Source: Candidatus Omnitrophota bacterium (GTDB taxonomy: Bacteria; Omnitrophota; Gorgyraeia; Zapsychrales; Zapsychraceae). Taken from it: a DNA stretch of 64,000 bases. The stretch spans positions 702,361-766,360 of the forward strand of contig JBFWOS010000001.1 of assembly GCA_050250375.1 (NCBI GenBank), in the 5' to 3' direction. Within the stretch, counting starts at the first letter, position 1. The number at the start of each line of letters is the position of its first letter. Both the position numbers and the translations under genes were made by a program. The notes beneath the pieces are model-generated. The model had not been told where the DNA came from. It searched no databases and saw nothing but the letters and a program-made list of their open reading frames with translations. Below are positions 1-64,000 of the stretch, one piece after another.

Positions 1-1391
1 CCGACCGGTTGATCTCGTTATCGTACTGCAGGACTGCCACCAGGTCCGGCGCGAATGTTGACGAACCGCTCAGGATGGCCGACGTCGCCAGGACAATGTC
101 GGTCCCCGGCGGGATCGTCCTGGAATCTTTGTCAATCAGCGCCACGCGGACATACGGGTAATACCGGTGGACCTCGCTTTCCAGTTTTTCAATCCCCATA
201 CCCATGGACCGCAGGTACGATCCTTTGCACTGCGGACAAATCGACGGCAAATCCATATGAAAATTGCAGCCGCGGCAGAGCATCGTTTTTTTTGAATACA
301 AATAAGAAAGGTTCGTGTTGCAGCGCGGGCATTTCACCATGTGCCCGCACTGGTTGCACTGGGTGAACGTGCTGAACCCTTTGCGGTTGAAATACAAAAG
401 CGCCTTGCCTTTCTGTTCAAAGACTTTCTGCAGGCTGTTTTGCAAAGGGAACGACAGGATGGATGACTTCTGCGGGTTGTAGTTGTTCATGTCAACCAGC
501 TGGAATTTCGCCGTCGCGGTGTCCGGATATTCTTTGACCGTCCACTGTTCCTGTTTGGCCGCGTGCCAGTGTTCAATATTGGGATTGGAACTGATAAGCT
601 TTAAGGAACATTGTTCGATCCCGGCCCTGATCTGCGCCACACGGTCGGCCCGGTAATGCGGGGACTGTTCTTCTTTGTACGCCTCGTTTTCAGCGTCCAG
701 GATAACAATCTGTCCGACGTTCGGGCACGGCGTGAACACGGCGGACCGGGTGCCGATCATCACGCACGGGGCGCGGCCGGTGATCTTCAGATGCTGCGCG
801 ACCTGTTCCTCCACCTTTAATTTTTTCTCGAGCAGGATCACCGGTACACTCACCAGATCCCGGATCCGCTTTCCGATTTGCCCGGCGTGGTCTTTTTCCG
901 GAGCCAATATAATGACGCTCCGGTTTTCCAGCGTAATCCGTTTAACCGATTCAATCAGATCCGGCCAGAATTGCCTGGACGACGCGTCAACCATCAGTTC
1001 TTTAACGGCCGGCGCTGACGCACGGGGCGCGGCCGGTTCAGCCTCCTCCAAATATTCAACCTTGCGGGCCTTGCGCATCGTCATGGGCAGCAGCCGTTCC
1101 AGGATTTCTCCCCAGGAACAGGCGTAATAGTCCGCGACCAGTTTGGTCCAGCGCAGCATCGGCTCCGTAATACCGGGCCGGCTGTCGAGGATGTCGATAA
1201 CCGGGTTTAACCGCTTGAATTCACTCTGCTCTTTGAATCCGACCACATACCCGGCCATCTTGCGGCCGTTAAATAATATTTTCACGCGCATACCGGTCTG
1301 GATGCGGCTGGTCTGGTCCGGCTGGATAAGATAATCAAAAGGGCCGTCAACGGGCAGGGCGACGACAACTAGGGCGATATTTTTTTTCATG
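1..1391 (-). CDS. priA: Primosomal protein N-prime (PriA), N-terminal ~460 aa; the 3-prime end runs off the window
   Basis: The minus-strand frame opens at the ATG at 1389-1391 and has no stop before position 1. The translation (MKKNIALVVVALPVDGPFDY...) includes the PriA Cys4 zinc-binding segment CNQCGHMVKCPRCNTNL...CRGCNFHMDLPSICPQCKGSYL. It is absent from the ORF track only because it lacks an in-window stop. Confidence 0.8.
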
Positions 1392-1412
1392 GCGTGGAGG
1401 TGTCAGGACCGG

Positions 1413-2480
1413 TTAATAAATGGATACGCCTTCGGCCGTTAAAACAACTTTATAGGGTCTTCCGTTAAAGAATTCTTTATGTGTGATCTTCTCGATTGCA
1501 TATTCCGCTTTTAAATTCCTTTCCAGCGCGATGGCCTTGGAAAAGGAAACAATATTCTCGTACGGCCTCGCGCAGACCACCGTCAACTCATAGTCCGCGA
1601 TCCCGCCGGGAGAGTATTCAAGCAACTGCTTATTGATCTTCGTAATCCTGTCTTTGACAGCCCTGGAGCTGTCCGTCAGATGAAGGACAAAGGCCGTTTT
1701 GGAATAGTCATTAAAACCCGTCAGAAAAATAGAATGTTTCGTGCCTGCTGCGAAAATGACCTGATTCAATTTCATGGTGTTGAAATTGTAGACGATCTCT
1801 TTTTCCGGTTCGACATTGATCACGCGGATGGCGTTTGCCTTCCCCGTCACGGTAGAAACCGTAAGGAGATATTCATTTTTACGGTTGGCGGCCGAAAGCC
1901 AAATCTCCTGCTGGTCTTCTTTATAAAAGGCCGAATCATAATCCATGGAAAACGTCCGGCTGAGGTCGGCCAGCCGCGTCACCTCCCCGCGGTGCGGATC
2001 TATCCGGATGGTCTTTGAATTGGCATTTTTGTTCTGGGCCAGAGCGATGAGCGAACCCGACGGTTCATCGTAATACATCGCGTTGACCTTGAATTCGAGG
2101 GACGATTTATAGAGAATTTCGCCGCTGTCCAGGCTCAGGACATATAATATGGATTGGTTATCGGATGTTGTGGTGAAAAAATACCGGCGGTTATACGGGT
2201 CAATCGCCGACGTGGATTTGCTCAGGTCTTCCAGATTGAACAAATTGGTAATGCTGAAGACTTCATTAAAATACCCGTTAAACTGGACATACTTGTAATA
2301 GTTTCCCTTTTTGACCAGGGCAAAAAACCTGTTCTGCCCGGGGTCTTCCTCCAGCAGTAAAAATTCGTCGTTTTGATACACATCAACTTCATCCTCGGTA
2401 AAGTCACCATAAGACCCGGCCGGCCACCCGATGATCAGCGTGATTAAAACAACCCATTTTATAAGATGCCGTTTGGCCAT
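1413..2480 (-). CDS. Hypothetical secreted protein (N-terminal signal peptide, no recognisable domain)
   Basis: 355-aa ORF. N-terminus MAKRHLIKWVVLITLIIGWPAGSYG is signal-peptide-like. It fits tightly between priA and the GT28 gene. Confidence 0.55.
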   Translation of the reverse strand: MAKRHLIKWVVLITLIIGWPAGSYGDFTEDEVDVYQNDEFLLLEEDPGQNRFFALVKKGNYYKYVQFNGYFNEVFSITNLFNLEDLSKSTSAIDPYNRRYFFTTTSDNQSILYVLSLDSGEILYKSSLEFKVNAMYYDEPSGSLIALAQNKNANSKTIRIDPHRGEVTRLADLSRTFSMDYDSAFYKEDQQEIWLSAANRKNEYLLTVSTVTGKANAIRVINVEPEKEIVYNFNTMKLNQVIFAAGTKHSIFLTGFNDYSKTAFVLHLTDSSRAVKDRITKINKQLLEYSPGGIADYELTVVCARPYENIVSFSKAIALERNLKAEYAIEKITHKEFFNGRPYKVVLTAEGVSIY

Positions 2481-2488
2481 AGAACTCC

Positions 2489-3574
2489 TTAGCGGATGTA
2501 CGCAATGATATCATTCACCGCTCCGGGTTTGCATAACGCTTTTGTCTTTTCCTTCATTTCCTGCAGTTTAACCGCCGACAATCTTATTTCCCTGAGCTTC
2601 CTGGCGATTTCACCGATGGTGCAGTCGCTGATCCCGATGTCATACTCTTTCAGAACTTTAATATTGTTGGTCTCCTGCCCGGGGATCGCGTTAAAAAAGA
2701 TTAACGGCAGGCGGCTGACCAGGGCCTCTGTGATCGACAGCCCGCCGGGTTTGGTCACCATCACGTCCGACACCGCCATCAGTTCATGCATGTTATCCAC
2801 CAGCCCCAGGATCTTCACCTGTTTATTCTGGCCGCCGGACAGCCGCCGGTACAGGTTCTGGTTGTGCCCGCAGATAACAATGATCTGAAAATCATTGAGC
2901 GCCTCGATCATTTCCTCAATCGGCCCGATCCCGAAAGAACCGGTCGCGATTAATATTGTAAACAGGTTTTGGTCCAATGCCAGTTTATTTTTGAGCTCCG
3001 TCAGATCATACGTCTGTGAAAACCGTTTATGCGAAGGGATCCCGGTCACCGATATTTTCGCCGGGTCAACCCCGAGTTTCTTGACTTTCTCCTGTGTCCA
3101 GCCGCACGCCACGCAATAACGGTCAACGGCATCCCCCAGCCAGATCCGGTGCACGTCATAATCGGTCACGCAGGAAATAAGGGTTGACTTGATCAGGTTC
3201 CGCTTCTTCAAAGATGACACAACTTCGTTCGGCATGAAATGGGTGGAGATAATAAAATCAAATTGATTGTCGATAAGAAAACGGTGCAGTTTTTGTGTGT
3301 TGAGGCCGTTCTGAATACGGCGGAGGACCCTGACCAGCGGCTGCAGCCACGGGATATCCACTAGGCGGAAGAAAATCCCCCAGACCAGCGGCCAGCGGGT
3401 GATCAAAAACGTGTAACTGCCCTTGTACATACCTTTGAACCACGGCGTCGCGTAATCCAGGGCGTCGATAAAAACGACTTCATGGGACGTGGTTGCCTGC
3501 AGCTCATCCCGGACGGCCTCGGCCGCCTTTTGGTGTCCCCCTCCCGCAGAAGCATGTATGAGTAAAATTTTCAT
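2489..3574 (-). CDS. Glycosyltransferase family 28, MGDG-synthase/UgtP-like (diacylglycerol glycosyltransferase family)
   Basis: N-terminus MKILLIHASAGGGHQKAAEAVRDEL is typical of the MGDG-synthase N-domain. The C-terminal half is GT28-like (GHNQ...KPGG...E). Confidence 0.7.
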   Translation of the reverse strand: MKILLIHASAGGGHQKAAEAVRDELQATTSHEVVFIDALDYATPWFKGMYKGSYTFLITRWPLVWGIFFRLVDIPWLQPLVRVLRRIQNGLNTQKLHRFLIDNQFDFIISTHFMPNEVVSSLKKRNLIKSTLISCVTDYDVHRIWLGDAVDRYCVACGWTQEKVKKLGVDPAKISVTGIPSHKRFSQTYDLTELKNKLALDQNLFTILIATGSFGIGPIEEMIEALNDFQIIVICGHNQNLYRRLSGGQNKQVKILGLVDNMHELMAVSDVMVTKPGGLSITEALVSRLPLIFFNAIPGQETNNIKVLKEYDIGISDCTIGEIARKLREIRLSAVKLQEMKEKTKALCKPGAVNDIIAYIR

Positions 3575-3610
3575 GGTCTTAAGGCCGGGCTGCCCGTCAA
3601 ATCCTTCGGG

Positions 3611-4219
3611 CTACACACTTTTTTTAGCGGTTACGGTTTTTCTGGGAGATGTCCGTCGGGTTTCGGAATGACCGTTGATCATGATCTTGGCCGCGGCCAG
3701 CAGATTCCTGGCGACAAAGTCCGGCTTGATCTTTTTTTCGCGCAGCCGTCCGGTGTCACTGCGTCCGGACAAGACAAAAATAGTCTTGCAGCCGGCGTTG
3801 CGGCCGGTGGCCATGTCCGTCACGGTGTCCCCGACAAAAAAGGCATTATTGGCGATCTGCATATCTTTTCTCAGCAACTTTACGGCCTTGCGGATGGACC
3901 CGATATTCGGTTTGCGGTCTTGACAATCCGAATCGGACCGGGCCGTGCTGTAATAAACCTCCCGGATGACGCCTCCCGCCTTGTTCACTTCCCTCAGCAT
4001 CTTGTTGGTGATCTGGTCGAGTTTCTTCTGGGTGAATATGCCTTTGCCGACCCCGGCCTGGTTGGAGACCACAAAGATGGTAAACCCGTCTTCGGTCAGC
4101 ATCCGGATCGCCTCGAGCGAACCGCGGATGAACTGGAAATTCTTGACCTTGGTGACATACTTCCCGTTGCCCGGAAATTTATTGATGACCCCGTCTCTGT
4201 CTAAAAATGCGATTTTCAT
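3611..4219 (-). CDS. gmhB: D-glycero-D-manno-heptose 1,7-bisphosphate 7-phosphatase (HAD family)
   Basis: FLDRDGVIN and DRKPNIG HAD motifs, about 200 aa. Collinear with E. coli GmhB. 4-nt overlap with the downstream GT2 gene. Confidence 0.8.
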   Translation of the reverse strand: MKIAFLDRDGVINKFPGNGKYVTKVKNFQFIRGSLEAIRMLTEDGFTIFVVSNQAGVGKGIFTQKKLDQITNKMLREVNKAGGVIREVYYSTARSDSDCQDRKPNIGSIRKAVKLLRKDMQIANNAFFVGDTVTDMATGRNAGCKTIFVLSGRSDTGRLREKKIKPDFVARNLLAAAKIMINGHSETRRTSPRKTVTAKKSV

Positions 4220-4980
4220 TTGGTTCGGTTATTTTTTTTCATTTCCCAATATTTGGCGTAACTCATAATTTGATACAAGGAGGCAAAATAGGCCACCATA
4301 AAACCGATAAACCCATCTTTATAGGCCTTCTTCCTGAAAAAGGTGCGCGTGAAGCGGTCGAACGCGCGCCACAAGGCCTTTCCTAATTTCACTTCACGGC
4401 CCGACTTGATCCATTTGGTCGCCTCCAGCGTCGTCTGACCGTTGAGTTTGGCCAGAAAATGGCTGAAGTCGCGGTAGCTGTAATGAATCATGTCCTTGGA
4501 CAGATGACCGTTTTTCCCGTCGAGTGAAGCGCCGGGATGGACCTCGGCCTCTTCATATTTGAACTTGTCCTTCAAAAACAGGCGCGCCTGGGCCGCCGGG
4601 TATTGTCCGCCCCATTTCACCCAGTAATCGCCGATATAATTCCGGCGCGGGATGGAATACGCCTGGCAGTCCGCCGTGGGCAGGACGGCATCGATCTCAT
4701 CACGCAGTTCAGGCGTGACCCGCTCGTCCGCGTCCAGGCTTAAAACCCAGTTATTTTTAGATTGGGCATAGGCCCAGTTGCGGTGCGCCCCTTCGACGTT
4801 CATCCGGCGCACAAAAAACCGGTCGGTAAATTTCCGGACGATCTGTTCTGTGCCGTCGGTGCTTTCATCATCCACCACAATGATTTCATCCGCCCAGCCG
4901 TGCACGCTTTTCAGGCATTCGTCAATCCGCTGTTCTTCATTTTTGGTAATCACAACAACTGTCACAGGTATCTTGCTCAT
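4216..4980 (-). CDS. Family 2 glycosyltransferase (LPS core/O-chain type)
   Basis: VVVITKNEE...DDESTDGT...LSLDADE is the GT-A DXD architecture. Confidence 0.8.
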   Translation of the reverse strand: MSKIPVTVVVITKNEEQRIDECLKSVHGWADEIIVVDDESTDGTEQIVRKFTDRFFVRRMNVEGAHRNWAYAQSKNNWVLSLDADERVTPELRDEIDAVLPTADCQAYSIPRRNYIGDYWVKWGGQYPAAQARLFLKDKFKYEEAEVHPGASLDGKNGHLSKDMIHYSYRDFSHFLAKLNGQTTLEATKWIKSGREVKLGKALWRAFDRFTRTFFRKKAYKDGFIGFMVAYFASLYQIMSYAKYWEMKKNNRTK

Positions 4981-4989
4981 GCGGCGGCC

Positions 4990-6090
4990 TTACACAAACC
5001 TTTTTAACGTGTCACACACCATATCGATATCATCCCGGGTCATGTGCGGATACATCGGGAGTGACAGGATTTCATTGGCTATCTTTTCCGAGACCGGCAG
5101 GTCGCCCGTCTTATAACCCGCGTCCTGATACGCCTCCTGCAGATGCACGGGGATCGGATAATGGATCAGCACGGCGATCTTGTTGGCCAGCATCTGTTCG
5201 ACGACTTCATCCCGCTTCGGGACCCTGACGGCGTAGGTCTGGAAAACATGCGTCCGGTCCTTCAGGACATTCGGCGTAATCACACTCTTGCATTCGGCCA
5301 GCTGTTCGTTGTAATACGCCGCGTTGTCCGCGCGCATACGGTTCCACTGGTCCAGATGTTTTAATTTCGCCGACAAGACAACCGCCTGGACGGTATCCAG
5401 GCGTGAATTATATCCCTTGATCTTATGGTCGTAACGGTTCTTGCGCCCGTAATCCCTTAACATAAAGATCTTGTCAAAAATCTCCTTGCTGCTGGTGACA
5501 ATCATACCCCCGTCGCCGAACGCGCCCAGGCTTTTGGTCGGATAAAAACTGAAACACGCGACATCCCCCAATGATCCGACCTTTTGGCCGTTATAGGCCG
5601 CTCCATGCGATTGGGCGGCGTCCTCAATCACGGCGATGTTATGGTCGCGGCAGATCGCGCTGATCTCGTCCATGTTTGCCGGCTGTCCGTACAGATGGAC
5701 AACGATCACCGCCTTGGTCCTGGGCGTAATCGCCTGTTTAAACTTGACCGGGTCGATATTGTACGTCTCCTCTTCAATATCGACAAAAACAGGAGTTGCC
5801 CCGGCATACGACACGCACAAGGCGGTCGCGATAAATGTGTATGAAGGCAGGATCACTTCATCCCCCACGGTGATATCCAGAGCCGCGATCGCCAGATAAA
5901 GCGCGTCGGTGCCTGAATTGACCCCGACCGCGTATTTCGCCTGGCAGTATTTGGCAAAGGCGACTTCAAAGTCCTTCTCTTCATCGCCGAGGATAAAATT
6001 CCCTTTTTCAAAAACTTTTTTTAGACCAATATCGATTTCATCCCTGATGAGTTCGTATTGTTGTGAAAAATCGATAAATTTGACGCTCAT
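4990..6090 (-). CDS. DegT/DnrJ/EryC1/StrS-family PLP sugar aminotransferase
   Basis: Catalytic lysine motif FSFYPTKSLGAFGDGG. Length and overall layout are typical of the family. Confidence 0.85.
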   Translation of the reverse strand: MSVKFIDFSQQYELIRDEIDIGLKKVFEKGNFILGDEEKDFEVAFAKYCQAKYAVGVNSGTDALYLAIAALDITVGDEVILPSYTFIATALCVSYAGATPVFVDIEEETYNIDPVKFKQAITPRTKAVIVVHLYGQPANMDEISAICRDHNIAVIEDAAQSHGAAYNGQKVGSLGDVACFSFYPTKSLGAFGDGGMIVTSSKEIFDKIFMLRDYGRKNRYDHKIKGYNSRLDTVQAVVLSAKLKHLDQWNRMRADNAAYYNEQLAECKSVITPNVLKDRTHVFQTYAVRVPKRDEVVEQMLANKIAVLIHYPIPVHLQEAYQDAGYKTGDLPVSEKIANEILSLPMYPHMTRDDIDMVCDTLKRFV

Positions 6091-7169
6091 AAGATTAACC
6101 CTACTTTGTTAAAGACTTCATCCACGGTGATTTCACTGAGACAACTCAGATGGGAACAATCGGTCATCCGGAACTTTCGGTAACACGGACGGCAGGCGAT
6201 GCCGGAAACCACGACGAAATGTTTTTTCTGGTTCGGCCACGGACCGTAAACGTTGTGGTCCACCGGCCCGAACATCGACACCGTGTTGGTCCCGGCCGCA
6301 ACCGCCATGTGCAGGGGACCGCCGTCATTGCAGACAACACCACGGCACCTGTTGAGGAGAGCCAATGACTGTCCTAAACTGGTCTGACCGAATGATTTAT
6401 ATACATTAGGGCACTGCCGGACAATTTCGGTGCAAAGTGTTTCCTCTGATTTGTCACCCATCAGTATAATCTGCACAGAGGATTTTTCAACGATTTTGTG
6501 GATTAATTTGATGTAATTTTCCTGCCCCCAGCGCTTGGAACCCGCGGATTTTCCCCAGCTGGAACCGCCTCCCGGAAATATCCCCAGCACCGGTTGGTCG
6601 GTCGATATTTTGTTTGATTTTAAAAACTGTGCGGCCCAGTCGCGGTGTTCCGGGGTGATGGTGATCTCTAGTTCACGTTGGATCGTTTCCACTCCGCAGT
6701 CAGACAGCAGGTCCAGGTAATATTGAACGACATGTTTGTCCTGAAAACCGGTCAGTTTGATTTTCTCAGTCAGAAACCGGGACCTGTTTTTATAATTAAA
6801 CCCGATCCGGGTCCTGATCCCGACCAGACTGGAGATCACGTTAAACATCTGGTTCATGGAAAAATCAAACAGGACATCGTATTGTTCCGCTTTGATCGTG
6901 CGGACAAAGCCGGAAAATTTTTTCAAGAATTCCCTTTTGGATTGTTTCCTGACGGCCTCAAATTCATCGCGTTCGTAGATATGGACTTTGCGGATCAGTG
7001 AGTGGTCTTCCAAGAGCGGGGCAACGCGTTTGTTCGCCATGTAATCGATGGCCGCGCCGGGAAAGTGATGGCGCAGGTTACTGACCAGCGGGGTCGTGAA
7101 CAGCACATCCCCGATGCCGAATATGTTGACGATCAAGATCCGCGAAGGATTCAGTTTCTTCAGGTTCAT
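6087..7169 (-). CDS. Family 9 glycosyltransferase (ADP-heptose:LPS heptosyltransferase family)
   Basis: N-terminus ILIVNIFGIGDVLFTTP and C-terminus GVVCNDGGPLHMA are GT9 heptosyltransferase signatures. Confidence 0.8.
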   Translation of the reverse strand: MNLKKLNPSRILIVNIFGIGDVLFTTPLVSNLRHHFPGAAIDYMANKRVAPLLEDHSLIRKVHIYERDEFEAVRKQSKREFLKKFSGFVRTIKAEQYDVLFDFSMNQMFNVISSLVGIRTRIGFNYKNRSRFLTEKIKLTGFQDKHVVQYYLDLLSDCGVETIQRELEITITPEHRDWAAQFLKSNKISTDQPVLGIFPGGGSSWGKSAGSKRWGQENYIKLIHKIVEKSSVQIILMGDKSEETLCTEIVRQCPNVYKSFGQTSLGQSLALLNRCRGVVCNDGGPLHMAVAAGTNTVSMFGPVDHNVYGPWPNQKKHFVVVSGIACRPCYRKFRMTDCSHLSCLSEITVDEVFNKVGLIL

Positions 7170-7215
7170 GGTAGGATTGTAACACCAGGGCCGGACATTT
7201 GTCGATCAGTGAATG

Positions 7216-7269
7216 AAAAAGGTGACGGACACCGTTTTTATATTGAAAAACGGTGTCCGTCACCTTTTT
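7216..7269 (-). terminator. Rho-independent terminator, bidirectional-capable hairpin
   Basis: Perfect inverted repeat AAAAAGGTGACGGACACCGTTTTT-atattg-AAAAACGGTGTCCGTCACCTTTTT. It lies directly after the methyltransferase stop at 7272 and is flanked by U-runs on the transcribed strand. Confidence 0.75.
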
Positions 7270-7271
7270 CT

Positions 7272-8351
7272 TTATTTCCTCACAATGTAATAATAATTGA
7301 GCGGATCGTGGTCCAGTTCCTTGATGTCGACCGAAGTAAACCCCGCTTCCTTCATCAGCGTCGTGGCCAGTTCCTTCCCCCACATGGCCCCGAGCCCTTC
7401 TCCGCCCTGGGCCAAAGACACACTCATGCAATGCGTGCAGGAAATGGTGTAAATGAACGGGGCCAGCGGATGGTCCAGGTTCTTTTCCACGTGGCTGGAC
7501 CCTTTGATGTCCTGGCAGAAATACGTGCCGTCTGGTTTAAGCGCGCGGTGGATGTTGGCGAGCATCTTGCGCGGTTTGGCCTGGTCGTGCACCGAATCAA
7601 AAGTGAAAATGACGTCGAACGTTTCTTTGTCATTAAACGCGGCGGCGTCCTGGACGGCAAAATCGATATTGCGTAATCCTTCCTCATGCGCCGCGGCCCT
7701 GGCTTTGGCAACAGCCTCGGCCGAAAAGTCGTAACCGGTAAACCGGCTTCTGGGGAAAGCCCGGGCCATCGCGATGAGCGCGCGCCCGCTGCCACAGCCG
7801 ACATCCAGCACCCGGATGCCTGACTCCAGCTGTTCCTTGAGACCATCGACCAACGGAAGGAGTTTTTCAACCAGCGGCGACACCACGGACTGATAACTTT
7901 CTTCGGCCATGACCTCGTGAAAACGGTTGTATTCCTCGTAACGCAGTCCGCCGCCTTTCTGAAAACTCTCCACGATGCGGTCCTCGACGTACGCCATGAC
8001 ATGGATCCACTGCGCGGTCACCGCGATGTTGTTGGGCGCGTTCCCGCGCGTCAGCCACGCCGCGTGCTCCGCCGGCAGGACGTACGTCTTCTTGACGGGA
8101 TCGTAATCCACGATGCGGCCCGTGACCATGGCCCCGAGCCATTCCCGCACATAACGCTCCTGAAGCCCGGCGGCATCGGCGATCTGTTGACTGGTAGACG
8201 GCGTAAGTTTCGCCATCGTGTCAAAGAGCCCGGTGCGGTAACCGATGCTGATCATCAGCCCCACGGCGCTCTGGTTGAGGATGCCGACACAGCGTTCGGC
8301 AAACGCGTCTTTTTTGGATGGATCGATTACGACTTGACAACTGTTACACAT
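7272..8351 (-). CDS. Class I SAM-dependent methyltransferase with an N-terminal winged-helix dimerisation domain
   Basis: VLDVGCGSG motif. AAGGAG lies 6 nt upstream of the ATG of MCNSCQ..., so the track N-terminal extension up to 8435 is 5-prime UTR. GC-rich relative to its neighbours. Confidence 0.8.
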   Translation of the reverse strand: MCNSCQVVIDPSKKDAFAERCVGILNQSAVGLMISIGYRTGLFDTMAKLTPSTSQQIADAAGLQERYVREWLGAMVTGRIVDYDPVKKTYVLPAEHAAWLTRGNAPNNIAVTAQWIHVMAYVEDRIVESFQKGGGLRYEEYNRFHEVMAEESYQSVVSPLVEKLLPLVDGLKEQLESGIRVLDVGCGSGRALIAMARAFPRSRFTGYDFSAEAVAKARAAAHEEGLRNIDFAVQDAAAFNDKETFDVIFTFDSVHDQAKPRKMLANIHRALKPDGTYFCQDIKGSSHVEKNLDHPLAPFIYTISCTHCMSVSLAQGGEGLGAMWGKELATTLMKEAGFTSVDIKELDHDPLNYYYIVRK

Positions 8352-8501
8352 AACATGCTCCTTTCTCAGGCGCGGCCCCGCTTCCGGGACGGCCCTAATT
8401 CCGTTTGTGGTTATCGGTTTGTTCCTGAAAAACATACAGGGTGTTTAAGGTTAAGATGGTGAATAATTCGGTCATGGTTTTCCTCCGTTTATCGTTTGAA
8501 T

Positions 8502-8657
8502 CTAAACTTCAATCCAATGGGTTCCGGGCATAGGCGCTGCAGACTTAAAAAGGTCTGCGGTGATCTCCACCCCGGGAAATTTTTCCGCCACCAGGTCATT
8601 AAAAGCGTCGATGTCAAAATAGGTTTTGTCTTCAATCCGGTAAAATATACGTTTCAT
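8502..8657 (-). CDS. Small hypothetical protein of 51 aa (start chosen at the internal Met with a GAGGAA SD)
   Basis: The track ORF 8502..8726 contains the TetR-type operator palindrome in its 5-prime part, so I chose the downstream start MKRIFYRIEDK. Confidence 0.3.
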   Translation of the reverse strand: MKRIFYRIEDKTYFDIDAFNDLVAEKFPGVEITADLFKSAAPMPGTHWIEV

Positions 8658-8674
8658 CAGAATTTCCTCAAAAA

Positions 8675-8690
8675 GACCGACCAGTCGGTC
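8675..8690 (-). promoter_or_regulatory. TetR-type operator palindrome GACCGAC-CA-GTCGGTC, copy 2, downstream of tetR and upstream of the small ORF and methyltransferase
   Basis: 16-bp perfect palindrome. A near-identical copy sits in the tetR promoter at 9320-9334. Confidence 0.5.
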
Positions 8691-8709
8691 ACAACTGCCC
8701 AAAAAAATT

Positions 8710-9306
8710 TTATCCCTTTTCTCCAATCAATGGCCGGATCGCCCTGGCCGCCTGGTCATACGGCCACGGGTCCTGATAAATCTCCGCATTGGTTAGCGCC
8801 CCGATCTGGATCAACAGGTACTGGTCCGCGACAAAATCCGGGTCAAGTTCCTTGTATTTCGGGTCGGATTCGATCAGGTCGCGCACCATTTCCCTGATCA
8901 CACCGCGGTAGACCTCATAGTGGTGTTTGGCCTCCTTGCGGATAGGGCTTTTGCCGTCCGTGACCTCGGCCGCCATGTTCGAAAACGCGCACCCGCGGTA
9001 CTCCGTCGAGACCATCCAGTCCCGCATGATCGTGTTGAACCCGATGTACTTCTGGTAAGGGTCCTTGATCCGGCCGACCATTTCCCGCAGTTCATACATC
9101 TCTCTGGCGTGGCGGTTGCGCATGTACGCGGCGCCCAGTTCGTCTTTGGTGGCAAAATGGGTATAAAACGTCCCCTTGGACACCCCGGCCTCATCGATGA
9201 TCTGCTGGATGCCGGTGGCGTTGTAACCCTGCCGGTAAAAAAGGTCGGTGGCGGCTTCGAGGATCCTGTCTTTGGCTGTTCCTTTTATTTGGCTTGTCTT
9301 GTTCAT
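8710..9306 (-). CDS. TetR/AcrR-family transcriptional regulator
   Basis: N-terminal HTH ILEAATDLFYRQGYNATGIQQIIDEAGVSKGTFYTHF. 198 aa. Confidence 0.85.
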   Translation of the reverse strand: MNKTSQIKGTAKDRILEAATDLFYRQGYNATGIQQIIDEAGVSKGTFYTHFATKDELGAAYMRNRHAREMYELREMVGRIKDPYQKYIGFNTIMRDWMVSTEYRGCAFSNMAAEVTDGKSPIRKEAKHHYEVYRGVIREMVRDLIESDPKYKELDPDFVADQYLLIQIGALTNAEIYQDPWPYDQAARAIRPLIGEKG

Positions 9307-9309
9307 GCT

Positions 9310-9346
9310 CTAAATATACGACCGACTGGTCGGTTTGTCAAGGGGT
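9310..9346 (-). promoter_or_regulatory. Sigma70-like promoter (TTGACA-17-TATATT) whose spacer holds the palindrome ACCGAC-tg-GTCGGT; predicted autoregulated, near-leaderless tetR promoter
   Basis: Read on the minus strand: cTTGACAaaccgaccagtcggtcgTATATTtagagcATG. Confidence 0.55.
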
Positions 9347-9435
9347 ATTTTAAAAAACTTTGCGGGAGGCGCGGGACAGGACGTTTGTCGAACATGGATA
9401 ATGACCAACTGCCCTCTACCTTACCTTTTCCACAT

Positions 9436-9906
9436 CTATTTTTTCTTTATCCTCAAATGTTCCTCGGGACCAAATCTGTTAAAAATAGAATGATAAATAA
9501 CGCTTCCTGGCAATCGCCATTCATTATAAGGATAACCGTCTTTCCCAATCTTTGAAATTTTTGGTTCTCCAAATTCCTTTTCAAAATAGTCGTTGAATTC
9601 TTTAAATGATTTATCTAGATCAATATAAGAAGACCGAAAGAATTCCAACTCTTTTAGAAGGCCCTTTCTTCTTGGCTCAAAATGAAATCCTAAATTATGT
9701 TTAAGTCCACCCAATGATTCGCAATAACTTTTGGCATAATAACCTTCAGTGACATGATTAAGCGTCACTTTATTATTTTCAAATATTTCAACAAACAGAT
9801 CTTCTTTAATATTCCAAGGAATAAATAAACTTGGCTTATCTATCTGAAATCCATTTCTTATATCCATAACAACCTTAAAAGAGAAGGGGATTTGTGCCGG
9901 CCACAA
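9436..9906 (-). CDS. Hypothetical protein (AT-rich, no recognisable domain)
   Basis: 156-aa ORF in a low-GC segment. Confidence 0.45.
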   Translation of the reverse strand: MWPAQIPFSFKVVMDIRNGFQIDKPSLFIPWNIKEDLFVEIFENNKVTLNHVTEGYYAKSYCESLGGLKHNLGFHFEPRRKGLLKELEFFRSSYIDLDKSFKEFNDYFEKEFGEPKISKIGKDGYPYNEWRLPGSVIYHSIFNRFGPEEHLRIKKK

Positions 9907-9929
9907 AAAAACGTGCCAGTTTGTGCCAG

Positions 9930-10490
9930 CTATCTATTTTCTTCAATCCAATCATGCGCAAGCTTATTAATTCGTTTAATCTGTTCTGGGGTTAAGCTTC
10001 GCATGATTTGATCTCGTAAACCACGGGCTCTCCATTTGGCCTGCATATCTGAAGATAGCTGCGTGTAAAACCGAGCAATCTCGAGCCAGAAATATGCTTT
10101 TTCAAAAGATTGTTCAATATTATCGCCGTCTCCATACATTACTGCCAAATTAATCATTCCCCTTGGATCTCCGGCATTGGCAGCCTCTTTATATAGAGAT
10201 ATTGCTTTTTCATTATCTTCTGCAACACCTAAACCCAAGTCATACATATAGCCTAAGTTAGTTTTCGCATATGATAAGTCCTGATCCACAGCCTTTTGAT
10301 AATACATAACAGCCTTCTCATAATCTTGCGGAACACCATCTCCAAATTGATATCTGCTTCCCATATTATTTAACCCAGCACCTTCTCCCATCGCCGCTAA
10401 TTTTTGATCCTCAGATAAACTAGAAGCAGTCACAGTTGCGCAGCCACTTAGAAGTAAAGAAAAAATTAACAAATAAATTTGCTTGCTCAT
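9930..10490 (-). CDS. Sel1-repeat lipoprotein
   Basis: Lipobox LLLSGC. Tandem Sel1-like repeats (GVPQDYEKAVMYYQKAVDQ, GVAEDNEKAISLYKEAANAG). Confidence 0.75.
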   Translation of the reverse strand: MSKQIYLLIFSLLLSGCATVTASSLSEDQKLAAMGEGAGLNNMGSRYQFGDGVPQDYEKAVMYYQKAVDQDLSYAKTNLGYMYDLGLGVAEDNEKAISLYKEAANAGDPRGMINLAVMYGDGDNIEQSFEKAYFWLEIARFYTQLSSDMQAKWRARGLRDQIMRSLTPEQIKRINKLAHDWIEENR

Positions 10491-10557
10491 AATATTTTAT
10501 CCTACACTTATACGATGGACACACCGCTTAAGTAGTGGCATTACATTACTTAACTAC

Positions 10558-10697
10558 TGGTCAATCCCCTTCAACTTCAAAAAATCGCGGACGGTTTGGA
10601 CGACATAATCCATCTGGTTCAATTCAAGGTCCTGGTGGATGCCGATATGGGTGCCGCGGGCGGAGCAGTATTCGGCTTCCCGGGACGTACTTAATTA
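10558..10697 (-). pseudogene. Relic of the last ~43 codons of a DegT/ColD-family gene, a diverged copy of the 3-prime end of the gene at 12222..13475
   Basis: Translates to EAEYCSARGTHIGIHQDLELNQMDYVVQTVRDFLKLKGIDQ*. The intact gene ends EAEYCAGHGTHIGIHQDIELNQLDYVAQTVRDFLKAKGINR*. About 80 percent nt identity over ~140 bp. In frame directly behind the Fic stop codon. Confidence 0.6.
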
Positions 10698-11894
10698 TTG
10701 ATTCAGTCCGCTGTCCTCTTTTAATGAGTAACTCGTGCTGCGGCCGCCGGCCGGGTCCTTAACCAAAACACCTTTTCCAACAAGATCAAGAATGTCCCGA
10801 TGAGCGGTATCCTGCGAACACTTGGTGATTTTCGCCCATTTTGAAGTGGTCAGTTTACCCTCAAAACTGTCAAACAACTTGTTGATCATTGTCTTCTGGC
10901 GTTCGTTAATGGATCCAGCCGGAAGAGAATCCCAGAAGCGCACCTTTTTGAACACACCGGACAATGTGGTTTCGGTTGTGTCCAGCGCCCGGCCCAAACA
11001 ATTTAAAAACCACACCAGCCACGCCGTGATATCAATGCCGTCTTTTGCGGCATGGATACTTTTCTGTGTCTTTTCAAGAATATCGTAATAGGCATTCCGT
11101 TCCTGCCGGATATGGTTCGACATGCTGTAAAAACGCTCCCGGCTGCCGTCGGCGCGCGCCAGCTGCATATCGGCAATGGCCCGGGCTATACGGCCGTTGC
11201 CGTCATCAAAAGGGTGAAGCGTCACGAACCACAAATGCGCGATACCCGCCTTGAGCACGGGGTCCAAGTCCTTCGATCCACCTGTGGTGAGCGAAGGCCT
11301 TCGACCTTGCGCAGGCCGAGCCGAACCATTGAACCAAGCCAGAAATTCCTTCGTTTCACTCTTGAGGCGGCCGGCTTCCGGCGCTTCATAATGGACCTTC
11401 TCCCGGCCAACAGGACCGGACACAACTCGCATGGGGCCATGACGGTCGTCGCGCCAGGCGCCAACGGTAATTTTATGCATTCCACTGTGTCCGGTCGGAA
11501 ACAAACCGGCCTGCCAGCCAAACATTCGATCCTGGGTAAGGGGCTTGTCGAAATTCTGAGTGGCATCGAGCATCATTTCCACCACCCCGTCCACGTGACG
11601 ATCAGACGGCACAAGCCCTCCAATGTCCATACCCAGCCTTCGCGCGATGGATGAGCGCACTTTGGCCGGATCAAGGACCTCCCCCTCAATTTCACTGCTT
11701 TTTAAAACGTCAAGAGTGAGCGTCTGTAAAACGGCCTCCGAACGCAAAGAAAATCCCAGCGTTTCCATGCGTCCGATCAATCGCCCCTGCCGGTTGCGCA
11801 CGGGACCTAATATCGACGTGATTTTTTCATGATCCCATGTAAACGTCGGCCAAATATCTAATTCATGGATGTATTTCATCCCGGTTCCCTTCAT
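10695..11894 (-). CDS. Fic-family protein (DUF4172-type N-domain, Fic core, C-terminal winged helix)
   Basis: Canonical Fic motif HPFDDGNGRIARA. The true start is probably the second Met (MKYIHELD, 11879), which is preceded by AAGGGAA. Confidence 0.9.
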   Translation of the reverse strand: MKGTGMKYIHELDIWPTFTWDHEKITSILGPVRNRQGRLIGRMETLGFSLRSEAVLQTLTLDVLKSSEIEGEVLDPAKVRSSIARRLGMDIGGLVPSDRHVDGVVEMMLDATQNFDKPLTQDRMFGWQAGLFPTGHSGMHKITVGAWRDDRHGPMRVVSGPVGREKVHYEAPEAGRLKSETKEFLAWFNGSARPAQGRRPSLTTGGSKDLDPVLKAGIAHLWFVTLHPFDDGNGRIARAIADMQLARADGSRERFYSMSNHIRQERNAYYDILEKTQKSIHAAKDGIDITAWLVWFLNCLGRALDTTETTLSGVFKKVRFWDSLPAGSINERQKTMINKLFDSFEGKLTTSKWAKITKCSQDTAHRDILDLVGKGVLVKDPAGGRSTSYSLKEDSGLNQ

Positions 11895-11919
11895 GTTTTA
11901 AGCGGCAAACAAACGACAC

Positions 11920-12142
11920 ATTCTCCGCATTTTCTGCGTAGAATATAACACATATTCTCCGCATTAACAAGCGGTATTTCAGACTAAAGAAGATGATCTT
12001 GTCGTAAAAAATACCTGCTTTTGCGGCAGAGTAAATTGATTATATATATGTAAGATATTAAAATATAACAACTTGAGATGGGTTGTTTAAACCACGTGTA
12101 TACGCTTAACCTTTGCGGAGATTAGGCCCATTATTCTCCGCA
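11920..12142 (-). promoter_or_regulatory. Array of ATTCTCCGCAT direct repeats (11920, 11954, 12133) plus one inverted partial copy (TGCGGAGAT at 12114) in the Fic upstream region
   Basis: An 11-mer is identical in three copies with similar flanks (acaCATTCTCCGCAT / acaTATTCTCCGCAT / catTATTCTCCGCAT). An A/T-rich stretch lies between them. Confidence 0.5.
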
Positions 12143-12221
12143 TATCCGGCTCTAATCCCAGGGGCACGTACCCTGTCTTTGGGAAGGGGAGTCCCGGTTT
12201 CGGGACAGAACTACAGCTTTT

Positions 12222-13475
12222 TTACCGGTTAATCCCCTTCGCCTTGAGAAAATCGCGGACGGTCTGGGCGACGTAATCCAGCTGGTTCAGCTCGATGTCC
12301 TGGTGGATCCCGATATGGGTGCCGTGGCCGGCGCAATATTCCGCCTCGGGGAATTCACCTTGTTTATGCCCCATAAAGCCGTAACTCGGGCACTGGGTCG
12401 GGATGGAGGAAAATAAATTTCTTGAGTCGATCCCCTGCTGTTCGATGTGTTGCACGAATTCGTCTTTCGTAAACGGGCAGTTTTCTTTCAGGATGATCGA
12501 GAAGGCATGCGGCCCGATTTTTTCATGTTCCTGTTCATGCAATGTGATAAAAAATTCCTGAAAATCCCTGAACAGGTTGATCAGATACAATAAATTCCGG
12601 CGGCGTTTGCCCAGGATATCCTGAAAGATGTCGATATTACCCAGACCGACAGCCGCTTCCATTTCGTTCATCTTGGCGGAAAAACCGATCCGCTGGAACT
12701 CAAATTTGTTGACGATGCCGTGGTTGCGCAGCGACTGCATGGCCTGGGCTTTTTTCTCGTCGTTGGTGATGATGATCCCGCCTTCAATCGTGGTCACGAT
12801 ATGGGCGGCGTAAAGGCTGAAGGCGGCCATGTCGCCGATCGAGCCGATCTTCTTCCCTTTATATTCCGCGCCATGCGCCTCGGCCGCGTCTTCGATAACG
12901 ATCAGGTTATGTTTCTTGGCGATGGCCATGATCTTATCCATCTCGGCCGGTTTGCCCATCAGATGCACGGGCATGAGGGCGCGCGTTTTTTGGGTGATCG
13001 CTTTTTCAATCAGGTCCGGATTGATATTCAGCGTGTGCCGGTCGACATCCACAAACACAGGCGTTAACCCGGCCTGCAGGACGGCATTGGCGGTAGCGAC
13101 AAAGGTCAGCGCCGGGATGATCACCTCATCCCCGCGTTGGGCGCCGTAATCATACAGCACCGCGCAGGCAATCGCGTCGGCGTCGGTCCCGCTGCTGACG
13201 GCCACGGCGTATTTCACGCCGAACAGTTTGGCGAAACGTTCTTCGAACTCCTGCACAAAACGCCCGCGCGTCAGCCATTTTGACCGCAACGCCTCCTGGA
13301 TCAGCTCAACGGAGCGGTCCGTCAGGGAAACGGTCCCGAACGGGACCTTGAAATCTTTCTTAGCCGACATGGCTGAACTATTTTCCATTCCTAAAGAACT
13401 CCATGGCTTTTTCGTAGCGCTCCGGCGTGCCGATGTCAAAAAATTCGCCTTTGGACTTAAACCCGTACAAACCAT
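12222..13475 (-). CDS. ColD/E1(DdhC, RfbH)-type PMP-dependent NDP-4-keto-6-deoxy-sugar 3-dehydrase
   Basis: DegT fold in which the Schiff-base Lys is replaced by His (FSLYAAHIVTTIEGG, cf. ColD/E1 FY.HHI.TMEGG). C-terminal Cys residues are present. The start is more likely an internal Met (13388 or 13370), because the track start overlaps the upstream gene by 98 nt. Confidence 0.8.
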   Translation of the reverse strand: MVCTGLSPKANFLTSARRSATKKPWSSLGMENSSAMSAKKDFKVPFGTVSLTDRSVELIQEALRSKWLTRGRFVQEFEERFAKLFGVKYAVAVSSGTDADAIACAVLYDYGAQRGDEVIIPALTFVATANAVLQAGLTPVFVDVDRHTLNINPDLIEKAITQKTRALMPVHLMGKPAEMDKIMAIAKKHNLIVIEDAAEAHGAEYKGKKIGSIGDMAAFSLYAAHIVTTIEGGIIITNDEKKAQAMQSLRNHGIVNKFEFQRIGFSAKMNEMEAAVGLGNIDIFQDILGKRRRNLLYLINLFRDFQEFFITLHEQEHEKIGPHAFSIILKENCPFTKDEFVQHIEQQGIDSRNLFSSIPTQCPSYGFMGHKQGEFPEAEYCAGHGTHIGIHQDIELNQLDYVAQTVRDFLKAKGINR

Positions 13476-14088
13476 CTTCGATCAGGGAGGGAAACACATC
13501 GTATTCCAACGAAAACTTTCCTTCTTCGGGCATCATCTCAAACACATCCTGGTTGAAACAATACCGCCCGGCGTTAATAAAGGCCGCGCCTTTGTCTTTT
13601 TTTTCTTCAAAGGCCAGGATCCGGTCGGAGTCGTCCATCGTCAGGCTCCCGTAGTCTTTGCTGTCTTCCATCCGCGCGGCCACCATAGACGCGGCCGCTT
13701 TCTTGGACCGGTGGAATTCGGCAAATTTCTTAAAGTCGACCTCGCAGTAACAATCCCCGTTTAACACAAAAAACGGATCGCTTTCAACGATGGGCTGGGC
13801 GTTCTTAACCGCGCCGCCGGTCCCGAGCGGTTCTTCTTCCCGGGAAAAATCGACGACGAAATCCCGGTCGTTCTTCCGGTAATAATCTTCGATCCACTGG
13901 GCCTTGTATCCGGTGCACAGGACAAAACGCTGAAAGCCCTGCTCATATAATTTTTCCATGACGATATCCAGAAACGGCCGCTCTTCAAACTGGACCATGA
14001 CCTTGGGCGTGTCGGGGTCAATGCTTCTCAAACGTTTGCCTAACCCGCCGCACAGGATAACGACATCAAGATTCTCCAGCATTGTCAT
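13378..14088 (-). CDS. Sugar-1-phosphate nucleotidyltransferase (HddC/GDP-heptose guanylyltransferase-like)
   Basis: VVILCGGLGKRLR nucleotidyltransferase motif. Start chosen at MTMLENLD because the track N-extension overlaps the kinase gene. Confidence 0.8.
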   Translation of the reverse strand: MTMLENLDVVILCGGLGKRLRSIDPDTPKVMVQFEERPFLDIVMEKLYEQGFQRFVLCTGYKAQWIEDYYRKNDRDFVVDFSREEEPLGTGGAVKNAQPIVESDPFFVLNGDCYCEVDFKKFAEFHRSKKAAASMVAARMEDSKDYGSLTMDDSDRILAFEEKKDKGAAFINAGRYCFNQDVFEMMPEEGKFSLEYDVFPSLIEDGLYGFKSKGEFFDIGTPERYEKAMEFFRNGK

Positions 14089-15076
14089 ATTCTCCGTTCG
14101 GTTGATAAAAAATAATCTGGCTGCCCAGGCTCTCGAATTCAAACGGTACCAGGAGCAAATCCTTTAATTTTTCCCTGACCTTCTTCTGTTTCTCCGGGGG
14201 GACAAATAATAATACGAACCCGCCTCCGCCCGCCCCGAGCAATTTTCCGCCGACCGCGCCGGACGCCTTGGCCGAGTCATAAATCTCGTCAATCATCGGG
14301 GTCGAAATCTTGTCGGAGAGTTTTCTCTTGATCTGCCAGCCCTCATCGAGGAGTTCGCCGAATTCTTTGAGCCGGTCTTCCTTGAGCAGTTCAAGCCCCC
14401 TGACCGCCATTGCGTGCATGGCCTTCAACTCCGGTTTCTTTTTGGGGATATTTTTAATCTGATGGGCCGCGATCACCGAGGCGGTCCGGGAAAACCCGGT
14501 AAAAAATAACATCAAATGGTCCTGAAACCGCTTCAAGCGGTCCGAGGGAATAATCACCTTGTTGACCTGCAGAAGCTGGCTCCCGCCGAATTCAATAAAA
14601 TTAAATCCTCCGTAAGCCGCCAGCGCCTGGTCCTGGCAGCCGACATTTTCATGGCACATCTGCTGTTCGATATAAATGGCCTCTTCCGTCAGTTTGGACT
14701 TGCTCGTCATCCGTCCCAGCAGGGCGTAAAGGCTGTTTAACAATCCGACGGTGAATGAAGAACTTGAACCCAGGCCGGTCCGGGCCGGCAAATCGCCGTC
14801 GTGGTGGATCTCGATCCCTTTATGGATGTCCAGGTATCGAAGGACTTCCCGCACGGCCGGGTGATCAATATCATTGATTTCGGAAACATGTTCCATCTTG
14901 GAGTAGATGATCCTGGACTTATGGTCGAAGAACGGCGGCAGGTACCGGCAGGTGATATAACAATATTTATTAATCGTCGTTGCCAGGACAGCCCCGGGGT
15001 TGTTTTCAAACCAGGCCGGATAATCCGTCCCTCCTCCGAAAAACGACATGCGAAATGGTGTGCGGCTGATGATCAT
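14066..15076 (-). CDS. GHMP-family sugar kinase (HddA-like D-glycero-D-manno-heptose 7-phosphate kinase / fucokinase-like)
   Basis: MIISRTPFRMSFFGGGTDYP N-terminus. GHMP motif PARTGLGSSSSFTVG. Confidence 0.8.
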   Translation of the reverse strand: MIISRTPFRMSFFGGGTDYPAWFENNPGAVLATTINKYCYITCRYLPPFFDHKSRIIYSKMEHVSEINDIDHPAVREVLRYLDIHKGIEIHHDGDLPARTGLGSSSSFTVGLLNSLYALLGRMTSKSKLTEEAIYIEQQMCHENVGCQDQALAAYGGFNFIEFGGSQLLQVNKVIIPSDRLKRFQDHLMLFFTGFSRTASVIAAHQIKNIPKKKPELKAMHAMAVRGLELLKEDRLKEFGELLDEGWQIKRKLSDKISTPMIDEIYDSAKASGAVGGKLLGAGGGGFVLLFVPPEKQKKVREKLKDLLLVPFEFESLGSQIIFYQPNGEYDNAGES

Positions 15077-16584
15077 ACCGGCTTCCTCTCCTCCAGGATT
15101 TTTCTCTTAAGTTTGATCGTGGTTGAACGGACCGTCTCATCATAGGCCGTCTGGCCGAATTTGGTTTTGAGCAGATCCAGGAATTGGCTGTTCGTGTGAT
15201 ATTTCATCCAGGCCTCGTCCCGGAAGGCGAGCACTTCCTGCGCCGAGAGATATTTCGTCGGCAGCGGCAGCTGATGATAGGAATGCTGGGAATACCCCGT
15301 ATACGTGTCCGGAAGTTTCCAGCCCTTTTCAAGCGCCATGCCGTACAGCGGACTGCCGGGGTACGCCATAGCCGAATAAAAATTGGCCTCTTCGGTGTTC
15401 ATCTCCATCGCCAGGTCCAGGGTCGTCTGCATGCTCTGGTGATCATCCTCGGGAAGGCCGAAAATGTAATTGGCGATGACGTTGATGTCATGCTCCCGGA
15501 TTTTCCCGACCACGTCCCTGATGTCGACATCTTCAAACCGGCCTTTGGTGACATCCTTGCGCACCCGGGTATTGCCGCTTTCGATGCCCAGGGCCAGCCA
15601 ATTGACACCGGCTTTTTTGAGGGTCTCGAGAAATTTTTCTTTGACCGTGTCCACCCGGGAATAACACCAGATGTTGAATTTGTATTTCCGTTCGATGATC
15701 AGTTCACACAGCTTCATAAAATGATTTGAGTTCAGGACGAACAGTTCGTCGGCGATCTTGATATTGGTGATCCCGCGTTTGGCGAGTTCATCAAATTCTC
15801 CAATGATGAATTCCGGGTCCCAGTAACGGAACACGGCACTTCCGTCGGAATACTGGTTTTCCTGCCGGTTGATGATGTTGATCATGCAAAACGAACATTT
15901 CATCGGGCAGCCGAGGCTGGTGTACAAGGCCGCGAACGGCTGGCGTTGGGAACCGTTCGGGTACGAATGCCACAGGCTTGTCCGGTAATTTTTCATCGGC
16001 AGTTTGTCCCAGGGAATACCCGGCAGTTCTTTGGGCAGGTCCGCCTTCTCGACGATCGGGGAGGGCGCGTTTAACACGACTGTTCCGTCCTGCCTGTATC
16101 CGAGTCCGGGAACGGCACTAAGTTTGTCTTTCAAATTGGTCTTAAGCAAAGTGGAAATCGTGTAAACCCCTTCGTTCTGGCAGACAAAATCGATGCACGC
16201 GTGATTCTCCAGCACTTCGCGGGATAACGCGGCGATGTGGCCCCCGACAAACAGAATCTTTACCTCCGGCAAGATATTCCTGAGCTCCTGCGCGAGCGCG
16301 ACGGCGCCTTCCATATTCTGCGAACTCGCGGACGGCTGCTGGCCGTAAACGACAAAACAGGCCACCTTCGGCTTTATCTCCTTGATCTTCCGGGCTGATT
16401 CTTCATCCGTTAAGTGCAGGGCCTCACAGTCGAGGATGTCCGCCGAAAACCCTCTCGAGAGACAGTGGCTGGTCAGCATACCGGCCCAGATCGGCGGCTC
16501 AATGGCAGAAAAATCTTTGCTTAAATCCTGGTAGATTTTATGCGAGGCATTGGGATGAACAAATAAAATATCAAGCTGTCCCAT
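15073..16584 (-). CDS. Cobalamin(B12)-binding radical SAM protein (class B rSAM)
   Basis: N-terminal B12-binding Rossmann-like domain (KILFVGGHIAAL). CPMKCSFC radical SAM cluster motif. 503 aa. 4-nt overlap with the kinase gene. Confidence 0.85.
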   Translation of the reverse strand: MGQLDILFVHPNASHKIYQDLSKDFSAIEPPIWAGMLTSHCLSRGFSADILDCEALHLTDEESARKIKEIKPKVACFVVYGQQPSASSQNMEGAVALAQELRNILPEVKILFVGGHIAALSREVLENHACIDFVCQNEGVYTISTLLKTNLKDKLSAVPGLGYRQDGTVVLNAPSPIVEKADLPKELPGIPWDKLPMKNYRTSLWHSYPNGSQRQPFAALYTSLGCPMKCSFCMINIINRQENQYSDGSAVFRYWDPEFIIGEFDELAKRGITNIKIADELFVLNSNHFMKLCELIIERKYKFNIWCYSRVDTVKEKFLETLKKAGVNWLALGIESGNTRVRKDVTKGRFEDVDIRDVVGKIREHDINVIANYIFGLPEDDHQSMQTTLDLAMEMNTEEANFYSAMAYPGSPLYGMALEKGWKLPDTYTGYSQHSYHQLPLPTKYLSAQEVLAFRDEAWMKYHTNSQFLDLLKTKFGQTAYDETVRSTTIKLKRKILEERKPV

Positions 16585-16587
16585 AAC

Positions 16588-16707
16588 TCAATACTGCCTA
16601 GTTAGTAGGGCACCCGCCAAAACTTTCTGTTTTGGCGAGGCCTCGCCCAATGAACAGCGTTCATTGGGCGGGTTAGGGTGAATAAATAGAATGTCTATCT
16701 GGCTCAT
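16588..16707 (-). repeat. Nested-palindrome element plus a relic duplicate of the first 12 codons of the rSAM gene
   Basis: Three overlapping perfect palindromes: GCCAAAAC-tttct-GTTTTGGC (16616-16636), GGCGAGG/CCTCGCC (16634-16647) and CGCCCAATGAAC-agc-GTTCATTGGGCG (16644-16670). Upstream at 16707-16672 is ATG AGC CAG ATA GAC ATT CTA TTT ATT CAC CCT AAC = MSQIDILFIHPN. The real gene starts MGQLDILFVHPN, and the differences are mostly at wobble positions. Confidence 0.5.
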
Positions 16708-16715
16708 CGGCTTGT

Positions 16716-17663
16716 TTAAACGTTACTGAGTTGGGATGTCACCTGCCGGACCTTCGGGATCACCGTGTAGCCTTTAATCAACTCGGTAATACCGTCCGCC
16801 AGGGAGACATCGGGCCTGAAGCCCGTCTTTTCAATTTTTTCATTACTGACGATATAATCCCTCTTATCAGGATCTTCGCCGGCATGGGATTCACTAAAAT
16901 TAAACCCGGGCACCTGTTTTTTGATTTCTTCGCACAGCTGCAACTTGCTGATATTCGCGTCACTGAGACCTACATTATAGGGTTCATCCTTCATCTTGTC
17001 AAAATGGTCGAGGGCATGCATGAACGCCTTGGCAATATCACGGACATGGATAAAATTGCGCATAAAATGGGCCTCAAACAATTCAACCGATCCGTCAAAG
17101 ACGGCCTTGTACGTAAAATCATTCACCAGAAGATCAAGCCGCATGCGCGGCGACACACCAAAGGCCGTGGCCAGGCGCAACGTGATCCCCTCTCCGGCTT
17201 CAAGGACCATCTGTTCGGCCTGGACCTTCAGCCGGCCGTAAACCGAGATCGGTTTTAACGGTGTTTCCTCCGTGCAGAACTTTCCTTTTTCCCCGATGCC
17301 GTAACCGCTGTTGGTCGTCGGATAAATGATCTTCTGTCCCGGACGGCGCAGTTTGATGATCTCCCTGAGGGCGTCAATTATAATTTCCTCGGCTTCTTTA
17401 GGATGACGGTCGCAGATCGGCGCTCCGGTCAGACACGCCAATGGAAAAACGGCATCGGCCTGCGGAACCAGCCGCTTTAACAACGCCGCGTCCCGCGTGT
17501 CGCCCCGGACAATGGCCAGGCCTTTATGGTGACAGCAGTCCAACAGCGACGTCTGGTTATACATAAAATTATCCAGCACCGTCACGTTATGCCCGGCCTG
17601 CAAAAGACGCGGGACCATAACCGACCCCAGATATCCGGCCCCGCCGGTGATTAATATATTCAT
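16716..17663 (-). CDS. NAD(P)-dependent epimerase/dehydratase (extended SDR)
   Basis: NILITGGAGYLGS Rossmann motif and YGRLK catalytic dyad. Start taken at MNILITGG, giving an ATGA overlap with the upstream gene. Confidence 0.8.
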   Translation of the reverse strand: MNILITGGAGYLGSVMVPRLLQAGHNVTVLDNFMYNQTSLLDCCHHKGLAIVRGDTRDAALLKRLVPQADAVFPLACLTGAPICDRHPKEAEEIIIDALREIIKLRRPGQKIIYPTTNSGYGIGEKGKFCTEETPLKPISVYGRLKVQAEQMVLEAGEGITLRLATAFGVSPRMRLDLLVNDFTYKAVFDGSVELFEAHFMRNFIHVRDIAKAFMHALDHFDKMKDEPYNVGLSDANISKLQLCEEIKKQVPGFNFSESHAGEDPDKRDYIVSNEKIEKTGFRPDVSLADGITELIKGYTVIPKVRQVTSQLSNV

Positions 17664-18592
17664 GTCGAAACCTCGTTTTTGTACCAATCGATTGTCTTTT
17701 GAATTCCAACGTTTAGATCTTCTTTAACCTTCAGCCCCAATTTGTTCATCCTGCCCGTATCCAACAGCTTCTGCATAACCCCATCCGGCATCGAACGGTC
17801 ATATGTAATCTGGCCTTTAAACCCGGTCAATCGGGCGATCAGCTGCGCCAACTCTTCAATGGTGATATCCTTCCCTGTCCCGATATTGACCACATCCTCA
17901 CCCGCATCATTTTTCAGCATAAACAGGGCCGCTTCGATAAAATCATCGACAAAAAGAAATTCCCGTCTCGCCTTCCCGGAACCGCCGACACTGACTTCCG
18001 GGCGGTTATTCCGGACCGCGTCGACAAATTTGTGGATCAACGCGCCCATGACATGCGCGGTCTTTAAATCCGTATCCGATCCCGGCCCGTACACCGTCGC
18101 GGGGATCATCACCGCCGTGTTCAGCCCGTACTGTTTCCGGAAACTGCGGGCGAGAGAAATACCGGCGATCTTCGCGATGGAATACGGCTCACTGGTCTTT
18201 TCCAGCGGGCCGGTCAGGATGGCGTCTTCGTTCATCGGCTGCGGGCATTCCCCGGGATAAACGCATGAACTGGCCAGATAGAGAATCTTTTTGGCTTTAA
18301 ACTTATTCGCCGCGTAAAAAATATTGCATTCGCTTTGAAGATTATGATAAATAAAGTCCGCAGGAGATTGTTCGTTCGCGGTGATCCCGCCCGACCGGGT
18401 CGATCCCAAAACCACATAGTCTGGACGGTGGGTCTGAAAAAAATCGTAAACCGATGCCTGGATGGCGGCGTTAAGCGCCAGGGCTGAAACGCTGAAGACG
18501 GATGGAAACCCCTGCGCGGTGAAATATCGGCAGAGCGCTTGTTCGATTATATCATTGTGCCCGACCAGTAATATCTTCGATGATTTGTCCAT
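17660..18592 (-). CDS. GDP-L-fucose synthase (Fcl/WcaG/ColC) homologue with a degenerate dinucleotide-binding motif
   Basis: Collinear with E. coli Fcl (PADFIYHNL, LASSCVYP, EPYSIAKIAG, NIGTGKDITIEELAQ, MPDGVMQKLLD). Catalytic S/C/Y/K/H are retained, but GxxGxxG reads GHNDIIE. Confidence 0.8.
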   Translation of the reverse strand: MDKSSKILLVGHNDIIEQALCRYFTAQGFPSVFSVSALALNAAIQASVYDFFQTHRPDYVVLGSTRSGGITANEQSPADFIYHNLQSECNIFYAANKFKAKKILYLASSCVYPGECPQPMNEDAILTGPLEKTSEPYSIAKIAGISLARSFRKQYGLNTAVMIPATVYGPGSDTDLKTAHVMGALIHKFVDAVRNNRPEVSVGGSGKARREFLFVDDFIEAALFMLKNDAGEDVVNIGTGKDITIEELAQLIARLTGFKGQITYDRSMPDGVMQKLLDTGRMNKLGLKVKEDLNVGIQKTIDWYKNEVST

Positions 18593-19131
18593 TATTTCCG
18601 GTTGTAATAATTCCCGTGTTCAATCAGCAGTGTCGGGCGGTTGTCTTTTCGTTCAAGGGCCTCTTTGTACGCCGGAAAAATATCTTCCGGTTCCTCAAGC
18701 TCAACTACATGGACCGTGGTCAGGAGCCGCCGGAAGGCCTCGGCATAATTCCCGACGTGCTGATGGCCGGGGTTGACCGGTTCATCCGGGCCGGTGGCCA
18801 CACGGATAATCACTCTGGGGACAAGCCGGTCCCCGCTGATCGCGGGTATTTTATCGAGCATGTTGGCCATATCACCCGTGGCCAGCAGTAAAAAATTCTG
18901 ACGCGGATAAACACTGATCGGAATATATCCGGCCAGCGCCATGCCGATGGTAAACTGCATCTGGAAACTCTCGTTGATCGGCATCTCAAGCGTCTTTTCC
19001 CGGGGCACATCCCGCAGGGTCTGGAACATAAACGTACCGGGTCCGGCGACCGTCTGCCCGACAAACATCGTATTCGGCTGCTGCGCCAGCCACTCCATGG
19101 TCCTTTTTAGTTCATCAAAATATTTCATCAA
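18592..19131 (-). CDS. TPP-enzyme Pyr-domain subunit (2-oxoacid dehydrogenase E1-beta / transketolase central domain-like), short form without the C-terminal E2-binding domain
   Basis: FVGQTVAGPGTFMFQTL...PINESFQMQFTIGMALAGYIPI resembles the E1beta N-domain. Only 179 aa. Confidence 0.6.
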   Translation of the reverse strand: MMKYFDELKRTMEWLAQQPNTMFVGQTVAGPGTFMFQTLRDVPREKTLEMPINESFQMQFTIGMALAGYIPISVYPRQNFLLLATGDMANMLDKIPAISGDRLVPRVIIRVATGPDEPVNPGHQHVGNYAEAFRRLLTTVHVVELEEPEDIFPAYKEALERKDNRPTLLIEHGNYYNRK

Positions 19132-19141
19132 TCAAATCCGT

Positions 19142-19756
19142 TTAAAATTTTATTTTCCAGCCCAGCCCGGAATGGGGGTATTCATTCTTGTATTGAAAAT
19201 AAATGATTTTCTTTTCGTATTTAGTCCCTTTAAACCACGGGTCAGGGCTTCCCCAGACTTCGCGGGTATCGGTCATGACGCTCAGACCGTTATCGCCGAC
19301 AATAAATTTGACAGGCAGATCAAAATTGACCGCGTATTTCACCGCTTCGTGAAAGATCCCTGTTTCCGCCGACATGTCCCCGCAAAAAAGAAAGGCACGT
19401 CCATTTTTCTTCTGGTTTTTCAGGCTCCAGGCCGTGCCCACGGCCGTGCCCATCAGGCTGCCGACAATCCCTGAACACAGGACTTTGTGTTCCGGAAAAC
19501 ACAGCGCGATGCTGTTCCCCTGAAGGATCGATTCTTTCAACGCATCCCGGGGAACACCTTTCAACAGGGCCAGTTCATGCGAGTCCCAGAACCCGAACAC
19601 AAAATCATCCGGCCCGATATTTTCTTCCCGGAAAATCCGGATCAGGGCATCTTCCCGCCCCGCCCTCAGATGGACCGGAGCGCGGATAACGCCCTGGGCG
19701 AAGATTTCAGCAATTTCCTTTTCGAAACTGATCAGATCGTCTTTAGTAATATTCAT
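19142..19756 (-). CDS. TPP-binding PP-domain subunit (E1-alpha / transketolase N-terminal-like), short form
   Basis: TPP motif GDMSAETGIFHEAVKYAVNFDLPVKFIVGDNG (GDG-x26-NN pattern). 204 aa. Confidence 0.65.
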   Translation of the reverse strand: MNITKDDLISFEKEIAEIFAQGVIRAPVHLRAGREDALIRIFREENIGPDDFVFGFWDSHELALLKGVPRDALKESILQGNSIALCFPEHKVLCSGIVGSLMGTAVGTAWSLKNQKKNGRAFLFCGDMSAETGIFHEAVKYAVNFDLPVKFIVGDNGLSVMTDTREVWGSPDPWFKGTKYEKKIIYFQYKNEYPHSGLGWKIKF

Positions 19757-19759
19757 TTG

Positions 19760-19918
19760 TTAAAAAATCGTGTAAATAAAAGGAGTCACCGCCGAAGTCT
19801 GAGCAAAAATGATCAGCAGACTTAAGATCACCAGAATAATGATGATCGGCGCGAGCCAATATCTTTTTCTGACCTTAAGAAACTCCCAGAATTCTTTTAA
19901 GATTGTAATTTTTGCCAT
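19760..19918 (-). CDS. SxtK-like small membrane protein (DUF5989-type), 52 aa
   Basis: MAKITILKEFWEFLKVRKRYWLAPIIIILVILSLLIIFAQ... is a single TM helix. Not in the ORF track because it is too short. Confidence 0.5.
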   Translation of the reverse strand: MAKITILKEFWEFLKVRKRYWLAPIIIILVILSLLIIFAQTSAVTPFIYTIF

Positions 19919-19920
19919 AA

Positions 19921-20466
19921 TTAAAATTGTTTGGTGTAGTGTTCCTGTTTAAACTCTTTAATTTCACGTTTGATCCAATAAGAATCCGCTTTCGGATCAA
20001 GCGCCCTGGTCAGATAATCCTTTTTCGCCATTTTTAAAAATAAGGCCACCGGTGTAAAAACCAGATAATACATCAATCCCAAAATGACGGCCGTTAAAAC
20101 ATGGCTGATCGCGTGCCCGCCCTTCATCCATACTTTGTAAACAGGCGCCAGCTGATCGACGTTAAGGATTGTCGTTATCAAAAATGCCGCGGCTATACAG
20201 AAAAACAACATCGGGAGCGGCGTCGGGTGGGACTGAAAAATCCGGAAAGCCGTAAATATCAAAACAAGGAATATCCAGGCATTTGCCTTCGGGGTCAGCT
20301 CGGAAGTCTTCGTCGTTACCCACAACACACCGGAAAAACCGGCCAGCAGGATCAGCACGGACACCGCACTAAAGCCAAGTTTATAGCTGTGAAAGCAGAT
20401 CAGGTACGGGATAATCAAGGACATCCCGTAACCATACACATATAAATCTTTTTTTTCTTTTTCCAT
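19921..20466 (-). CDS. SxtJ-like membrane protein
   Basis: Four predicted TM helices. Start chosen at MEKEKKDLYV, 1 nt after the carbamoyltransferase stop; the track extension overlaps the upstream gene by 146 nt. Confidence 0.55.
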   Translation of the reverse strand: MEKEKKDLYVYGYGMSLIIPYLICFHSYKLGFSAVSVLILLAGFSGVLWVTTKTSELTPKANAWIFLVLIFTAFRIFQSHPTPLPMLFFCIAAAFLITTILNVDQLAPVYKVWMKGGHAISHVLTAVILGLMYYLVFTPVALFLKMAKKDYLTRALDPKADSYWIKREIKEFKQEHYTKQF

Positions 20467-20467
20467 C

Positions 20468-22285
20468 TTAATCCAGAACCAGCGACATATTTTCTTTCTT
20501 ATACTTGTCCGACTTGGGCTGAAGGTTTTTATCCAGGATATAATTCTCAAGGACCAGGTAATCCATATCGGTGCACATAAAACACCGGTAGGCATCCTGG
20601 GGACTGCACACAATCGGCTCTCCCCTGATGTTGAACGATGTATTGATGATGACCGGGCATCCCGTCAGTTTGTCGAATTCCTTAATGATCTTGTAATACA
20701 ACGGATTGTCCGTTTCGTCAACCGTTTGTATCCGGGCCGAATAGTCAACGTGTGTCACCGCCGGAATGACGGAACGGCAGATTTTCAGTTTATCGATCCC
20801 GCTGGCCGACACTTTCTTCGATTCCGCGTTAATTTTCTTTTCGTTAACGTCCGCCACCATCAGCATGTATGGGCTGACCGTCGTATAATCAAAATACTCG
20901 GACACTTTTTCCTTAAGCACACTCGGAGCAAACGGGCGGAAGGATTCCCGGAACTTGATTTTCAAATTGATGATGGACTGCATCTTCTCGGAACGGGCAT
21001 CCCCGATAATGCTCCTGGCGCCCAGCGCTCGCGGGCCGAATTCCATCTTTCCGACGACCAGGCCGATCACCTTCTGATCATTGATCAAATGGGCGACCTT
21101 CAACGGCAGTTCGTCCGGATTGATACGGGTAAACGGCAGATTCTCCTGGCGTAAAAATTTTTCAATCTCTTCATTGTCGAAACGCGGCCCCAGATACGAT
21201 CCCCTTTGCAAATCATTGATCCCGTCCACGTCCCGCTTATTTTGTAAATATTGATACCAGATGAATGACGCCACCCCCAGGGCCCCTCCGGCATCACCGG
21301 CCGCCGGCTGGATCCAGATATTTTTGAACGGACCTTTTTTTAAAATCTTCCCGTTCCCGACACAGTTAAGAGCAACACCGCCGGCCAGACACAAATTGTC
21401 GGCCTTTGTCTGGGCATAAACATAGTTCGCCATCTTCAGCATAATTTCTTCCGTGACTTCCTGGATGGAACGGGCCAAATCCATGTGGTGCTGTTTCAAT
21501 TCCGATTCCGGGTCGCGGCGGGGATGGCCGAACAATTGGTGGAATTTTGAATTCGTCATCGTCAACCCGACGCAATAGTTGAAATAATCCATGTTCAGCC
21601 GGAACGATCCGTCATCTTTAATGTCGATCAGATTCTGCCTGATTAAATCTGTATACTTCGGCTCACCGTATGGAGCCAGCCCCATCACCTTGTATTCACC
21701 CGAATTCACCCGGAATCCCAGATAATACGTGAACGCTGAATAGAGCAGTCCCAAAGAATGGGGAAAATTAATTTCACCCAGAAGCTTGACGCCGTTGTCT
21801 TCACCCACTCCGTAACTGGTCGTGGCCCATTCACCGACGCCGTCCATCGTCAGGATCGCCGCTTTTTTAAAGGGCGACGGAAAAAACGCCGAAGCGGCGT
21901 GCGATTCGTGATGTTCGGTAAAAATGATCTCCCCGTCATAATTCAATTCACGAAGGAGAAGATCTTTGAGGAAGATTTTTTCTTTCAGCCAGACCGGCAT
22001 GGCCTTCAAAAAGGATTGGATGCCCAAAGGAGCGTAACTCAGGTAGGTCAATAGCAGCCGTTCAAATTTCAAAAAGGGTTTATCATAAAACCCCACGTAA
22101 TCCACCTCATCAATCGATATGTTCCCTTCCTTCAGACAAAATTCAACGGCGTTTTTGGGAAACGATTCATCGTGTTTCTTGCGGGTAAACCGCTCCTCCT
22201 GGGCCGCGGCGATGATTTCCCCGTCCCTGATCAAACAGGCCGCGCTGTCATGGTAAAATGCGGAAATTCCTAAAATATTAACCAT
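20468..22285 (-). CDS. NodU/CmcH-family O-carbamoyltransferase
   Basis: MVNILGISAFYHDSAACLIRDGEIIAAAQEERFTRKKHD and HHESHAASAFF motifs. 605 aa. Confidence 0.85.
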   Translation of the reverse strand: MVNILGISAFYHDSAACLIRDGEIIAAAQEERFTRKKHDESFPKNAVEFCLKEGNISIDEVDYVGFYDKPFLKFERLLLTYLSYAPLGIQSFLKAMPVWLKEKIFLKDLLLRELNYDGEIIFTEHHESHAASAFFPSPFKKAAILTMDGVGEWATTSYGVGEDNGVKLLGEINFPHSLGLLYSAFTYYLGFRVNSGEYKVMGLAPYGEPKYTDLIRQNLIDIKDDGSFRLNMDYFNYCVGLTMTNSKFHQLFGHPRRDPESELKQHHMDLARSIQEVTEEIMLKMANYVYAQTKADNLCLAGGVALNCVGNGKILKKGPFKNIWIQPAAGDAGGALGVASFIWYQYLQNKRDVDGINDLQRGSYLGPRFDNEEIEKFLRQENLPFTRINPDELPLKVAHLINDQKVIGLVVGKMEFGPRALGARSIIGDARSEKMQSIINLKIKFRESFRPFAPSVLKEKVSEYFDYTTVSPYMLMVADVNEKKINAESKKVSASGIDKLKICRSVIPAVTHVDYSARIQTVDETDNPLYYKIIKEFDKLTGCPVIINTSFNIRGEPIVCSPQDAYRCFMCTDMDYLVLENYILDKNLQPKSDKYKKENMSLVLD

Positions 22286-22413
22286 AGATCCTTTAAATAT
22301 TTGATTATTTCTTCATATAAAAGTGTACACTTCTTCGGGAGATACGCCATCCTAATATATACCTCCCTCACAACCAATATCGAACTTTAATGCACAGTGC
22401 GAAACGTTGAAGT

Positions 22414-23268
22414 TTACTTCAGAACTATATCCAACATTTTAATATATTTAGGATTTAAAGGCGTGCCATCATTCTTAATTGATTGTGAAATATAAAGAAG
22501 CGCCTCTGCCTGTCCATACTTGTTTTCAGTCCGAGTTACCAAGTAAAGAGCAGTATCGAAATCTTGCTGATCACTGTAATATTTAATCATAGGAAGGGTT
22601 GTATCGCTCCAGAAAGAAGTATCTTGTGATAACATTACGACATCAGTAGCCTTTTTATACTCTTTCAGCCCACTGTATGCCCCCGCAATACCAAGTAAAT
22701 GGCCATTCGCGTAATTTCCTGTTTTAAATTCTTCAATCGCTATGCCAACTAATTCAAGAGCCATTTTATAATCACCGGTTTTTTCATACAAGGCGTGTGC
22801 AGTATTAGCTAAAGCGTACGGGTCTTTTTGAGAAGCCGTAACGGCTTCCTCGTATTTCCCACTTTTTACCAATAACTGCACCGTATCCCATTTTTTCTGA
22901 TAACTCGGTATAGATGTTACTAAATAGCTGGTACCCGTGGTATCCTTTTTATATCTAGCATAAAGTTCCATTAGCTTTTTATGTTTATCGTCAATTCCCA
23001 AATTTTTATACTCGTCCGCAATATTTTTTAATATAGATAACTTTTCTGGCACAAAGCTATAATCTGAATGCAATATCCAAAAAGAATAATTCAATAGCGT
23101 CGCTTTCGCATTCTCTCCTTCTATTGATTTAATAATCATACCGTTAACCGGCTTTGCGGATAGATTTGGTCTAACGTTCTTAATCGAGCGTCCCTCAAGA
23201 AAGACTAATGCGCAGTAAACCAAGAAGGCTCCCACAATAAACAAAAATAAAACAGCTAATTTCTTCAT
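22414..23268 (-). CDS. Hypothetical membrane-anchored protein with TPR-like helical repeats
   Basis: N-terminal TM helix. AT-rich gene. Confidence 0.45.
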   Translation of the reverse strand: MKKLAVLFLFIVGAFLVYCALVFLEGRSIKNVRPNLSAKPVNGMIIKSIEGENAKATLLNYSFWILHSDYSFVPEKLSILKNIADEYKNLGIDDKHKKLMELYARYKKDTTGTSYLVTSIPSYQKKWDTVQLLVKSGKYEEAVTASQKDPYALANTAHALYEKTGDYKMALELVGIAIEEFKTGNYANGHLLGIAGAYSGLKEYKKATDVVMLSQDTSFWSDTTLPMIKYYSDQQDFDTALYLVTRTENKYGQAEALLYISQSIKNDGTPLNPKYIKMLDIVLK

Positions 23269-23359
23269 TTTTCACCTTTTGTTTTCGATGTCTTTGTCTC
23301 AAGTTAAACACTTAACCCACCATAGCCAACAACTCCGCCAGTTGTTAATTGCCAAACTT

Positions 23360-26300
23360 CTACAAACAATTTCCAGATTCACTGCCTGCATTGATAGTAG
23401 CTGATCCACTGATACTACAATCTCCAACAGTGGCCGCTTGCATATGAAAATTATTTGTTACAGTAACTTCTGAAGCTGCACTTAAGATGGCGTCGTCACC
23501 ACCAATCATATCAAATGAATCCGCGGTAATCTCTGCTCCCAAATTTATTTTGACGTCACTTGTTGACGTTGACCCCGTTGAGATCATTGAAGCACCCTCA
23601 GTAACTGTGACTTCGGATTCTGTACCAATCTCCACCTGTCTGTCGGCGCTCATTTCGAGGCTGGCAGCGGTAATCGCCGAGCTAATGCCAATCAATGCCT
23701 TACTGTTTGAACTCGTTCCCGTTGAAATGATCTCAAGTTCATCGTCAACATCCAAAATCATACCTGGACCTGTAGAGGCCTCTTGATTTGCTTCAAGTCG
23801 AACACTACCCGCATGAATTGTTGAAGTCTGCCCCATATGGGCTTTATTAGTGGAAGAGGTGCCCAGCGATTTAATGAGAAGCGGCCCGTCAACGTCGACT
23901 TGGGCGTTGCTGTAGATTTGTGCTATCTTGTATGCTTGCAAGGTCAATTCCGTGGCATTAATCGTTGAATTTGAACCCAGCTCTGTATCCCCGGTTTCTG
24001 AAACTAACGTCACGAATGTCCCGTTGATTGTCATTCCGTTCGAATTTGCGACCCCGGTTCGCCCATCAATGCAAATCCTTTCACCTGTGAGAACTTTTCC
24101 GGTTGCTATGGTTACCTTACAGGGAGAATGAATGTCAATGTTATCCATCGTGACATTGTAGTTAATTGTTAAATTTCTGTAATAAGTTCCCGTATAATCA
24201 TAATCAACAAGATAGTCTTCCAACTGTGAATCATTTGTAACGGTCGTTGTTGATGAACAGGTAACGCCAACCAGGTAGTCAGTTTTTATAGTACATGGCT
24301 CTTGCATAGGGTCGTTAATTGTGATCGTCAAATCCGGTGATCCTGGTGCATCTTCCCTATTTCCAACTTGGTCGGTTGCTATAGTATAAAACGAATATGT
24401 AGAACCGTTTACACCGACGAAGGACGTGAACGTTCCCGTGGTGGTTAAGGTTTCAGCATACGGACCTGAGTTTTCAGATACATAGATGGTGTATTCTTTT
24501 ATCCCCGAATGCGCGTCACTTCCTGACCACGAAATGTCAAAACTGGTCAAAGTGCCCGTTGATGCCATACTGTTCATGGAACTGGACGGTTTTGTATCAT
24601 CAATGGTGTTCAGCCAGGTATTGGTGGTGATTGGACTATTAGTGTCAAAAACTATGCTCGCACTATTGATTATTTCATCATTTGTTTCTACTGAATCTTT
24701 CGCCCGCACGGAAAATGTCACAAACCCATCGCCTTCGGGAGGATTATCATTAGGCGGTAAGAATCCAGCATTCGGATCATCCGTAAACATATGTGACTCC
24801 GGATCAAGAGAAATAAATTTCCACACGACGTCACCGGAAGCTGTGTTTAATGCAACCTCTATCCTCAAGATTAAGTCATTGTCAGGTCGCAAATCTACCT
24901 CGGTTATAAACTCTTGAATTCCGCTAGGCAGATTGATTATTTTTTCCGCAACTCCAATAGGTCCTAATTCAAAAGTACTTAAATCCAGAACCGTTGTATC
25001 TAGTTGGTCCGAAACGATAACTTCCTGCGCGGGTGCGCTTGCCGATTCGATATTCTCAAAATAAATTATATATTGCAAAGGCTGTCGTTTAGCAATATAT
25101 TTTTCTGAACCAAAACCCTGCGGACCAACAATAGCGTTAGGGTCTCGTGAAGTCACAAGAAAAATTATTTTCGCTAACTTATTTGCACCCCACCAAAAAT
25201 CCCAAGCTGTACTAACAACTCCTGAAGTGAGTTCCCATGTCACAATAGCTTTATCTATTAGCTGATTAAGTTCAGTCCATTTCAATACTTCATTAAACCC
25301 ACAGGTCGCTTTGCCCAGAGTCTGACCACAAAGTGATATCCACGGTTGTTCCCTTTGTTCCACAACACCATTGACCAATTTTCCATACGTTAGCAAAGAA
25401 TAAAATCCCAAACAAGATGTGTCGTATGGCGTTTCGATAGAACATCCCGTACCATTTGAGCTCCATTCACAAAATGTAACATTCGCCATAAGCACGGGTA
25501 AATTTTCTCTAATCCTGGAAACTAATGCAGGCATTTCTCCTGGTCTAATAGGTCTCAGGCCATATAAATGTTCTATTTGTATAGTTTTCGTTCCACCTCC
25601 GGGTAAATCAATCGTAACTTCTCCATCCTTGATGTCATTAAAAGGTATCTCAACAGGTCCCACCCCTCTTAGATTTAGGTATGTTTTATCATCCAATCGT
25701 GTTCCAATATAACCTTCCCCTTCAGGTTTTATGCTGGAGAACTCAGAATCATATATATTAAACCAGTCCAGAATACCATCCGGGGCATCTTCATTCGCCT
25801 TGTACCTCTGATTGGCATATTTTAGAGTTGTTGAAGGATTATTTGTTGCAGTTAGCGAGTCAGGCAATGGAAGTGTATTGTTTGTTGGTTCAAAATGTGT
25901 GACATTGTCACCAAAGCCAAAATCAATCACAGTACTACCAAAATTAAGACTGATGTTTCCAGAAGATAACGACGATTTTATTCTAATGGGAAAACTACGA
26001 GATGAATGAACCGGCAAATTTGCAACTATAAAACCTGCAACTGTGTCTTCAGCCAAATTCTTAAATGAGTCTGAGAATTCTGGGATCAGATAATCGACCT
26101 CATCAGGTATACCAACAAATAATTCCGCTGAAGTAATATCATTGTTTCCAATATTTCCATATGTAACCAAATAAGTTTGCTCTCTGTCGGGACGCATGTC
26201 TGTTCTACCAATAATATCCATCCACAGCCCACTTGGTGCTCCATCTTCAACGGTAAAAGCATTTTCACTTGTTATGGTATTTCCGGAATTTATTATCACA

Positions 26301-28135
26301 ATGGTCCAATCACCCTGTGCTTTTCCAGCTAGATCAAATGTCGCTTTCAACACTAGACCGTTATTTAGAATTTGAAGAAAGTCCCCTTCTATATCGTCTT
26401 CGCCAGATTTGGTTAACATAACATGGGTTCCTTCATCAAATACGCTGCCTGAAAACGTAATTGTTAAATTCCCAGTATCACCCCCTCGATCCGGATTGAT
26501 TGCCAACACGGTTTGTTGCTGAACAACTGTCCCATCATCACCATCTTCACCAACACCGTTTCCGCCGGTTGCGGTCGTAGTTCCGGTAAATGTTTCATTT
26601 TGACGGTGATAAATAGCTATTCGTCCACCGCCACCACCGCCGCCGGCGGCTGAACCGCCTACTAACTGGCTGTTTCCACCATTGGCCGTAATTACTCCGC
26701 TCCCGGTAAAATTCTCCGTAATGACATATATACTACCACCCGATCCGCCGCCAGACTGACTCCCCTGCGGCAATCCCATCCCGCCATTTGCAGATAATAC
26801 CCCGTTTACTGTTAACGTATCAGCAATATTTAGTTGAATCTTTCCACCACCTGTGCCGCCGCTACTAGGCGTGTAGACATTATTAATTGTAAATCCCGGT
26901 CCGGCACCCCCGCTGCCAAAATCTACCGGGGCTGTTGGTGAACCGTATGCAATCCCTCCCTGAGCTGTGCCACCTTCGCCGCCATACCCACCGCCTCCGC
27001 CGCCTTGCCCCTGATTCTCTAATGCGGCCCCAACTCCCATCCCGCCTTTGAACCCTTTGGAATCCGCGGAGACTTTTGAACCGGAAGTTATGGTGAGATT
27101 ATTGGCTTTTAAGAACAGGTTCCCCTCAATCAACGAGGTTCCTGTGACCGTTACGTCTTTGATATTGAAAGTTTCCTCACCATTAAGAAAAAATGACGAA
27201 GCGCCATCCAAAATTAACTGGGTCCCTGAAATAGTTACAGTCCCATCCGTAGTTGTCACGGAAGCATCATCGAGAGTAATGGTATCAAATTCAAGAGGAC
27301 TGTCATTCAACTGAAACCGCCATTGATGTCCAGCGATAAACTCATTGTTAGCCATGTCAATAAATCCGACCGTTCCGTCACCACCATCACCGCTTTCACC
27401 CAATTCTGTATGCCCGTGCCCACCTATGGCCCTTGCTGAACCGGTAAATGTTGACGATTCATAGTATACGGCAATGCGCCCGCCGCCACCACCGCCGCCG
27501 CGTAATGAACCTCCGTTTCCTCCATTAGCAACGATATCCCCTGAACCGGCCAGAGTACTTGTCGTAATATAAATTCCGCCGCCCGCGCCGCCGCCGCTTC
27601 TAAGATCACACTGAAATACACTTTCCCCATTAGCCGAAAGAGTCCCGCTCACCGTCAATGTATTTGCAACATCAAGCCAAATTGCGCCCCCGCCTCTGCC
27701 GCCGCTTTGATTACCGCCGCACACTGCCCCGCCCCCGCCGCTTCCCATTTGAAATGGCTGTGTGGCTGATCCATACCAAGGTCCTTTAGCCGACAGGATA
27801 GGCGTCGTTCCACCATTCCCACCGTGCCCGCCGCCACTTCCCCCAGTCACCGATGCTGAACCTGCCCCGGGGCCCTGATTGGCATTGTATCCCTTTTTAT
27901 CGGCGCTGATCCTTGATCCCGATGAAACTGTTATATTATCGGCGGTGATGCGGACTGTTCCTTCCAGCGTCAACGCCGCGTTGTTGGATACGGTCACATC
28001 ATCATAGGTGTATGCGCCGGTTGTAAGAGTGGTGTTGGTGGTTACGGTCAAGTCTGCGGCGAAAGCTGAATGACTAATTAAGAGAAAAGAAAGCAAGACG
28101 AAGGATTGTATAAATTTGAAAGGCCGTAGAATCAT
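23360..28135 (-). CDS. Giant secreted glycine-rich beta-solenoid protein with Ig-like/FN3 domains (adhesin-like)
   Basis: Signal peptide MILRPFKFIQSFVLLSFLLISHSAFA. Two tandem ~230-aa modules rich in GGxGG rungs (e.g. ANGGNGGSLRGGGGGGGRIAVYY / ANGGNSQLVGGSAAGGGGGGGRIAIYH). A clear FN3 domain (DISWSGSDAHSGIKEYTIYVSENSGPY...). Ser/Thr-rich beta-helix-like C-terminus. Confidence 0.75.
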   Translation of the reverse strand: MILRPFKFIQSFVLLSFLLISHSAFAADLTVTTNTTLTTGAYTYDDVTVSNNAALTLEGTVRITADNITVSSGSRISADKKGYNANQGPGAGSASVTGGSGGGHGGNGGTTPILSAKGPWYGSATQPFQMGSGGGGAVCGGNQSGGRGGGAIWLDVANTLTVSGTLSANGESVFQCDLRSGGGAGGGIYITTSTLAGSGDIVANGGNGGSLRGGGGGGGRIAVYYESSTFTGSARAIGGHGHTELGESGDGGDGTVGFIDMANNEFIAGHQWRFQLNDSPLEFDTITLDDASVTTTDGTVTISGTQLILDGASSFFLNGEETFNIKDVTVTGTSLIEGNLFLKANNLTITSGSKVSADSKGFKGGMGVGAALENQGQGGGGGGYGGEGGTAQGGIAYGSPTAPVDFGSGGAGPGFTINNVYTPSSGGTGGGKIQLNIADTLTVNGVLSANGGMGLPQGSQSGGGSGGSIYVITENFTGSGVITANGGNSQLVGGSAAGGGGGGGRIAIYHRQNETFTGTTTATGGNGVGEDGDDGTVVQQQTVLAINPDRGGDTGNLTITFSGSVFDEGTHVMLTKSGEDDIEGDFLQILNNGLVLKATFDLAGKAQGDWTIVIINSGNTITSENAFTVEDGAPSGLWMDIIGRTDMRPDREQTYLVTYGNIGNNDITSAELFVGIPDEVDYLIPEFSDSFKNLAEDTVAGFIVANLPVHSSRSFPIRIKSSLSSGNISLNFGSTVIDFGFGDNVTHFEPTNNTLPLPDSLTATNNPSTTLKYANQRYKANEDAPDGILDWFNIYDSEFSSIKPEGEGYIGTRLDDKTYLNLRGVGPVEIPFNDIKDGEVTIDLPGGGTKTIQIEHLYGLRPIRPGEMPALVSRIRENLPVLMANVTFCEWSSNGTGCSIETPYDTSCLGFYSLLTYGKLVNGVVEQREQPWISLCGQTLGKATCGFNEVLKWTELNQLIDKAIVTWELTSGVVSTAWDFWWGANKLAKIIFLVTSRDPNAIVGPQGFGSEKYIAKRQPLQYIIYFENIESASAPAQEVIVSDQLDTTVLDLSTFELGPIGVAEKIINLPSGIQEFITEVDLRPDNDLILRIEVALNTASGDVVWKFISLDPESHMFTDDPNAGFLPPNDNPPEGDGFVTFSVRAKDSVETNDEIINSASIVFDTNSPITTNTWLNTIDDTKPSSSMNSMASTGTLTSFDISWSGSDAHSGIKEYTIYVSENSGPYAETLTTTGTFTSFVGVNGSTYSFYTIATDQVGNREDAPGSPDLTITINDPMQEPCTIKTDYLVGVTCSSTTTVTNDSQLEDYLVDYDYTGTYYRNLTINYNVTMDNIDIHSPCKVTIATGKVLTGERICIDGRTGVANSNGMTINGTFVTLVSETGDTELGSNSTINATELTLQAYKIAQIYSNAQVDVDGPLLIKSLGTSSTNKAHMGQTSTIHAGSVRLEANQEASTGPGMILDVDDELEIISTGTSSNSKALIGISSAITAASLEMSADRQVEIGTESEVTVTEGASMISTGSTSTSDVKINLGAEITADSFDMIGGDDAILSAASEVTVTNNFHMQAATVGDCSISGSATINAGSESGNCL

Positions 28136-28205
28136 TTTATTGTCCTTTTATAAAATGGCGACTGGCGGAATTTTATTCCGTGTTCATCCAGTTTCTTCTT
28201 AGACG

Positions 28206-29159
28206 TTAACATTTTTGATGCCGCTGTTCAAACCAGTCGAATGTTTCCTTAAGCCCCTCATTAAGCTTGACCTTCGGCGTCCACTTTAAAACTTTTTTGG
28301 CTAATGAAATGTTCGGCTGCCGGGTCTTCGGGTCGTCAACGGGTAAGGGTTTATAGACAATCTTGCTTTTGGTTTTGGCCATCGTAAGGACCAGCTTGGC
28401 AAACTCCATGATCGTGAACTCATCCGGATTCCCCAGATTCACCGGACCGGAATGGTTTGACTTGATCATCCGGACGATCCCGTCCACCAGGTCGGAATAA
28501 AAACAGAACGACCGTGTCTGCTGTCCGTTACCGTAGACCGTTAAATTTTTGTTGTTTAAAACCTGGTCGATGAAATTCGGGACGACCCGTCCGTCCTTGA
28601 TCCTCATCCGGGGGCCGTAAGTGTTAAAAATACGGATGATCTTCGCGTCCACCTTGTGATAACGGCGGTATGCCATGGTCATCGCTTCCGCGAACCGTTT
28701 GGCTTCGTCATACACGCCGCGCGGACCGATGGGATTAACATGGCCCCAGTAATCTTCGGTCTGTGGATGGACCTGCGGGTCCCCATAGACTTCCGACGTT
28801 GACGCGATCAGGTACCTGGCCTTTTTCAGTTTGGCCAGCCCCAGGGAATTGTGCGTCCCTAACGCGCCGACCTTTAATGTCTGGATCGGATAGTTCAGAT
28901 AATCGACGGGTGATGCCGGTGAAGCGAAATGCAGGACATAATCGACATCGCCTTTGATGGTTATTTTTTTGGAGACATCGTGTTTCTTAAAGGCAAAGTC
29001 CTTGTTTTTCTTCAAATGTTTTATATTGTTCAGGTTCCCTGTGATCAGGTTATCGACACAGAGCACCTTGTTTCCTTCCGATAAAAACCGGTCACACAAG
29101 TGGCTCCCCAGAAAACCGGCCCCGCCTGTAATGACCACCACTTTCTTGTTCTTACTCAT
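28206..29159 (-). CDS. UDP-glucuronate decarboxylase (UDP-xylose synthase-like SDR)
   Basis: [35 protein letters not shown] closely matches the UXS family. Confidence 0.85.
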
Positions 29160-29176
29160 ATTTAAACTCCTTAAGT

Positions 29177-30478
29177 CTAAAAACGGATGACATTTTTATT
29201 GATTCCGGAACCGTAAATGTTTTTGATATCGAAGATCAGCCGGGCATTGCTCAGGACCAGTTTCCAGTTCACATTCGTGTGATCCGTCGCGGTAATCACG
29301 GCATCGTATTTCGCGACCGTGCTTTTGGTTAATTCAATGCTTTTCAAATCAAGGCCGCCGATCTTCAGGTACGGGATGATCGGGTCAAAATAATCCACCC
29401 GGCATTTCTTCTCCTGCAGGATTTCGATCAGCTTCAGCGGCGGAGATTTGCGCAGATCTTTGACGTCTTTTTTATAGGTCGCGCCGATCACCAGGATCCG
29501 GGCGCCCTGAAATTTCTTTTTCCTTAATTGAAAGGCCTGCTTTAAATAGTCAACCGCGTAAGCCGGCATGTTCGAATTGGTATCCGCGGATAATTTGATA
29601 TATTTGGAACTGAACCCATGATGTTTGGCCTTCCAGTAAAGATAAAGCGGATCATCGGGGATACAATGCCCGCCGACACCCAGGCCCGGATAAAACGGCA
29701 TGAACCCGAACGGTTTTGTTTTGGCGGCCTCGATTACCTCCCAAACATCAATCCCCATCTTGTGGCACATCATGGCCACTTCATTGATCCAGCCGATGTT
29801 GATGATCCTGAACGAATTCTCGAGGAGTTTGGTCATTTCCGCGGCTTTGGGCGATGACACCACATGGATTTTATTAATAATCTTTTTGTACAATAATTCG
29901 GTCAGTTCACCGCTGGCCGGATCCATCCCGCCGACCACCTTTGTAATGCGGGTCACATCATATTTTTTATTGCCCGGATCAATGCGCTCCGGCGAGAAAG
30001 AAAGAAAAAAGTCCCGCCCCGCTTTTTTGCCGTTCTTTTCCAGTTCCGGCAGGATAAGTTCTTCGGTCGTGCCCGGATAAGTCGTACTTTCCAGGATGAT
30101 CAAAGAATTTTTCTTGAAATATTTCCGGATGGTCCTGACCGCGCTGAGAATGTAGGTGATATCCGGCGTGTATTTTCTTTTTAAAGGCGTCGGCACGCAG
30201 ATGATCAGCACGTCCAGATCTTTAATTTCACTAAAATCGGTGCTGGCGGTAAATTTCCCGCTTTGCACAACTTTCGATAACTGCGCCGTCGGGATGTCAG
30301 AAATATAACTTTTGCGGCGGTTGACCTGACTCACACGGTCCACATCCATATCCAATCCGCGGACTTCATACCCGGCCTTCGCGAAATTAACAGCGAGCGG
30401 AAGGCCGACATAACCTAATCCGATGACGCCGATTTTCGCTTTCTTTTGATTGATTTTTTGTTTCAATTGCGTGGACAT
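29177..30478 (-). CDS. Nucleotide-sugar dehydrogenase (UDP-GlcNAc/ManNAc dehydrogenase WbpA/TviB/WecC-like)
   Basis: [30 protein letters not shown]-terminal Rossmann. Central and C-terminal UDPG_MGDP_dh domains. Confidence 0.8.
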
Positions 30479-30499
30479 ATGATTCCTCTTTATCGTTTA

Positions 30500-31819
30500 T
30501 CAGGCCGGACGTCCGATCCCGTAATATTCAAATCCCAGTTTATCCAGGCCTTTATCATGATAAAAGTTACGGCCATCGAATATCACCGGGTGATTCATCG
30601 ATTTCTTGATTCTTTCAAAATCCAGTTCACCAAACTCTTTCCATTCGGTAATCAGCAGCAGACAGTCGCACCCTTTGGCTAATGTGTACGCGTCGCTGCA
30701 ATACTGAATATCCTTAACCATCTTCTTGGAATTCTCTACCCCTTGCGGATCATAAGCCTTGATTTTCGCGCCTTCCTTCTGCAAGGCATGGATAATCTCG
30801 ACCGACGGCGCGTTGCGCATGTCATCGGTATCAGGCTTGAAGGCCAGCCCGAGCAAACCGATTGTTTTGTTTTTGACTATCCACATCTTGTCTTCAATCA
30901 GCTTGAGGAATGATTTTTTCTGGTCCTCATTGATCTCACGGACCTCTTCCAACAGTTTGAACTTATACCCGCTTTTCTCGCTCAGGCGGATAAACGCGTC
31001 AACATCTTTCGGGAAACAGCTCCCTCCGTACCCGATCCCGGCGTTCAGGAACTGCCGGCCAATGCGTTTATCATACCCCATCCCTTCGGCGACTTTGAGG
31101 ACATCCGCCCCCAACTGGGAACAAATCTGGGAAATGGCATTGATGAACGATATCTTTGTCGCCAAAAATGAATTGGACGCGTGTTTGATCAGCTCCGCCG
31201 AATTAATGTTGGTCACGACCATTTTCGGTTTTAACGGCTGATAAATCTCGCGTAATAATTTCTCGGCTTTCTTACTTTCGACACCGATCACCACCCGGTC
31301 CGGATTCATAAAATCTTCAACCGCGGAACCTTCCCTCAGGAATTCCGGATTTGAGGCGACGTCGAAATCAATGGTCAGCTTATCGCCTTTGCGGTATTTC
31401 TTCGGGATATATTTACGGATGGTCTGGGCCACCTTCTTGCCGGTCTCGGCCGGAACGGTGGATTTCTCGATCACGAGTTTATATCCGGTCATGCTCTCGG
31501 CGATTTCTCGGGCCACATTCTCGACATAGGTCAAATCCGCGTCCCCATTTTTCTTGGAAGGCGTTCCCACCGCGATAAAAATAACCGTCGCCTCTTTGGC
31601 CCCGTCCTTGATGGAATAGCTGAACGACATCCTTTTATTTTTGATATTCTTTTTGAGGAGATCTTCAAGCCCCGGCTCATAAATCGGGACCAACCCTTTT
31701 TTTAGTTTGTTGATTTTTGTCTTGTCCACATCAATGCACGTAACCTGATGCCCGATCTCCGCTAAACAAACTCCTGTGACGAGGCCGACATACCCGGACC
31801 CTACAATTGCGATTTTCAA
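30500..31819 (-). CDS. ugd: UDP-glucose 6-dehydrogenase
   Basis: MKIAIVGSGYVGLVTGVCLAEIGHQVTCIDVD...GGSCFPKD (catalytic Cys). Confidence 0.85.
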   Translation of the reverse strand: MKIAIVGSGYVGLVTGVCLAEIGHQVTCIDVDKTKINKLKKGLVPIYEPGLEDLLKKNIKNKRMSFSYSIKDGAKEATVIFIAVGTPSKKNGDADLTYVENVAREIAESMTGYKLVIEKSTVPAETGKKVAQTIRKYIPKKYRKGDKLTIDFDVASNPEFLREGSAVEDFMNPDRVVIGVESKKAEKLLREIYQPLKPKMVVTNINSAELIKHASNSFLATKISFINAISQICSQLGADVLKVAEGMGYDKRIGRQFLNAGIGYGGSCFPKDVDAFIRLSEKSGYKFKLLEEVREINEDQKKSFLKLIEDKMWIVKNKTIGLLGLAFKPDTDDMRNAPSVEIIHALQKEGAKIKAYDPQGVENSKKMVKDIQYCSDAYTLAKGCDCLLLITEWKEFGELDFERIKKSMNHPVIFDGRNFYHDKGLDKLGFEYYGIGRPA

Positions 31820-31853
31820 TTTAAACTCCTTTCTTTACTGCCTTAAATCCTGT

Positions 31854-33995
31854 TTATTGACGGATGGCGTCAGAACCGCTTTGTTTTCGCTCAAAAGTGG
31901 TCCCGAAATCAAATCCCATATCCGGAAAAGCCTTTAAGCGGAACAACAGCAGGAATTCCGTGCCGTCACCCGTCGTATCGTTGATCTTCAGATCCATAAT
32001 CCAGGAGTGCAGGTCCCTGGTCAGGGTGTATTCCTGCTCTTTTAGCTGGCCGCTTTCTACGTCGACACGCACGTAATTTCTAAACGCCCATTTAGGATTG
32101 ATCTTATAGATAAAATCGGTGGTAATCTGGTCATCCGCATCGTGGCTATAACGTTTGCCTAATCCGAAGGTCCATTTCGGGCCGCCATTGACATACATAT
32201 CGAAATTGGCCGTGTCCATATGCCCATCTCTTGTATCATAATCCGAATCAAAATACAAGGTCAGCCACTTATTCGGCTTAAAATCCACATCCGCCGTGAC
32301 CGTATCAAAACCGCTGTCGCGGTGGTCTTTGGCCAACCGGTAATCAACGCCGAAAATGGTCCGCAGGAGTTCCACGGTTTCCCCCCCGCGTTTGGTCTGT
32401 AATTTGTTTTCCACAGAGAAATTAAGATTATGGAGCTGATCCAGTTCATCAATCTCGTCAAACGAATTGAGTTCCGTGGGAAGGAGTGTCGGTTTGGTGG
32501 TGATCTCATAATTGATGGACGGGGTGATAATATGACGCAGCCGTGATATGTTAAGCCCCAGGGTATCCGTTTCCAAATCATAGATTTTATAAAATTTGGT
32601 GCTTAAACTGGCCCCGGTCCTGTAAACCTGCCGTAATTCATCTGTAATATCCGCATCCTCCGTTCGGGTATAAAACGTCTCTCGCCCGCCGACAAACGGT
32701 TTAACTTCAAAGATACCGGCCTTCATGGGATAAGAAATCTCATAATCCGTGTCCACCCGTTTCGTGCTTTCGCGGACCTCGCTCGGGGAGGCGTCTTTTT
32801 TGACCAGACTCACAAAAGAAGAAACATTTTTAAAGTAAAACCCGGAATCGTAGATTTCCGTGTTGTTCAGGTCGTAGCGCAATTCCGGCAAACGTTCGAC
32901 ATCGCCGACAAAACGGTTCACCCGGACATCCGACCTGAGACTGAGGGTTCCTCTGGGGAGAGTGTGGGTCATCAAAAAGAACGTATCAGGAAACGAATCT
33001 TCCTCGAATTCCCGTTCAAAATAGTCTTTTAGAAAATTATGATCGCTAAGCTTATAGTATTGGGCAATGGCGGTCGTGCGTTCATCGAGAATCCACTTGT
33101 GCCGCCATTCGATCTTATAGCGGTCCCTTTCTTGGGTGGGCGACAGCCGTTCATCCCAAATCCGGTCGGCATCAATCTTTCGTTCGTGGGTAAAATAAGT
33201 CCGCAGCATACCGGTCCCGTAGTTATCCGTCTTGTATTCGAAATCCGCCCCGGACCCTACATCCAGCAGTTCGCGGTAGTCCAGGTGGAGTGTCCCTTTA
33301 ACACGGTCCGACGCATAAAACCGGTATTGGGAAAGCAAAAACATGCCCCAATCACTGTCATACCCCGGGGACAGCAGCAGTTTTGGTTTTGTATCGTCGA
33401 TCCTGTGCCAGAACCGCGGCAGATACATCAAAGACACATCGCTCAGTTTCATCTGGACGCCGTGGGCGACGACCTTGTCTCCCGGATAGACCTCAATCCG
33501 CTTTGATGCAATACGGTATTCGGGTTTATCATAATCGCTGGTGGTCAGGTACCCGTTGGTCATGACGATCTTATTATCTTTTTCCATGGAAAGCTTTTCC
33601 CCGCCGCCGTAATATGGATACGCTAAAATCTTGGCCCCCATAAAATCCCCGGTCATGGTGTTGTAATCAAATGTCAATTCATTCCCGCGCAATTCACCGT
33701 GTTCCGTGATCAGCCGGACATTTCCGTTAGCCTTCGCCATATTTTTTTCCTGATAAAATTCGGCTTTATCACATATGAGGGTTGTCTTTTTATATTTGAT
33801 GACAACATTGCCCTGGACCATCACCTGGTTTTTCTCACGGTCATACTCAAGCACATCGCCGTTAAGTTCGACTTTTTCTTTATCAGGCTGGGCCAATCCG
33901 GCCGGAGGGTTTACGAACGGCAGAAAAACAAAAAGAAATGAAAGACATATCAGGGACAGCCGGTGAACACATTTATGGCGAGGTTTATGTTCCAA
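31854..33995 (-). CDS. lptD: LPS-assembly outer-membrane protein LptD (OstA family)
   Basis: Signal peptide, then an OstA-like N-domain (GDVLEYDREKNQVMVQGNVVIKYKKTTLICDKAEFYQEKNMAKANGNVRL) and a large C-terminal beta-barrel. Confidence 0.8.
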   Translation of the reverse strand: MEHKPRHKCVHRLSLICLSFLFVFLPFVNPPAGLAQPDKEKVELNGDVLEYDREKNQVMVQGNVVIKYKKTTLICDKAEFYQEKNMAKANGNVRLITEHGELRGNELTFDYNTMTGDFMGAKILAYPYYGGGEKLSMEKDNKIVMTNGYLTTSDYDKPEYRIASKRIEVYPGDKVVAHGVQMKLSDVSLMYLPRFWHRIDDTKPKLLLSPGYDSDWGMFLLSQYRFYASDRVKGTLHLDYRELLDVGSGADFEYKTDNYGTGMLRTYFTHERKIDADRIWDERLSPTQERDRYKIEWRHKWILDERTTAIAQYYKLSDHNFLKDYFEREFEEDSFPDTFFLMTHTLPRGTLSLRSDVRVNRFVGDVERLPELRYDLNNTEIYDSGFYFKNVSSFVSLVKKDASPSEVRESTKRVDTDYEISYPMKAGIFEVKPFVGGRETFYTRTEDADITDELRQVYRTGASLSTKFYKIYDLETDTLGLNISRLRHIITPSINYEITTKPTLLPTELNSFDEIDELDQLHNLNFSVENKLQTKRGGETVELLRTIFGVDYRLAKDHRDSGFDTVTADVDFKPNKWLTLYFDSDYDTRDGHMDTANFDMYVNGGPKWTFGLGKRYSHDADDQITTDFIYKINPKWAFRNYVRVDVESGQLKEQEYTLTRDLHSWIMDLKINDTTGDGTEFLLLFRLKAFPDMGFDFGTTFERKQSGSDAIRQ

Positions 33996-34887
33996 TCGTC
34001 GGGTCCTTTACCAGTATTTGCGCGCCGATGATCCCGGCATCATCCTGCAATTTGCAGCGGACGACCTTGACCATCCCGGCCTGGACCTTCATGCATTTTT
34101 TCTGCAAGGTGTCCTTGATCGCGGGATTTAGAAATTTGAAATTATTGGAAACACCGCCACCGATAATGACCAGCCGCAAATTGAGCAGGTTAATAACCCC
34201 GGCTAACGTCGTTCCGATGTAAGCGCCGGCTTCCTGCCAGAATTCTTTGGCTAACGTGTTCCCGATTTTGGCCAGATCATAGACTTCTTCCAGCCGGATA
34301 TTTTTGTTTTTGAACATTTTGCCGGCCTTTTCCTGCAGCACACCATTACCGACAAAACCCTCAAGCGTTCTATCATCCAACGGCATATGCCCGATCTCCC
34401 CGGCCACATAACCTTCCCCTCTGTACATCGCATTATTGAGGATCAGTCCTCCGCCGACTCCCGTGCCCAGGGTCACACAGATAAAATTCTGATATCCGAT
34501 CCCGGCCCCGTACTTCCACTCCGCCAGGGTGATCACATTCACGTCATTATCGATAAATACTGGCAAACCGATTTTATCCTGAAGTATTTTCTTGAGAGGG
34601 ACATTCCTCCAGCCGGGGATATTGGGTAAATAACTGACAATGCCTTTGACCGGATCGATGAGTCCGGGCAGACCGATTCCAAGGGCCTCAATGTCCCCTT
34701 TTGAAAGCTTTTGCTCCAAAAGCAGACCTTCGGCCGTCGAAACGATCGCGTTGATCAATTTAGTTTTATTCCGGCTGAACTTTTTGGTGGAAAAATGCTG
34801 GCGGGCGATAATTTTCCCATCCGGTGAAACAATCCCTAACTTTATATTTGTTCCACCGACATCAACACCAATAATATATTTATTCAT
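33985..34887 (-). CDS. ROK-family sugar kinase
   Basis: IIGVDVGGTNIKLGIV N-terminus. ROK Zn motif region CGCG-like (HMPLDDRTLEGFVGNG). Confidence 0.8.
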   Translation of the reverse strand: MNKYIIGVDVGGTNIKLGIVSPDGKIIARQHFSTKKFSRNKTKLINAIVSTAEGLLLEQKLSKGDIEALGIGLPGLIDPVKGIVSYLPNIPGWRNVPLKKILQDKIGLPVFIDNDVNVITLAEWKYGAGIGYQNFICVTLGTGVGGGLILNNAMYRGEGYVAGEIGHMPLDDRTLEGFVGNGVLQEKAGKMFKNKNIRLEEVYDLAKIGNTLAKEFWQEAGAYIGTTLAGVINLLNLRLVIIGGGVSNNFKFLNPAIKDTLQKKCMKVQAGMVKVVRCKLQDDAGIIGAQILVKDPTIGT

Positions 34888-35091
34888 TTTAAGTATTAAC
34901 TAGATATGTACTAGAATTATTCTTATATAGATAGTTTAAGTAATATTAATTTATTAGGCGTGAGGTCACTCAAGTTGGTTTTTATTGTACATGAAGGGTC
35001 CGGGCGATTCAACTATTGTTTATGCTTTTTAACGAGGGTATTGGACAATATTTCACGAATGAAAGTTTAGAGAAATACATGTTTTAGACGT

Positions 35092-36102
35092 CTATTCCCC
35101 GAACGAACAGACCCGGTTTCTGCCCTGCTTTTTTGCCTTGTACAAAGACCAGTCGGCCTTATCGATCAGTTCATCTTTTTTCCGGGCATCGGCCGGGAAC
35201 GTCGCGATCCCGATGCTCACGGTCACAGAAAGTGTGGCATCATAGGCCTTGACGACCCTTCCTTCAGCCACCGACCGGATACGTTCGGCCACATACTTGG
35301 CCCCTTTTATATCAGTATCCGGCAAAACAACACAAAATTCCTCCCCGCCGAACCGTCCGGGTATATCGATTTCCCGCGTGCTTTGTTTTATGATCTGCCC
35401 GATTTCCCGTAAAATCTGATCCCCCACCAGATGTCCGTAATTATCGTTGCAGTCTTTAAACCGGTCCACATCAATCATGAGAAACGCCAGGCTGAACCGC
35501 CGGGCCTTGGAACGGCCGATTTCTTCCTCAAGCCGCTGAAGGGTGTATCGTCTTGTATACATATCGGTCAGGCTGTCCGTGATGGCCGTGCGTTCAATCT
35601 CCTCATATAACCGAACCCTCCTCAGGGCCAGGGCGAATTGATGGCACAGGATCGCGGCCTTTTCTTTATCCTGAGGATTCAAGTCATCAATGCGGATGTA
35701 ACCCATTTGTGTATCCTTACTTTTCAGAGGGAAAACGTATTGACCGCTGCCCTCTTTATAAATATCCTTGTCCTTGACCGGCGTAGATATCAATTCACAC
35801 GATCCAAACCGGACGTGTTTCTGCAATTTTTCCTTAAAGATTTCAAAGGCGTCCTGCTGGGACAGACTCTTGGTGATTTCCCTGGTCATGTCGTACAATG
35901 TAAAAATCTTGATGGCTTCAGTTTCGACACTGCCTTTATTGGCGGACACGGCCTTCTGCTGATCCAGCAGTCCGGCGTGGATCTTGCGCATTTCCGCGGT
36001 TTTCTTTTCGTTGTCCTGCCGGATGTTATTAATCAGTTTCCGGATATAGGTCAGGACGACAATAACATAAAGCACGCTTAATATGGATAGACTTTCAAAC
36101 AT
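35092..36102 (-). CDS. Membrane-anchored diguanylate cyclase (GGDEF)
   Basis: RFGGEEFCVVLPD active-site motif. N-terminal TM. Confidence 0.85.
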   Translation of the reverse strand: MFESLSILSVLYVIVVLTYIRKLINNIRQDNEKKTAEMRKIHAGLLDQQKAVSANKGSVETEAIKIFTLYDMTREITKSLSQQDAFEIFKEKLQKHVRFGSCELISTPVKDKDIYKEGSGQYVFPLKSKDTQMGYIRIDDLNPQDKEKAAILCHQFALALRRVRLYEEIERTAITDSLTDMYTRRYTLQRLEEEIGRSKARRFSLAFLMIDVDRFKDCNDNYGHLVGDQILREIGQIIKQSTREIDIPGRFGGEEFCVVLPDTDIKGAKYVAERIRSVAEGRVVKAYDATLSVTVSIGIATFPADARKKDELIDKADWSLYKAKKQGRNRVCSFGE

Positions 36103-36111
36103 AACTGCCTC

Positions 36112-37407
36112 TTATGCCGGACATACCTTATTCCGCCCGGTTTCTTTTGCTTCGTAAAGCGCCTGGTCGGCCTTATGGATCAGTTCGTCCATAACCTTGG
36201 CATCGTACGGTAAACAGGCCACGCCGATCGATATGGTGATATTTGTTTTCTCACGCCTGAGAATGACCATGCGCTGCGCGACCATTTCGCGGATTTGTTC
36301 GGCCAGTTCACAGGCCGTCTTTTTCGAACAGTCCGGCAGCATGACGGCAAACTCTTCCCCGCCGTACCGGCAGACCAGATTGCCGGGCTGATTAAAGAAT
36401 TCATCCATCAGCGCGCCGACCGTCTTTAGAACGATATCCCCCGCCATATGGCCGAACTTGTCGTTGTACCCTTTGAATTTATCGATATCAATCATTAAAA
36501 AAGCAAGTTCACCGTCTTTATTTAATTGCCGTGAAATTTCTTTGGACAAACGTTCAAGCAAATACCGCCTCAAATAAAGTCCGGTTAGACCGTCTTTGAT
36601 GGCCAGTTCCTGGACATGGCTGTAGAGCTGGGCGTTTTCAATCGCCACCGCGCCCAGGTCGCCGATGGTCGTGAGGAAACGTAAATCCTGGGTGGAAAAC
36701 TTCTGGCTTAACGGGCTGTCTATTCTTAAAATCCCCAGCGCCTTTCTCCCGACGGTCATCGGAACGCTGATCAGCGAACGGATTACCCGTTCGTCTTCGA
36801 TCTTGATTTTATCGATATCAAACCTGAAATCATTCTTTATATCTTCAATCAGCAGCGGCTGCATGGTCTTGACGATCCAGTGGTCAAATTCATCGCCGTT
36901 TTTGGACTTAAGATTGATGCGCATTTGGCCTTTATGAGAGGACAAAATCCCCAGATCCCCGGTCTTCGAATGGAACAGGTACAAGATGACCGTTGAATCT
37001 TTATCGCCTAACAGATTGCGAACCTCGCGGGAAAGAGATTTGGTCGTATCTTCAAGGGACAAACACATGCTCAACCGTTCCGTCAGCCCTTTCAATTCAG
37101 AAAAATCCGTGATCTTGTCCTGAAACGAACGGATGGTCGCCCCTTCTTTTTTCAGGGAAAAATCAACCAGATTCATCTGCTCCCGGATATCCTGCAGATG
37201 CAGTTCTGTTTCAGCTTTTAATTTGTTGAGTTTCAGATGGGCGGGAACAAGGAACGCCAAAATCGCGGATAAAGAAAACCCGATTAAAAAAAATATCCTC
37301 GCATCAAGCGTGATTGCAAGGATAAACAGGCCTATTAAAGGAATAAATAGGATTAAAATGAGCGGGATAAAATTTTTATGATATTCTTTTTTCAGTTTCT
37401 GGGTCAA
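36112..37407 (-). CDS. Membrane-anchored GAF-GGDEF diguanylate cyclase
   Basis: [16 protein letters not shown]-like central domain. Two N-terminal TM helices. Confidence 0.85.
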
Positions 37408-38479
37408 AGAAGTGCACCTTGCTCATATCAAAAACGAGATCCATGTCGCGATTGACTTCTGGTCTGTTATGAGCCCCTACCCGGGCAATAAATGTGTGTT
37501 TGCCCGAATTTAGATACAAATACACCTCTGATCCTAAAGGCTCTACGACTTCGCAGACAGCCCGAATCGTGTTATCCGGAGACGACTGAGACACAAATAG
37601 TTTATCATAGATGTCTTCAGCGCGGATTCCAAAATCGACTTCTTTTCCTTCATAGGGTTTGATCGCCTTAAACATTTCTTCCACCAGTTTCACCTGAAAT
37701 TTACCCTCATCAAAATAATATTTCTGCTCTTTCTTGATAATCTTGCCTTTAAAAAGACTTATCGGCGGAGAACCGATAAAACTGGCGACAAATTTATTGG
37801 CCGGCTGGTCATAAATCGTCATCGGGTCGGCGCATTGCTGAACTTTTCCGTCTTTCATGACACAAATGCGGTCGCCTAATGTCAGGGCTTCGGTCTGATC
37901 ATGGGTCACGTAGATAAAAGTTGTCTGCAGCCTCAAGCGCAGTTTATGAATCTCTGTCCGCATCTGGACCCGCAATTTGGCATCCAGGTTGCTTAAAGGT
38001 TCGTCAAACAAAAAAACCAGGGGTTTGCGGACGATGGCACGCCCGAGAGCAACCCGCTGGCGTTCCCCACCCGAGAGTTGCTTCGGTTTACGTTTCAGCA
38101 TTTTCTTGATCCCGAGAATTTCCGCCGCTTCGGTGACCCGTTTTTCAATTTCCGGCTTTGGATATTTCCGTAATTTCAGCCCGAAGGACATATTTTCGTA
38201 GACCGTCATATGCGGGTAAAGGGCATAATTCTGGAAGACCATGGCAATATCGCGATCTTTGGCAGGGACATCATTCACCAGCCTGTCCGCTATCCAGATA
38301 TTACCTTCTGAGATATCTTCAAGTCCGGCAACCATGCGCAAAGTGGTCGATTTGCCGCATCCGGACGGTCCCACCAGGACCATAAACTCTTTGTTTTCAA
38401 TCCCCAGGCTGACATCATCAACCGCTTTGACGCCGCCTTTGTATATCTTAGAAACATTTTTTAATGATATTTGTGCCAT
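37376..38479 (-). CDS. ABC transporter ATP-binding protein, MalK/UgpC/MsmX type (no permease genes adjacent)
   Basis: Walker [10 protein letters not shown], signature [14 protein letters not shown], and the C-terminal TOBE/regulatory domain. Confidence 0.85.
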
Positions 38480-38638
38480 AAGTTTTAATTTTTCTCAGTT
38501 TGTTTAATATATTAGTTTTCTATTCTATTAAAAAACGTATCATTTTGCAAACAATTAAATTATATTTCTTGATAAATAATGGCTCCGTGCGGAAAAAAGG
38601 GGAATCGTTTGATGAACGCGGTGTTGGGAGATTAACGG

Positions 38639-39487
38639 TTAACGGCGGGAAGAGTTTGTATACTCAATAATCCTGGAAATCTGGTCCTTGAGATTTTTAC
38701 GTTCAACGATCATATCGATCAATCCATGGGCCAGCAGGAATTCGGAACTTTGAAAACCTTCCGGTAACTTTTGCCGGATGGTTTGCTCAATGACCCTGGG
38801 GCCGGTAAAACCGATCAGGGCCTTTGGTTCTGCCATAATGATGTCGCCGACTCCCGCAAAGGAGGCCATAATCCCGGCCATAGTCGGGTTGGTCAGACAG
38901 GAAATGTGCAGTTGTCCGGCCGCGTGATGCCGAGCCAAAGCGGAACAGGTCTTGGCCATTTGCATGAGGGAAAACACGCCTTCATACATCCTGGCCCCGC
39001 CTCCTGAACCGGAAACGATGATGACAGGAATTTTTCTTTGAGTCGCTGTTTCAATCGCGCGGGTAATCCTCTCGCCTACAACAGATCCCATCGAACCCAT
39101 GATAAATCTGGAGTCAGTGACGGCAACCATGACCGGAAGACCGTTCATCTGGCCTTCGCCGGATATGACCGCATCCGTCAATCCGGTCAATTTCTGATCC
39201 CCCGCCAGCTTTTCTTTATAAGTTTTTGGCCCTTTAAATTTTAACGGGTCCATCGAAATCAGATCACTGTCACGTTCTTTGAATGTCCCCGGATCAATTA
39301 ACTGGCTTATCCGTTCTTTGGCCGTTAACGAAAAATGGTACCCGCATTTGGTGCAGACATTGAGGTTCGCTTCCAGCTCTTTTTTATAAATGGTAGCGGA
39401 ACACTCCTTGCATTGGGCCCACAGCCCGGCAGGGATATCTTTCTTTTTAACATTAATGAGGGTAAATTTTTTTCGGCCGAATAACAT
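38639..39487 (-). CDS. accD: Acetyl-CoA carboxylase carboxyltransferase beta subunit
   Basis: N-terminal Zn ribbon CKECSATIYKKELEANLNVCTKCGYHF plus the carboxyltransferase domain. Confidence 0.9.
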   Translation of the reverse strand: MLFGRKKFTLINVKKKDIPAGLWAQCKECSATIYKKELEANLNVCTKCGYHFSLTAKERISQLIDPGTFKERDSDLISMDPLKFKGPKTYKEKLAGDQKLTGLTDAVISGEGQMNGLPVMVAVTDSRFIMGSMGSVVGERITRAIETATQRKIPVIIVSGSGGGARMYEGVFSLMQMAKTCSALARHHAAGQLHISCLTNPTMAGIMASFAGVGDIIMAEPKALIGFTGPRVIEQTIRQKLPEGFQSSEFLLAHGLIDMIVERKNLKDQISRIIEYTNSSRR

Positions 39488-39501
39488 CTTATTTTTTCCC
39501 T

Positions 39502-39576
39502 AAAAAAAACTGGTCACAAGCTGAACAACCCAAAATACAGATATTATGTATTTTGAATTTTCCGACATTGTGACCA
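39502..39576 (-). terminator. Putative terminator: long-range stem TGGTCACAA...TTGTGACCA enclosing an inner 8-bp hairpin, followed on the minus strand by a U8 run
   Basis: Lies between the DUF1015 gene stop and the accD start. Confidence 0.45.
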
Positions 39577-39610
39577 ATCTTCATTTATCCTATTATAATA
39601 TTATTATTAA

Positions 39611-40876
39611 TCATTCCAGGCTGTAAACGGTCATTCCGGACAAAACCTTTGGATAAAAATAGGTCGTTTTAGGAGGCATCTTCTCCCCGTTCAGCGCGAT
39701 GGCTTTCAGTTGGGCAATCTTGACCGCATTCATGATAAAGCCTGCTTCCGCGTTTGAATTATCCACTTCACTCGTAAGATCGTTCAGATTTTTTGTATAG
39801 GCGATATCGTCTGATTTTACCCCGACCTTGTCAAAAATAAAACACTTAAGAATGTTAGCATCCAGACTCTTTAATTCTTTCGACCCTTTTTTGACAAATT
39901 CATCAATCAATAATTTATTTTTAAGCCGCAGCAATTTAATCCCCTCCCGGGTATACAAACCGAAGGCGTGTTCATTTTGCCCCGCCTTGGCCAGCAGGAT
40001 TTGCAATTCATTTATCGTCTTGATCTTGTCGATCCGGAAATATTCTTCCAGAAAATCCATTTTCTTAGGGATTTTTTTGACAATCCGGTGCATGGGAAAA
40101 ATCTGCAGGTCCTTAGAATCCAGATTCGTGAAATACGTCATGACAAAGTTAAAGGGTTCTTTCCCGTTTGAATTCGGTGTTTCGCTTAATTTGAGCTTTC
40201 TGAGCTCATTCGCCATCTTGAACCGGTGGTGGCCGTCCGCGATAAACAGGTTCTGGTCAACGATTGAATCCTGAATCTCAGCAATGATGTCCGGATCCGT
40301 AAAATTCCACATCTTGTGGCGGACCCCGTCAGCATCCTTGATATCGATCATCGGCTCATTACTGAGTATATGTTTATTGAATATTTTCTCGACTTTGCGC
40401 TGCCGGTCGGAATAACAGACAAAAATTGAACTCAAACTTGAATTCAATGTCTTGGTCAGCTTAAAACGGTCATCGACCGCGTCATCATGCGTATTTTCAT
40501 GCGGATGGACCTTGGATTCTTCATCCTCCTGCATTTCGAGCAAAGCGACAAAACCCAGCCGGGAATGCTTTTCTCCCATGACCTTATATTCCTGCTTATA
40601 AAAATAAATAGCCGGTTTTTCATCCTGGATTAGGATCTTTTTCTCAATCCAGCCGTCATAAATCTTTTTCGCCCGGATATATTTATTGTTTTCCAGGTTG
40701 TCCCCCGGCATATCCTTGGCCAGATCGATATGCGTAAAGTTATACGGGCTGAGGTTCTGGAGCTCCGTCTGTAATTCCTGTGAAATGACATCATACGGAG
40801 GTGTAACGACCTCGGTGAAATCTTTGATTTTATTCTTATTGTAAAAGTAAGCTTTAAATGGTTTAATTCCAGGCAT
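39611..40876 (-). CDS. DUF1015-family protein
   Basis: MPGIKPFKAYFYN...VTPPYDVIS N-terminus and the conserved IADGHHR motif. Confidence 0.7.
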   Translation of the reverse strand: MPGIKPFKAYFYNKNKIKDFTEVVTPPYDVISQELQTELQNLSPYNFTHIDLAKDMPGDNLENNKYIRAKKIYDGWIEKKILIQDEKPAIYFYKQEYKVMGEKHSRLGFVALLEMQEDEESKVHPHENTHDDAVDDRFKLTKTLNSSLSSIFVCYSDRQRKVEKIFNKHILSNEPMIDIKDADGVRHKMWNFTDPDIIAEIQDSIVDQNLFIADGHHRFKMANELRKLKLSETPNSNGKEPFNFVMTYFTNLDSKDLQIFPMHRIVKKIPKKMDFLEEYFRIDKIKTINELQILLAKAGQNEHAFGLYTREGIKLLRLKNKLLIDEFVKKGSKELKSLDANILKCFIFDKVGVKSDDIAYTKNLNDLTSEVDNSNAEAGFIMNAVKIAQLKAIALNGEKMPPKTTYFYPKVLSGMTVYSLE

Positions 40877-40878
40877 AA

Positions 40879-41256
40879 TTAGTAGGTTCTCTTTTTCTTA
40901 AAGTTGTCTATCCAAGTGTATGTTAATCCCCCCAAAAAACCCCCGGCTGTGTCAGCCAATACATCCAATAACCCGGACTCTCTTCCAGCCACGAACGATT
41001 GATGATATTCATCGCTCAGGCCGTATAACAAAGATCCGATGGTTGCCAACATGATAATCGTTGGGCGGTCGATCCCGGGCCGGGAACCTTTTATAGCCCT
41101 GGCCAGCAGAAGACCGAACAAACCGTATTCGACAAGGTGGCAAAATTTATCAAAATGCGGTATTTTCTGCGGTGCCGGCACGTGGTGCAGTGACGACACA
41201 TAAAAAATAATACCAGAATAAAGAATAACTGGAAACCAAAATCTAATAAAATTCAT
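40879..41256 (-). CDS. VanZ-like family membrane protein
   Basis: 125 aa with 3-4 TM helices. FDKFCHLVEYGLFGLLL motif. Confidence 0.6.
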   Translation of the reverse strand: MNFIRFWFPVILYSGIIFYVSSLHHVPAPQKIPHFDKFCHLVEYGLFGLLLARAIKGSRPGIDRPTIIMLATIGSLLYGLSDEYHQSFVAGRESGLLDVLADTAGGFLGGLTYTWIDNFKKKRTY

Positions 41257-41271
41257 AAAATACGAACAATC

Positions 41272-41547
41272 CTAATCGTCCGACTTATTATCGCTTTTTA
41301 CCGCCGTTGCATCAGAGGCAGCCTTGGGAGCCCCTTCGGATTCCTTCTTTTTCGGTTCAGTTTTGGTCTTAAAATCGGTTTCATAAAAACCGGTCCCCTT
41401 AAATATGATCCCGCCGCCTGTCCCGATCAGCCGCTGGAGTTTCATCTTTCCGCATTTCGGGCATTTCCGAAGCTTTTTCTCCATCATTGATTGCAATTCT
41501 TCAAAACTGTGACCGCATTCCGTACACTCATATTCATAAGTCGGCAT
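41272..41547 (-). CDS. FmdB-family zinc-ribbon protein
   Basis: MPTYEYECTECGHSFE...CPKCG. Confidence 0.7.
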   Translation of the reverse strand: MPTYEYECTECGHSFEELQSMMEKKLRKCPKCGKMKLQRLIGTGGGIIFKGTGFYETDFKTKTEPKKKESEGAPKAASDATAVKSDNKSDD

Positions 41548-41556
41548 AAAACACCT

Positions 41557-42684
41557 CTATTTAAATACTTTCTTGATTTTTTCTTTGATTGTTTCCCCTT
41601 TGGCGATATCAATACCGCTGATCTTGGCCAATTCCATCAGTAATTTCCGCTGTTCCACCGACAATTTCTCCGGAACATCCAGCATGATTTTCACGTATTG
41701 ATCGCCTTGTCCGCCGCCGCGTAAATCAGGAACACCTTTTCCTTTCAACCGAAAAACCTTACCGCTTTGGGTGCCGGCAGGGATCTTCATGGAGACTTTC
41801 CCGTCTAATGTCGGGACCGATATTTCGGAACCTAACGCGGCGATTAAATAATTAATGTGAAGTTCCAGATAGATGTCATTATGATCCCGCTGAAACTGGC
41901 CATGCGGTAAAACATGAATATAAATATACAAATCACCTTTTCCGTCACGGCCGGTTTCACCTTCTCCCTGAACCCGCAGGCGTGAGGAGTTGTCCACCCC
42001 GGCCGGGATGTTGACATCGATATTACGCGTCAAACGGATTTTCCCGTGGCCACTGCAGTCAGGGCATTTTTCCGTAATCGTTTTGCCTTGCCCGCCGCAA
42101 TGGTGGCAGGTCTGCTGCATCCGGAAGAATCCGCTGGAGACAACCGTGTACCCTGAACCCTGGCATGCCGAACATTTGGTTAAACTCGTCCCGTTCTTGG
42201 CTCCCGTCCCCTGACAGGGCGCGCAATATTCATGCCGGGGAACTTTAATATTCTTCTTTATCCCCTTATAAACTTCTTCCAGGGTGATTTCGACTTCGTA
42301 CTGGATATCAGCGCCGCGATCGGCCCGGCGGCCGCCCCCTCGGGAAGCCCCGCCGAATATATCGCCAAAATTACCGCTTCCAAAAAACTGGCTGAAAATA
42401 TCACCCAGGTCGCCAAAATCCGCGCCTTTAAATATATCTTCCGCCGTGTAATTCTGGTCGATACCCGCATGACCGTACTGGTCATACAACTGCCTTTTTT
42501 TAGGGTCGGATAAAACGCCGTACGCTTCCGAAATCTCTTTAAACTTCTCCTCGGATTCCGCTTTCTTGCTTTCTTCAACGCGGTCCGGATGGAATTTCAG
42601 CGCCAGCGACCGGTATTTCTTCTTTATTTCCTGCACGGTCGATTCCTTGGATACACCTAAAATTTCGTAATAATCTTTTTTCAT
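41557..42684 (-). CDS. dnaJ: Chaperone DnaJ
   Basis: J domain (YYEILGV...HPDR), G/F region, and four CxxCxGxG repeats. Confidence 0.95.
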
Positions 42685-42760
42685 TCTGAGAATCCCGTCC
42701 CCATAAGATAACGTAATTGATTAAAATCATTCCTGACTTCAATTAACCAACACGATTGAT

Positions 42761-44701
42761 TTATTTTTCATCCTCTGCCTTAAAGTCGGCATCAATAACG
42801 TCATCGTTGCCTTTTGCTCCGCCCCCGGAACCGCCGTGAGAAGATCCTTCCTGCGATCCACCGGCAGACGACGATTTTTGTGACCCCGCTGCTCCGGCCC
42901 CGGCTGTTTGTTGGGCATCCTGGGAGGTGGCCTTGTAAACTTCTTCCGCCAGTTTATGGCTGGCCTTGGTCAAAGACTCTTTGGCTGTTTTTATCTTTTC
43001 GAGATCCTTGCCGGCAATGGCTTGCCGAAGTTTTTCCAATTCCGCCTCTATGTTCTTTTTGTCACTGTCTGATACCTTATCCCCATACTCCTTCAGGGAC
43101 TTTTCGGTCGAATACAAAAGGGCATTGGCCTCATTGGTCGCTTCAACCTCTTCCTTTTTCTTTTTATCCTGCTCGGCATACTTTTCAGCCTCTTTAACCA
43201 TCTTTTCAATTTCCGCATCGGATAATTTTGTTGAAGCGGTAATCTTGATGGACTGTTCTTTCCCGGTCCCTTTGTCTTTGGCCGTGACGTGGACAATCCC
43301 GTCCGTGTCGATGTCAAACGTAACCTCAATTTGAGGGACGCCGCGCGGTGCCGGAGGAATCCCGACCAGGTCAAAACGGCCTAATTCCGTATTGTCGCCG
43401 GCCATCTGACGTTCACCCTGCAAAACACGGATTGTCACCGCTGACTGATTTTCATCCGCGGTTGAAAATACCTGGCTTTTCTTAATCGGGATGGTTGTAT
43501 TCCGTTCAATCAACTTGGTCATGACCCCGCCCATTGTTTCTATCCCCAGCGTTAACGGGGTAACATCCAACAGCAACACTTCTTTCGCGTCACCCTTGAC
43601 GATACCGGCCTGAACAGCCGCTCCCAGGGCAACACATTCCATCGGATCAATGCCGCGTTCAATCTTTTGCCCGACCTGTTTTTCAACAAATTCCTGGACA
43701 ATCGGCATACGCGTCGGACCGCCGACCAAAATAACTTTATCCACTTTGACGTCCTCGCCCAGTTTACTGCTAGCGTCTTTCATGGCCTGGACAAGCGGAA
43801 TCTTGCACCGGTCAACAATGGAAGACACCAGACTTTCCAATTTCGCCCGGTCAATCGTCAGGGTTAAATGCTTTGGTCCCGAGGCATCCGCCGTGATAAA
43901 CGGGAGATTGACGTCCGTCGATACGGTACTGGACAATTCCACCTTGGCTTTTTCTGCGGCTTCGCGTAACCGTTGAAAGGCCATCTTGTCCGTCTTCAGG
44001 TCAATCCCTGTTTCCTTTTTAAATTCATCAATAATATGATCAATCAGGACATTATCCATATCCGTCCCGCCCAGATGATTGTCTCCGTTGGTGGCCAAAA
44101 CTTCAAAGGTGCCCGCCTCGTGTTCGGCATCCCATCCCATCTCCAGGATGGTGACATCCAGCGTCCCGCCGCCCAGATCAAAGACCATAATTTTCTGTTC
44201 TTTCCCAGCCTTATCGACACCGTAAGCCAGACACGCGGCTGTCGGCTCGTTGATGATCCTCAACACTTTTAAACCGGCAATTTCACCGGCGTCTTTTGTC
44301 GCCTGTCGCTGGTTATCATTAAAGTAGGCCGGCACGGTAATAACGGCCTCTTCGATTTTATCTCCCAGGAATTTTTCCGCATCGGCTTTTATTTTCTGCA
44401 GGATAAAAGCACTGATTTGCTGTGGAGTGAATTCTTTTCCGGCGACTTCGAATTTATGGTTCGTGCCCATTTTTCGTTTGGCCGCATAAATCGTCCCCTG
44501 TGAATTGACAGGCGCCTGCCGTCTGGCTGGTTCTCCGACCAGCTTTTGTCCGTCTTTAGTAAACGCAACGAAAGACGGAAATGCTTTACCCGAAGCAACA
44601 CCGGCTCCTTCAGCCGACGGAATAATAACCGGACGGCCGCCTTCCAAAACAGCCGCCGCTGAATTTGATGTCCCTAAATCTATGCCAATTGCTTTTGCCA
44701 T
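42761..44701 (-). CDS. dnaK: Chaperone DnaK (Hsp70)
   Basis: [18 protein letters not shown] and related Hsp70 signatures. 646 aa. Confidence 0.97.
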
Positions 44702-44729
44702 GGTTTCTTCCTCCTGATAATTTGAAATC

Positions 44730-45353
44730 CTATTTCGACGTTTTCATCGACACTTTAACTTTGACGGTCCGGATAACCTTTTCCCCCAGACGATACCCCT
44801 TCTGGAATTCCTCAAGAACAGTACCGTCTTCATGTTCGTCATTTTCCTCCTGCAGCAGAATTTCGTGCGCATGCGGATCAAACGGTTTACCTTTGGCTTC
44901 AATGGGGACCACCCCGTTCTTCTTTAACAAATCTTTAGCCTGGGACACGACCATCTCAATCCCCTTAATCAGGGCGTCCTGGTCCTGCTTTTGCTTGGCG
45001 GAGGACAGTGACAATTCCAGATTGTCCAACACCCCGAGAAAATCCAGCAAAAGCTCTTCATTCGCATACTTAATGAATTCAATCCTGTCCCGTTCCATAC
45101 GTTTTCTGGCGTTGTCAAATTCGGCGAATAGACGAATATATTTATCTTTGTATTCAGCGGCGTCCGCCGCCATCTTGTTGTATTCCGATTCCTTGATGCT
45201 GACCGTCTTGTCCTCTTTACTTTTAATTTTTTCGTCTTTACCCGCCTCATGCTCCGGGGAAACATCGCCGGCCTTACCTTCTTCAATGGGTTTCCCTGAA
45301 AGATCGTTTTTAGCTTTGTCTGTCATTTTTAAATCTTCTGTCATGTCCTTCAC
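44730..45353 (-). CDS. grpE: Nucleotide exchange factor GrpE
   Basis: [18 protein letters not shown] motif. Confidence 0.9.
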
Positions 45354-46091
45354 CTACGATAATTCTTCAATTAAGTTAGTAAAATACTCTAAAGTAGAAA
45401 CAACGCGTTCATAATTCATACGGGTCGGTCCCAAAATAGCCATTCTTCCCGTCGGTCCTGTCTTTGTCCGATAAGTTGTGATCACAAGCGAACAAGTGTT
45501 CATTTCAGCCAGGGCAATTTCCTGACCGATATAAATGTTGACCTTTTCTCTTAATTTCTGGTTGATTAACAACAGCAATTGTTCTTTTTCATCCAATGCT
45601 TTCAAGATGCTCTTAATTTTTTCGATATCCTGATAATCCGGGTACTGCACCACGTGATTAGCCCCCCGGAGGAAAATCTGATGCTCCTGGCCGTCAATAG
45701 AAATAATGCTGGTCAAACTTGTAATGTTGGATAATACCCTTGATGTTTGATCCAGTAAATTGTCCAGTTCGAGACTTTGTTTATCATATTCGTTTTTGAT
45801 CCTTTTTTTCTCTTCTTCAAGCAGATTGATTTCGTTCATCAAATTATCGACATAATACCGGTACCCTTTTTGGGTCGGTATACGCCCGGCTGACGTGTGC
45901 GGATGGGTCAAAAATCCTTCTTCCTCCAATTCCGCAAAGATATTCCTGATCGTTGCGGAACTCAACCCGATCGGATAGACATTTGAAATAAATGTAGAAC
46001 TGACCGGAGTCACGGTCTGGATATAATGCGCAATGGTCAAGGCGAGTATCCGGTCTTTCCTGAATTTTATTTCTTCTCTGGTTAAAACCAC
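45354..46091 (-). CDS. hrcA: Heat-inducible transcription repressor HrcA (short form, GTG start)
   Basis: N-terminal wHTH LSSATIRNIFAELEEEGFLTHPHTSAGRIPTQKGYRYYVD. Canonical hrcA-grpE-dnaK-dnaJ order. CIRCE immediately upstream. Confidence 0.8.
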   Translation of the reverse strand: MVLTREEIKFRKDRILALTIAHYIQTVTPVSSTFISNVYPIGLSSATIRNIFAELEEEGFLTHPHTSAGRIPTQKGYRYYVDNLMNEINLLEEEKKRIKNEYDKQSLELDNLLDQTSRVLSNITSLTSIISIDGQEHQIFLRGANHVVQYPDYQDIEKIKSILKALDEKEQLLLLINQKLREKVNIYIGQEIALAEMNTCSLVITTYRTKTGPTGRMAILGPTRMNYERVVSTLEYFTNLIEELS

Positions 46092-46139
46092 AATTATTTC
46101 CGGGTTAAATGGTTAATATTCTCATAAACTTGCTTAAAA

Positions 46140-46166
46140 TTAGCACTCACGCCCATTGAATGCTAA
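46140..46166 (-). promoter_or_regulatory. CIRCE operator (TTAGCACTC-N9-GAATGCTAA) upstream of hrcA
   Basis: Matches the consensus TTAGCACTC-N9-GAGTGCTAA with one mismatch. Confidence 0.8.
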
Positions 46167-46309
46167 GGGCGTATTATAACAAAATTCTTTATGTTGTCAA
46201 TATTAACGTATTCCGCCAGGCTTAATTTTCAAAATATCGATAATTTTATTGAACAACAAACTTATTAATATAATTAATAATATTATAAGTTTAATGTAAT
46301 TACCCGGGA

Positions 46310-46957
46310 TTACAGGGCTTCCAGCTTTTTGGTTAAAACGAGGACATCATCTAAATACTCTTCAATCACGGATGATTCGGTTACAAACCGCAACGCTTTA
46401 TGTATGCTTCTTCCGGTGGAATCAAATTCGACAATAATAGTCCCGGAAGAGATTTTGACCGCCATCATCGGTCTTCCCCAGGTGTCGACATCCTGGAACT
46501 TCTTCAATATTTTAAGTACCTTTACGTCATCCAAAAACACTTCGGCTGCCGGAGGATTATTACTGAAGGCTCCGAAATTCTGTAATTCTTTCGGCAAACG
46601 GACGACCCCATGCTGAACCGTCTTGGAATGTTCAATTAATTGGGTTCTTTTTTTCTCACCAAACGTTAATGTCAATTTGCTCGTTGTAGAAATTTTAATA
46701 TACGATTTGTAAATCTTATCTTTGAAACTAGCCGCTTCGATATCTTCATAATTAAATTTGTATCCTTCAAAATCAAAACTGATTCTGTAAGAATTCTGGT
46801 AATCCTCAATCGGGACTAACTTACCTTCCAATACTTTAGCCAAATCAGCCAGCAGATCTTCCCGGGATTTCTTTTTTGAGGGAGATCCGCTGTTGAGGAA
46901 CATGATCCCCGCAATAAATAAAATAACCACCCCGATGATAATTAAATTCGTTGTCAT
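46310..46957 (-). CDS. Hypothetical membrane-anchored protein
   Basis: N-terminal TM helix. 215 aa. Confidence 0.45.
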   Translation of the reverse strand: MTTNLIIIGVVILFIAGIMFLNSGSPSKKKSREDLLADLAKVLEGKLVPIEDYQNSYRISFDFEGYKFNYEDIEAASFKDKIYKSYIKISTTSKLTLTFGEKKRTQLIEHSKTVQHGVVRLPKELQNFGAFSNNPPAAEVFLDDVKVLKILKKFQDVDTWGRPMMAVKISSGTIIVEFDSTGRSIHKALRFVTESSVIEEYLDDVLVLTKKLEAL

Positions 46958-47901
46958 TGCATTTTGCCTTTATTTTCTGAAATCAATTGTCCGGCGTTAT
47001 CATAAATCCTGTTTGAGGTCTTAATTCCATTTTGATAACCGATTTCGCTCAACAGACCTCCACTGGCGTTATACATTTTGAAAGTCCCTTCCCTTTGATT
47101 ATTCATAAATTGACCAACGGTTTTTAACGCTCCATTTTCATGAAACTCCTGGTACAATCCTTCTCGCCGGCCTTTTACGATATTCATTTTTTGTTTTAAA
47201 GTGCCTGATGGGAAATATTCAACAATCGACGAACTGACCAGCTCTCCGTTGGTAAGCGTTTTCTCGCTTTTCAATTCTCCCGTGCTGTAAAACTCCTTGA
47301 CGGTGCCGTTTGGCACACCATCGTTCGCTTCGTATGATTTAACCAGATTTCCGGAAGAGTCAAATTCCCGGATCAATCCTTTTTGGGTACCGTTTACAAA
47401 TTCCGCTTCGTGTATGACTGTCCCTTCCGGCGAATATTCCCTGGCCTGGCCGTTCTCGACGTCTTTTTTATAGTTCCGGGTATAAAGCGGAAATCCGTTT
47501 GGCTGGTATTCTACCACCAGACCATCCAGTTGACCATCTTTATAATCGGCTTCACTGACCAACTTTCCATCTTCGCTAAACGTTCTGACCTGCCCATGAA
47601 GAACACCGTCTTTATACTTCATTTCAATTTTAGGCGAGCCGTTTAAATAATATCCTCTGGCCACATTTTGTATAATACCATTCTGGTACAATCCCTCACC
47701 GCTGAGTTTGCCGTTCTTATGAAAAATATTGAAAGGCCCGTTGGGCTGGCCGTCTTTGTATGTAATCAGCCGTTTCAGTTCTCCGGTTTCGTAAAACTCT
47801 TCGTACAAACCGTCCCGAATTGATGTCGGCAAGCCATCAGCAGTGACCGATGAAACAGCTGTTGCAACCATAAAGCAAACCATAAGAATTTTACATTTCA
47901 T
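46954..47901 (-). CDS. Secreted MORN-variant (YwqK-like) repeat protein
   Basis: Signal peptide. About 12 repeats of the G.Y..Y..G.L. type (KDGVLHGQVRTFSEDGKL...). Confidence 0.7.
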   Translation of the reverse strand: MKCKILMVCFMVATAVSSVTADGLPTSIRDGLYEEFYETGELKRLITYKDGQPNGPFNIFHKNGKLSGEGLYQNGIIQNVARGYYLNGSPKIEMKYKDGVLHGQVRTFSEDGKLVSEADYKDGQLDGLVVEYQPNGFPLYTRNYKKDVENGQAREYSPEGTVIHEAEFVNGTQKGLIREFDSSGNLVKSYEANDGVPNGTVKEFYSTGELKSEKTLTNGELVSSSIVEYFPSGTLKQKMNIVKGRREGLYQEFHENGALKTVGQFMNNQREGTFKMYNASGGLLSEIGYQNGIKTSNRIYDNAGQLISENKGKMQ

Positions 47902-47970
47902 ATAAATGTCCTGGCATTAACCACACGACCTTACGAGTTGGCCTGATATTTTCTACTATTATAGTATGCT

Positions 47971-50553
47971 TTAATTAATGGAAAATACTAATTCACCATT
48001 TTTTCCTTTTTCAATCAGGATTGAATCCTTTTCCTTGATCTCACCTTTTAACAGTTTCATCGCGAGCTGATCTTGAATCGATTTCTGGACCACCCGTTTT
48101 AAAGGACGGGCCCCGTAGACAGGGTCATATCCCCGCTGTCCTAATAATTCTTTCGCCTGTTCGGTTAATTCGAAGGTGATCTCTTTATCATGAAGCCGTT
48201 TCTTAAGGATTTCGATCTGGATATCCACAATCCGGTGAATATCTTTTTCCGTCAGCCGGTTAAAGATGATAATCTCATCAATACGGTTTAAAAATTCCGG
48301 TTTGAAATAATGCGTCAAAGCCCTTTGGATCTCTCCTTCAATCTCTTTCTTTTCAGACAGCCCCGCGATATCCCCGGAACCAATATTTGATGTCATGATA
48401 ATGACTGTATTCCTGAAATTAACCACACGCCCCTGTCCGTCGGTCAAACGGCCTTCATCGAGAATCTGAAGCAGTGTGTTAAAAACATCCGGATGGGCTT
48501 TCTCGATCTCATCAAACAGCAAGACCGCATACGGTTTTCGGCGCACGGCCTCCGTTAACTGCCCGCCTTCATCGTACCCCACATATCCCGGCGGAGCCCC
48601 GATCAGCCTGGACACACTATGTTTTTCCATATACTCACTCATATCGATCCGGATCATCGCGGATTCATCATCAAACAAAAACCCCGCCAGGGATTTGGCC
48701 AATTCCGTTTTCCCAACCCCGGTCGGACCGACAAAAATGAACGAGCCGAGCGGCCGGTTCGGATCACTCAACCCGGTCCTTGACCGTCTGATGCAGCTCG
48801 CGATTTTGTCGATGGCTTCATCCTGGCCGACAACCCTCTGTTTTAGGTTTTCTTCCATGTGGATCAGCTTTTCCGTTTCTCCCTCGAGTAACTTCGAAAT
48901 CGGAATCTTGGTCCATTTGGAAATAATCTGGGCGATGTCTTGATCGTCCACTTCCTCTTTTAACATTAGACCTTTTTTCTGCATATCAATCAGCTCTTTG
49001 TTGCGCTGTTGTAACTCTTTGTCCAAATCAACCAGCGTCCCGTATCGAATCGCAGCGACCTTGTCGAGATTTCCAATTTTTTCATACTGCTCCGATTCAA
49101 TCTTGGCCTGTTCAATGCGGGCTTTAATCGAACGGATCTTCTCGATGATGTCTTTCTCATTTTGCCAGCGGAGCCTCAGCTTCTTATTTTCTTCTTTCAA
49201 AGATTCCAACTCTCCCTCGATATTGAGCAGGCGTTGCTTGGAGGCGTCGTCCTTTTCTTTCTTTAAGGCCTGACGTTCAATTTCCAATTGACGAATCTTC
49301 CGTTCATTCACGTCCAATACCTGGGGCATGCTGTCGATCTCAATCCTTAAACGTGATGCCGCCTCGTCAATCAAATCAATGGCTTTGTCCGGAAGAAACC
49401 GGTCCGTTATGTATCGGTGGGACATGGTGGCGGCCGAGATTATGGCTGAGTCCTGTATCCTGACGCCATGGTGTATTTCATATTTTTCTTTTAAACCGCG
49501 CAAAATGGTAATGGTGTCTTCAACGGTAGGCTCAAGCACCATAACCGGCTGAAAACGTCTTTCAAGCGCGGCGTCCTTTTCAATATACTTACGATATTCA
49601 TCCAGCGTTGTCGCCCCGACACAGTGGAGCTGTCCCCGGGCCAGGGCCGGTTTTAACATATTCGACGCATCAAGCGAACCGTCGGTCCGTCCCGCACCGA
49701 CAATCGTATGCAATTCATCAATAAAAAGTATGATCTCTCCGGCTTTGGATTCAATTTCCTTCAAGACCGCTTTTAACCGGTCCTCAAATTCGCCCCGGTA
49801 TTTGGCGCCGGCAATTAATGCCCCCATATCCAGGGACACCACCTTCTTATTTTTTAATCCCTCCGGGACATCCCCCGAACTGATCCGAAGCGCCAGACCT
49901 TCCGCGATCGCCGTTTTACCGACCCCGGGCTCACCGATCAAGACCGGATTATTCTTCGTCCGTCGGGATAAGACCTGAATGACGCGCCGGATTTCTTCAT
50001 CACGTCCGATGACAGGATCCAGCTTGTTTGATTTTGCCAGATTTGTCAGATCTCGCCCATATTTATCCAAGGCCTGATATTTGTCTTCCGGGTTCATGTC
50101 CGTCACTTTTTGTCCCCCCCTGATTTTATGGAACAATTCTTTTAAATCACTTTCCTTGATGCCGTTTTGTTTTAAGATCTGATGAATGACCGTTGATGAA
50201 TCGCGGTAAAGGGCCAGCAGTATATGTTCCTGGGAGACATATTCATCTTTCATGGCTTTTGACTGATTCAAACTGTCTTTTAAGACTTCATTGAGCGGAT
50301 GAGAGACCGCCGGCTGAGAACCTCCCTGGACCGTGGATTTACGGGCCAGACTTTCGTCCAGCTTTTCCATAACTTCCCGACTGTTGACGCCCAGCTTCTC
50401 GATCAGATCACCGATAATCCCTCCATCCTGTTTCAGCAAAGCATAAGATAAATGGTCGGTGTCCACCTGTGCATGCGATAATTCATTCGCTAATTCAAAC
50501 GCTTTTTGCAAAGCTTCCTGGTTTTTCTGAGTAAATTTATCTAAACGGATCAT
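47971..50553 (-). CDS. clpB: ATP-dependent chaperone ClpB
   Basis: Two AAA+ modules ([16 protein letters not shown]) with the middle coiled-coil. 860 aa. Confidence 0.95.
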
Positions 50554-50579
50554 GGCCGAATACCTCTTTTTTGTGATTT

Positions 50580-50617
50580 CCTTTCATAAGGCGGATTTAA
50601 AGCCGCCTTATGAAAGG
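50580..50617 (-). other. 15-bp perfect stem hairpin (CCTTTCATAAGGCGG-atttaaag-CCGCCTTATGAAAGG) between hsp20 and clpB, not followed by a U-tract
   Basis: Seen directly in the sequence. Sits 27 nt upstream of the clpB ATG and its AAGAGG SD. Confidence 0.5.
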
Positions 50618-50639
50618 ATACTTTCCTTGATTATAGTGG

Positions 50640-51092
50640 TCAACCTTCAATTTCGATTTTCCTTACGACTGAATTTTCGTTCTTTTTCACGGTAACTTCC
50701 AACACCCCGTTTTCATATTTGGCTTTGACATTCGCCAGATCAATCTGTTCCCCCAAATCCAATCGTCGGACAAATTGGCCATACGAACGTTCGAGACGGT
50801 GATAATTCTTCTCCTTTTTTTCCGTCTCCTGCTTTCTTTCTCCTTTAATGGATAATACCGTGCCTTCGGCCGAGAGTTCAATATCTTTTTTATCAATCCC
50901 GGGAATATCGGCCCTGATCAAAAAATGATCTTTTTCTTCAGTAACGTCTATAGCCGGATTCCATTTTTGTGAAGATTCAATCAACGGTTTCAATTCCGGA
51001 AATAAAGTTAAGCCGAAGAACGGATGCTCTACCCCAAAAAAATCTTCTGTTGACGGTAAGTTCTTTCTTGGTTTCCAATGTGACAGGTTCAT
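50640..51092 (-). CDS. Small heat-shock protein (Hsp20/alpha-crystallin family)
   Basis: Alpha-crystallin domain (FLIRADIPGIDKKDIEL...GVLEVTV). Start set at MNLSHW because AAGGAGGAG lies 5 nt upstream; the track start is a 5-prime extension. Confidence 0.85.
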   Translation of the reverse strand: MNLSHWKPRKNLPSTEDFFGVEHPFFGLTLFPELKPLIESSQKWNPAIDVTEEKDHFLIRADIPGIDKKDIELSAEGTVLSIKGERKQETEKKEKNYHRLERSYGQFVRRLDLGEQIDLANVKAKYENGVLEVTVKKNENSVVRKIEIEG

Positions 51093-51149
51093 TTTACTCC
51101 TCCTTTTGATAATCCAACCATAAAACATGATTAATTAAATCCAAACTTT

Positions 51150-51176
51150 CTAGCACTCATTTGTAACGAGTGCTAA
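51150..51176 (-). promoter_or_regulatory. CIRCE operator (CTAGCACTC-N9-GAGTGCTAA) upstream of hsp20-clpB
   Basis: Near-perfect CIRCE consensus, 58 nt upstream of the hsp20 start. Confidence 0.85.
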
Positions 51177-51216
51177 CCTCTGGGCAAAAAAAATGGCCCG
51201 AACATAATCAAAAAAT

Positions 51217-51510
51217 TCATCCATCAGCCCCTCCTTTTCTATATTCCATTTCAATAATTAATTTTACACCGCTGATATTAACGCGTTTTTCCTTCATTAA
51301 ATAACGGATATGGATTAATGTGACAATCTGCTGTTTCGAATAACAACGGGTTTTACTCCCGATCCTTTTAGGACTGACGATCCCCAATTCATCAATCTTC
51401 CGTAAAGTCCAAATCGGAATGTCCACCATTTCGCTAACAACACCAATGACAAACAAAGGTGCATTTGGATTAATACTAAAATCAAATTGGTTAGTCGGCT
51501 GTTCAGTCAT
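51217..51510 (-). CDS. MerR-family transcriptional regulator (HspR-like)
   Basis: MerR HTH (LFVIGVVSEMVDIPIWTLRKIDELGIVSP). ATG at 51510 with an AGGAAG SD; the track uses an upstream GTG. Confidence 0.7.
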   Translation of the reverse strand: MTEQPTNQFDFSINPNAPLFVIGVVSEMVDIPIWTLRKIDELGIVSPKRIGSKTRCYSKQQIVTLIHIRYLMKEKRVNISGVKLIIEMEYRKGGADG

Positions 51511-51537
51511 GGTGATCACTTCCTGTAAGCTAATAAA

Positions 51538-51594
51538 AATATAGCATTATCTAATTACTTTGTCAAGATATACTATTTTTTTTAATTAGATAAT
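51538..51594 (-). promoter_or_regulatory. Sigma70-like promoter (TTGACA-17-TATATT) for the merR-like gene, with a perfect 12-bp inverted repeat ATTATCTAATTA / TAATTAGATAAT flanking the -35 box
   Basis: -10 at 51538-51543 and -35 at 51561-51566 (minus-strand sense). IR arms at 51546-51557 and 51583-51594. Confidence 0.5.
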
Positions 51595-51630
51595 CTAATC
51601 ATTTAAGGGGCTGAACGAAAACTTGAGCCG

Positions 51631-52905
51631 TCATTTTAAATTCTTAAATTTTCCAACGAGATTGGTAGGCACAGAGGCCCGGATGTTAATCTTGTCATTA
51701 TAATATTTAATGGAAAGGACCTCCCCCTCCTCATGCACAAGGCTGACCAAATCCATGCGGTGAATAGGGACATTTACATTAATTTCAATAAAAAGCCCGG
51801 AGAGCAATTCTGTAATCTTGTCGAATAACCCCTGAATCCCTTCGGCCTTTAAAACAGAAATGCAGACCGCATGTTCAAAATTCTTAGAAAAATCCGGCAG
51901 CCAGCTGCGATCCTCCAAACGGTCAATCTTGTTAAACACAAGGATGGTGGGCTTGTCCAACGACTCAAGATCTTCAAGAACTTCTCTAACGGCTTCAAAC
52001 ATCTGCCTGAAGTTCGGATGACTGATGTCAACAACATGCAAAAGTAAATCAGCATCCCTGACTTCTTCCAATGTGGCTTTAAATGATTCGATTAGATGGT
52101 GCGGCAATTCATGCATAAGTCCAACCGTATCCGAGAGAACTATTTTCTGATGATTCGGCAAAATGAACTGGCGGGACAGGGAGTCCAGCGTAGTAAACAT
52201 ACCATCCTGTGTTTTTTGATGGGCTCCCGTCAAATAATTCAACAAAGTGGATTTTCCCGCATTGGTATACCCTACCAATGAAACGCTCGGCAATCCTTTA
52301 TTAAATCTTTTCTTACGGCCTGTCTGGCGGTTCTGAACGATTAATTTTAACTCTTTCTTTAATCTTGAAATTCGAACAGAAATCCGCCGGCGGTCGACTT
52401 CAAGCTTTGTTTCGCCAGGCCCCAGCGTTCCTATCCCGCCGCCGAGCCTGGATAATTCCGCCCCTTTTCCGACCAGCCGCGGCAAAAGATATTCCAGCTG
52501 CGCTAATTCCACCTGCATTTTACCTTCCTGGCTTTTGGCGTGTCTTGCAAAAATGTCGAGAATCAACTGGGTCCGGTCGATTGTCTTAATTTTAAACACT
52601 TCTTCAAGGTTGCGTATCTGGCTCCCTTTTAATTCGTGGCTGAAAACGATTGCATCGACAGGTTTAATTTCACACAGAGCCAAAATTTCCGCTGATTTGC
52701 TGTCTCCGATAAAATTTTTGGCCGTCGGCTGCCTTACTTTGCAAATAATACTGTCCACCACTTGCCCCCCGGAGGCCTTGACCAACTCTTCCATTTCCAA
52801 ACGTTTATCCTCAGCCGCCCATTCCGTATGCTCCGTTTTTAAATCAATCGCCACAACCAAAACTTTTTCCAGCGAACCTTGTTTAGTCAAAAACTCACTT
52901 TTCAT
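51631..52905 (-). CDS. hflX: GTPase HflX
   Basis: HflX N-domain plus G domain (GYTNAGKSTLLN, DTVG). Confidence 0.9.
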   Translation of the reverse strand: MKSEFLTKQGSLEKVLVVAIDLKTEHTEWAAEDKRLEMEELVKASGGQVVDSIICKVRQPTAKNFIGDSKSAEILALCEIKPVDAIVFSHELKGSQIRNLEEVFKIKTIDRTQLILDIFARHAKSQEGKMQVELAQLEYLLPRLVGKGAELSRLGGGIGTLGPGETKLEVDRRRISVRISRLKKELKLIVQNRQTGRKKRFNKGLPSVSLVGYTNAGKSTLLNYLTGAHQKTQDGMFTTLDSLSRQFILPNHQKIVLSDTVGLMHELPHHLIESFKATLEEVRDADLLLHVVDISHPNFRQMFEAVREVLEDLESLDKPTILVFNKIDRLEDRSWLPDFSKNFEHAVCISVLKAEGIQGLFDKITELLSGLFIEINVNVPIHRMDLVSLVHEEGEVLSIKYYNDKINIRASVPTNLVGKFKNLK

Positions 52906-53825
52906 AATCCGGTTTTCTCTCTAATAATGTTAACGATATCTTTTTTGGGTGTACCTGGAGGCACGTCCATCCAATTCACACGTTTCTCTTTCCTAAACCA
53001 GGTTAACTGCCTTTTGGCAAACCGCCGGGTATTTTGTTTCATTAAATCTTTGGCGGCATCAAGACTGTATTCGTCCTGTAAATACCCACGAACCTCCCTG
53101 ATCCCAATAATACCCGATGCGCTGGGACTGAGTTCAACGCCCTCAATTCCTCTGACCTCTTCAATCAGCCCCGCTTCAAACATGATATCGACCCGCTTGT
53201 TAATCTGATCATATAAGATTTCCCTCCGGCAGTTTAACCCGAAAATGGCTATATCATATTTCCCCCATAGACCTTCACATTGATGTTGCTTGCCGGTTAT
53301 CGGTTGGCGTTCGACTAGGCAGACTTCAAGGGCACGGATTATTTTCTTCAGGTCATTGAAATGAATTTTCTTGGCCGCTTGCGGGTCCATGGACATCAAT
53401 CGATCGTGGAGATGCTCGTTTCCATAATCCTCCGCTTCTTTTCTTAACTGTTCCCTTAACTCCAGATCCGGGTCCGCCCCTTTGAAAATCCCGTCTAATA
53501 AAACTTTTACATATAACCCGCTGCCGCCAACGACCACCGGAAGTTGTTGGGAGTTTAATATGGACTCTACGGCGGCACTAGAACGTTGGTAAAAACGGGA
53601 CACATCAAATCGATCCGTCAATGAAACAATATTAACCAAATGATGCGGGATACGTTTCAGTATTTCAGCCGAAGGTTTGTTGCTCGCGATGTTTATTTCT
53701 TTATAAACCTGTACGGAGTCACAAGAAACAATCTGTAACGGGATGTCTTTAGCCAGTTCAAAGGCAATATCTGATTTTCCTGTAGCGGTTGGCCCAACAA
53801 TAAAAACGACTTTCTTTGAATGCAT
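52902..53825 (-). CDS. miaA: tRNA dimethylallyltransferase
   Basis: VVFIVGPTATGKSDIA P-loop with miaA-hflX synteny. Confidence 0.9.
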   Translation of the reverse strand: MHSKKVVFIVGPTATGKSDIAFELAKDIPLQIVSCDSVQVYKEINIASNKPSAEILKRIPHHLVNIVSLTDRFDVSRFYQRSSAAVESILNSQQLPVVVGGSGLYVKVLLDGIFKGADPDLELREQLRKEAEDYGNEHLHDRLMSMDPQAAKKIHFNDLKKIIRALEVCLVERQPITGKQHQCEGLWGKYDIAIFGLNCRREILYDQINKRVDIMFEAGLIEEVRGIEGVELSPSASGIIGIREVRGYLQDEYSLDAAKDLMKQNTRRFAKRQLTWFRKEKRVNWMDVPPGTPKKDIVNIIREKTGL

Positions 53826-53835
53826 AGAGAATAAT

Positions 53836-54597
53836 CTAAGGATAAATCCAGGCAGGATAACCTAATTTGGCCAGCTTTGATTTCAACCGTTCCGCTTCCT
53901 TGAGCACCGTCATTTGCCCAACACGGACACGGTAAAATTTTGTATTGTCCCTGTCGACGGTCTCAACAATATATGCGTATTGACCGTTACTTTTCAAAAT
54001 CTCCGCCAATTGCTCCGCTCTTTTAGGATCAACAAAGGCCCCTACCTGAACAGCAAAATACTGCTTCTCATCCAATAATTGCAGAGCTATATGATATTCA
54101 AAACTGTTCGGGAACCTTTCCACAATCTGATCAAGATACCAATTAGCGTCATTCCAGTTGGTCAGTTTTAAATTGATTCTTGCCGCCTTTAAATAAATCA
54201 AACTTAAGAACTGGGACCTAGGGCTTATTTGGAGAAGTTTCTGCAAGGCTTTCTGAGCCATCTTGTATTTTTCCTGCTGGTAATAACATTCAATAAGTCC
54301 AATATGGGCCTTATCTCTTATGTCATCGGGAGGATTGTCTTTTAATAAGCTTCGGAAAACCTTGATTGAATCCGAGTATTCTTCTAACCGCAGATGGCTG
54401 ATGCCCAGATAATATTTGGCCTCAAAAGACACGTCCTTTTTAACCACAGCAAAATTAAGCACTTCCATAGCCAATTTTTTTGAAAGGACAAAATCCTGTT
54501 TCATAACGGCTGTTTCGACATCGTTAATATCGGAAAAGGCCGGGTTCACGAAAAAGGAAACAATCAGGACACTGAGAAGATAATGATGTGATTTCAC
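53836..54597 (-). CDS. Secreted TPR plus SPOR-domain protein
   Basis: Signal peptide and TPR repeats. C-terminal SPOR domain (YFAVQVGAFVDPKRAEQLAEILK...YRVRVGQ). Confidence 0.7.
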   Translation of the reverse strand: MKSHHYLLSVLIVSFFVNPAFSDINDVETAVMKQDFVLSKKLAMEVLNFAVVKKDVSFEAKYYLGISHLRLEEYSDSIKVFRSLLKDNPPDDIRDKAHIGLIECYYQQEKYKMAQKALQKLLQISPRSQFLSLIYLKAARINLKLTNWNDANWYLDQIVERFPNSFEYHIALQLLDEKQYFAVQVGAFVDPKRAEQLAEILKSNGQYAYIVETVDRDNTKFYRVRVGQMTVLKEAERLKSKLAKLGYPAWIYP

Positions 54598-55065
54598 GCA
54601 GATATCGTATCAAAAATAACTATTTATTTCTACCAAAAAGAAAAGTCATCAATTCCTTACAGTCCGCTTGCGATCTCTTTAGCGTTTACATTCGCACAAT
54701 AATTTCCAACAATTCGCTCTTTTGAAATGAAATTCATGACAATGGTCGTCTCTTCGCTGAAGCAGACGATAATGATCGTGTGAACACGACTGCCTCTTTC
54801 CTTTCAGCCTGTGGGACTTACAACAATGTTCGCGCAGAAGACTCCGATGAGAGCGGCATGAAGATCGATATGAATATGGGGGCGTACTTATGCAATGACC
54901 ATAAGCGGTGGACACGACACACAACAAATTTATTAATATCGTAATGGTTATAACCTTCATACCTCTTCCTAAAAATATTTTTATCTTTATAGACATCCCA
55001 TTCTTTGAAGATTCACGCAGTATTAAACATTTTATAACCATAAAAGTTTCGATTTTCTTAGAAAT

Positions 55066-55105
55066 AAAAAACCCCGGATAGATTGTTTGTATCCGGGGTT
55101 GGTTT
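55066..55105 (-). terminator. Rho-independent terminator (CCCCGGATA-gattgtttg-TATCCGGGG, followed by U6 on the minus strand)
   Basis: Directly downstream of the 55132 stop. Confidence 0.75.
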
Positions 55106-55131
55106 ACACCGCTCCAATCAAAGATTTCTCC

Positions 55132-56007
55132 CTACTGGTCATCCTCCTCTTCTTTGTCCTTGCCAAACATCGATGTTTTTCGGTCATTATTCGAAACCGT
55201 GCCGTTTCGAAGCATTTTTCTCTTAAAACCCTTTTCTTCAAAATCTTTTGCCGGCCCGTCAAATCGTTTATTCTTCTTTTCAGAAATTATTTTTGCACCG
55301 AACTCTTTTTTCTTGAAGGCCTTCGTTTCATAACCTTCATCCGGAACCTCATCATCAAGCCTTTTACCACCGAATTTTTTCTTCTTCTTGGTTCGGTTAT
55401 AGTCTTCTATCTTTTTTCGTTGTTCGGAAGAACGGTATACATCGCTCTTACGATCTATTTCTTTTTTATTTTTCTGAAAAGAAGCTTCGCGTTCCGCGTC
55501 TTCTCTTTCACTTGGAGAAGCTTTATCCTTCATCTTCTCTGAGCCGGAAGAAGAACTTTCTTCCTTCTTCCGATTGAGTCTATCATTATTGCTTTCTTGT
55601 TCCCCATCATAAACCAAAGACTTCTTCTGTATTTTGGGCTGTTTAACTGTTATTGGTTTTTCATCATCCAGCGGTTTTTCTTCAACAACAGTAGAAACGG
55701 CGGCCCCATTCAATTCAGAATTTTTTTCAGTTCCCCGAAAATTCTTTTCCGATGGAAGGATATATTGCCGGCCTTTAACGGAATCCAGCATTTCCTTCTC
55801 GCGTTTAGGATCGATCACTTCATCAAATATCTCAGGGATGGATTTCTTTGAAGCCTCAGCTTCTTCAATAATCAATTCATACTCCTCATCCGAAATCTTC
55901 TCATGCAATAAATTTTCCACTTCTGTTTTTGTATAAGCAAAAACATCACTCACCCAGATAGAATTTACCATGAATACTGCAATCAGTAAGGTTTTAATAT
56001 TCATCAC
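55132..56007 (-). CDS. Secreted, highly charged K/E/D-rich low-complexity protein
   Basis: Signal peptide MMNIKTLLIAVFMVNSIWVSDVFA. The rest is low complexity. Confidence 0.5.
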   Translation of the reverse strand: MMNIKTLLIAVFMVNSIWVSDVFAYTKTEVENLLHEKISDEEYELIIEEAEASKKSIPEIFDEVIDPKREKEMLDSVKGRQYILPSEKNFRGTEKNSELNGAAVSTVVEEKPLDDEKPITVKQPKIQKKSLVYDGEQESNNDRLNRKKEESSSSGSEKMKDKASPSEREDAEREASFQKNKKEIDRKSDVYRSSEQRKKIEDYNRTKKKKKFGGKRLDDEVPDEGYETKAFKKKEFGAKIISEKKNKRFDGPAKDFEEKGFKRKMLRNGTVSNNDRKTSMFGKDKEEEDDQ

Positions 56008-56570
56008 TTATTACCCCGTCTTTGGTTTTCATTAAACATTTCAGAATTCTTTCTACTTCTAAATTTCTTCCGCATTTTTGCCTTTTCTTCCAAATCTAAT
56101 TCCTGCCAGCGTTTTCTCTTTTCTTTTATTCTTTCTTTCTGCTCAGGGGACAACTCATTATATTTTCTTCGACGCTCAATGATCTTATGCTTATCTTCAT
56201 CCGAAAGGGATTGCCAGCGCTGCTGTTTTTTATAGATCAATTCCTTTTCATTTTCAGGCATATTTTTAAATTTATCCCAGCGTTCCCTAATTTTGCGTTT
56301 TCGTTCGGGGGATAAATTTTTATACCGTTGGTACCGCCTCTCAATTTCCGCTTTCCTGTCCGGATCAAGTTCTTTCCACTTCTTCAGCCGCTCTTTATAT
56401 TTTGCTTTTTCTTCCGACGTTAACTGTTCCCATTTTTCTCTCGCCTGCTGTATTTTGACCGAGCCATCTTCCTCGGCCACAGCCAAACGAACATCCGCTT
56501 TTAAAAAATAGGCAGAAGACACCAGCAAAAACGCTAATAATATATTAACATATTTATTCGGTTCGTTCAT
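56004..56570 (-). CDS. DUF3106-like secreted repeat protein
   Basis: Four repeats of the ..RW..L.PE.K type (EKWEQLTSEEK / ERWDKFKNMPENEK / QRWQSLSDEDK / KRWQELDLEEK). Confidence 0.6.
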   Translation of the reverse strand: MNEPNKYVNILLAFLLVSSAYFLKADVRLAVAEEDGSVKIQQAREKWEQLTSEEKAKYKERLKKWKELDPDRKAEIERRYQRYKNLSPERKRKIRERWDKFKNMPENEKELIYKKQQRWQSLSDEDKHKIIERRRKYNELSPEQKERIKEKRKRWQELDLEEKAKMRKKFRSRKNSEMFNENQRRGNK

Positions 56571-56775
56571 CTATATCTCCCGGTTCTTCGTTATTCTCAA
56601 TATAATCCGAGTCGTCTTCAAGCATCTCTAAATTTTCCAAAATTTCAAAACTCTCCAGAATTTCTAATTCTTCCTTTGTCAATTTTTCTTCCCCCAAGCA
56701 CCGGGTGGATTGCGCCAGAAATAGGCCGACAATAAGGATTATGTATGCATGTTTAGGCGGCATAAGAAACTTCAA
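56554..56775 (-). CDS. Small secreted acidic protein with LE-x-LE repeats
   Basis: Signal peptide, then EELEILESFEILENLEMLEDD. Confidence 0.4.
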   Translation of the reverse strand: MKFLMPPKHAYIILIVGLFLAQSTRCLGEEKLTKEELEILESFEILENLEMLEDDSDYIENNEEPGDIDERTE

Positions 56776-57268
56776 ACTCCTCTAACTGCTCCAGAAATTC
56801 CATATCTTCAAGAAAATCAATATCTTCGATGATATCAAGATTTTCAGCCAATTCATAGTTTTCAAGGAATTCCAATTCATCAACGCTAAAGCTAACCATT
56901 TCAACTGGTTGCAAAGTATTTATCCTGAAATGATAAACCTGAATAGCCGCCGTAACCAATAAAACCAGACAAAAGGCGGACAATACCGGCACCCATTTTC
57001 GCCAATGAAACCTGATCGGGACGACACCTGACTTCGCCAAAACAGCTTTTTCGTCTGTCAGCCTGGTCCAAAAATCAGAAACATAGGCCGGGGACGGGTT
57101 GATCGTATCAATTCCGTCTAACATTTCCCAGGCCCTCCGCAGTTCCTCGGCATAGGCTTTAAGTTCGGCGTCCTTCTCCAAATATTCCATAACCAATTGA
57201 GAATCATTAGGATCTAGCTCGTTTTCAATATAGAGCGGGATCATTTGACGGATTTTCTTAGAATTCAT
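56753..57268 (-). CDS. Putative membrane-spanning anti-sigma factor
   Basis: Directly downstream of the ECF sigma gene. One TM helix. C-terminal acidic ELEFLENYELAENLDIIEDIDFLEDMEFLEQLEEFE tail. Confidence 0.5.
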   Translation of the reverse strand: MNSKKIRQMIPLYIENELDPNDSQLVMEYLEKDAELKAYAEELRRAWEMLDGIDTINPSPAYVSDFWTRLTDEKAVLAKSGVVPIRFHWRKWVPVLSAFCLVLLVTAAIQVYHFRINTLQPVEMVSFSVDELEFLENYELAENLDIIEDIDFLEDMEFLEQLEEFEVSYAA

Positions 57269-57328
57269 ATTTAACCTCCACTGTACCTTGTACCCACAAA
57301 AAAAACAAAAGTTTCGTTTATAATAATA

Positions 57329-57919
57329 TTATTTTACAAGACTTTTTAATTGTTCCCGCAGGTTTTCTTTGGCCCGGTTGAGCAATGATTTTACCGCCTT
57401 GGGTGAAACGTTCATAATTTGGGAAATCTCTTCATACGAAAACTGTTCGTACCGCCTTAAAAGAACCGCGACGCGTTGATTCTCCGGCAATGTGGCAATG
57501 GCCTTTCGGATCAGCAGGTTTTGTTCGTTCTGCAAGAGCTGTTCCCCCGGCGTTTTCTGCCGTTCATCCTTCAACTGAAACGTGACACGGTCTTCCCCGG
57601 CATTGACCTGCTCATCCATGGAAACCATCTTAAATCTTTTTTTCCTCAGTTCATTTAAACTAAGATTCTTGGCAATCGTAAACAGCCAGGTGAGGAATTT
57701 GGATTGCGGCTGATAATTGCCGGAAGCCTTATATACCCGGATGAAGACTTCCTGGGTTAAATCCTCGGCGATTTCCCGGCTGCCAACGTATCGGTAAATA
57801 AAATTCAGGACCCGGCTGAAATGAGCCGTCATCAGCTTCTCAAACGCCTGTTTGTCTCCCGCCTGAAAATCCAGCATCAGCCGGACATTCGGGTCATCCT
57901 TAAAATCAGCGACGCTCAT
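57329..57919 (-). CDS. ECF-subfamily RNA polymerase sigma-70 factor
   Basis: Region 2 (LTQEVFIRVYK) and region 4 (YEEISQIMNVSPKAVKSLLNRAKENL). Confidence 0.85.
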   Translation of the reverse strand: MSVADFKDDPNVRLMLDFQAGDKQAFEKLMTAHFSRVLNFIYRYVGSREIAEDLTQEVFIRVYKASGNYQPQSKFLTWLFTIAKNLSLNELRKKRFKMVSMDEQVNAGEDRVTFQLKDERQKTPGEQLLQNEQNLLIRKAIATLPENQRVAVLLRRYEQFSYEEISQIMNVSPKAVKSLLNRAKENLREQLKSLVK

Positions 57920-58919
57920 ATTGTTGATAATCCTCCGAACTCCTGACCCCGTCTTTGATCAAAGAAATGATTTCTTCGGTTAACACTTCGGAACCCTTCT
58001 GGTAAAGATGGTTTTTATCCCGCCAATATTCCGGCTTGTAGATATTCCGCAACGTGGGGATATAAATCTCCCCCCATTGTTTAAAATGGTGAAACATCTG
58101 GTCACTCGGAAGCACCGACGCAAAATCCGAAATGAACGCAAACGATAATTCGGTATCATACTCTTTACAAAGACCCCTTATTTTTTTCAAATAATATTCA
58201 GGATAAGACCCTGGCGGAATGATGTGCGGTCCTTTACTGACAGGATAAAACGGCTGGAAACGTCCATATTGATCAGAGAATTTTTTATTTTGTGTCAGCC
58301 GGGAATCATCCGCATAAAATCCTCCGGTTGCATCATTCAAGGGCAGTTCTACTAAATCGGGTTTATTTGCACATAGAGTTAATAACGGCCTCCGATAAAA
58401 ACGCGTTGAAAGCTCAGCCATATAATTAAAGATATGCTTGATCCTCTCTTTAAAATCAGGCGAATACGTCAGGACGCTTGGCCAACTTGAATTCTTAAAA
58501 TGATAATACACTTCATCCACAACTTCGGCGGGAGAGATTAAATATTTTGTGTACGGATGCGGGGCAAAGTCTTCCTGGCCGATCATTTCCACAAATATGT
58601 GCTTCACGTCGTGGTGTTCCAGTAAAGCCTTGATAACCAAATAATCAATGTCCCGGCCGGTCCAGTGCCGGCCGAAATTCCAGACTTGCGTGTGTTCAAA
58701 GGCATTTTCAATTTGTTTCGACCTGACCGCGCACCACGTCCTGGAACTTCCGACAAACACATAATCAACGGTTTGCCGGGGAGACTTGTAAATCTTGGAA
58801 TGGATCCAGGCCCACTTGGAATCGGGGACTTCCAATCCGTCCCAGCCGCTCCAGCAGGATAAAACGGCGGAGACCAGACAAAACACCAGAATAAGAATAA
58901 ATATCTTTAATGTTTTCAT
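57906..58919 (-). CDS. MBOAT-associated periplasmic protein (AlgJ/AlgX/DltD-like SGNH-fold candidate)
   Basis: Signal/anchor sequence. YVFVGSSRTW near the N-terminus resembles SGNH block I. Immediately downstream of the MBOAT gene. Confidence 0.45.
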   Translation of the reverse strand: MKTLKIFILILVFCLVSAVLSCWSGWDGLEVPDSKWAWIHSKIYKSPRQTVDYVFVGSSRTWCAVRSKQIENAFEHTQVWNFGRHWTGRDIDYLVIKALLEHHDVKHIFVEMIGQEDFAPHPYTKYLISPAEVVDEVYYHFKNSSWPSVLTYSPDFKERIKHIFNYMAELSTRFYRRPLLTLCANKPDLVELPLNDATGGFYADDSRLTQNKKFSDQYGRFQPFYPVSKGPHIIPPGSYPEYYLKKIRGLCKEYDTELSFAFISDFASVLPSDQMFHHFKQWGEIYIPTLRNIYKPEYWRDKNHLYQKGSEVLTEEIISLIKDGVRSSEDYQQYERR

Positions 58920-58920
58920 A

Positions 58921-60330
58921 TCAGAACTGAAAATAAATAAACGCCTGCTGGGCTATCCCCTTTAGCCCGATAATGGAAAATATAATAAAAAAACAGAAAA
59001 TGATGACCGAACGGACCGACCAGTGCGCTGCGTTAAACCACCGCCCGATTTTATCCAGATTGGGTTCGCACAAATAGTGTACGATGACGGAAATAGCCAA
59101 AAAACCCAATGCCGTATTCAAAGGTAAATGTCCTGCCGGACGATTAAAATCAAAGATTCCTGAAACATATTGTCCGGCTGACGTCAAAGTACCTGACCGG
59201 AAAAAAATCCAGGCCAGGCACGTCAAATGAAAAAAAACAACATTCCCGAAAAAATTATATTTCCGCGTTGAATGGTCAGTCTCTCTGTCGAACAATTTAT
59301 AAACCGCCAGGTACAGCCCGTGAAGGCCGCCCCACATGACAAACGTCCAGCTGGCCCCGTGCCAAAGCCCGCCCAACAGCATCACGGTCATCAGGTTAAA
59401 GATGCGCCGGCGCCGCCCAACACGGTTTCCGCCGAGCGGAATGTACAAATAATCCCTAAGCCAGGTCGACAGCGTGATGTGCCACCGCTTCCAGAAATCC
59501 GTTGGGTTGGCGGCGAAATACGGGCTGCGGAAATTCACCGGAATGGACAAACCGAAAATCAAACCCAACCCGATCGCAATGTCGGAATAAGCGGAGAAAT
59601 CGAAGAAAATCTGAAAGGCGTACGCGTAAGTACCCAAGAGCAATTCGAAAGAACTGTAACGCTCCGGCATTTGAAAGACCGGGTCCACCATGTAAAACCC
59701 CAGCATATCGGCCAATAAAATCTTCTTGGCCAGACCGTACAGGATAAGAAACAGCCCCGCGTCATCGCTGCGCCTGAATAAATTCTCTTTAAGCTGCGGA
59801 AGGAAATCTTTGGCCCGGACAATCGGCCCGGCGACTAACTGGGGAAACGCCGCGACAAAAAACAAAAAATTCAGCAGGGATCGTTCCGGTTTGATCTTCC
59901 CGAAATAAATATCCAGGGAATAACTCATCGTTTGAAAGGTATAAAAGGAAATCCCGACCGGAAGGATAATATTCAATACCGGCCAATGCGGGTCAAGCCC
60001 CAATGAAGCAAGAAGTCCCCCCAGGCTCTCGACAAAAAAATTAGCGTATTTAAAATAACCGAGCAGTCCTAGATTACCCGCAAGACTGACCGTTAAATAA
60101 ATTTTCTTCCTGGCAGGCGTTGCCGCGTAGAAAATCAAATACCCCATGCTGAAATCCAGCAAAGAGGAAAAAATGATCAGCCATAAAAAAGTGACGTTCC
60201 ACCAGCCGTAAAAAATATAACTGGCCGATAATAAGACAATAATCTGCGCCTTCGGATAATTTCGGAAAAAGAAAAAAAAGAGGAAGGTAAAAAACAAAAA
60301 CGGAGCAAAAATAATTTCCGTAAATGACAT
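58921..60330 (-). CDS. MBOAT-family membrane O-acyltransferase (AlgI/DltB-like)
   Basis: Many TM helices. Conserved [22 protein letters not shown] and WHGASW His motif. Confidence 0.85.
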   Translation of the reverse strand: [469 protein letters not shown]

Positions 60331-60374
60331 AGTTAACGCGGGGTTCCCCCGGCCTTATTGCGGCGCGTGAAAAT

Positions 60375-61514
60375 TTATGACTTCAGGGCGTTCTTCAGAT
60401 CGTCAATCAGGTCTTGCGCCCCTTCAATCCCCAGCGACACGCGGATGGTTTCCCGGGTAATTCCTGATTTTTTCAACCCGGCCTCTCCCATCGAGGCATG
60501 GCTCATCAGCCAGGGGTGTTCGATCAATGACTCAACCCCGCCCAGCGATTCCGCCAATGAGAAATATTTAAGTTTACTGAAAAATTTGTCAGGGGAAATC
60601 TTTGCTGTGTTCAGCTCAAACGACAGCATCCCGCCGAACCCGGTCATCTGTTTCTTGATCAGGTCCTGCTGGGGATGGCTTTTGAGACCCGGATAATAAA
60701 CCTTCTTGACATTTTTATGGGTTTCCAGAAATTGGGCAACCGCCAGAGCATTCTCCTGATGGGCTTCCATGCGCGGGCCCAGCGTCTTGATCCCACGCAA
60801 AACCAGCCACGCGTCAAACGGGGATTCGGAAACGCCCAGCGCGTTCACCAGGAATTTCCCGCGCTCCTGCGAATTTTTGTCGGCATAAATGATCGCGCCG
60901 CCGACCACATCACTGTGCCCGTTCAGATATTTGGTTGTTGAATGCACCACGATATCTGCGCCTGACTCAATCGGCTTCTGGAAATATGGTGAAAGGAACG
61001 TATTATCAACCACCGAGATGCATTTGTTCTCTTTGGCGATCCTGATCACCGCTTCCATGTCGACAATATTTAATAACGGATTGGACGGCGTTTCAATCCA
61101 GATCATCTTTGTTTTTTTAGTGATTGCTTTTTTAACGGCCTTCAGATCCCTCATATTAACAAACGAAAATGACATTCCCATCCCCGGGAAAACCTGATTA
61201 AACAACCGGTATGTCCCCCCGTAAATGTCATCCCCGGTCACTACGTGATCCCCGCTTTTCAGGAAAAATAAAACCGCGGTGATGGCCGACATCCCGGTGC
61301 AGGTCGCGGAAGCGCCTACCCCGCCTTCCAGCTGGGCGATATTCTCTTCCAGCGCCGTGCGGGTCGGATTCCCGGAACGGGTATAATCATAACCTTTATT
61401 TTTTCCCAGGGCGTCAAAATAAAACGTGGACGTCGGGTAAATGGGTGTCGTGACTGAATTGTAACTGGAATCTTTATAAACGCCGGTGTGCACGGCCTTG
61501 GTTCTGATATCCAT
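60375..61514 (-). CDS. Cys/Met-metabolism PLP-dependent enzyme (cystathionine gamma-synthase/beta-lyase or methionine gamma-lyase family)
   Basis: VVHSTTKYLNGHSDVVGG PLP-lysine motif. 379 aa. Confidence 0.85.
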   Translation of the reverse strand: MDIRTKAVHTGVYKDSSYNSVTTPIYPTSTFYFDALGKNKGYDYTRSGNPTRTALEENIAQLEGGVGASATCTGMSAITAVLFFLKSGDHVVTGDDIYGGTYRLFNQVFPGMGMSFSFVNMRDLKAVKKAITKKTKMIWIETPSNPLLNIVDMEAVIRIAKENKCISVVDNTFLSPYFQKPIESGADIVVHSTTKYLNGHSDVVGGAIIYADKNSQERGKFLVNALGVSESPFDAWLVLRGIKTLGPRMEAHQENALAVAQFLETHKNVKKVYYPGLKSHPQQDLIKKQMTGFGGMLSFELNTAKISPDKFFSKLKYFSLAESLGGVESLIEHPWLMSHASMGEAGLKKSGITRETIRVSLGIEGAQDLIDDLKNALKS

Positions 61515-61621
61515 ACTTACTCCTGATCATGATAAGACATTGAACGCGTTAATTTTCTAGCTATTATCGTGAAAAACCCGGCATTTGTCAAAAATAATAT
61601 CCGTCCGGAATGAATGCCTGT

Positions 61622-62113
61622 TTAGAATTGATACACAAAACTGTCCTTGAATTTCGGTTTCAATTTTGTGTTCAGCGCCCTGGCCTGCTCCATGCTGATC
61701 GTTTCCCCGATGCAGACCCGGTAACGGTTGACCGGTTCGGATGGGCGTGACGGGGCGATATACGCGTCGAACTCCTGTTTGACCAATTGTTCGACATATT
61801 GCGCGGCCTGTTCCCTGGTCTTAAACGAGGCGACCTGCACCGAATAAACTTTTTCCCGGCCGAACGGCGCTTCTTTGGGGGGAACCGCCTTCACTTCTTT
61901 TTGTTCCGCCGGTTTCGGCTGAGGCTGAACAATCTCGACCACCTTTGGTTTTGGCGCCGGTCCGTTGCTCACGACCGAAATGGTCTGCGTCTTCTCCTTT
62001 TGGTCACCCTTTTGGGAAATCAGGTTTTTCGTTTTATTCAGCAGCAATCCCAGGTCTCCCCCAAAAAAACCGCCCAGGAAAAACCCGATAAGAAAAATAA
62101 CAAAGTAACGCAT
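61622..62113 (-). CDS. SPOR-domain protein (N-terminal TM, Pro/Lys-rich linker)
   Basis: C-terminal SPOR domain YSVQVASFKTREQAAQYVEQL...YRVCIGE. Confidence 0.7.
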   Translation of the reverse strand: MRYFVIFLIGFFLGGFFGGDLGLLLNKTKNLISQKGDQKEKTQTISVVSNGPAPKPKVVEIVQPQPKPAEQKEVKAVPPKEAPFGREKVYSVQVASFKTREQAAQYVEQLVKQEFDAYIAPSRPSEPVNRYRVCIGETISMEQARALNTKLKPKFKDSFVYQF

Positions 62114-62206
62114 GGAACCTCCACTTAAATTAATTCAATAGCAAAACTAAGTTCAACCAGAGACTATAATACCAAGAGTCATCCGAATAATCAACGAAGC
62201 GAATCA

Positions 62207-64000
62207 TTATTCTCGGTCATCGACCGTGATCACCATTTCCGAACTGTTGGCCCGGATTTCCGGGACATACATCGCATGCGTCTGGTTCGGCATGCCGTGG
62301 AACGTCCCCGGCACTTCCGCCCGCAGTTCATAAGAGATCAGGTGTTTGCCTTCTTTCAATTTATCCACGAAGAACGCTGCCTTCTGGTCTCTTAACTCCT
62401 GGTAAATCCACGTCGTTTCCCCGGAAGGTTTGCCTTTAGAATCCAGTTTCTGCGCGTAAACCGATCCGCTGGTCAGCTGGACCGCCTCAAGCCCAGCCGG
62501 TTTATAATCTTCGATGATCAGATATTCATAATGGTTCTTTGCGTCGAGGATGATTTCCACCTTGATCCGGTCTCCGCTTTTAACGGTCGCGCCGTCTTCC
62601 AGCGGACGCCAATCGGTGTCATAACCTTTTAACAGCGTCTCCGCCGTGTCTTCAATCAAGTACCGGCGCTCCACAAAAACCTCATTGCCGGCCGGAGTGA
62701 TATTTTCCTCAAGGGTAAAATACTTCAGATATCCCGACGTATACAGGGAACCGGCGCCGTTCAGTCGGACTTCCACCGTGTTCTTCCCGTCTTTTAACGC
62801 CTCGTTCGGGAGTTCAATCATCCGGTTGAACGTGAATAAATTCCCGCGGTCAACCTGGCCCTCCCGGACCACCTTGCCGTTAAGCGTGACGGCATAGGTG
62901 AACTCAGGCGCGAGTTCATTGGTGGTTTTTAAATAATCCGCCAGTCCCAAAATCGCAATGGCGGTATCACGGGTGTTTTTCCAGCGCGCACCCCGTCGAT
63001 TCAGGGCCATCCACTTCACGGCCGGCTGGATCAATTCACTTTCAGGGCTGATGTTGGACAAGGCCTTGATCACAAACGCCGTCGCCTCCACGCCGCCTTC
63101 GCTGAACCGGTAATAAATCCCCGACTCACCCCAATGGACGGTCCCGTTCTCTTTATCTTCGATCATCCCGTTCGCCAGATTTCTGGCGAGGACCTGGGAC
63201 TTCTGCACGTCCCCGCGGTAATGCTGGGACAAGGCAAACAAGGCCCGGGTATACGGATTCAATTTGTCACGCATCTCCCACAACCGCAGGATTTGTTTAT
63301 TTTCATATTCACTGTTTGATTGGACCGCGGCCAAAGCGTGCAGCATCCAGGCCAGCATGTCCGGATTATTTTCTTCCTCCACCAATTCCTTCTGCAGATA
63401 CCGGACAGCTGAATCAATGACATTCCCTTTTACAGAAAGGCCGGCGGACCGGGCCGTGCCCAGGCCCCACACCACATACGCCGTCATGAAGCGGTCGGAG
63501 GAGCCTTCTTTCCACCAGCCCCAGCCTCCGTCGGAATGCTGAAAATCATACAGCCGTTCCAGACCGGCGGTGGTCATTTGGTTGAGTTTATTGACCGTGA
63601 GTTCCGTTTTTCGCTGCGGATGGTCAGGGTCTTCCCGCGGGATCAACACCTGATTAATATAATTGTCGATATCTTTTTCGCTTAAGCCCAAATCCTTGAG
63701 GGTCTTCTTGACAATGACCGCCGGTAAAAATCGGCTCATCGTTTGTTCCACACACCCGTAAGGAAAATCCGCCAGGTACGGCAAGGCATCAAGCATCGCC
63801 GCGGCTAATGACGGGGACAGGGTAATATTAAGGGAAGTCGATTCCTTGATCCGTTCTTTGGGAAGATCCAGCACAAACGTGTTGACGCTTTCGCCGGCCG
63901 GCTGATTGCGGTTGACGATAGACTGCGCGATGAACTTCTCGATCCCGTGCGGAATGACCGGGTAGGATTTGACCATCGCGTCCGCGTCCTCGGTCGCCTG
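62207..64000 (-). CDS. Alpha-2-macroglobulin-family protein, C-terminal ~590 aa; the 5-prime end is outside the window
   Basis: Thioester-region motif YGCVEQ with the downstream macroglobulin/receptor-binding-like domains. The minus-strand frame stays open to the window edge. Confidence 0.7.
   Translation of the reverse strand, partial: QATEDADAMVKSYPVIPHGIEKFIAQSIVNRNQPAGESVNTFVLDLPKERIKESTSLNITLSPSLAAAMLDALPYLADFPYGCVEQTMSRFLPAVIVKKTLKDLGLSEKDIDNYINQVLIPREDPDHPQRKTELTVNKLNQMTTAGLERLYDFQHSDGGWGWWKEGSSDRFMTAYVVWGLGTARSAGLSVKGNVIDSAVRYLQKELVEEENNPDMLAWMLHALAAVQSNSEYENKQILRLWEMRDKLNPYTRALFALSQHYRGDVQKSQVLARNLANGMIEDKENGTVHWGESGIYYRFSEGGVEATAFVIKALSNISPESELIQPAVKWMALNRRGARWKNTRDTAIAILGLADYLKTTNELAPEFTYAVTLNGKVVREGQVDRGNLFTFNRMIELPNEALKDGKNTVEVRLNGAGSLYTSGYLKYFTLEENITPAGNEVFVERRYLIEDTAETLLKGYDTDWRPLEDGATVKSGDRIKVEIILDAKNHYEYLIIEDYKPAGLEAVQLTSGSVYAQKLDSKGKPSGETTWIYQELRDQKAAFFVDKLKEGKHLISYELRAEVPGTFHGMPNQTHAMYVPEIRANSSEMVITVDDRE

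Follow-up and report, generated by a model that had tools for sequence, protein, structure and literature searches.

A window of 64,000 nucleotides from Candidatus Omnitrophota bacterium, here meaning the whole stretch of DNA that was analysed, carries a gene for a carbamoyltransferase (CT) followed by genes for two small membrane proteins, and the question raised by this locus is what such proteins contribute to O-carbamoylation. The same gene trio, as sxtI, sxtJ and sxtK, was reportedly first described by Kellmann et al. in 2008. Publications from 2009 onwards cover the unit and presume that its products act together in carbamoyl transfer. Saxitoxin pathway schemes have all entered SxtJ and SxtK as 'unknown' or as 'works with SxtI' since 2008-2009, and papers from 2009 to 2026 leave both proteins functionally uncharacterised, in agreement with what an initial annotation of this DNA had said of saxitoxin producers. 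That annotation suggested a membrane-associated role for the pair in O-carbamoylation of a glycan, possibly as a flippase or as an acceptor chaperone for the CT.

The CT, SxtJ-family and DUF5989 (SxtK-like) genes all lie on the minus strand, with exactly the limits given in the initial annotation (Table 1). They are tightly coupled, with an ATG for the SxtJ gene at position 20466, 1 nt past the CT stop, and a stop codon at 19921-19923 that is followed after 2 nt by the start of the DUF5989 gene. The next gene starts 3 nt past the DUF5989 stop, and the same-strand run from 22285 to 12222 comprises eleven genes with a single gap of more than 100 nt, which upholds the earlier claim that the trio is co-operonic with sugar-nucleotide enzymes. 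A weak promoter-like match (9/12) is located at 22383-22354, within the gap upstream of the CT gene. Because scans for promoters and terminators did not yield counts above shuffled expectation (20 versus 13.9 and 17 versus 14.5), the limits of the operon are drawn from gene spacing only.

Table 1. Features of the trio and its operon in the window.
Feature	Position	Strand	Basis
Intergenic region upstream of CT, 128 nt, likely operon start	22286..22413	-	Gap in sequence
CT, 605 aa, SxtI-like clade of the NodU/CmcH/TobZ family	20468..22285	-	Pfam, PDB relatives, alignment A4
SxtJ-family integral membrane protein, 181 aa, long variant	19921..20466	-	Pfam PF19588, NCBI name, alignments A1/A3, AlphaFold2
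DUF5989 (SxtK-like) protein, 52 aa	19760..19918	-	Pfam PF19451, NCBI name, relatives
Truncated pyruvate-dehydrogenase (PDH)-E1-alpha-like thiamine-diphosphate protein, 204 aa	19142..19756	-	Pfam E1_dh; NCBIfam PDH_E1_alph 58 bits, far below cut-off
Truncated PDH-E1-beta-like protein (pyrimidine-binding domain), 178 aa	18592..19128	-	Pfam Transket_pyr, NCBIfam, GenBank gene call, synteny
SDR like GDP-L-fucose synthase (3,5-epimerase/4-reductase type)	17660..18592	-	NCBIfam GDPFucSynFcl 331 bits (cut-off 500); Pfam Epimerase
Second NAD-dependent sugar epimerase/dehydratase-family SDR	16716..17663	-	Pfam Epimerase, GDP_Man_Dehyd
B12-binding radical SAM enzyme, probably C-methyltransferase or related	15073..16584	-	Pfam B12-binding and Radical_SAM; NCBIfam partial matches
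GHMP sugar kinase, closest to D-glycero-D-manno-heptose 7-phosphate kinase HddA	14066..15076	-	Pfam GHMP_kinases_N/_C; NCBIfam HddA 141 bits, below cut-off
Sugar-1-phosphate nucleotidylyltransferase, closest to mannose-1-P/heptose-1-P guanylyltransferases	13378..14082	-	Pfam NTP_transferase; NCBIfam ManC-like 158 bits, HddC 156 bits
DegT/PseC-type sugar aminotransferase, last gene of run	12222..13388	-	Pfam DegT_DnrJ_EryC1 352 bits; NCBIfam PseC and RfbH partial matches

The CT is of the NodU/CmcH type, as first read, and has a Kae1-like N-domain (Carbam_trans_N, PF02543, 352 bits, profile positions 2-345 of 346) and a YrdC-like C-domain (Carbam_trans_C, PF16861, 240 bits, profile positions 1-170 of 170), both at full length. 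The metal motif H125/H129/D331 (H-x3-H plus Asp) and the G417-P-R-A-L-G-x-R-S425 motif (GPRALGxRS) of the carbamoyl-AMP-forming domain are invariant in alignment A4, and both also align to GdmN. Its relatives in the PDB (GdmN, NovN and TobZ) score 248-297 bits, compared with 775-1235 bits for CTs that occur in trios. These partnered CTs form a distinct, tight clade, 56-86% identical to the window CT, which is marked by an insertion of ~24 aa, located around residues ~462-490 of the window CT, and by a C-terminal tail ending in F-x-L-D. Neither mark is present in the CT of R. etli or in the waaF-linked CT of Paraburkholderia, both of which are partner-less, and CTs for LPS and Nod factors, which are 27-44% identical, lack SxtJ and DUF5989 partners. 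The same division is seen in a plasmid collection, where both partners accompany the CTs with scores of 748 bits or more and neither is found with CTs at or below 405 bits.

The smallest of the three proteins was correctly described by the initial annotation as SxtK-like with a single transmembrane (TM) helix, matching Pfam PF19451 with 82.5 bits (cut-off 27, E 2e-23). It has 1,151 relatives, many of them 75-90% identical, while identities among relatives compared across phyla are 56-90%. Moreover, 17 positions are invariant among the 25 diverse sequences of alignment A2, which is unusually high for a membrane protein of 52 aa. The protein consists of a basic amphipathic N-terminus, the TM helix and a C-terminus with the conserved sequence PFIYT(I/L)F. 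Since all six of its K/R residues are N-terminal to the helix and none is C-terminal, the N-terminus is predicted to lie on the cytoplasmic side, where the CT works. The term 'DUF5989' was found in no paper in our literature search.

The SxtJ-like protein matches Pfam PF19588 with 27.2 bits (cut-off 24.4) across residues 87-152 only, and HMM searches, as proposed earlier, thus place both small ORFs above the Pfam thresholds for their families. A profile built from the window protein retrieves 13,211 cluster representatives. This number, the sequence conservation of DUF5989 across phyla, and the names already assigned by NCBI to identical proteins in the same MAG ('SxtJ family membrane protein' and 'DUF5989 family protein') show that neither small ORF is a chance occurrence. 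The family and the 1-nt spacing stated by the initial annotation stand, but its four TM helices do not, as both an AlphaFold2 model (pLDDT 93.9) and hydropathy give five hydrophobic helices. The window protein therefore departs from the canonical size of SxtJ (~130-140 aa, three TM helices), and this long form, which recurs as a subclass of 174-187 aa, corresponds to the canonical form of ~134 aa with a two-helix insertion of ~50 aa.

The window protein has most of the SxtJ family motifs (an N-terminal F-G, Y-x-x-W-M, K-D-x-L, S-Y-W and a C-terminal Q-F) at positions that are at least 70% conserved across 126 sequences; the F of the N-terminal motif is replaced by Y11. The S-Y-W and Q-F motifs reside in a charged C-terminal tail, where Y163-W164 are invariant and S162 immediately precedes them. 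The odd number of helices implies that the two termini are on opposite sides of the membrane, and K+R counts (about 9.5 versus 5.4) only moderately favour a cytoplasmic tail, so the topology of SxtJ is ambiguous.

In addition, 80 genomes or loci encoding DUF5989 were surveyed. The trio is intact in 75 of these, from about ten phyla that include Omnitrophota, Planctomycetes, Nitrospirae, Elusimicrobia, Desulfobacterales, Deferribacteres, Gemmatimonadota and SAR11 among the taxa represented. Three gene orders occur: CT-J-K (56 loci), J-K-CT (18 loci, SAR11) and K-CT-J (one locus). The initial annotation had named such a survey as a check, and the small genes indeed prove to be conserved next to CTs. 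Beyond the 80 loci, the order J-K-CT is found on Sinorhizobium and Methylosinus replicons, with pSymB of Sinorhizobium meliloti 1021 among those carrying the trio, there at positions 483,955-486,412; a literature search on the pSymB carbamoyltransferase returned nothing relevant. The median gap between the SxtJ stop and the DUF5989 start is 13 nt across loci. No CT was seen in the available flank of three DUF5989 loci (L015, L042 and L082), and no fusions were found either among the best 150 of the 13,211 SxtJ-profile matches (CT-SxtJ or SxtJ-DUF5989; all matches at most 200 aa) or among the best 120 of the 1,151 DUF5989 matches (all at most 79 aa). An in-frame SDR-CT ORF in L018 was not taken as evidence, because it comes from only one MAG and the locus contains 200 Ns.

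In 19 of the 80 loci, the trio is flanked or interrupted by a gene of a fourth family, SGNH/GDSL-like with an N-terminal membrane anchor. L018 and L064 have this gene between J and K, whereas L063 and L078 have it between K and CT. Members are also present on Methylosinus, Sinorhizobium and Ralstonia replicons, and Ralstonia and Tateyamaria have a CT and an SGNH protein without DUF5989. Near the window trio there is no SGNH-family gene, the only weak match being 36 kb away. The 284-aa protein encoded upstream was considered as a hidden SGNH partner and set aside, with no Pfam or NCBIfam match and no match to the SGNH profile.

The sugar and cell-envelope setting described by the initial annotation is evident in the window, where HddA-like, HddC/ManC-like and GDP-fucose-synthase-like genes and a DegT-type gene belong to the operon, nucleotide-sugar dehydrogenases are among its sugar genes, and GT9, GT2 and LptD genes are nearby. 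The window also encodes a GmhB-like HAD protein, and its GT9 protein is a heptosyltransferase. The two thiamine-type proteins are partners of each other, and a PDH-E1-alpha-like gene directly follows DUF5989 in five surveyed loci as well (L003, L005, L011, L018 and L056). A phosphonate-pathway reading of the downstream genes for the thiamine enzyme, the B12-radical SAM enzyme and the nucleotidyltransferase was rejected, as the thiamine proteins are PDH-E1-like rather than phosphonopyruvate-decarboxylase-like and no PEP mutase was seen. Elsewhere, the neighbours of the trio mostly belong to envelope-glycan synthesis, the commonest being GT9, GT2, GT4, Wzy_C and Bac_transf genes. The trio is also present in SAR11 loci without glycosyltransferases.

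The closest known counterpart is the cyanobacterial SxtI-SxtJ-SxtK unit, which matches the window trio in its three Pfam families, in their order and, approximately, in the sizes of the small genes (sxtJ is 405 nt and sxtK 165 nt). The window differs in having a nucleotide-sugar and envelope operon rather than a toxin pathway around the trio, a long SxtJ with two extra helices, and no GDSL-lipase gene, the equivalent of sxtL, after the trio. Because the linkage of SxtI, SxtJ and SxtK has been published since 2009 and both small families are curated, the window trio is a further example of an already catalogued trio and not a novel kind of system.

Other relatives have the same enzyme without the small proteins. 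WapO (PA5005), which is the carbamoyltransferase for the 7-O-carbamoyl-heptose of the Pseudomonas LPS core, and the waaF-linked CT of Paraburkholderia are NodU-family enzymes encoded amid heptosyltransferase and LPS core genes, much as the window CT is near GT9. Heptose carbamoylation in the window is therefore a plausible parallel to WapO, given the GT9, GmhB-like HAD and HddA/HddC-like genes there. However, the published gene table for PA5005 lists no SxtJ or DUF5989 next to it, and the Paraburkholderia CT (39% identical to the window CT by tblastn and 43% in alignment A4), like that of R. etli p42d, has neither nearby. TobZ, GdmN and NovN, the solved antibiotic CTs, and NodU and NolO of rhizobia share the two-domain architecture and catalytic motifs of the window CT, but are soluble, act on small-molecule or Nod-factor acceptors, and have no membrane partners.

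From the families, their linkage and the envelope-glycan context, a membrane-associated role for the pair in carbamoylation is reasonable, and the glycan context of the earlier proposal holds both in the window and among the commonest neighbours. We propose that the three proteins form one functional unit, a membrane-associated O-carbamoyltransferase in which the small proteins dock the CT at the inner membrane, and we give this proposal about an even chance of being correct. By homology with TobZ, GdmN and NovN, the YrdC-like domain of a cytoplasmic CT would convert carbamoyl phosphate and ATP to carbamoyl-AMP, and the Kae1-like domain would transfer the carbamoyl group to a hydroxyl. SxtJ and DUF5989 would be non-catalytic integral-membrane subunits that bind the CT and either retain or activate it on the cytoplasmic side of that membrane. 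They would probably contact it through the N-terminus of DUF5989, which is basic and amphipathic, and through the charged C-tail of SxtJ with its conserved motifs. Since the operon headed by the trio is predicted to build a modified GDP-activated sugar, probably derived from a heptose or a 6-deoxyhexose, the acceptor is most likely an envelope-glycan sugar at the membrane, for example in the LPS core or O-chain.

The short spacers of 1, 2 and 3 nt and the survival of the linkage through rearrangements of gene order count in favour of such a docked unit, as do the conservation and orientation of DUF5989, the separate clade of partnered CTs, the division by score in the plasmid collection and the glycan context. 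Furthermore, the saxitoxin and suomilide clusters, whose acceptors are chemically unrelated, carry the pair along with the CT, which suggests a role directed at the enzyme rather than at the acceptor. Counted against docking are the lack of natural fusions, the ambiguous topology of SxtJ and the three loci with no CT in the flank. In principle, membrane-proximal carbamoylation does not need subunits of this kind, because TobZ, GdmN, NovN and, judging by the published gene table, WapO work without membrane partners. Access to a lipid-linked acceptor cannot fully explain docking either, since saxitoxin is small and soluble.

The flippase or chaperone idea of the initial annotation would make the pair a small flippase or exporter for a carbamoylated lipid-linked sugar or product, or a chaperone that presents the acceptor. 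GtrA and ArnE/ArnF are precedents for small-protein flippases, a canonical SxtJ and DUF5989 together have four helices, and envelope-glycan neighbours are common. Yet a Foldseek search of the PDB with the SxtJ model matched no solved fold (best E 4.5; EmrE was listed only with E 8.2 and TM-scores of 0.30 and 0.45), sequence profiles of SxtJ and DUF5989 gave nothing but noise against the PDB (every E at least 1) and no solved membrane transporter, and Pfam and PDB comparisons revealed no sequence similarity to GtrA, SMR/ArnEF or Wzx-type flippases. The most conserved parts of both proteins are soluble or interfacial motifs rather than a polar transmembrane pathway, and saxitoxin clusters already carry their own MATE exporters. 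The distribution of the pair also tracks the CT clade rather than the kind of acceptor or whether glycosyltransferases are present, and its association with saxitoxin, with a suomilide-type peptide glycoside and with SAR11 loci that lack glycosyltransferases argues against an acceptor-specific function. We therefore consider a flippase or chaperone role unlikely. A similarly low probability is assigned to a regulatory or stabilising accessory that does not localise catalysis but controls how stable or active the CT is, perhaps keeping the enzyme sequestered at the membrane until it has substrate. One review does tabulate sxtJ and sxtK as 'Regulatory', and a dedicated regulator would be expected to be co-inherited with the CT just as strictly, but that label carries no experiment, Pfam detects no DNA-binding, sensor or enzymatic domain in either protein, and translational coupling would give roughly stoichiometric synthesis with the CT, as is more typical of subunits.

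A more elaborate reading, which we regard as improbable, is a transmembrane relay in which the CT activates the carbamoyl group and SxtJ and DUF5989 pass it across the membrane to an extracytoplasmic glycan, perhaps via the invariant Ser-Tyr-Trp motif and with the anchored SGNH/GDSL-like protein helping delivery where present. O-acetylation relays such as PatA/PatB, OatA (AT3 plus SGNH) and AlgI/J/F/X resemble this arrangement in concept only, in that a membrane component and an SGNH-fold protein accompany the CT in a quarter of trio loci. The position of the SGNH gene, sometimes within the trio, its recurrence on replicons of other bacteria, and the invariant residues of the SxtJ tail are consistent with a relay, as is the finding of the GDSL-lipase gene sxtL after sxtK in sxt clusters and of sxtJ, sxtK and sxtL kept together in the suomilide cluster. 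However, SxtL has been proposed to be a decarbamoylase, about three quarters of the surveyed loci, like the window, lack an SGNH gene, and the CTs of Ralstonia and Tateyamaria indicate that the SGNH protein is independent of the pair. SxtJ and DUF5989 together have only four to six helices and no Pfam match to MBOAT or AT3, and the K+R counts favour a cytoplasmic rather than a periplasmic tail. No carbamoyl relay is known. At least 578 surveyed species, SAR11 and rhizobia among them, have the trio, and an SGNH-like fourth protein with a membrane anchor often accompanies it. That it is an ancient, widespread machine for envelope-glycan carbamoylation whose small proteins relay carbamoyl across the inner membrane is quite unlikely; if true, the PatA/PatB and OatA relays would have their first counterpart for a group other than acetyl, and sxtI-J-K-L would be a recruited copy of an envelope module.

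The survey shows that the trio is mainly an envelope-glycan module across many phyla, with its own CT clade. Because the trio is present in the genetically tractable Sinorhizobium meliloti 1021, the question of what SxtJ and SxtK do could be answered in this model organism, without recourse to toxic cyanobacteria. Should both proteins prove essential for activity, part of the difficulty in reconstituting saxitoxin carbamoylation heterologously would be explained.

The initial annotation described an O-carbamoyltransferase (CT) gene followed at 1-nt and 2-nt spacings by genes for an SxtJ-like and an SxtK-like (DUF5989) protein, and ORF coordinates and Pfam matches bear this out to the base (see table). 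The SxtJ-like ATG lies 1 nt past the CT stop codon, and the DUF5989 ORF begins 2 nt beyond the SxtJ-like end. The nearest solved relatives of the CT are GdmN, NovN and TobZ (248-297 bits), and alignment indicates that it keeps the histidines and aspartate of the metal site as well as the GPRALGxRS motif. The SxtJ-like protein passes the Pfam SxtJ threshold narrowly (27.2 versus 24.4 bits, residues 87-152 only). Both small ORFs pass Pfam thresholds, and they are real rather than chance ORFs because identical proteins in GenBank, from Candidatus Omnitrophota MAG GCA_050181705.1, carry the NCBI names 'SxtJ family membrane protein' and 'DUF5989 family protein'.

Coordinates of the features discussed (window positions unless a locus is named; L-numbers denote DUF5989- or CT-bearing loci fetched from other genomes or replicons)
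Feature	Position	Strand	Remarks
CT, 605 aa	20468-22285	-	Carbam_trans_N 352 bits, Carbam_trans_C 240 bits; full length
SxtJ-like hydrophobic protein, 181 aa	ATG 20466, end 19921	-	Pfam SxtJ
DUF5989 protein, 52 aa	19918-19760	-	DUF5989, 82.5 bits (strong)
Genes 1-2 after DUF5989	18592-19756	-	short PDH-E1-alpha-like (204 aa), E1-beta-like (178 aa)
Genes 3-4		-	two SDR sugar epimerase/reductases, one GDP-fucose synthase-like
Gene 5		-	B12-radical SAM enzyme
Gene 6		-	GHMP kinase, closest to heptose kinase HddA
Gene 7		-	guanylyltransferase-like nucleotidyltransferase (ManC/HddC-like)
Gene 8		-	DegT aminotransferase
Fic-domain gene	10695-11894	-	operon end
Upstream of CT			284-aa protein (N-terminal hydrophobic segment, no family match), 1591-aa DUF7619 protein, SDR, two nucleotide-sugar dehydrogenases, LptD
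DUF7619 and 284-aa genes	22414-28135	-	inserted between SDR and CT
Second sugar block (1.4-7.2 kb)	1413-7169	-	GT28/MGDG-synthase-like, GmhB-like HAD phosphatase, GT2, DegT, GT9 heptosyltransferase
DUF5989, L015	2252-2410		directly followed by GT9 heptosyltransferase
DUF5989, L023	191-349		directly followed by GT9 heptosyltransferase
Fic-domain gene, L015	1064-1984		just upstream of DUF5989
Fic-domain gene, L022	4660-5580		between SxtJ and DUF5989
SDR-CT ORF, L018	1418-4186		922 aa, no stop between
SxtJ-DUF5989-CT, L083 (S. meliloti 1021)	8533-10990		complete; pSymB 483,955-486,412
68-aa 'hypothetical protein', L084 (Ralstonia solanacearum megaplasmid)	5851-6057		between CT and SGNH hydrolase
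SGNH-like gene, L018	4599-5816		
SGNH-like gene, L064	4930-5982		
SGNH-like gene, L063	6196-7266		
SGNH-like gene, L078	6024-7277		
SGNH-like gene, L085	1847-3121		
SGNH-like gene, L083	6788-8116	-	
SGNH-like gene, L084	6078-7175		

The cell-envelope sugar context was also rightly recognized, because the gene content of the operon and of its upstream and downstream flanks combines nucleotide-sugar enzymes with LptD, GT9, GT2 and others. The gene after DUF5989 starts 3 nt past its stop codon, and the same-strand run reaches 12222. The second sugar block is consistent with an LPS-core-like region. A promoter and terminator scan gave no informative signal. The PDH-E1-like pair are very short or truncated thiamine-diphosphate proteins, and may constitute a minimal two-carbon-branching enzyme for a keto-sugar.

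More than 1,100 DUF5989 relatives were found in a word-indexed protein search, many 75-90% identical across all 52 residues, and the SxtJ profile matched 13,211 cluster representatives (E <= 0.001). When one genome per species was scanned, DUF5989 turned up in at least 578 species; ORFs were called in the best 80 loci from these and searched with the window CT and profiles of both small proteins. The order CT-SxtJ-DUF5989 occurs in 56 of the 80 loci, SxtJ-DUF5989-CT in 18 (all SAR11/Pelagibacter) and DUF5989-CT-SxtJ in one (Nitrospirae). Five loci are incomplete: two are truncated by a contig end, and three (L015, L042 and L082) have no CT in the short flank covered. Between the SxtJ stop and the DUF5989 start, the median distance is 13 nt. 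Family searches with Pfam thus recover both small proteins, and the survey clearly establishes their conservation beside CTs. Linkage that survives three gene orders across about ten phyla provides strong evidence that the trio is a functional unit. The DUF5989 of L015 may be an orphan, since this 4.4-kb contig contains neither CT nor SxtJ. The SDR-CT ORF of L018, a Planctomycetales MAG, could represent either a genuine fusion or an assembly error, and 200 Ns lie in this locus. Fic-domain genes are found repeatedly near DUF5989, in the window as well as in L015 and L022 (see table).

Adjacent ORFs were clustered and the largest clusters annotated. Outside SAR11, the genes found most often nearby are GT9 heptosyltransferase (11 loci), GT2 (11), GT4 (9), Wzy_C/O-antigen ligase (8) and Bac_transf (5), along with nucleotide-sugar dehydrogenases and epimerases. 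The complete window cassette (dehydrogenase - SDR - CT - SxtJ - DUF5989 - E1alpha - E1beta - SDR - SDR - rSAM - GHMP - NTP-transferase) recurs in L003, L005, L011, L018 and L056. There the SDR lies immediately 5' of the CT and is preceded by the nucleotide-sugar dehydrogenase, whereas the window carries the DUF7619 and 284-aa genes between SDR and CT. The PDH-E1-like pair keeps its position after DUF5989 in all five. In SAR11 loci, an acetolactate-synthase-like thiamine enzyme is instead encoded upstream and an FAD oxidoreductase is encoded downstream. In cyanobacteria the same trio is part of the saxitoxin cluster, and the suomilide cluster holds sxtJ, K and L. Because glycan, SAR11, saxitoxin and suomilide settings all carry the pair, SxtJ/DUF5989 follows the enzyme and not a particular acceptor. 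In the window, the most plausible acceptor is a glycan sugar. This sugar may derive from heptose, the analogy being the 7-O-carbamoyl-heptose that WapO makes in the Pseudomonas LPS core.

CT homologues occur in 433 plasmid-collection records, and CT regions sampled across the identity range were searched in reverse with the SxtJ and DUF5989 profiles. Among these regions, CTs with scores of 748 bits or more against the window CT have both partners (Gemmatirosa, Ensifer and Methylosinus, the last annotated as SGNH - SxtJ - DUF5989 - CT), as does the S. meliloti 1021 pSymB CT (780 bits). Upstream of the pSymB trio, whose region carries no annotation in the PLSDB table, lie a two-component system and a divergent gene for a membrane-anchored SGNH protein. 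The Ralstonia megaplasmid CT is trio-type (678 bits, 52% identical), and beside it lies only a 68-aa protein, followed by an SGNH hydrolase. This protein resembles the last helix and tail of SxtJ (…VFIPLGWLTRLADP…SGSY…) and may be a minimal SxtJ remnant; the SxtJ profile did not detect it. The Ralstonia locus continues with a second CT and an ATP-grasp gene. The Tateyamaria CT (529 bits) has an SGNH-like neighbour only, and the profiles found no SxtJ or DUF5989 near CTs of Paraburkholderia (waaF-linked, 403 bits), Cupriavidus (405) or R. etli p42d (325).

Trio-type CTs show 56-86% identity (median 63%) to the window CT and share a ~24-residue insertion before IPAVTHVDYS (window CT residues ~462-490) and a ~22-residue C-terminal tail ending F-x-L-D (residues 584-605). 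Both are absent from the partner-less CTs of Paraburkholderia (waaF-linked) and R. etli p42d and from Ralstonia CT2. This identity range and these absences assign the SxtJ and DUF5989 partners to a single, separate and strongly conserved clade of CTs, in which family naming also places SxtI. The insertion and tail are candidate docking surfaces.

An AlphaFold2 model of the SxtJ-like protein (126-sequence alignment, pLDDT 93.9) has helices at 3-27, 34-54, 59-78, 83-101 and 103-146, then an extended charged tail. Together with five hydrophobic segments in the hydropathy profile, this revises the four membrane helices originally proposed to five. Compared with canonical ~134-aa SxtJ proteins, the window protein has a two-helix insertion of ~50 aa, and a long form (174-187 aa) recurs beside the short form among family representatives. 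The C-tail bears invariant S-Y-W and Q-F motifs. Family-wide K+R counts (~8.2 for the tail, compared with 2.7 for the N-terminus and 2.65 for the helix preceding the final transmembrane segment) favour a cytoplasmic tail, with uncertainty because the helix number is odd. DUF5989 has a conserved, amphipathic N-terminus (KEFWxFLKVRKRYW) that by charge distribution faces the cytoplasm, because six K/R residues precede its helix and none follow.

TobZ-type enzymes are established users of ATP and carbamoyl phosphate. By homology the CT needs both and has to act in the cytoplasm. Our preferred hypothesis is that SxtJ and DUF5989 are membrane subunits that would dock the CT to the inner membrane and might also activate it, a proposal that we consider about evenly balanced. 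The initial annotation instead suggested a flippase or acceptor chaperone. This role is unsupported: no PDB structure matches the SxtJ model significantly, Pfam and PDB sequence searches gave no similarity of the small proteins to transporters, and the occurrence of the pair is not limited to glycan settings.

Membrane-anchored SGNH/GDSL-like proteins occur beside or inside the trio in 19 of 80 loci. They resemble in concept the acetyl relays, in which a membrane protein works with an SGNH transferase, and so raise the possibility of a carbamoyl relay. These proteins (350-430 aa, weak Pfam Lipase_GDSL_2 matches) also adjoin the trio on replicons of Methylosinus and Sinorhizobium, and on that of Ralstonia they adjoin the CT. 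An N-terminal membrane anchor is present in the members inspected from trio loci and absent from the Ralstonia member. The arrangement parallels saxitoxin (sxt) clusters, where the GDSL-lipase gene sxtL lies downstream of sxtK. However, no SGNH-family gene lies near the window trio, most surveyed loci are without one, and the SGNH protein also occurs with CT alone, so that a relay seems improbable.

The literature has described the sxtI-J-K unit, and presumed that its members act jointly, since 2009; publications of 2010, 2020, 2025 and 2026 restated this with no accompanying experiments. Both small families are already in Pfam and NCBI naming rules, and the window locus is an ordinary further example of this known trio, in an uncultured phylum. 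Three points may be of wider use: the trio seems to reside mainly in envelope-glycan clusters, it marks a distinct CT clade, and it is present in a model rhizobium, S. meliloti 1021, which offers a tractable system for the function of SxtJ and DUF5989.

Follow-up and report, generated by a model that had tools for sequence, protein, structure and literature searches.

The open reading frame at positions 23360..28135 (minus strand) of the window, the 64,000-nucleotide stretch of Candidatus Omnitrophota DNA analyzed here, encodes what we take, with moderate confidence, to be a Sec-exported, envelope-associated and surface-exposed fibrillar, adhesin-like protein that forms one half of a mosaic paralogue pair. 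The frame starts with ATG and runs uninterrupted for 1591 aa. Its product is a chain of independently recurring domains, in which a signal peptide is followed by two glycine-rich beta-solenoid modules, two Ig-like domains, a fast-diverging centre, DUF7619, an FN3-like domain and a cysteine-capped beta-helix (Table 1). The N-terminus, as read from the sequence, combines a basic n-region, a hydrophobic core and an AxA site directly before ADL, and we regard the product as a real protein that is exported via this predicted Sec-type signal peptide.

Table 1. Features of the 1591-aa protein and their positions in the window
Feature	Residues (aa)	Window positions	Strand	Basis or detail
Signal peptide (MILRPFKFIQSFVLLSFLLISHSAFA)	1-26	28058..28135	-	Read from sequence; cleavage expected after AFA
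Beta-helical lead-in of module 1	27-56			
Gly-rich beta-solenoid module 1	57-255	27371..27967	-	Module HMM E=1.4e-47
Inter-module beta-rich connector	256-335	27131..27370	-	AF2 pLDDT 88-97, all beta
Gly-rich beta-solenoid module 2	336-545	26501..27130	-	Module HMM E=3.6e-57
Sub-motif pairs, starts in modules 1/2	67/346, 159/440, 181/462, 203/484, 213/498, 229/515, 246/529			
Two Ig-like beta-sandwiches	560-736	25928..26458	-	AF2 pLDDT 60-85
Variable centre	737-995	25151..25927	-	Low identity between paralogues
Variable centre, S/T/N-rich linker				
Variable centre, small beta domain	777-864			
Variable centre, Cys-rich helical part	878-984			
DUF7619, starts SRDPNAIVGP	996-1177	24605..25150	-	PF24595 E=3.7e-19
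FN3-like beta-sandwich	1184-1274	24314..24586	-	Confident AF2 beta-sandwich; PF00041 sub-threshold
Terminal Cys-capped beta-helix	1286-1591	23363..24280	-	Profile search; AF2 pLDDT 70-94 (aa 1319-1591)
Terminal motif CSISGSATINAGSESGNCL-COOH	1573-1591	23363..23419	-	C-x(14-19)-C-[LF]

The two glycine-rich modules carry the same seven sub-motifs in the same order, the two copies of each being offset by 279-286 aa, as an earlier note on this DNA had described. BLASTP of aa 1-330 against aa 331-620 aligned them over 181 columns at 45% identity (E=6e-17), and since this value holds with compositional adjustment, the match reflects more than glycine bias. The earlier note had taken the repeat for an internal tandem duplication; the repeat itself stands, but a local event does not, as the modules are 45-54% identical to one another and 49-59% identical to modules of proteins in other phyla, similar to the 54% found locally between the two. 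Each is 81-86% identical in amino acids to its positional counterpart in the paralogue. Because the two modules differ as much from each other as from those of other phyla, the module appears to be an old repeat unit, and on this comparison of sequences we conclude that the ~200-residue block is an old, mobile repeat rather than the product of a local duplication. It recurs at 2-9 copies per protein in at least 1,676 protein clusters, among whose names we saw Verrucomicrobiota, Planctomycetota, Omnitrophota and Poribacteria, and it lies N-terminally and in tandem in large proteins with dockerin, CarboxypepD_reg, PKD, cadherin-like, DUF11 or Rhs domains; the connector at aa 256-335 is kept in two-module homologues. 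Neither a further module nor a further terminal domain was found elsewhere in the 64-kb window, and tblastn of module 2 against phage genomes gave no match.

AlphaFold modeled the module confidently as a beta-solenoid (pLDDT 89, pTM 0.84), which, together with the signal peptide, agrees with the earlier description of an exported glycine-rich beta-solenoid protein. In the AF2 models, the block of module 1 (pLDDT mostly 83-98) contains three long parallel strands, AIWLDVANTLTV, GIYITTSTLA and RIAVYYESS, and that of module 2 has a pLDDT of 74-97. The glycine stretches of 40-70 residues are modeled with confidence and almost no DSSP secondary structure, and might pack as polyglycine-II-like segments. 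As had been suspected, the modules fall in no named family: Pfam has no model for them, and the only curated model that detects them, the AgmC model NF047640 of NCBIfam, gave a weak, partial AgmC_N match in which aa 72-234 align to profile positions 217-405 of 412 (E=1.3e-10, 40.8 bits against a cut-off of 275). Because of this low score and the coverage of about half of the model, the protein is not an AgmC equivalog; it has one module type in common with the N-terminal domain of Myxococcus AgmC ('adventurous gliding motility protein AgmC'), on whose molecular role a search of the open-access literature found no relevant paper. Searches of the PDB by sequence, with the module profile or the whole protein, returned chance-level matches only, and Foldseek with the module model found nothing below E=0.15 (TM about 0.2), the only neighbors, all weak, being pertactin, IgA1 protease, Hbp, EtpA/TPS, Fap2, tailspikes and lyases. 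Right-handed beta-helix passengers are elongated solenoids with long parallel strands like the module model, but the 1591-aa protein has no C-terminal beta-barrel, TPS domain or Pfam match of that kind, and the long glycine stretches have no counterpart in such passengers or in tailspikes. The best structural matches to one module were giant-virus 'collagen-like'/PA14 proteins in BFVD (E 1e-5 to 4e-4, probability 0.99-1.0, about 300 aligned columns, 18-20% identity, TM 0.18-0.26), a kinship that is unproven, the matches being to predicted models and the TM low. Judged from its model, the module could represent a new solenoid fold.

The unnamed terminal domain was defined by profiles A2 and A4 with the 1591-aa protein as seed, members being recognized by a ~300-aa profile match that ends in C-x(14-19)-C-[LF] at the protein terminus, both of which the 1591-aa protein has. 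In the AF2 model, aa 1319-1591 form a three-stranded beta-helix in which each rung holds three short strands and rung lengths alternate between about 21 and 27 aa, in agreement with the second beta-helix that had been placed behind the Ig and FN3 segments; cysteines lie at C1293, C1339, C1355, C1573 and C1590. Pfam, NCBIfam and the PDB held no match to the domain, and a profile search of the PDB stayed at chance level. The profile search for relatives recovered 211 representative clusters (50% identity) at E<=1e-3, 132 of them at E<=1e-10, with Omnitrophota, Desulfobacterota, Binatia, Fischerbacteria and others as named sources. Among the 150 best matches, 85 have the domain at the exact C-terminal end, with 0-7 residues after the last Cys, and all but one of these (84/85) carry C-x(14-19)-C among their final 25 residues; searched with a degenerate DNA pattern derived from the terminal motif, GTDB genomes yielded 8 loci, each a true family member. 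The passengers joined to the domain are unrelated to each other (FG-GAP, NosD, LamG+NHL, SBBP, DUF7933+TSP3, MopE). The translation does end in SGNCL, from which the earlier note had read the lack of a recognizable C-terminal sorting signal; we revise this claim, as SGNCL belongs to the conserved terminal motif of a recurrent domain. In 25 of the 150 best matches, however, the domain is N-terminal, with a probable signal peptide before it and cadherin, PKD or Rhs regions after it. It therefore cannot be called a strictly C-terminal signal, and instead of a foot it may form a binding tip at the distal end. We tentatively propose that it could be a previously unrecognized sorting or anchoring domain; a new solenoid fold for the glycine-rich module is a second possibility. 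As a sorting or anchoring element it could serve diderm, mostly uncultured bacteria, in a role like that of the T9SS sorting domain in Bacteroidota, with other machinery.

Between these two blocks lies a conserved cassette that consists of an Ig domain, a CARDB-like Ig domain, a variable insert, DUF7619 and the FN3-like domain. The Ig-like segments, already noticed in the letters, are beta-sandwiches in the AF2 model at about aa 570-736; the second opens with LWMDIIGR...YGNIGNNDI and is CARDB/DUF11-like by sequence motif, and aa 562-680 are common to the cassette homologues (E 1e-8 to 1e-34). DUF7619 was detected in two stretches with 69.5 bits against a Pfam gathering score of 27 and is modeled with a pLDDT of 77-93, and Foldseek gave matches to Cna, BcpA, EbpB and AgI/II with a probability of 1.0, DUF7619 itself matching the first three. 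For the FN3 domain of the earlier note speak a confident AF2 beta-sandwich, a Foldseek match to the cohesin+FN3 structure 2w1n, conservation of the region in all homologues with the cassette and a W/G/D/Y pattern kept in 14 homologues, but the PF00041 score (10.4 bits, E=0.79) lies below the cut-off of 25. The Ig...DUF7619-FN3 cassette recurs elsewhere, and in some of the proteins that have it a T9SS sorting domain (PF18962 Por_Secre_tail or PF13585 CHU_C, families of C-terminal domains of 80-100 aa) comes next; in P0127 and P0133 the FN3-like match stops ~93-102 residues before the protein end.

DUF7619 is a predicted CnaA-like isopeptide domain, with the Lys-Asp-Asn triad K657/D695/N764 in L7WFS8, and the stalks of fibrillar adhesins typically contain isopeptide domains in tandem, above all those of the related DUF11/CLIPPER (PMC12617251). 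Mapped onto the 1591-aa protein by spacing and conservation rather than by coordinates, Asp1043 and Asn1157 of the predicted triad are retained, and the only near-invariant Lys (the K of DPNxK, the fifth domain residue as in L7WFS8) is Ile1002, whereas the other 13 of the 14 aligned homologues, the paralogue among them, have Lys. The full triad is not found in this copy, and the isopeptide cross-link has probably been lost from it through the change of Lys to Ile. The protein has DUF7619 and the Ig...DPNxK-DUF7619-FN3 cassette in common with the isopeptide-stalk fibrillar adhesins of diderm bacteria (DUF11/CLIPPER, DUF7507, DUF7619; PMC12617251), but differs from them in its single DUF7619 instead of a tandem array, in the Lys to Ile change and in its head, the unnamed glycine-rich solenoid. 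Fibrillar adhesins with a T9SS domain follow a like logic of N-terminal functional domains, a beta-sandwich stalk, a dedicated terminal domain and Sec-dependent export, whereas the 1591-aa protein has the 306-aa Cys-capped beta-helix after the cassette and no match to PF18962, PF13585 or any other T9SS cargo model in Pfam and NCBIfam. Measured against fibrillar adhesins in general, a class with a stalk of repeated beta-sandwich domains, an adhesive domain, an anchor and demonstrated binding, stalk-type and terminal domains are present, the stalk is short and the anchor is hypothetical.

Homologues of the variable centre were found only in P0002 and P0004, and a search with the centre alone missed even the query itself. 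Its aa 878-984 are poorly modeled (AF2 pLDDT 24-36). An SC[IL]G motif common to P0001, P0002 and P0004 raised the candidates of a thioester domain and an NlpC/P60-type centre, both of which we rejected for want of a conserved His or Gln partner, the AF2 confidence in this region being too low to judge. The second copy in the same genome is a mosaic relative, with amino-acid identities of 76-90% in the N-terminal modules, 86-88% in the FN3-like region and 18-44% in the centre (aa ~600-1000), and silent-site identities of ~0.5 for the modules and the FN3-like region against ~0.19 for the centre. We read this pattern of sequence conservation as one that a variable surface protein should show. Downstream of the paralogue, the C-terminal 133 aa recur as an orphan copy.

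A cluster of genes for sugar-nucleotide and glycan biosynthesis surrounds the gene, and LptD is encoded 3.7 kb upstream, which points to a Gram-negative-type envelope. No conserved secretion, sorting or anchoring neighbor was found across the gene, its paralogue, two homologues and eight other terminal-domain loci, and a scan for promoters and terminators remained at background level. Because the paralogue, the homologues and the terminal-domain loci share no neighbor family, the glycan-cluster context of the window gene is probably incidental.

Of the families named in the earlier note, autotransporter, Pmp and PE_PGRS models found no match in Pfam or NCBIfam. Autotransporter and Pmp models (PF03797, PF02415) had no match in the protein or in 20 module homologues, even at E<=10, and the modeled C-terminus is a beta-helix, not the 12-stranded beta-barrel of autotransporters; PE_PGRS proteins are mycobacterial and have an N-terminal PE domain ahead of GGA/GGN repeats, and no PE domain was matched in this Omnitrophota protein. 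The RTX/HemolysinCabind proteins, whose tandem GGxGxDxUx nonapeptides bind Ca2+ through Asp, are likewise glycine-rich and solenoid-forming, but have an uncleaved C-terminal T1SS signal and no N-terminal signal peptide, whereas the 1591-aa protein has an N-terminal signal peptide and cysteines. The earlier exclusion of RTX was borne out, as the regex GG.G.D had zero matches in the 1591 aa (no GGxGxD anywhere) and PF00353 had none at E<=1. A T1SS substrate was rejected as well, the protein carrying a Sec signal peptide at its N-terminus and, at its C-terminus, a folded Cys-containing beta-helix.

We infer the role of adhesin or S-layer protein from the modeled architecture. As a fibrillar adhesin-like protein, it would be exported by Sec, after which its cysteines would form disulfides; the terminal beta-helix would be the envelope-proximal foot, either an anchor or an element that outer-membrane export recognizes. 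The stalk would be made up of the Ig, DUF7619 and FN3 domains, and the rigid glycine-rich solenoids and the variable centre would be held off the cell as the surface that touches and attaches to a partner cell, prey or a substrate. The cell-facing end is assigned only by positional analogy with the T9SS homologues, and the opposite polarity, in which the Cys-capped beta-helix is a distal ligand-binding tip and the N-terminal solenoids or another interaction hold the protein on the cell, seems to us doubtful. An N-terminal position is usual for adhesive tips in many fibrillar adhesins, and the N-terminal copies of the terminal domain, which precede cadherin-like, Big_9 or PKD stalks or Rhs repeats, would suit such a tip, as would the finding that it forms a complete folded unit in any position (L006). 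Against this stand the exactly C-terminal copies that make up more than half of the best matches, the T9SS sorting domain behind the same cassette in some homologues, and the glycine modules, which are always N-terminal and distal in multi-domain relatives. We consider it improbable that the protein is instead a secreted glycan-active enzyme, one beta-helix of which would be a right-handed beta-helix polysaccharide lyase or hydrolase that attacks polymers of prey or of the environment, or else the surface glycan that the neighboring genes make for the cell itself. A catalytic role of the module is possible because Asp79, Tyr121, Ser123, Arg220 and their equivalents are conserved, and PL6 alginate lyases, polygalacturonase and phage depolymerases are among the weak Foldseek neighbors of the module; the protein is encoded amid glycan biosynthesis genes. 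Giant proteins of Omnitrophota have been linked to cell-wall degradation in a preprint (bioRxiv 10.1101/2023.11.21.568195); the passages retrieved from preprints on giant genes of Omnitrophota describe neither the glycine-rich module nor the terminal domain. However, no lyase, hydrolase, Beta_helix or NosD model matched, the fold matches of the modules to the PDB are as poor as reported above, neither the paralogue nor the homologues keep the genomic context, and the conserved positions of the module are overwhelmingly glycine.

There is a small chance that the protein is a subunit of a structural, S-layer-like lattice or sheath rather than an adhesin, being large, S/T-rich and exported, with a rigid solenoid that could pack laterally and adjoining glycan genes that could glycosylate it; SLH and other S-layer models of Pfam and NCBIfam gave no match, however, the architecture is fibrillar, and we judge diverged mosaic paralogues with a hypervariable centre to fit a variable ligand-binding protein better. 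Very improbable, finally, is a polymorphic toxin or a protein of contact-dependent competition that would deliver its variable part to neighboring cells. Fusions of the glycine modules to DUF6531, RHS and YD-shell domains in P0010 and P0015, the fusion of the terminal domain to RHS repeats in P0283, and the orphan 133-aa copy, which recalls the orphan toxin modules of polymorphic-toxin loci, speak for it, but a toxin domain was not detected, it is the C-terminus that is conserved rather than variable, and no conserved immunity-like gene is present, the downstream 284-aa ORF of the window gene being absent at the paralogue locus.

The Omnitrophota are uncultured, ultra-small bacteria that are thought to rely on other cells or to take them as prey, which makes their surface proteins likely contact points, and an attachment role for the fibrillar, adhesin-like protein would fit the host-dependent lifestyle proposed for them. 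Apart from two recurrent blocks that current annotation leaves blank, the protein is an ordinary member of a broad class of modular surface proteins. The glycine-rich solenoid module occurs in thousands of very large proteins of Verrucomicrobiota, Planctomycetota and Omnitrophota that are labeled "hypothetical", and the terminal domain, spread over several phyla, resembles an anchor or sorting element in its behavior. With family models for both, a large number of big orphan proteins would gain an annotation in one step, and such models would also offer a handle on how these bacteria display large proteins on their surface.

The protein encoded in the window at 23360-28135 is a large modular extracytoplasmic beta-solenoid and Ig protein of a well-known kind, whose gene ends in a stop codon at 23360-23362 and whose identical counterpart is already in NCBI, on a 1.23-Mb contig, deposited as hypothetical. 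Its N-terminus, MILRPFKFIQSFVLLSFLLISHSAFA followed by ADL, has all three regions of a Sec signal peptide as read from the sequence, and the LptD gene in the window shows that the organism possesses an outer membrane.

Features of the window, of the protein encoded at 23360-28135 and of its comparison with the paralogue
Feature	Position	Strand	Remarks
Gene of the protein	23360-28135	minus	single uninterrupted ORF, ATG start, 1591 codons
N-terminal modules			76-90% identity to paralogue
Ig-like domain	aa 562-680		shared with cassette homologues
Second beta-sandwich			begins LWMDIIGR...YGNIGNNDI
Variable insert	between second beta-sandwich and DUF7619 block
Central region	aa 600-1000		18-44% identity to paralogue
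DUF7619 and FN3-like block	aa 990-1280		starts S-x-DPN-x-K-x-GP
DUF7619			about 60% identity to paralogue
FN3-like region			86-88% identity to paralogue
Terminal helix			52-80% identity to paralogue
Surface-glycan and sugar-nucleotide cluster	12222-22285 and 28206-31819	minus	surrounds the gene
Split TPP-dependent E1-like enzyme	18592-19756		in the glycan cluster
284-aa ORF	22414-23268	minus	91 bp downstream of the gene
LptD gene	31854-33995		in the window
Two adjacent diguanylate cyclase (GGDEF) genes	35092-37407	minus	one with GAF domain
Heat-shock block including HrcA, DnaK, DnaJ, ClpB, Hsp20	41557-51128	minus
MORN_2-repeat protein	46954-47901	minus	adjoins heat-shock block

Every sub-motif listed in the earlier note occurs twice in the protein, in identical order and 279-286 residues apart (for example, NITVSSGSRISADKKGY at residue 67 and NLTITSGSKVSADSKGF at 346, or GGGGGGGRIAVY at 213 and GGGGGGGRIAIY at 498), and the two halves align with 45% identity over 181 columns (BLASTP with composition-based statistics, E=6e-17), which bears out the ordered repeat. 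The Gly-rich rungs are indeed not RTX, since neither a GGxGxD motif nor a match to an RTX family was found in the protein. The proposed internal tandem duplication holds in that the two modules are real, but they are not private to this protein: of 8,000 candidates scored in the database search, at least 1,676 protein clusters matched at E<=1e-5, the best 120 at E<=1e-123, and hit mapping located 2-9 tandem copies of a ~200-residue module, with a ~80-residue beta connector, towards the N-terminus of proteins of 1,300-2,700 residues. Their named sources are Omnitrophota, Verrucomicrobiota (Limisphaerales, Pedosphaera), Planctomycetota and Poribacteria, and the partner domains include CarboxypepD_reg, dockerin, PKD, cadherin-like, DUF11 and TSP3; in two homologues of the toxin-type Rhs/YD-shell class (P0010 and P0015), N-terminal Gly modules are partnered with DUF6531, RHS and YD-shell. 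By local alignment, modules 1 and 2 share 54% identity and are mutually no closer than either is to modules from other phyla (49-59%), whereas each is 81-86% identical to its positional equivalent in a paralogue from the same genome, so that the duplication is older than the protein itself. The Gly-rich module should thus be seen as a domain family. Pfam searches of the protein and of 19 further two-module homologues, with a threshold as loose as E<=10, gave nothing above chance for the module, and the only curated model to detect it was NCBIfam NF047640, the N-terminal domain of AgmC from Myxococcus gliding; with 40.8 bits against a cut-off of 275 and half of the model covered, this match is homology of one module and not AgmC membership.

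For aa 25-575, AlphaFold2 supplied with 20 aligned two-module segments produced a confident model (mean pLDDT 89, pTM 0.84) that supports the term glycine-rich beta-solenoid used in the earlier note, the fold having no close relative among solved structures. Each module opens with short beta-helical turns and continues into a Gly-rich stretch of 60-70 residues (...GPGAG...GGSGGGHGGNGG...YGS..P...GSGGGG...), which is modelled confidently (block pLDDT 80-95 in module 1) yet nearly lacks DSSP secondary structure; three long parallel strands follow (AIWLDVANTLTV, GIYITTSTLA and RIAVYYESS), the first two each trailed by a short strand and an additional Gly-rich turn. The few conserved non-Gly positions are Asp79, Tyr121, Ser123, Pro127, Ser132, Arg220 and a few hydrophobics. 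Foldseek against the PDB gave no match below E=0.15 (TM about 0.2), and its weak neighbours are without exception right-handed beta-helices (EtpA, IgA1 protease, PL6 lyases, P22 tailspike and pertactin), and the module profile found nothing meaningful among PDB sequences. Four targets in a viral predicted-structure library match the model over about 300 columns (E 1e-5 to 4e-4, 14-20% identity), three of them giant-virus proteins with a collagen-like or PA14 annotation and one without a name; these matches may point to a fibre-type domain, a suggestive but unproven likeness, and tblastn against phage genomes gave no match.

The conserved middle cassette emerged when a database was searched with aa 570-1591 and the domains of the hits were mapped (see table); its second beta-sandwich looks CARDB/DUF11-like from its opening sequence motif. 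According to PMC12617251, the family of the DUF7619 domain (PF24595, 69.5 bits) is predicted to form CnaA-like intramolecular isopeptide bonds, has DUF11/CLIPPER among its relatives and often occurs in surface proteins of Gram-negative bacteria. The AlphaFold2 model of aa 560-1591 has a mean pLDDT of 68.8, with 77-93 for DUF7619 and the FN3-like domain, and its Foldseek matches are in keeping with this assignment: they comprise multi-Ig chains, including alpha-2-macroglobulins and integrins, and probability-1.0 matches to the isopeptide proteins Cna, BcpA, EbpB and AgI/II. In L7WFS8 the isopeptide triad is K657, D695 and N764 in a domain that begins at residue 653 (PMC12617251), so that the lysine is the fifth residue and corresponds to the K of DPNxK. 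Of the 14 aligned homologues, 13 have Lys in this column, the paralogue (DPNEKFGP) among them, and only the window protein has Ile, where 25130-25150 encodes SRDPNAI (aa 996-1002, continuing SRDPNAIVGP); Asp1043 and Asn1157 are kept. Because the alignment puts Ile1002 in place of the predicted isopeptide lysine, the cross-link has probably been lost in this copy.

Insert content varies among cassette proteins: P0119 carries a Peptidase_C14 (caspase-like) match and P0122 an NlpC/P60-like motif recognized by eye (RYSCAGLCELAY). The swappable insert follows the second Ig-like domain and precedes the DPNxK/DUF7619 domain, and those of P0121 and P0125 contain hydrophobic Cys-rich helices. The insert of the window protein, with relatives detected in P0002 and P0004 only, consists of a small beta domain and a Cys-rich helical segment that is modelled poorly (pLDDT 24-36). 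The cassette may be a general scaffold displaying variable inserts. Several cassette homologues also carry a T9SS sorting domain (PF18962 or PF13585), and in P0127 and P0133 the FN3-like match stops about 93-102 residues short of the protein end.

The earlier note had seen no C-terminal sorting signal, and known export-signal families are indeed absent from the protein; its end, CSISGSATINAGSESGNCL, nevertheless belongs to a recurrent terminal domain. A profile built from the last 306 residues of the protein and its paralogue, scored against 1.84 billion representative proteins, yielded 211 clusters at E<=1e-3, 132 at E<=1e-10 and 40 at E<=1e-30. The domain ends no more than 10 residues from the C-terminus in 85 of the 150 best hits, and 84 of these 85 have two cysteines 14-19 residues apart within the last 25 residues (consensus C-x-I-x-x-S-A-x-I-x-A-G-S-x-S-G-N-C-[LF]; one sub-group ends ...GNCAxxLP). 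The model of aa 1319-1591 is a three-stranded beta-helix (pLDDT 70-94), and a conserved N-terminal cap motif (KTDY...C...SPC...C.DGR) contains additional cysteines; Pfam, NCBIfam and the PDB gave no match to the domain. Proteins bearing it range from under 100 residues, the shortest probably being fragments, to about 3,700, and their passengers are unrelated (FG-GAP repeats; NosD beta-helix with MopE motifs; LamG with NHL; DUF7948 with SBBP; DUF7933 with TSP3; DUF7619), the Gly module occurring in none of the 150 best hits. A degenerate DNA pattern of the terminal motif found eight loci in GTDB species genomes, each confirmed as a true member by an HMM match (E 1e-38 to 1e-109), under record titles of unclassified MAGs (one genome with two loci), Ca. 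Binatia, Ca. Fischerbacteria, a Pseudomonadales MAG and an "Enterobacteriaceae" MAG; one named protein with the domain comes from a Desulfobacterota MAG. In 25 of the 150 best hits, the complete domain is N-terminal, behind a probable signal peptide and before cadherin-like, Big_9 or PKD stalks or Rhs repeats, so it is not strictly a C-terminal signal. In P0283 the N-terminal Cys-capped beta-helix is fused to a toxin-type Rhs/YD-shell protein.

The paralogue, which shares the locus-tag prefix, has 1590 residues, 62% identity and an unrelated neighbourhood. Amino-acid identity between 23360-28135 and the paralogue's locus (L001 8001-12773) is strongly uneven. At four-fold degenerate sites, the identity of third positions is about 0.5 in aa 51-300 and aa 1151-1300; in aa 551-1000 it is about 0.19, probably near saturation. 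Since, in addition, the centre of the paralogue is closer to P0004, from another genome, than to the window protein, the pair forms a mosaic of recombination or gene conversion plus divergence. This suggests that segments underwent gene conversion or recombination, and we read the pattern as one that a variable surface protein would be expected to show. At 13680-14110, about 0.9 kb past the paralogue's stop on its downstream side, L001 (GCA_050181705.1 JBFXCX010000001.1) carries a 431-bp duplicate of the paralogue's own 3' end (92% DNA identity). There, ORF 13716-14117 codes for 133 aa, an orphan C-terminal half of the Cys-capped beta-helix (95% amino-acid identity), which might be a scar left by recombination or else a silent cassette; no comparable copy occurs in the window, downstream of its gene or elsewhere.

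The gene lies within a sugar-nucleotide cluster, with UDP-glucose dehydrogenase and epimerase genes on one flank and a carbamoyltransferase/SxtJ/TPP-enzyme/epimerase set on the other. Among the cluster's products are a DegT aminotransferase, a nucleotidyltransferase, a GHMP kinase, a B12-binding radical SAM enzyme, three epimerases/dehydratases, an SxtJ-like protein, a carbamoyltransferase and two UDP-glucose/GDP-mannose dehydrogenases. Neither the paralogue nor other homologues lie in such a setting, and eight other terminal-domain loci share no neighbour family; we therefore give the context little weight. The downstream 284-aa ORF has no Pfam match and no counterpart at the paralogue locus; by eye, a hydrophobic segment at its N-terminus is followed by a helical part that is possibly TPR-like. 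At 0.41 across 22-26 kb, the local GC content is low compared with the left flank (about 0.50). Components of c-di-GMP signalling, to which the GGDEF genes belong, are reported to be associated with Omnitrophota giant-gene loci (bioRxiv 10.1101/2023.11.21.568195).

We consider it roughly an even chance that the protein is exported via Sec, forms disulfides in its terminal domain and is displayed at the surface with the terminal helix cell-proximal, as anchor or export determinant, in which case Ig, DUF7619 and FN3 would serve as a stalk and the Gly-rich solenoids and variable centre as the distal contact surface. The proximal placement of the helix would follow from positional analogy with the T9SS sorting domain of cassette homologues, and the distribution of the terminal domain suggests an anchoring or sorting domain. 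In view of the N-terminal examples, the domain could be a tip rather than a foot, and the same architecture with reversed polarity is an unlikely alternative; less likely again is an enzymatic role, a lattice subunit is improbable, and toxin delivery very improbable.

The novelty is descriptive: a Gly-rich module that is very widespread and whose fold is predicted with confidence, but which has neither a significant solved neighbour nor a family model of its own, and an unnamed Cys-capped terminal beta-helix. As it stands, the finding is useful rather than startling to a specialist; it would gain weight if it is true that the terminal domain defines a new surface-display pathway.
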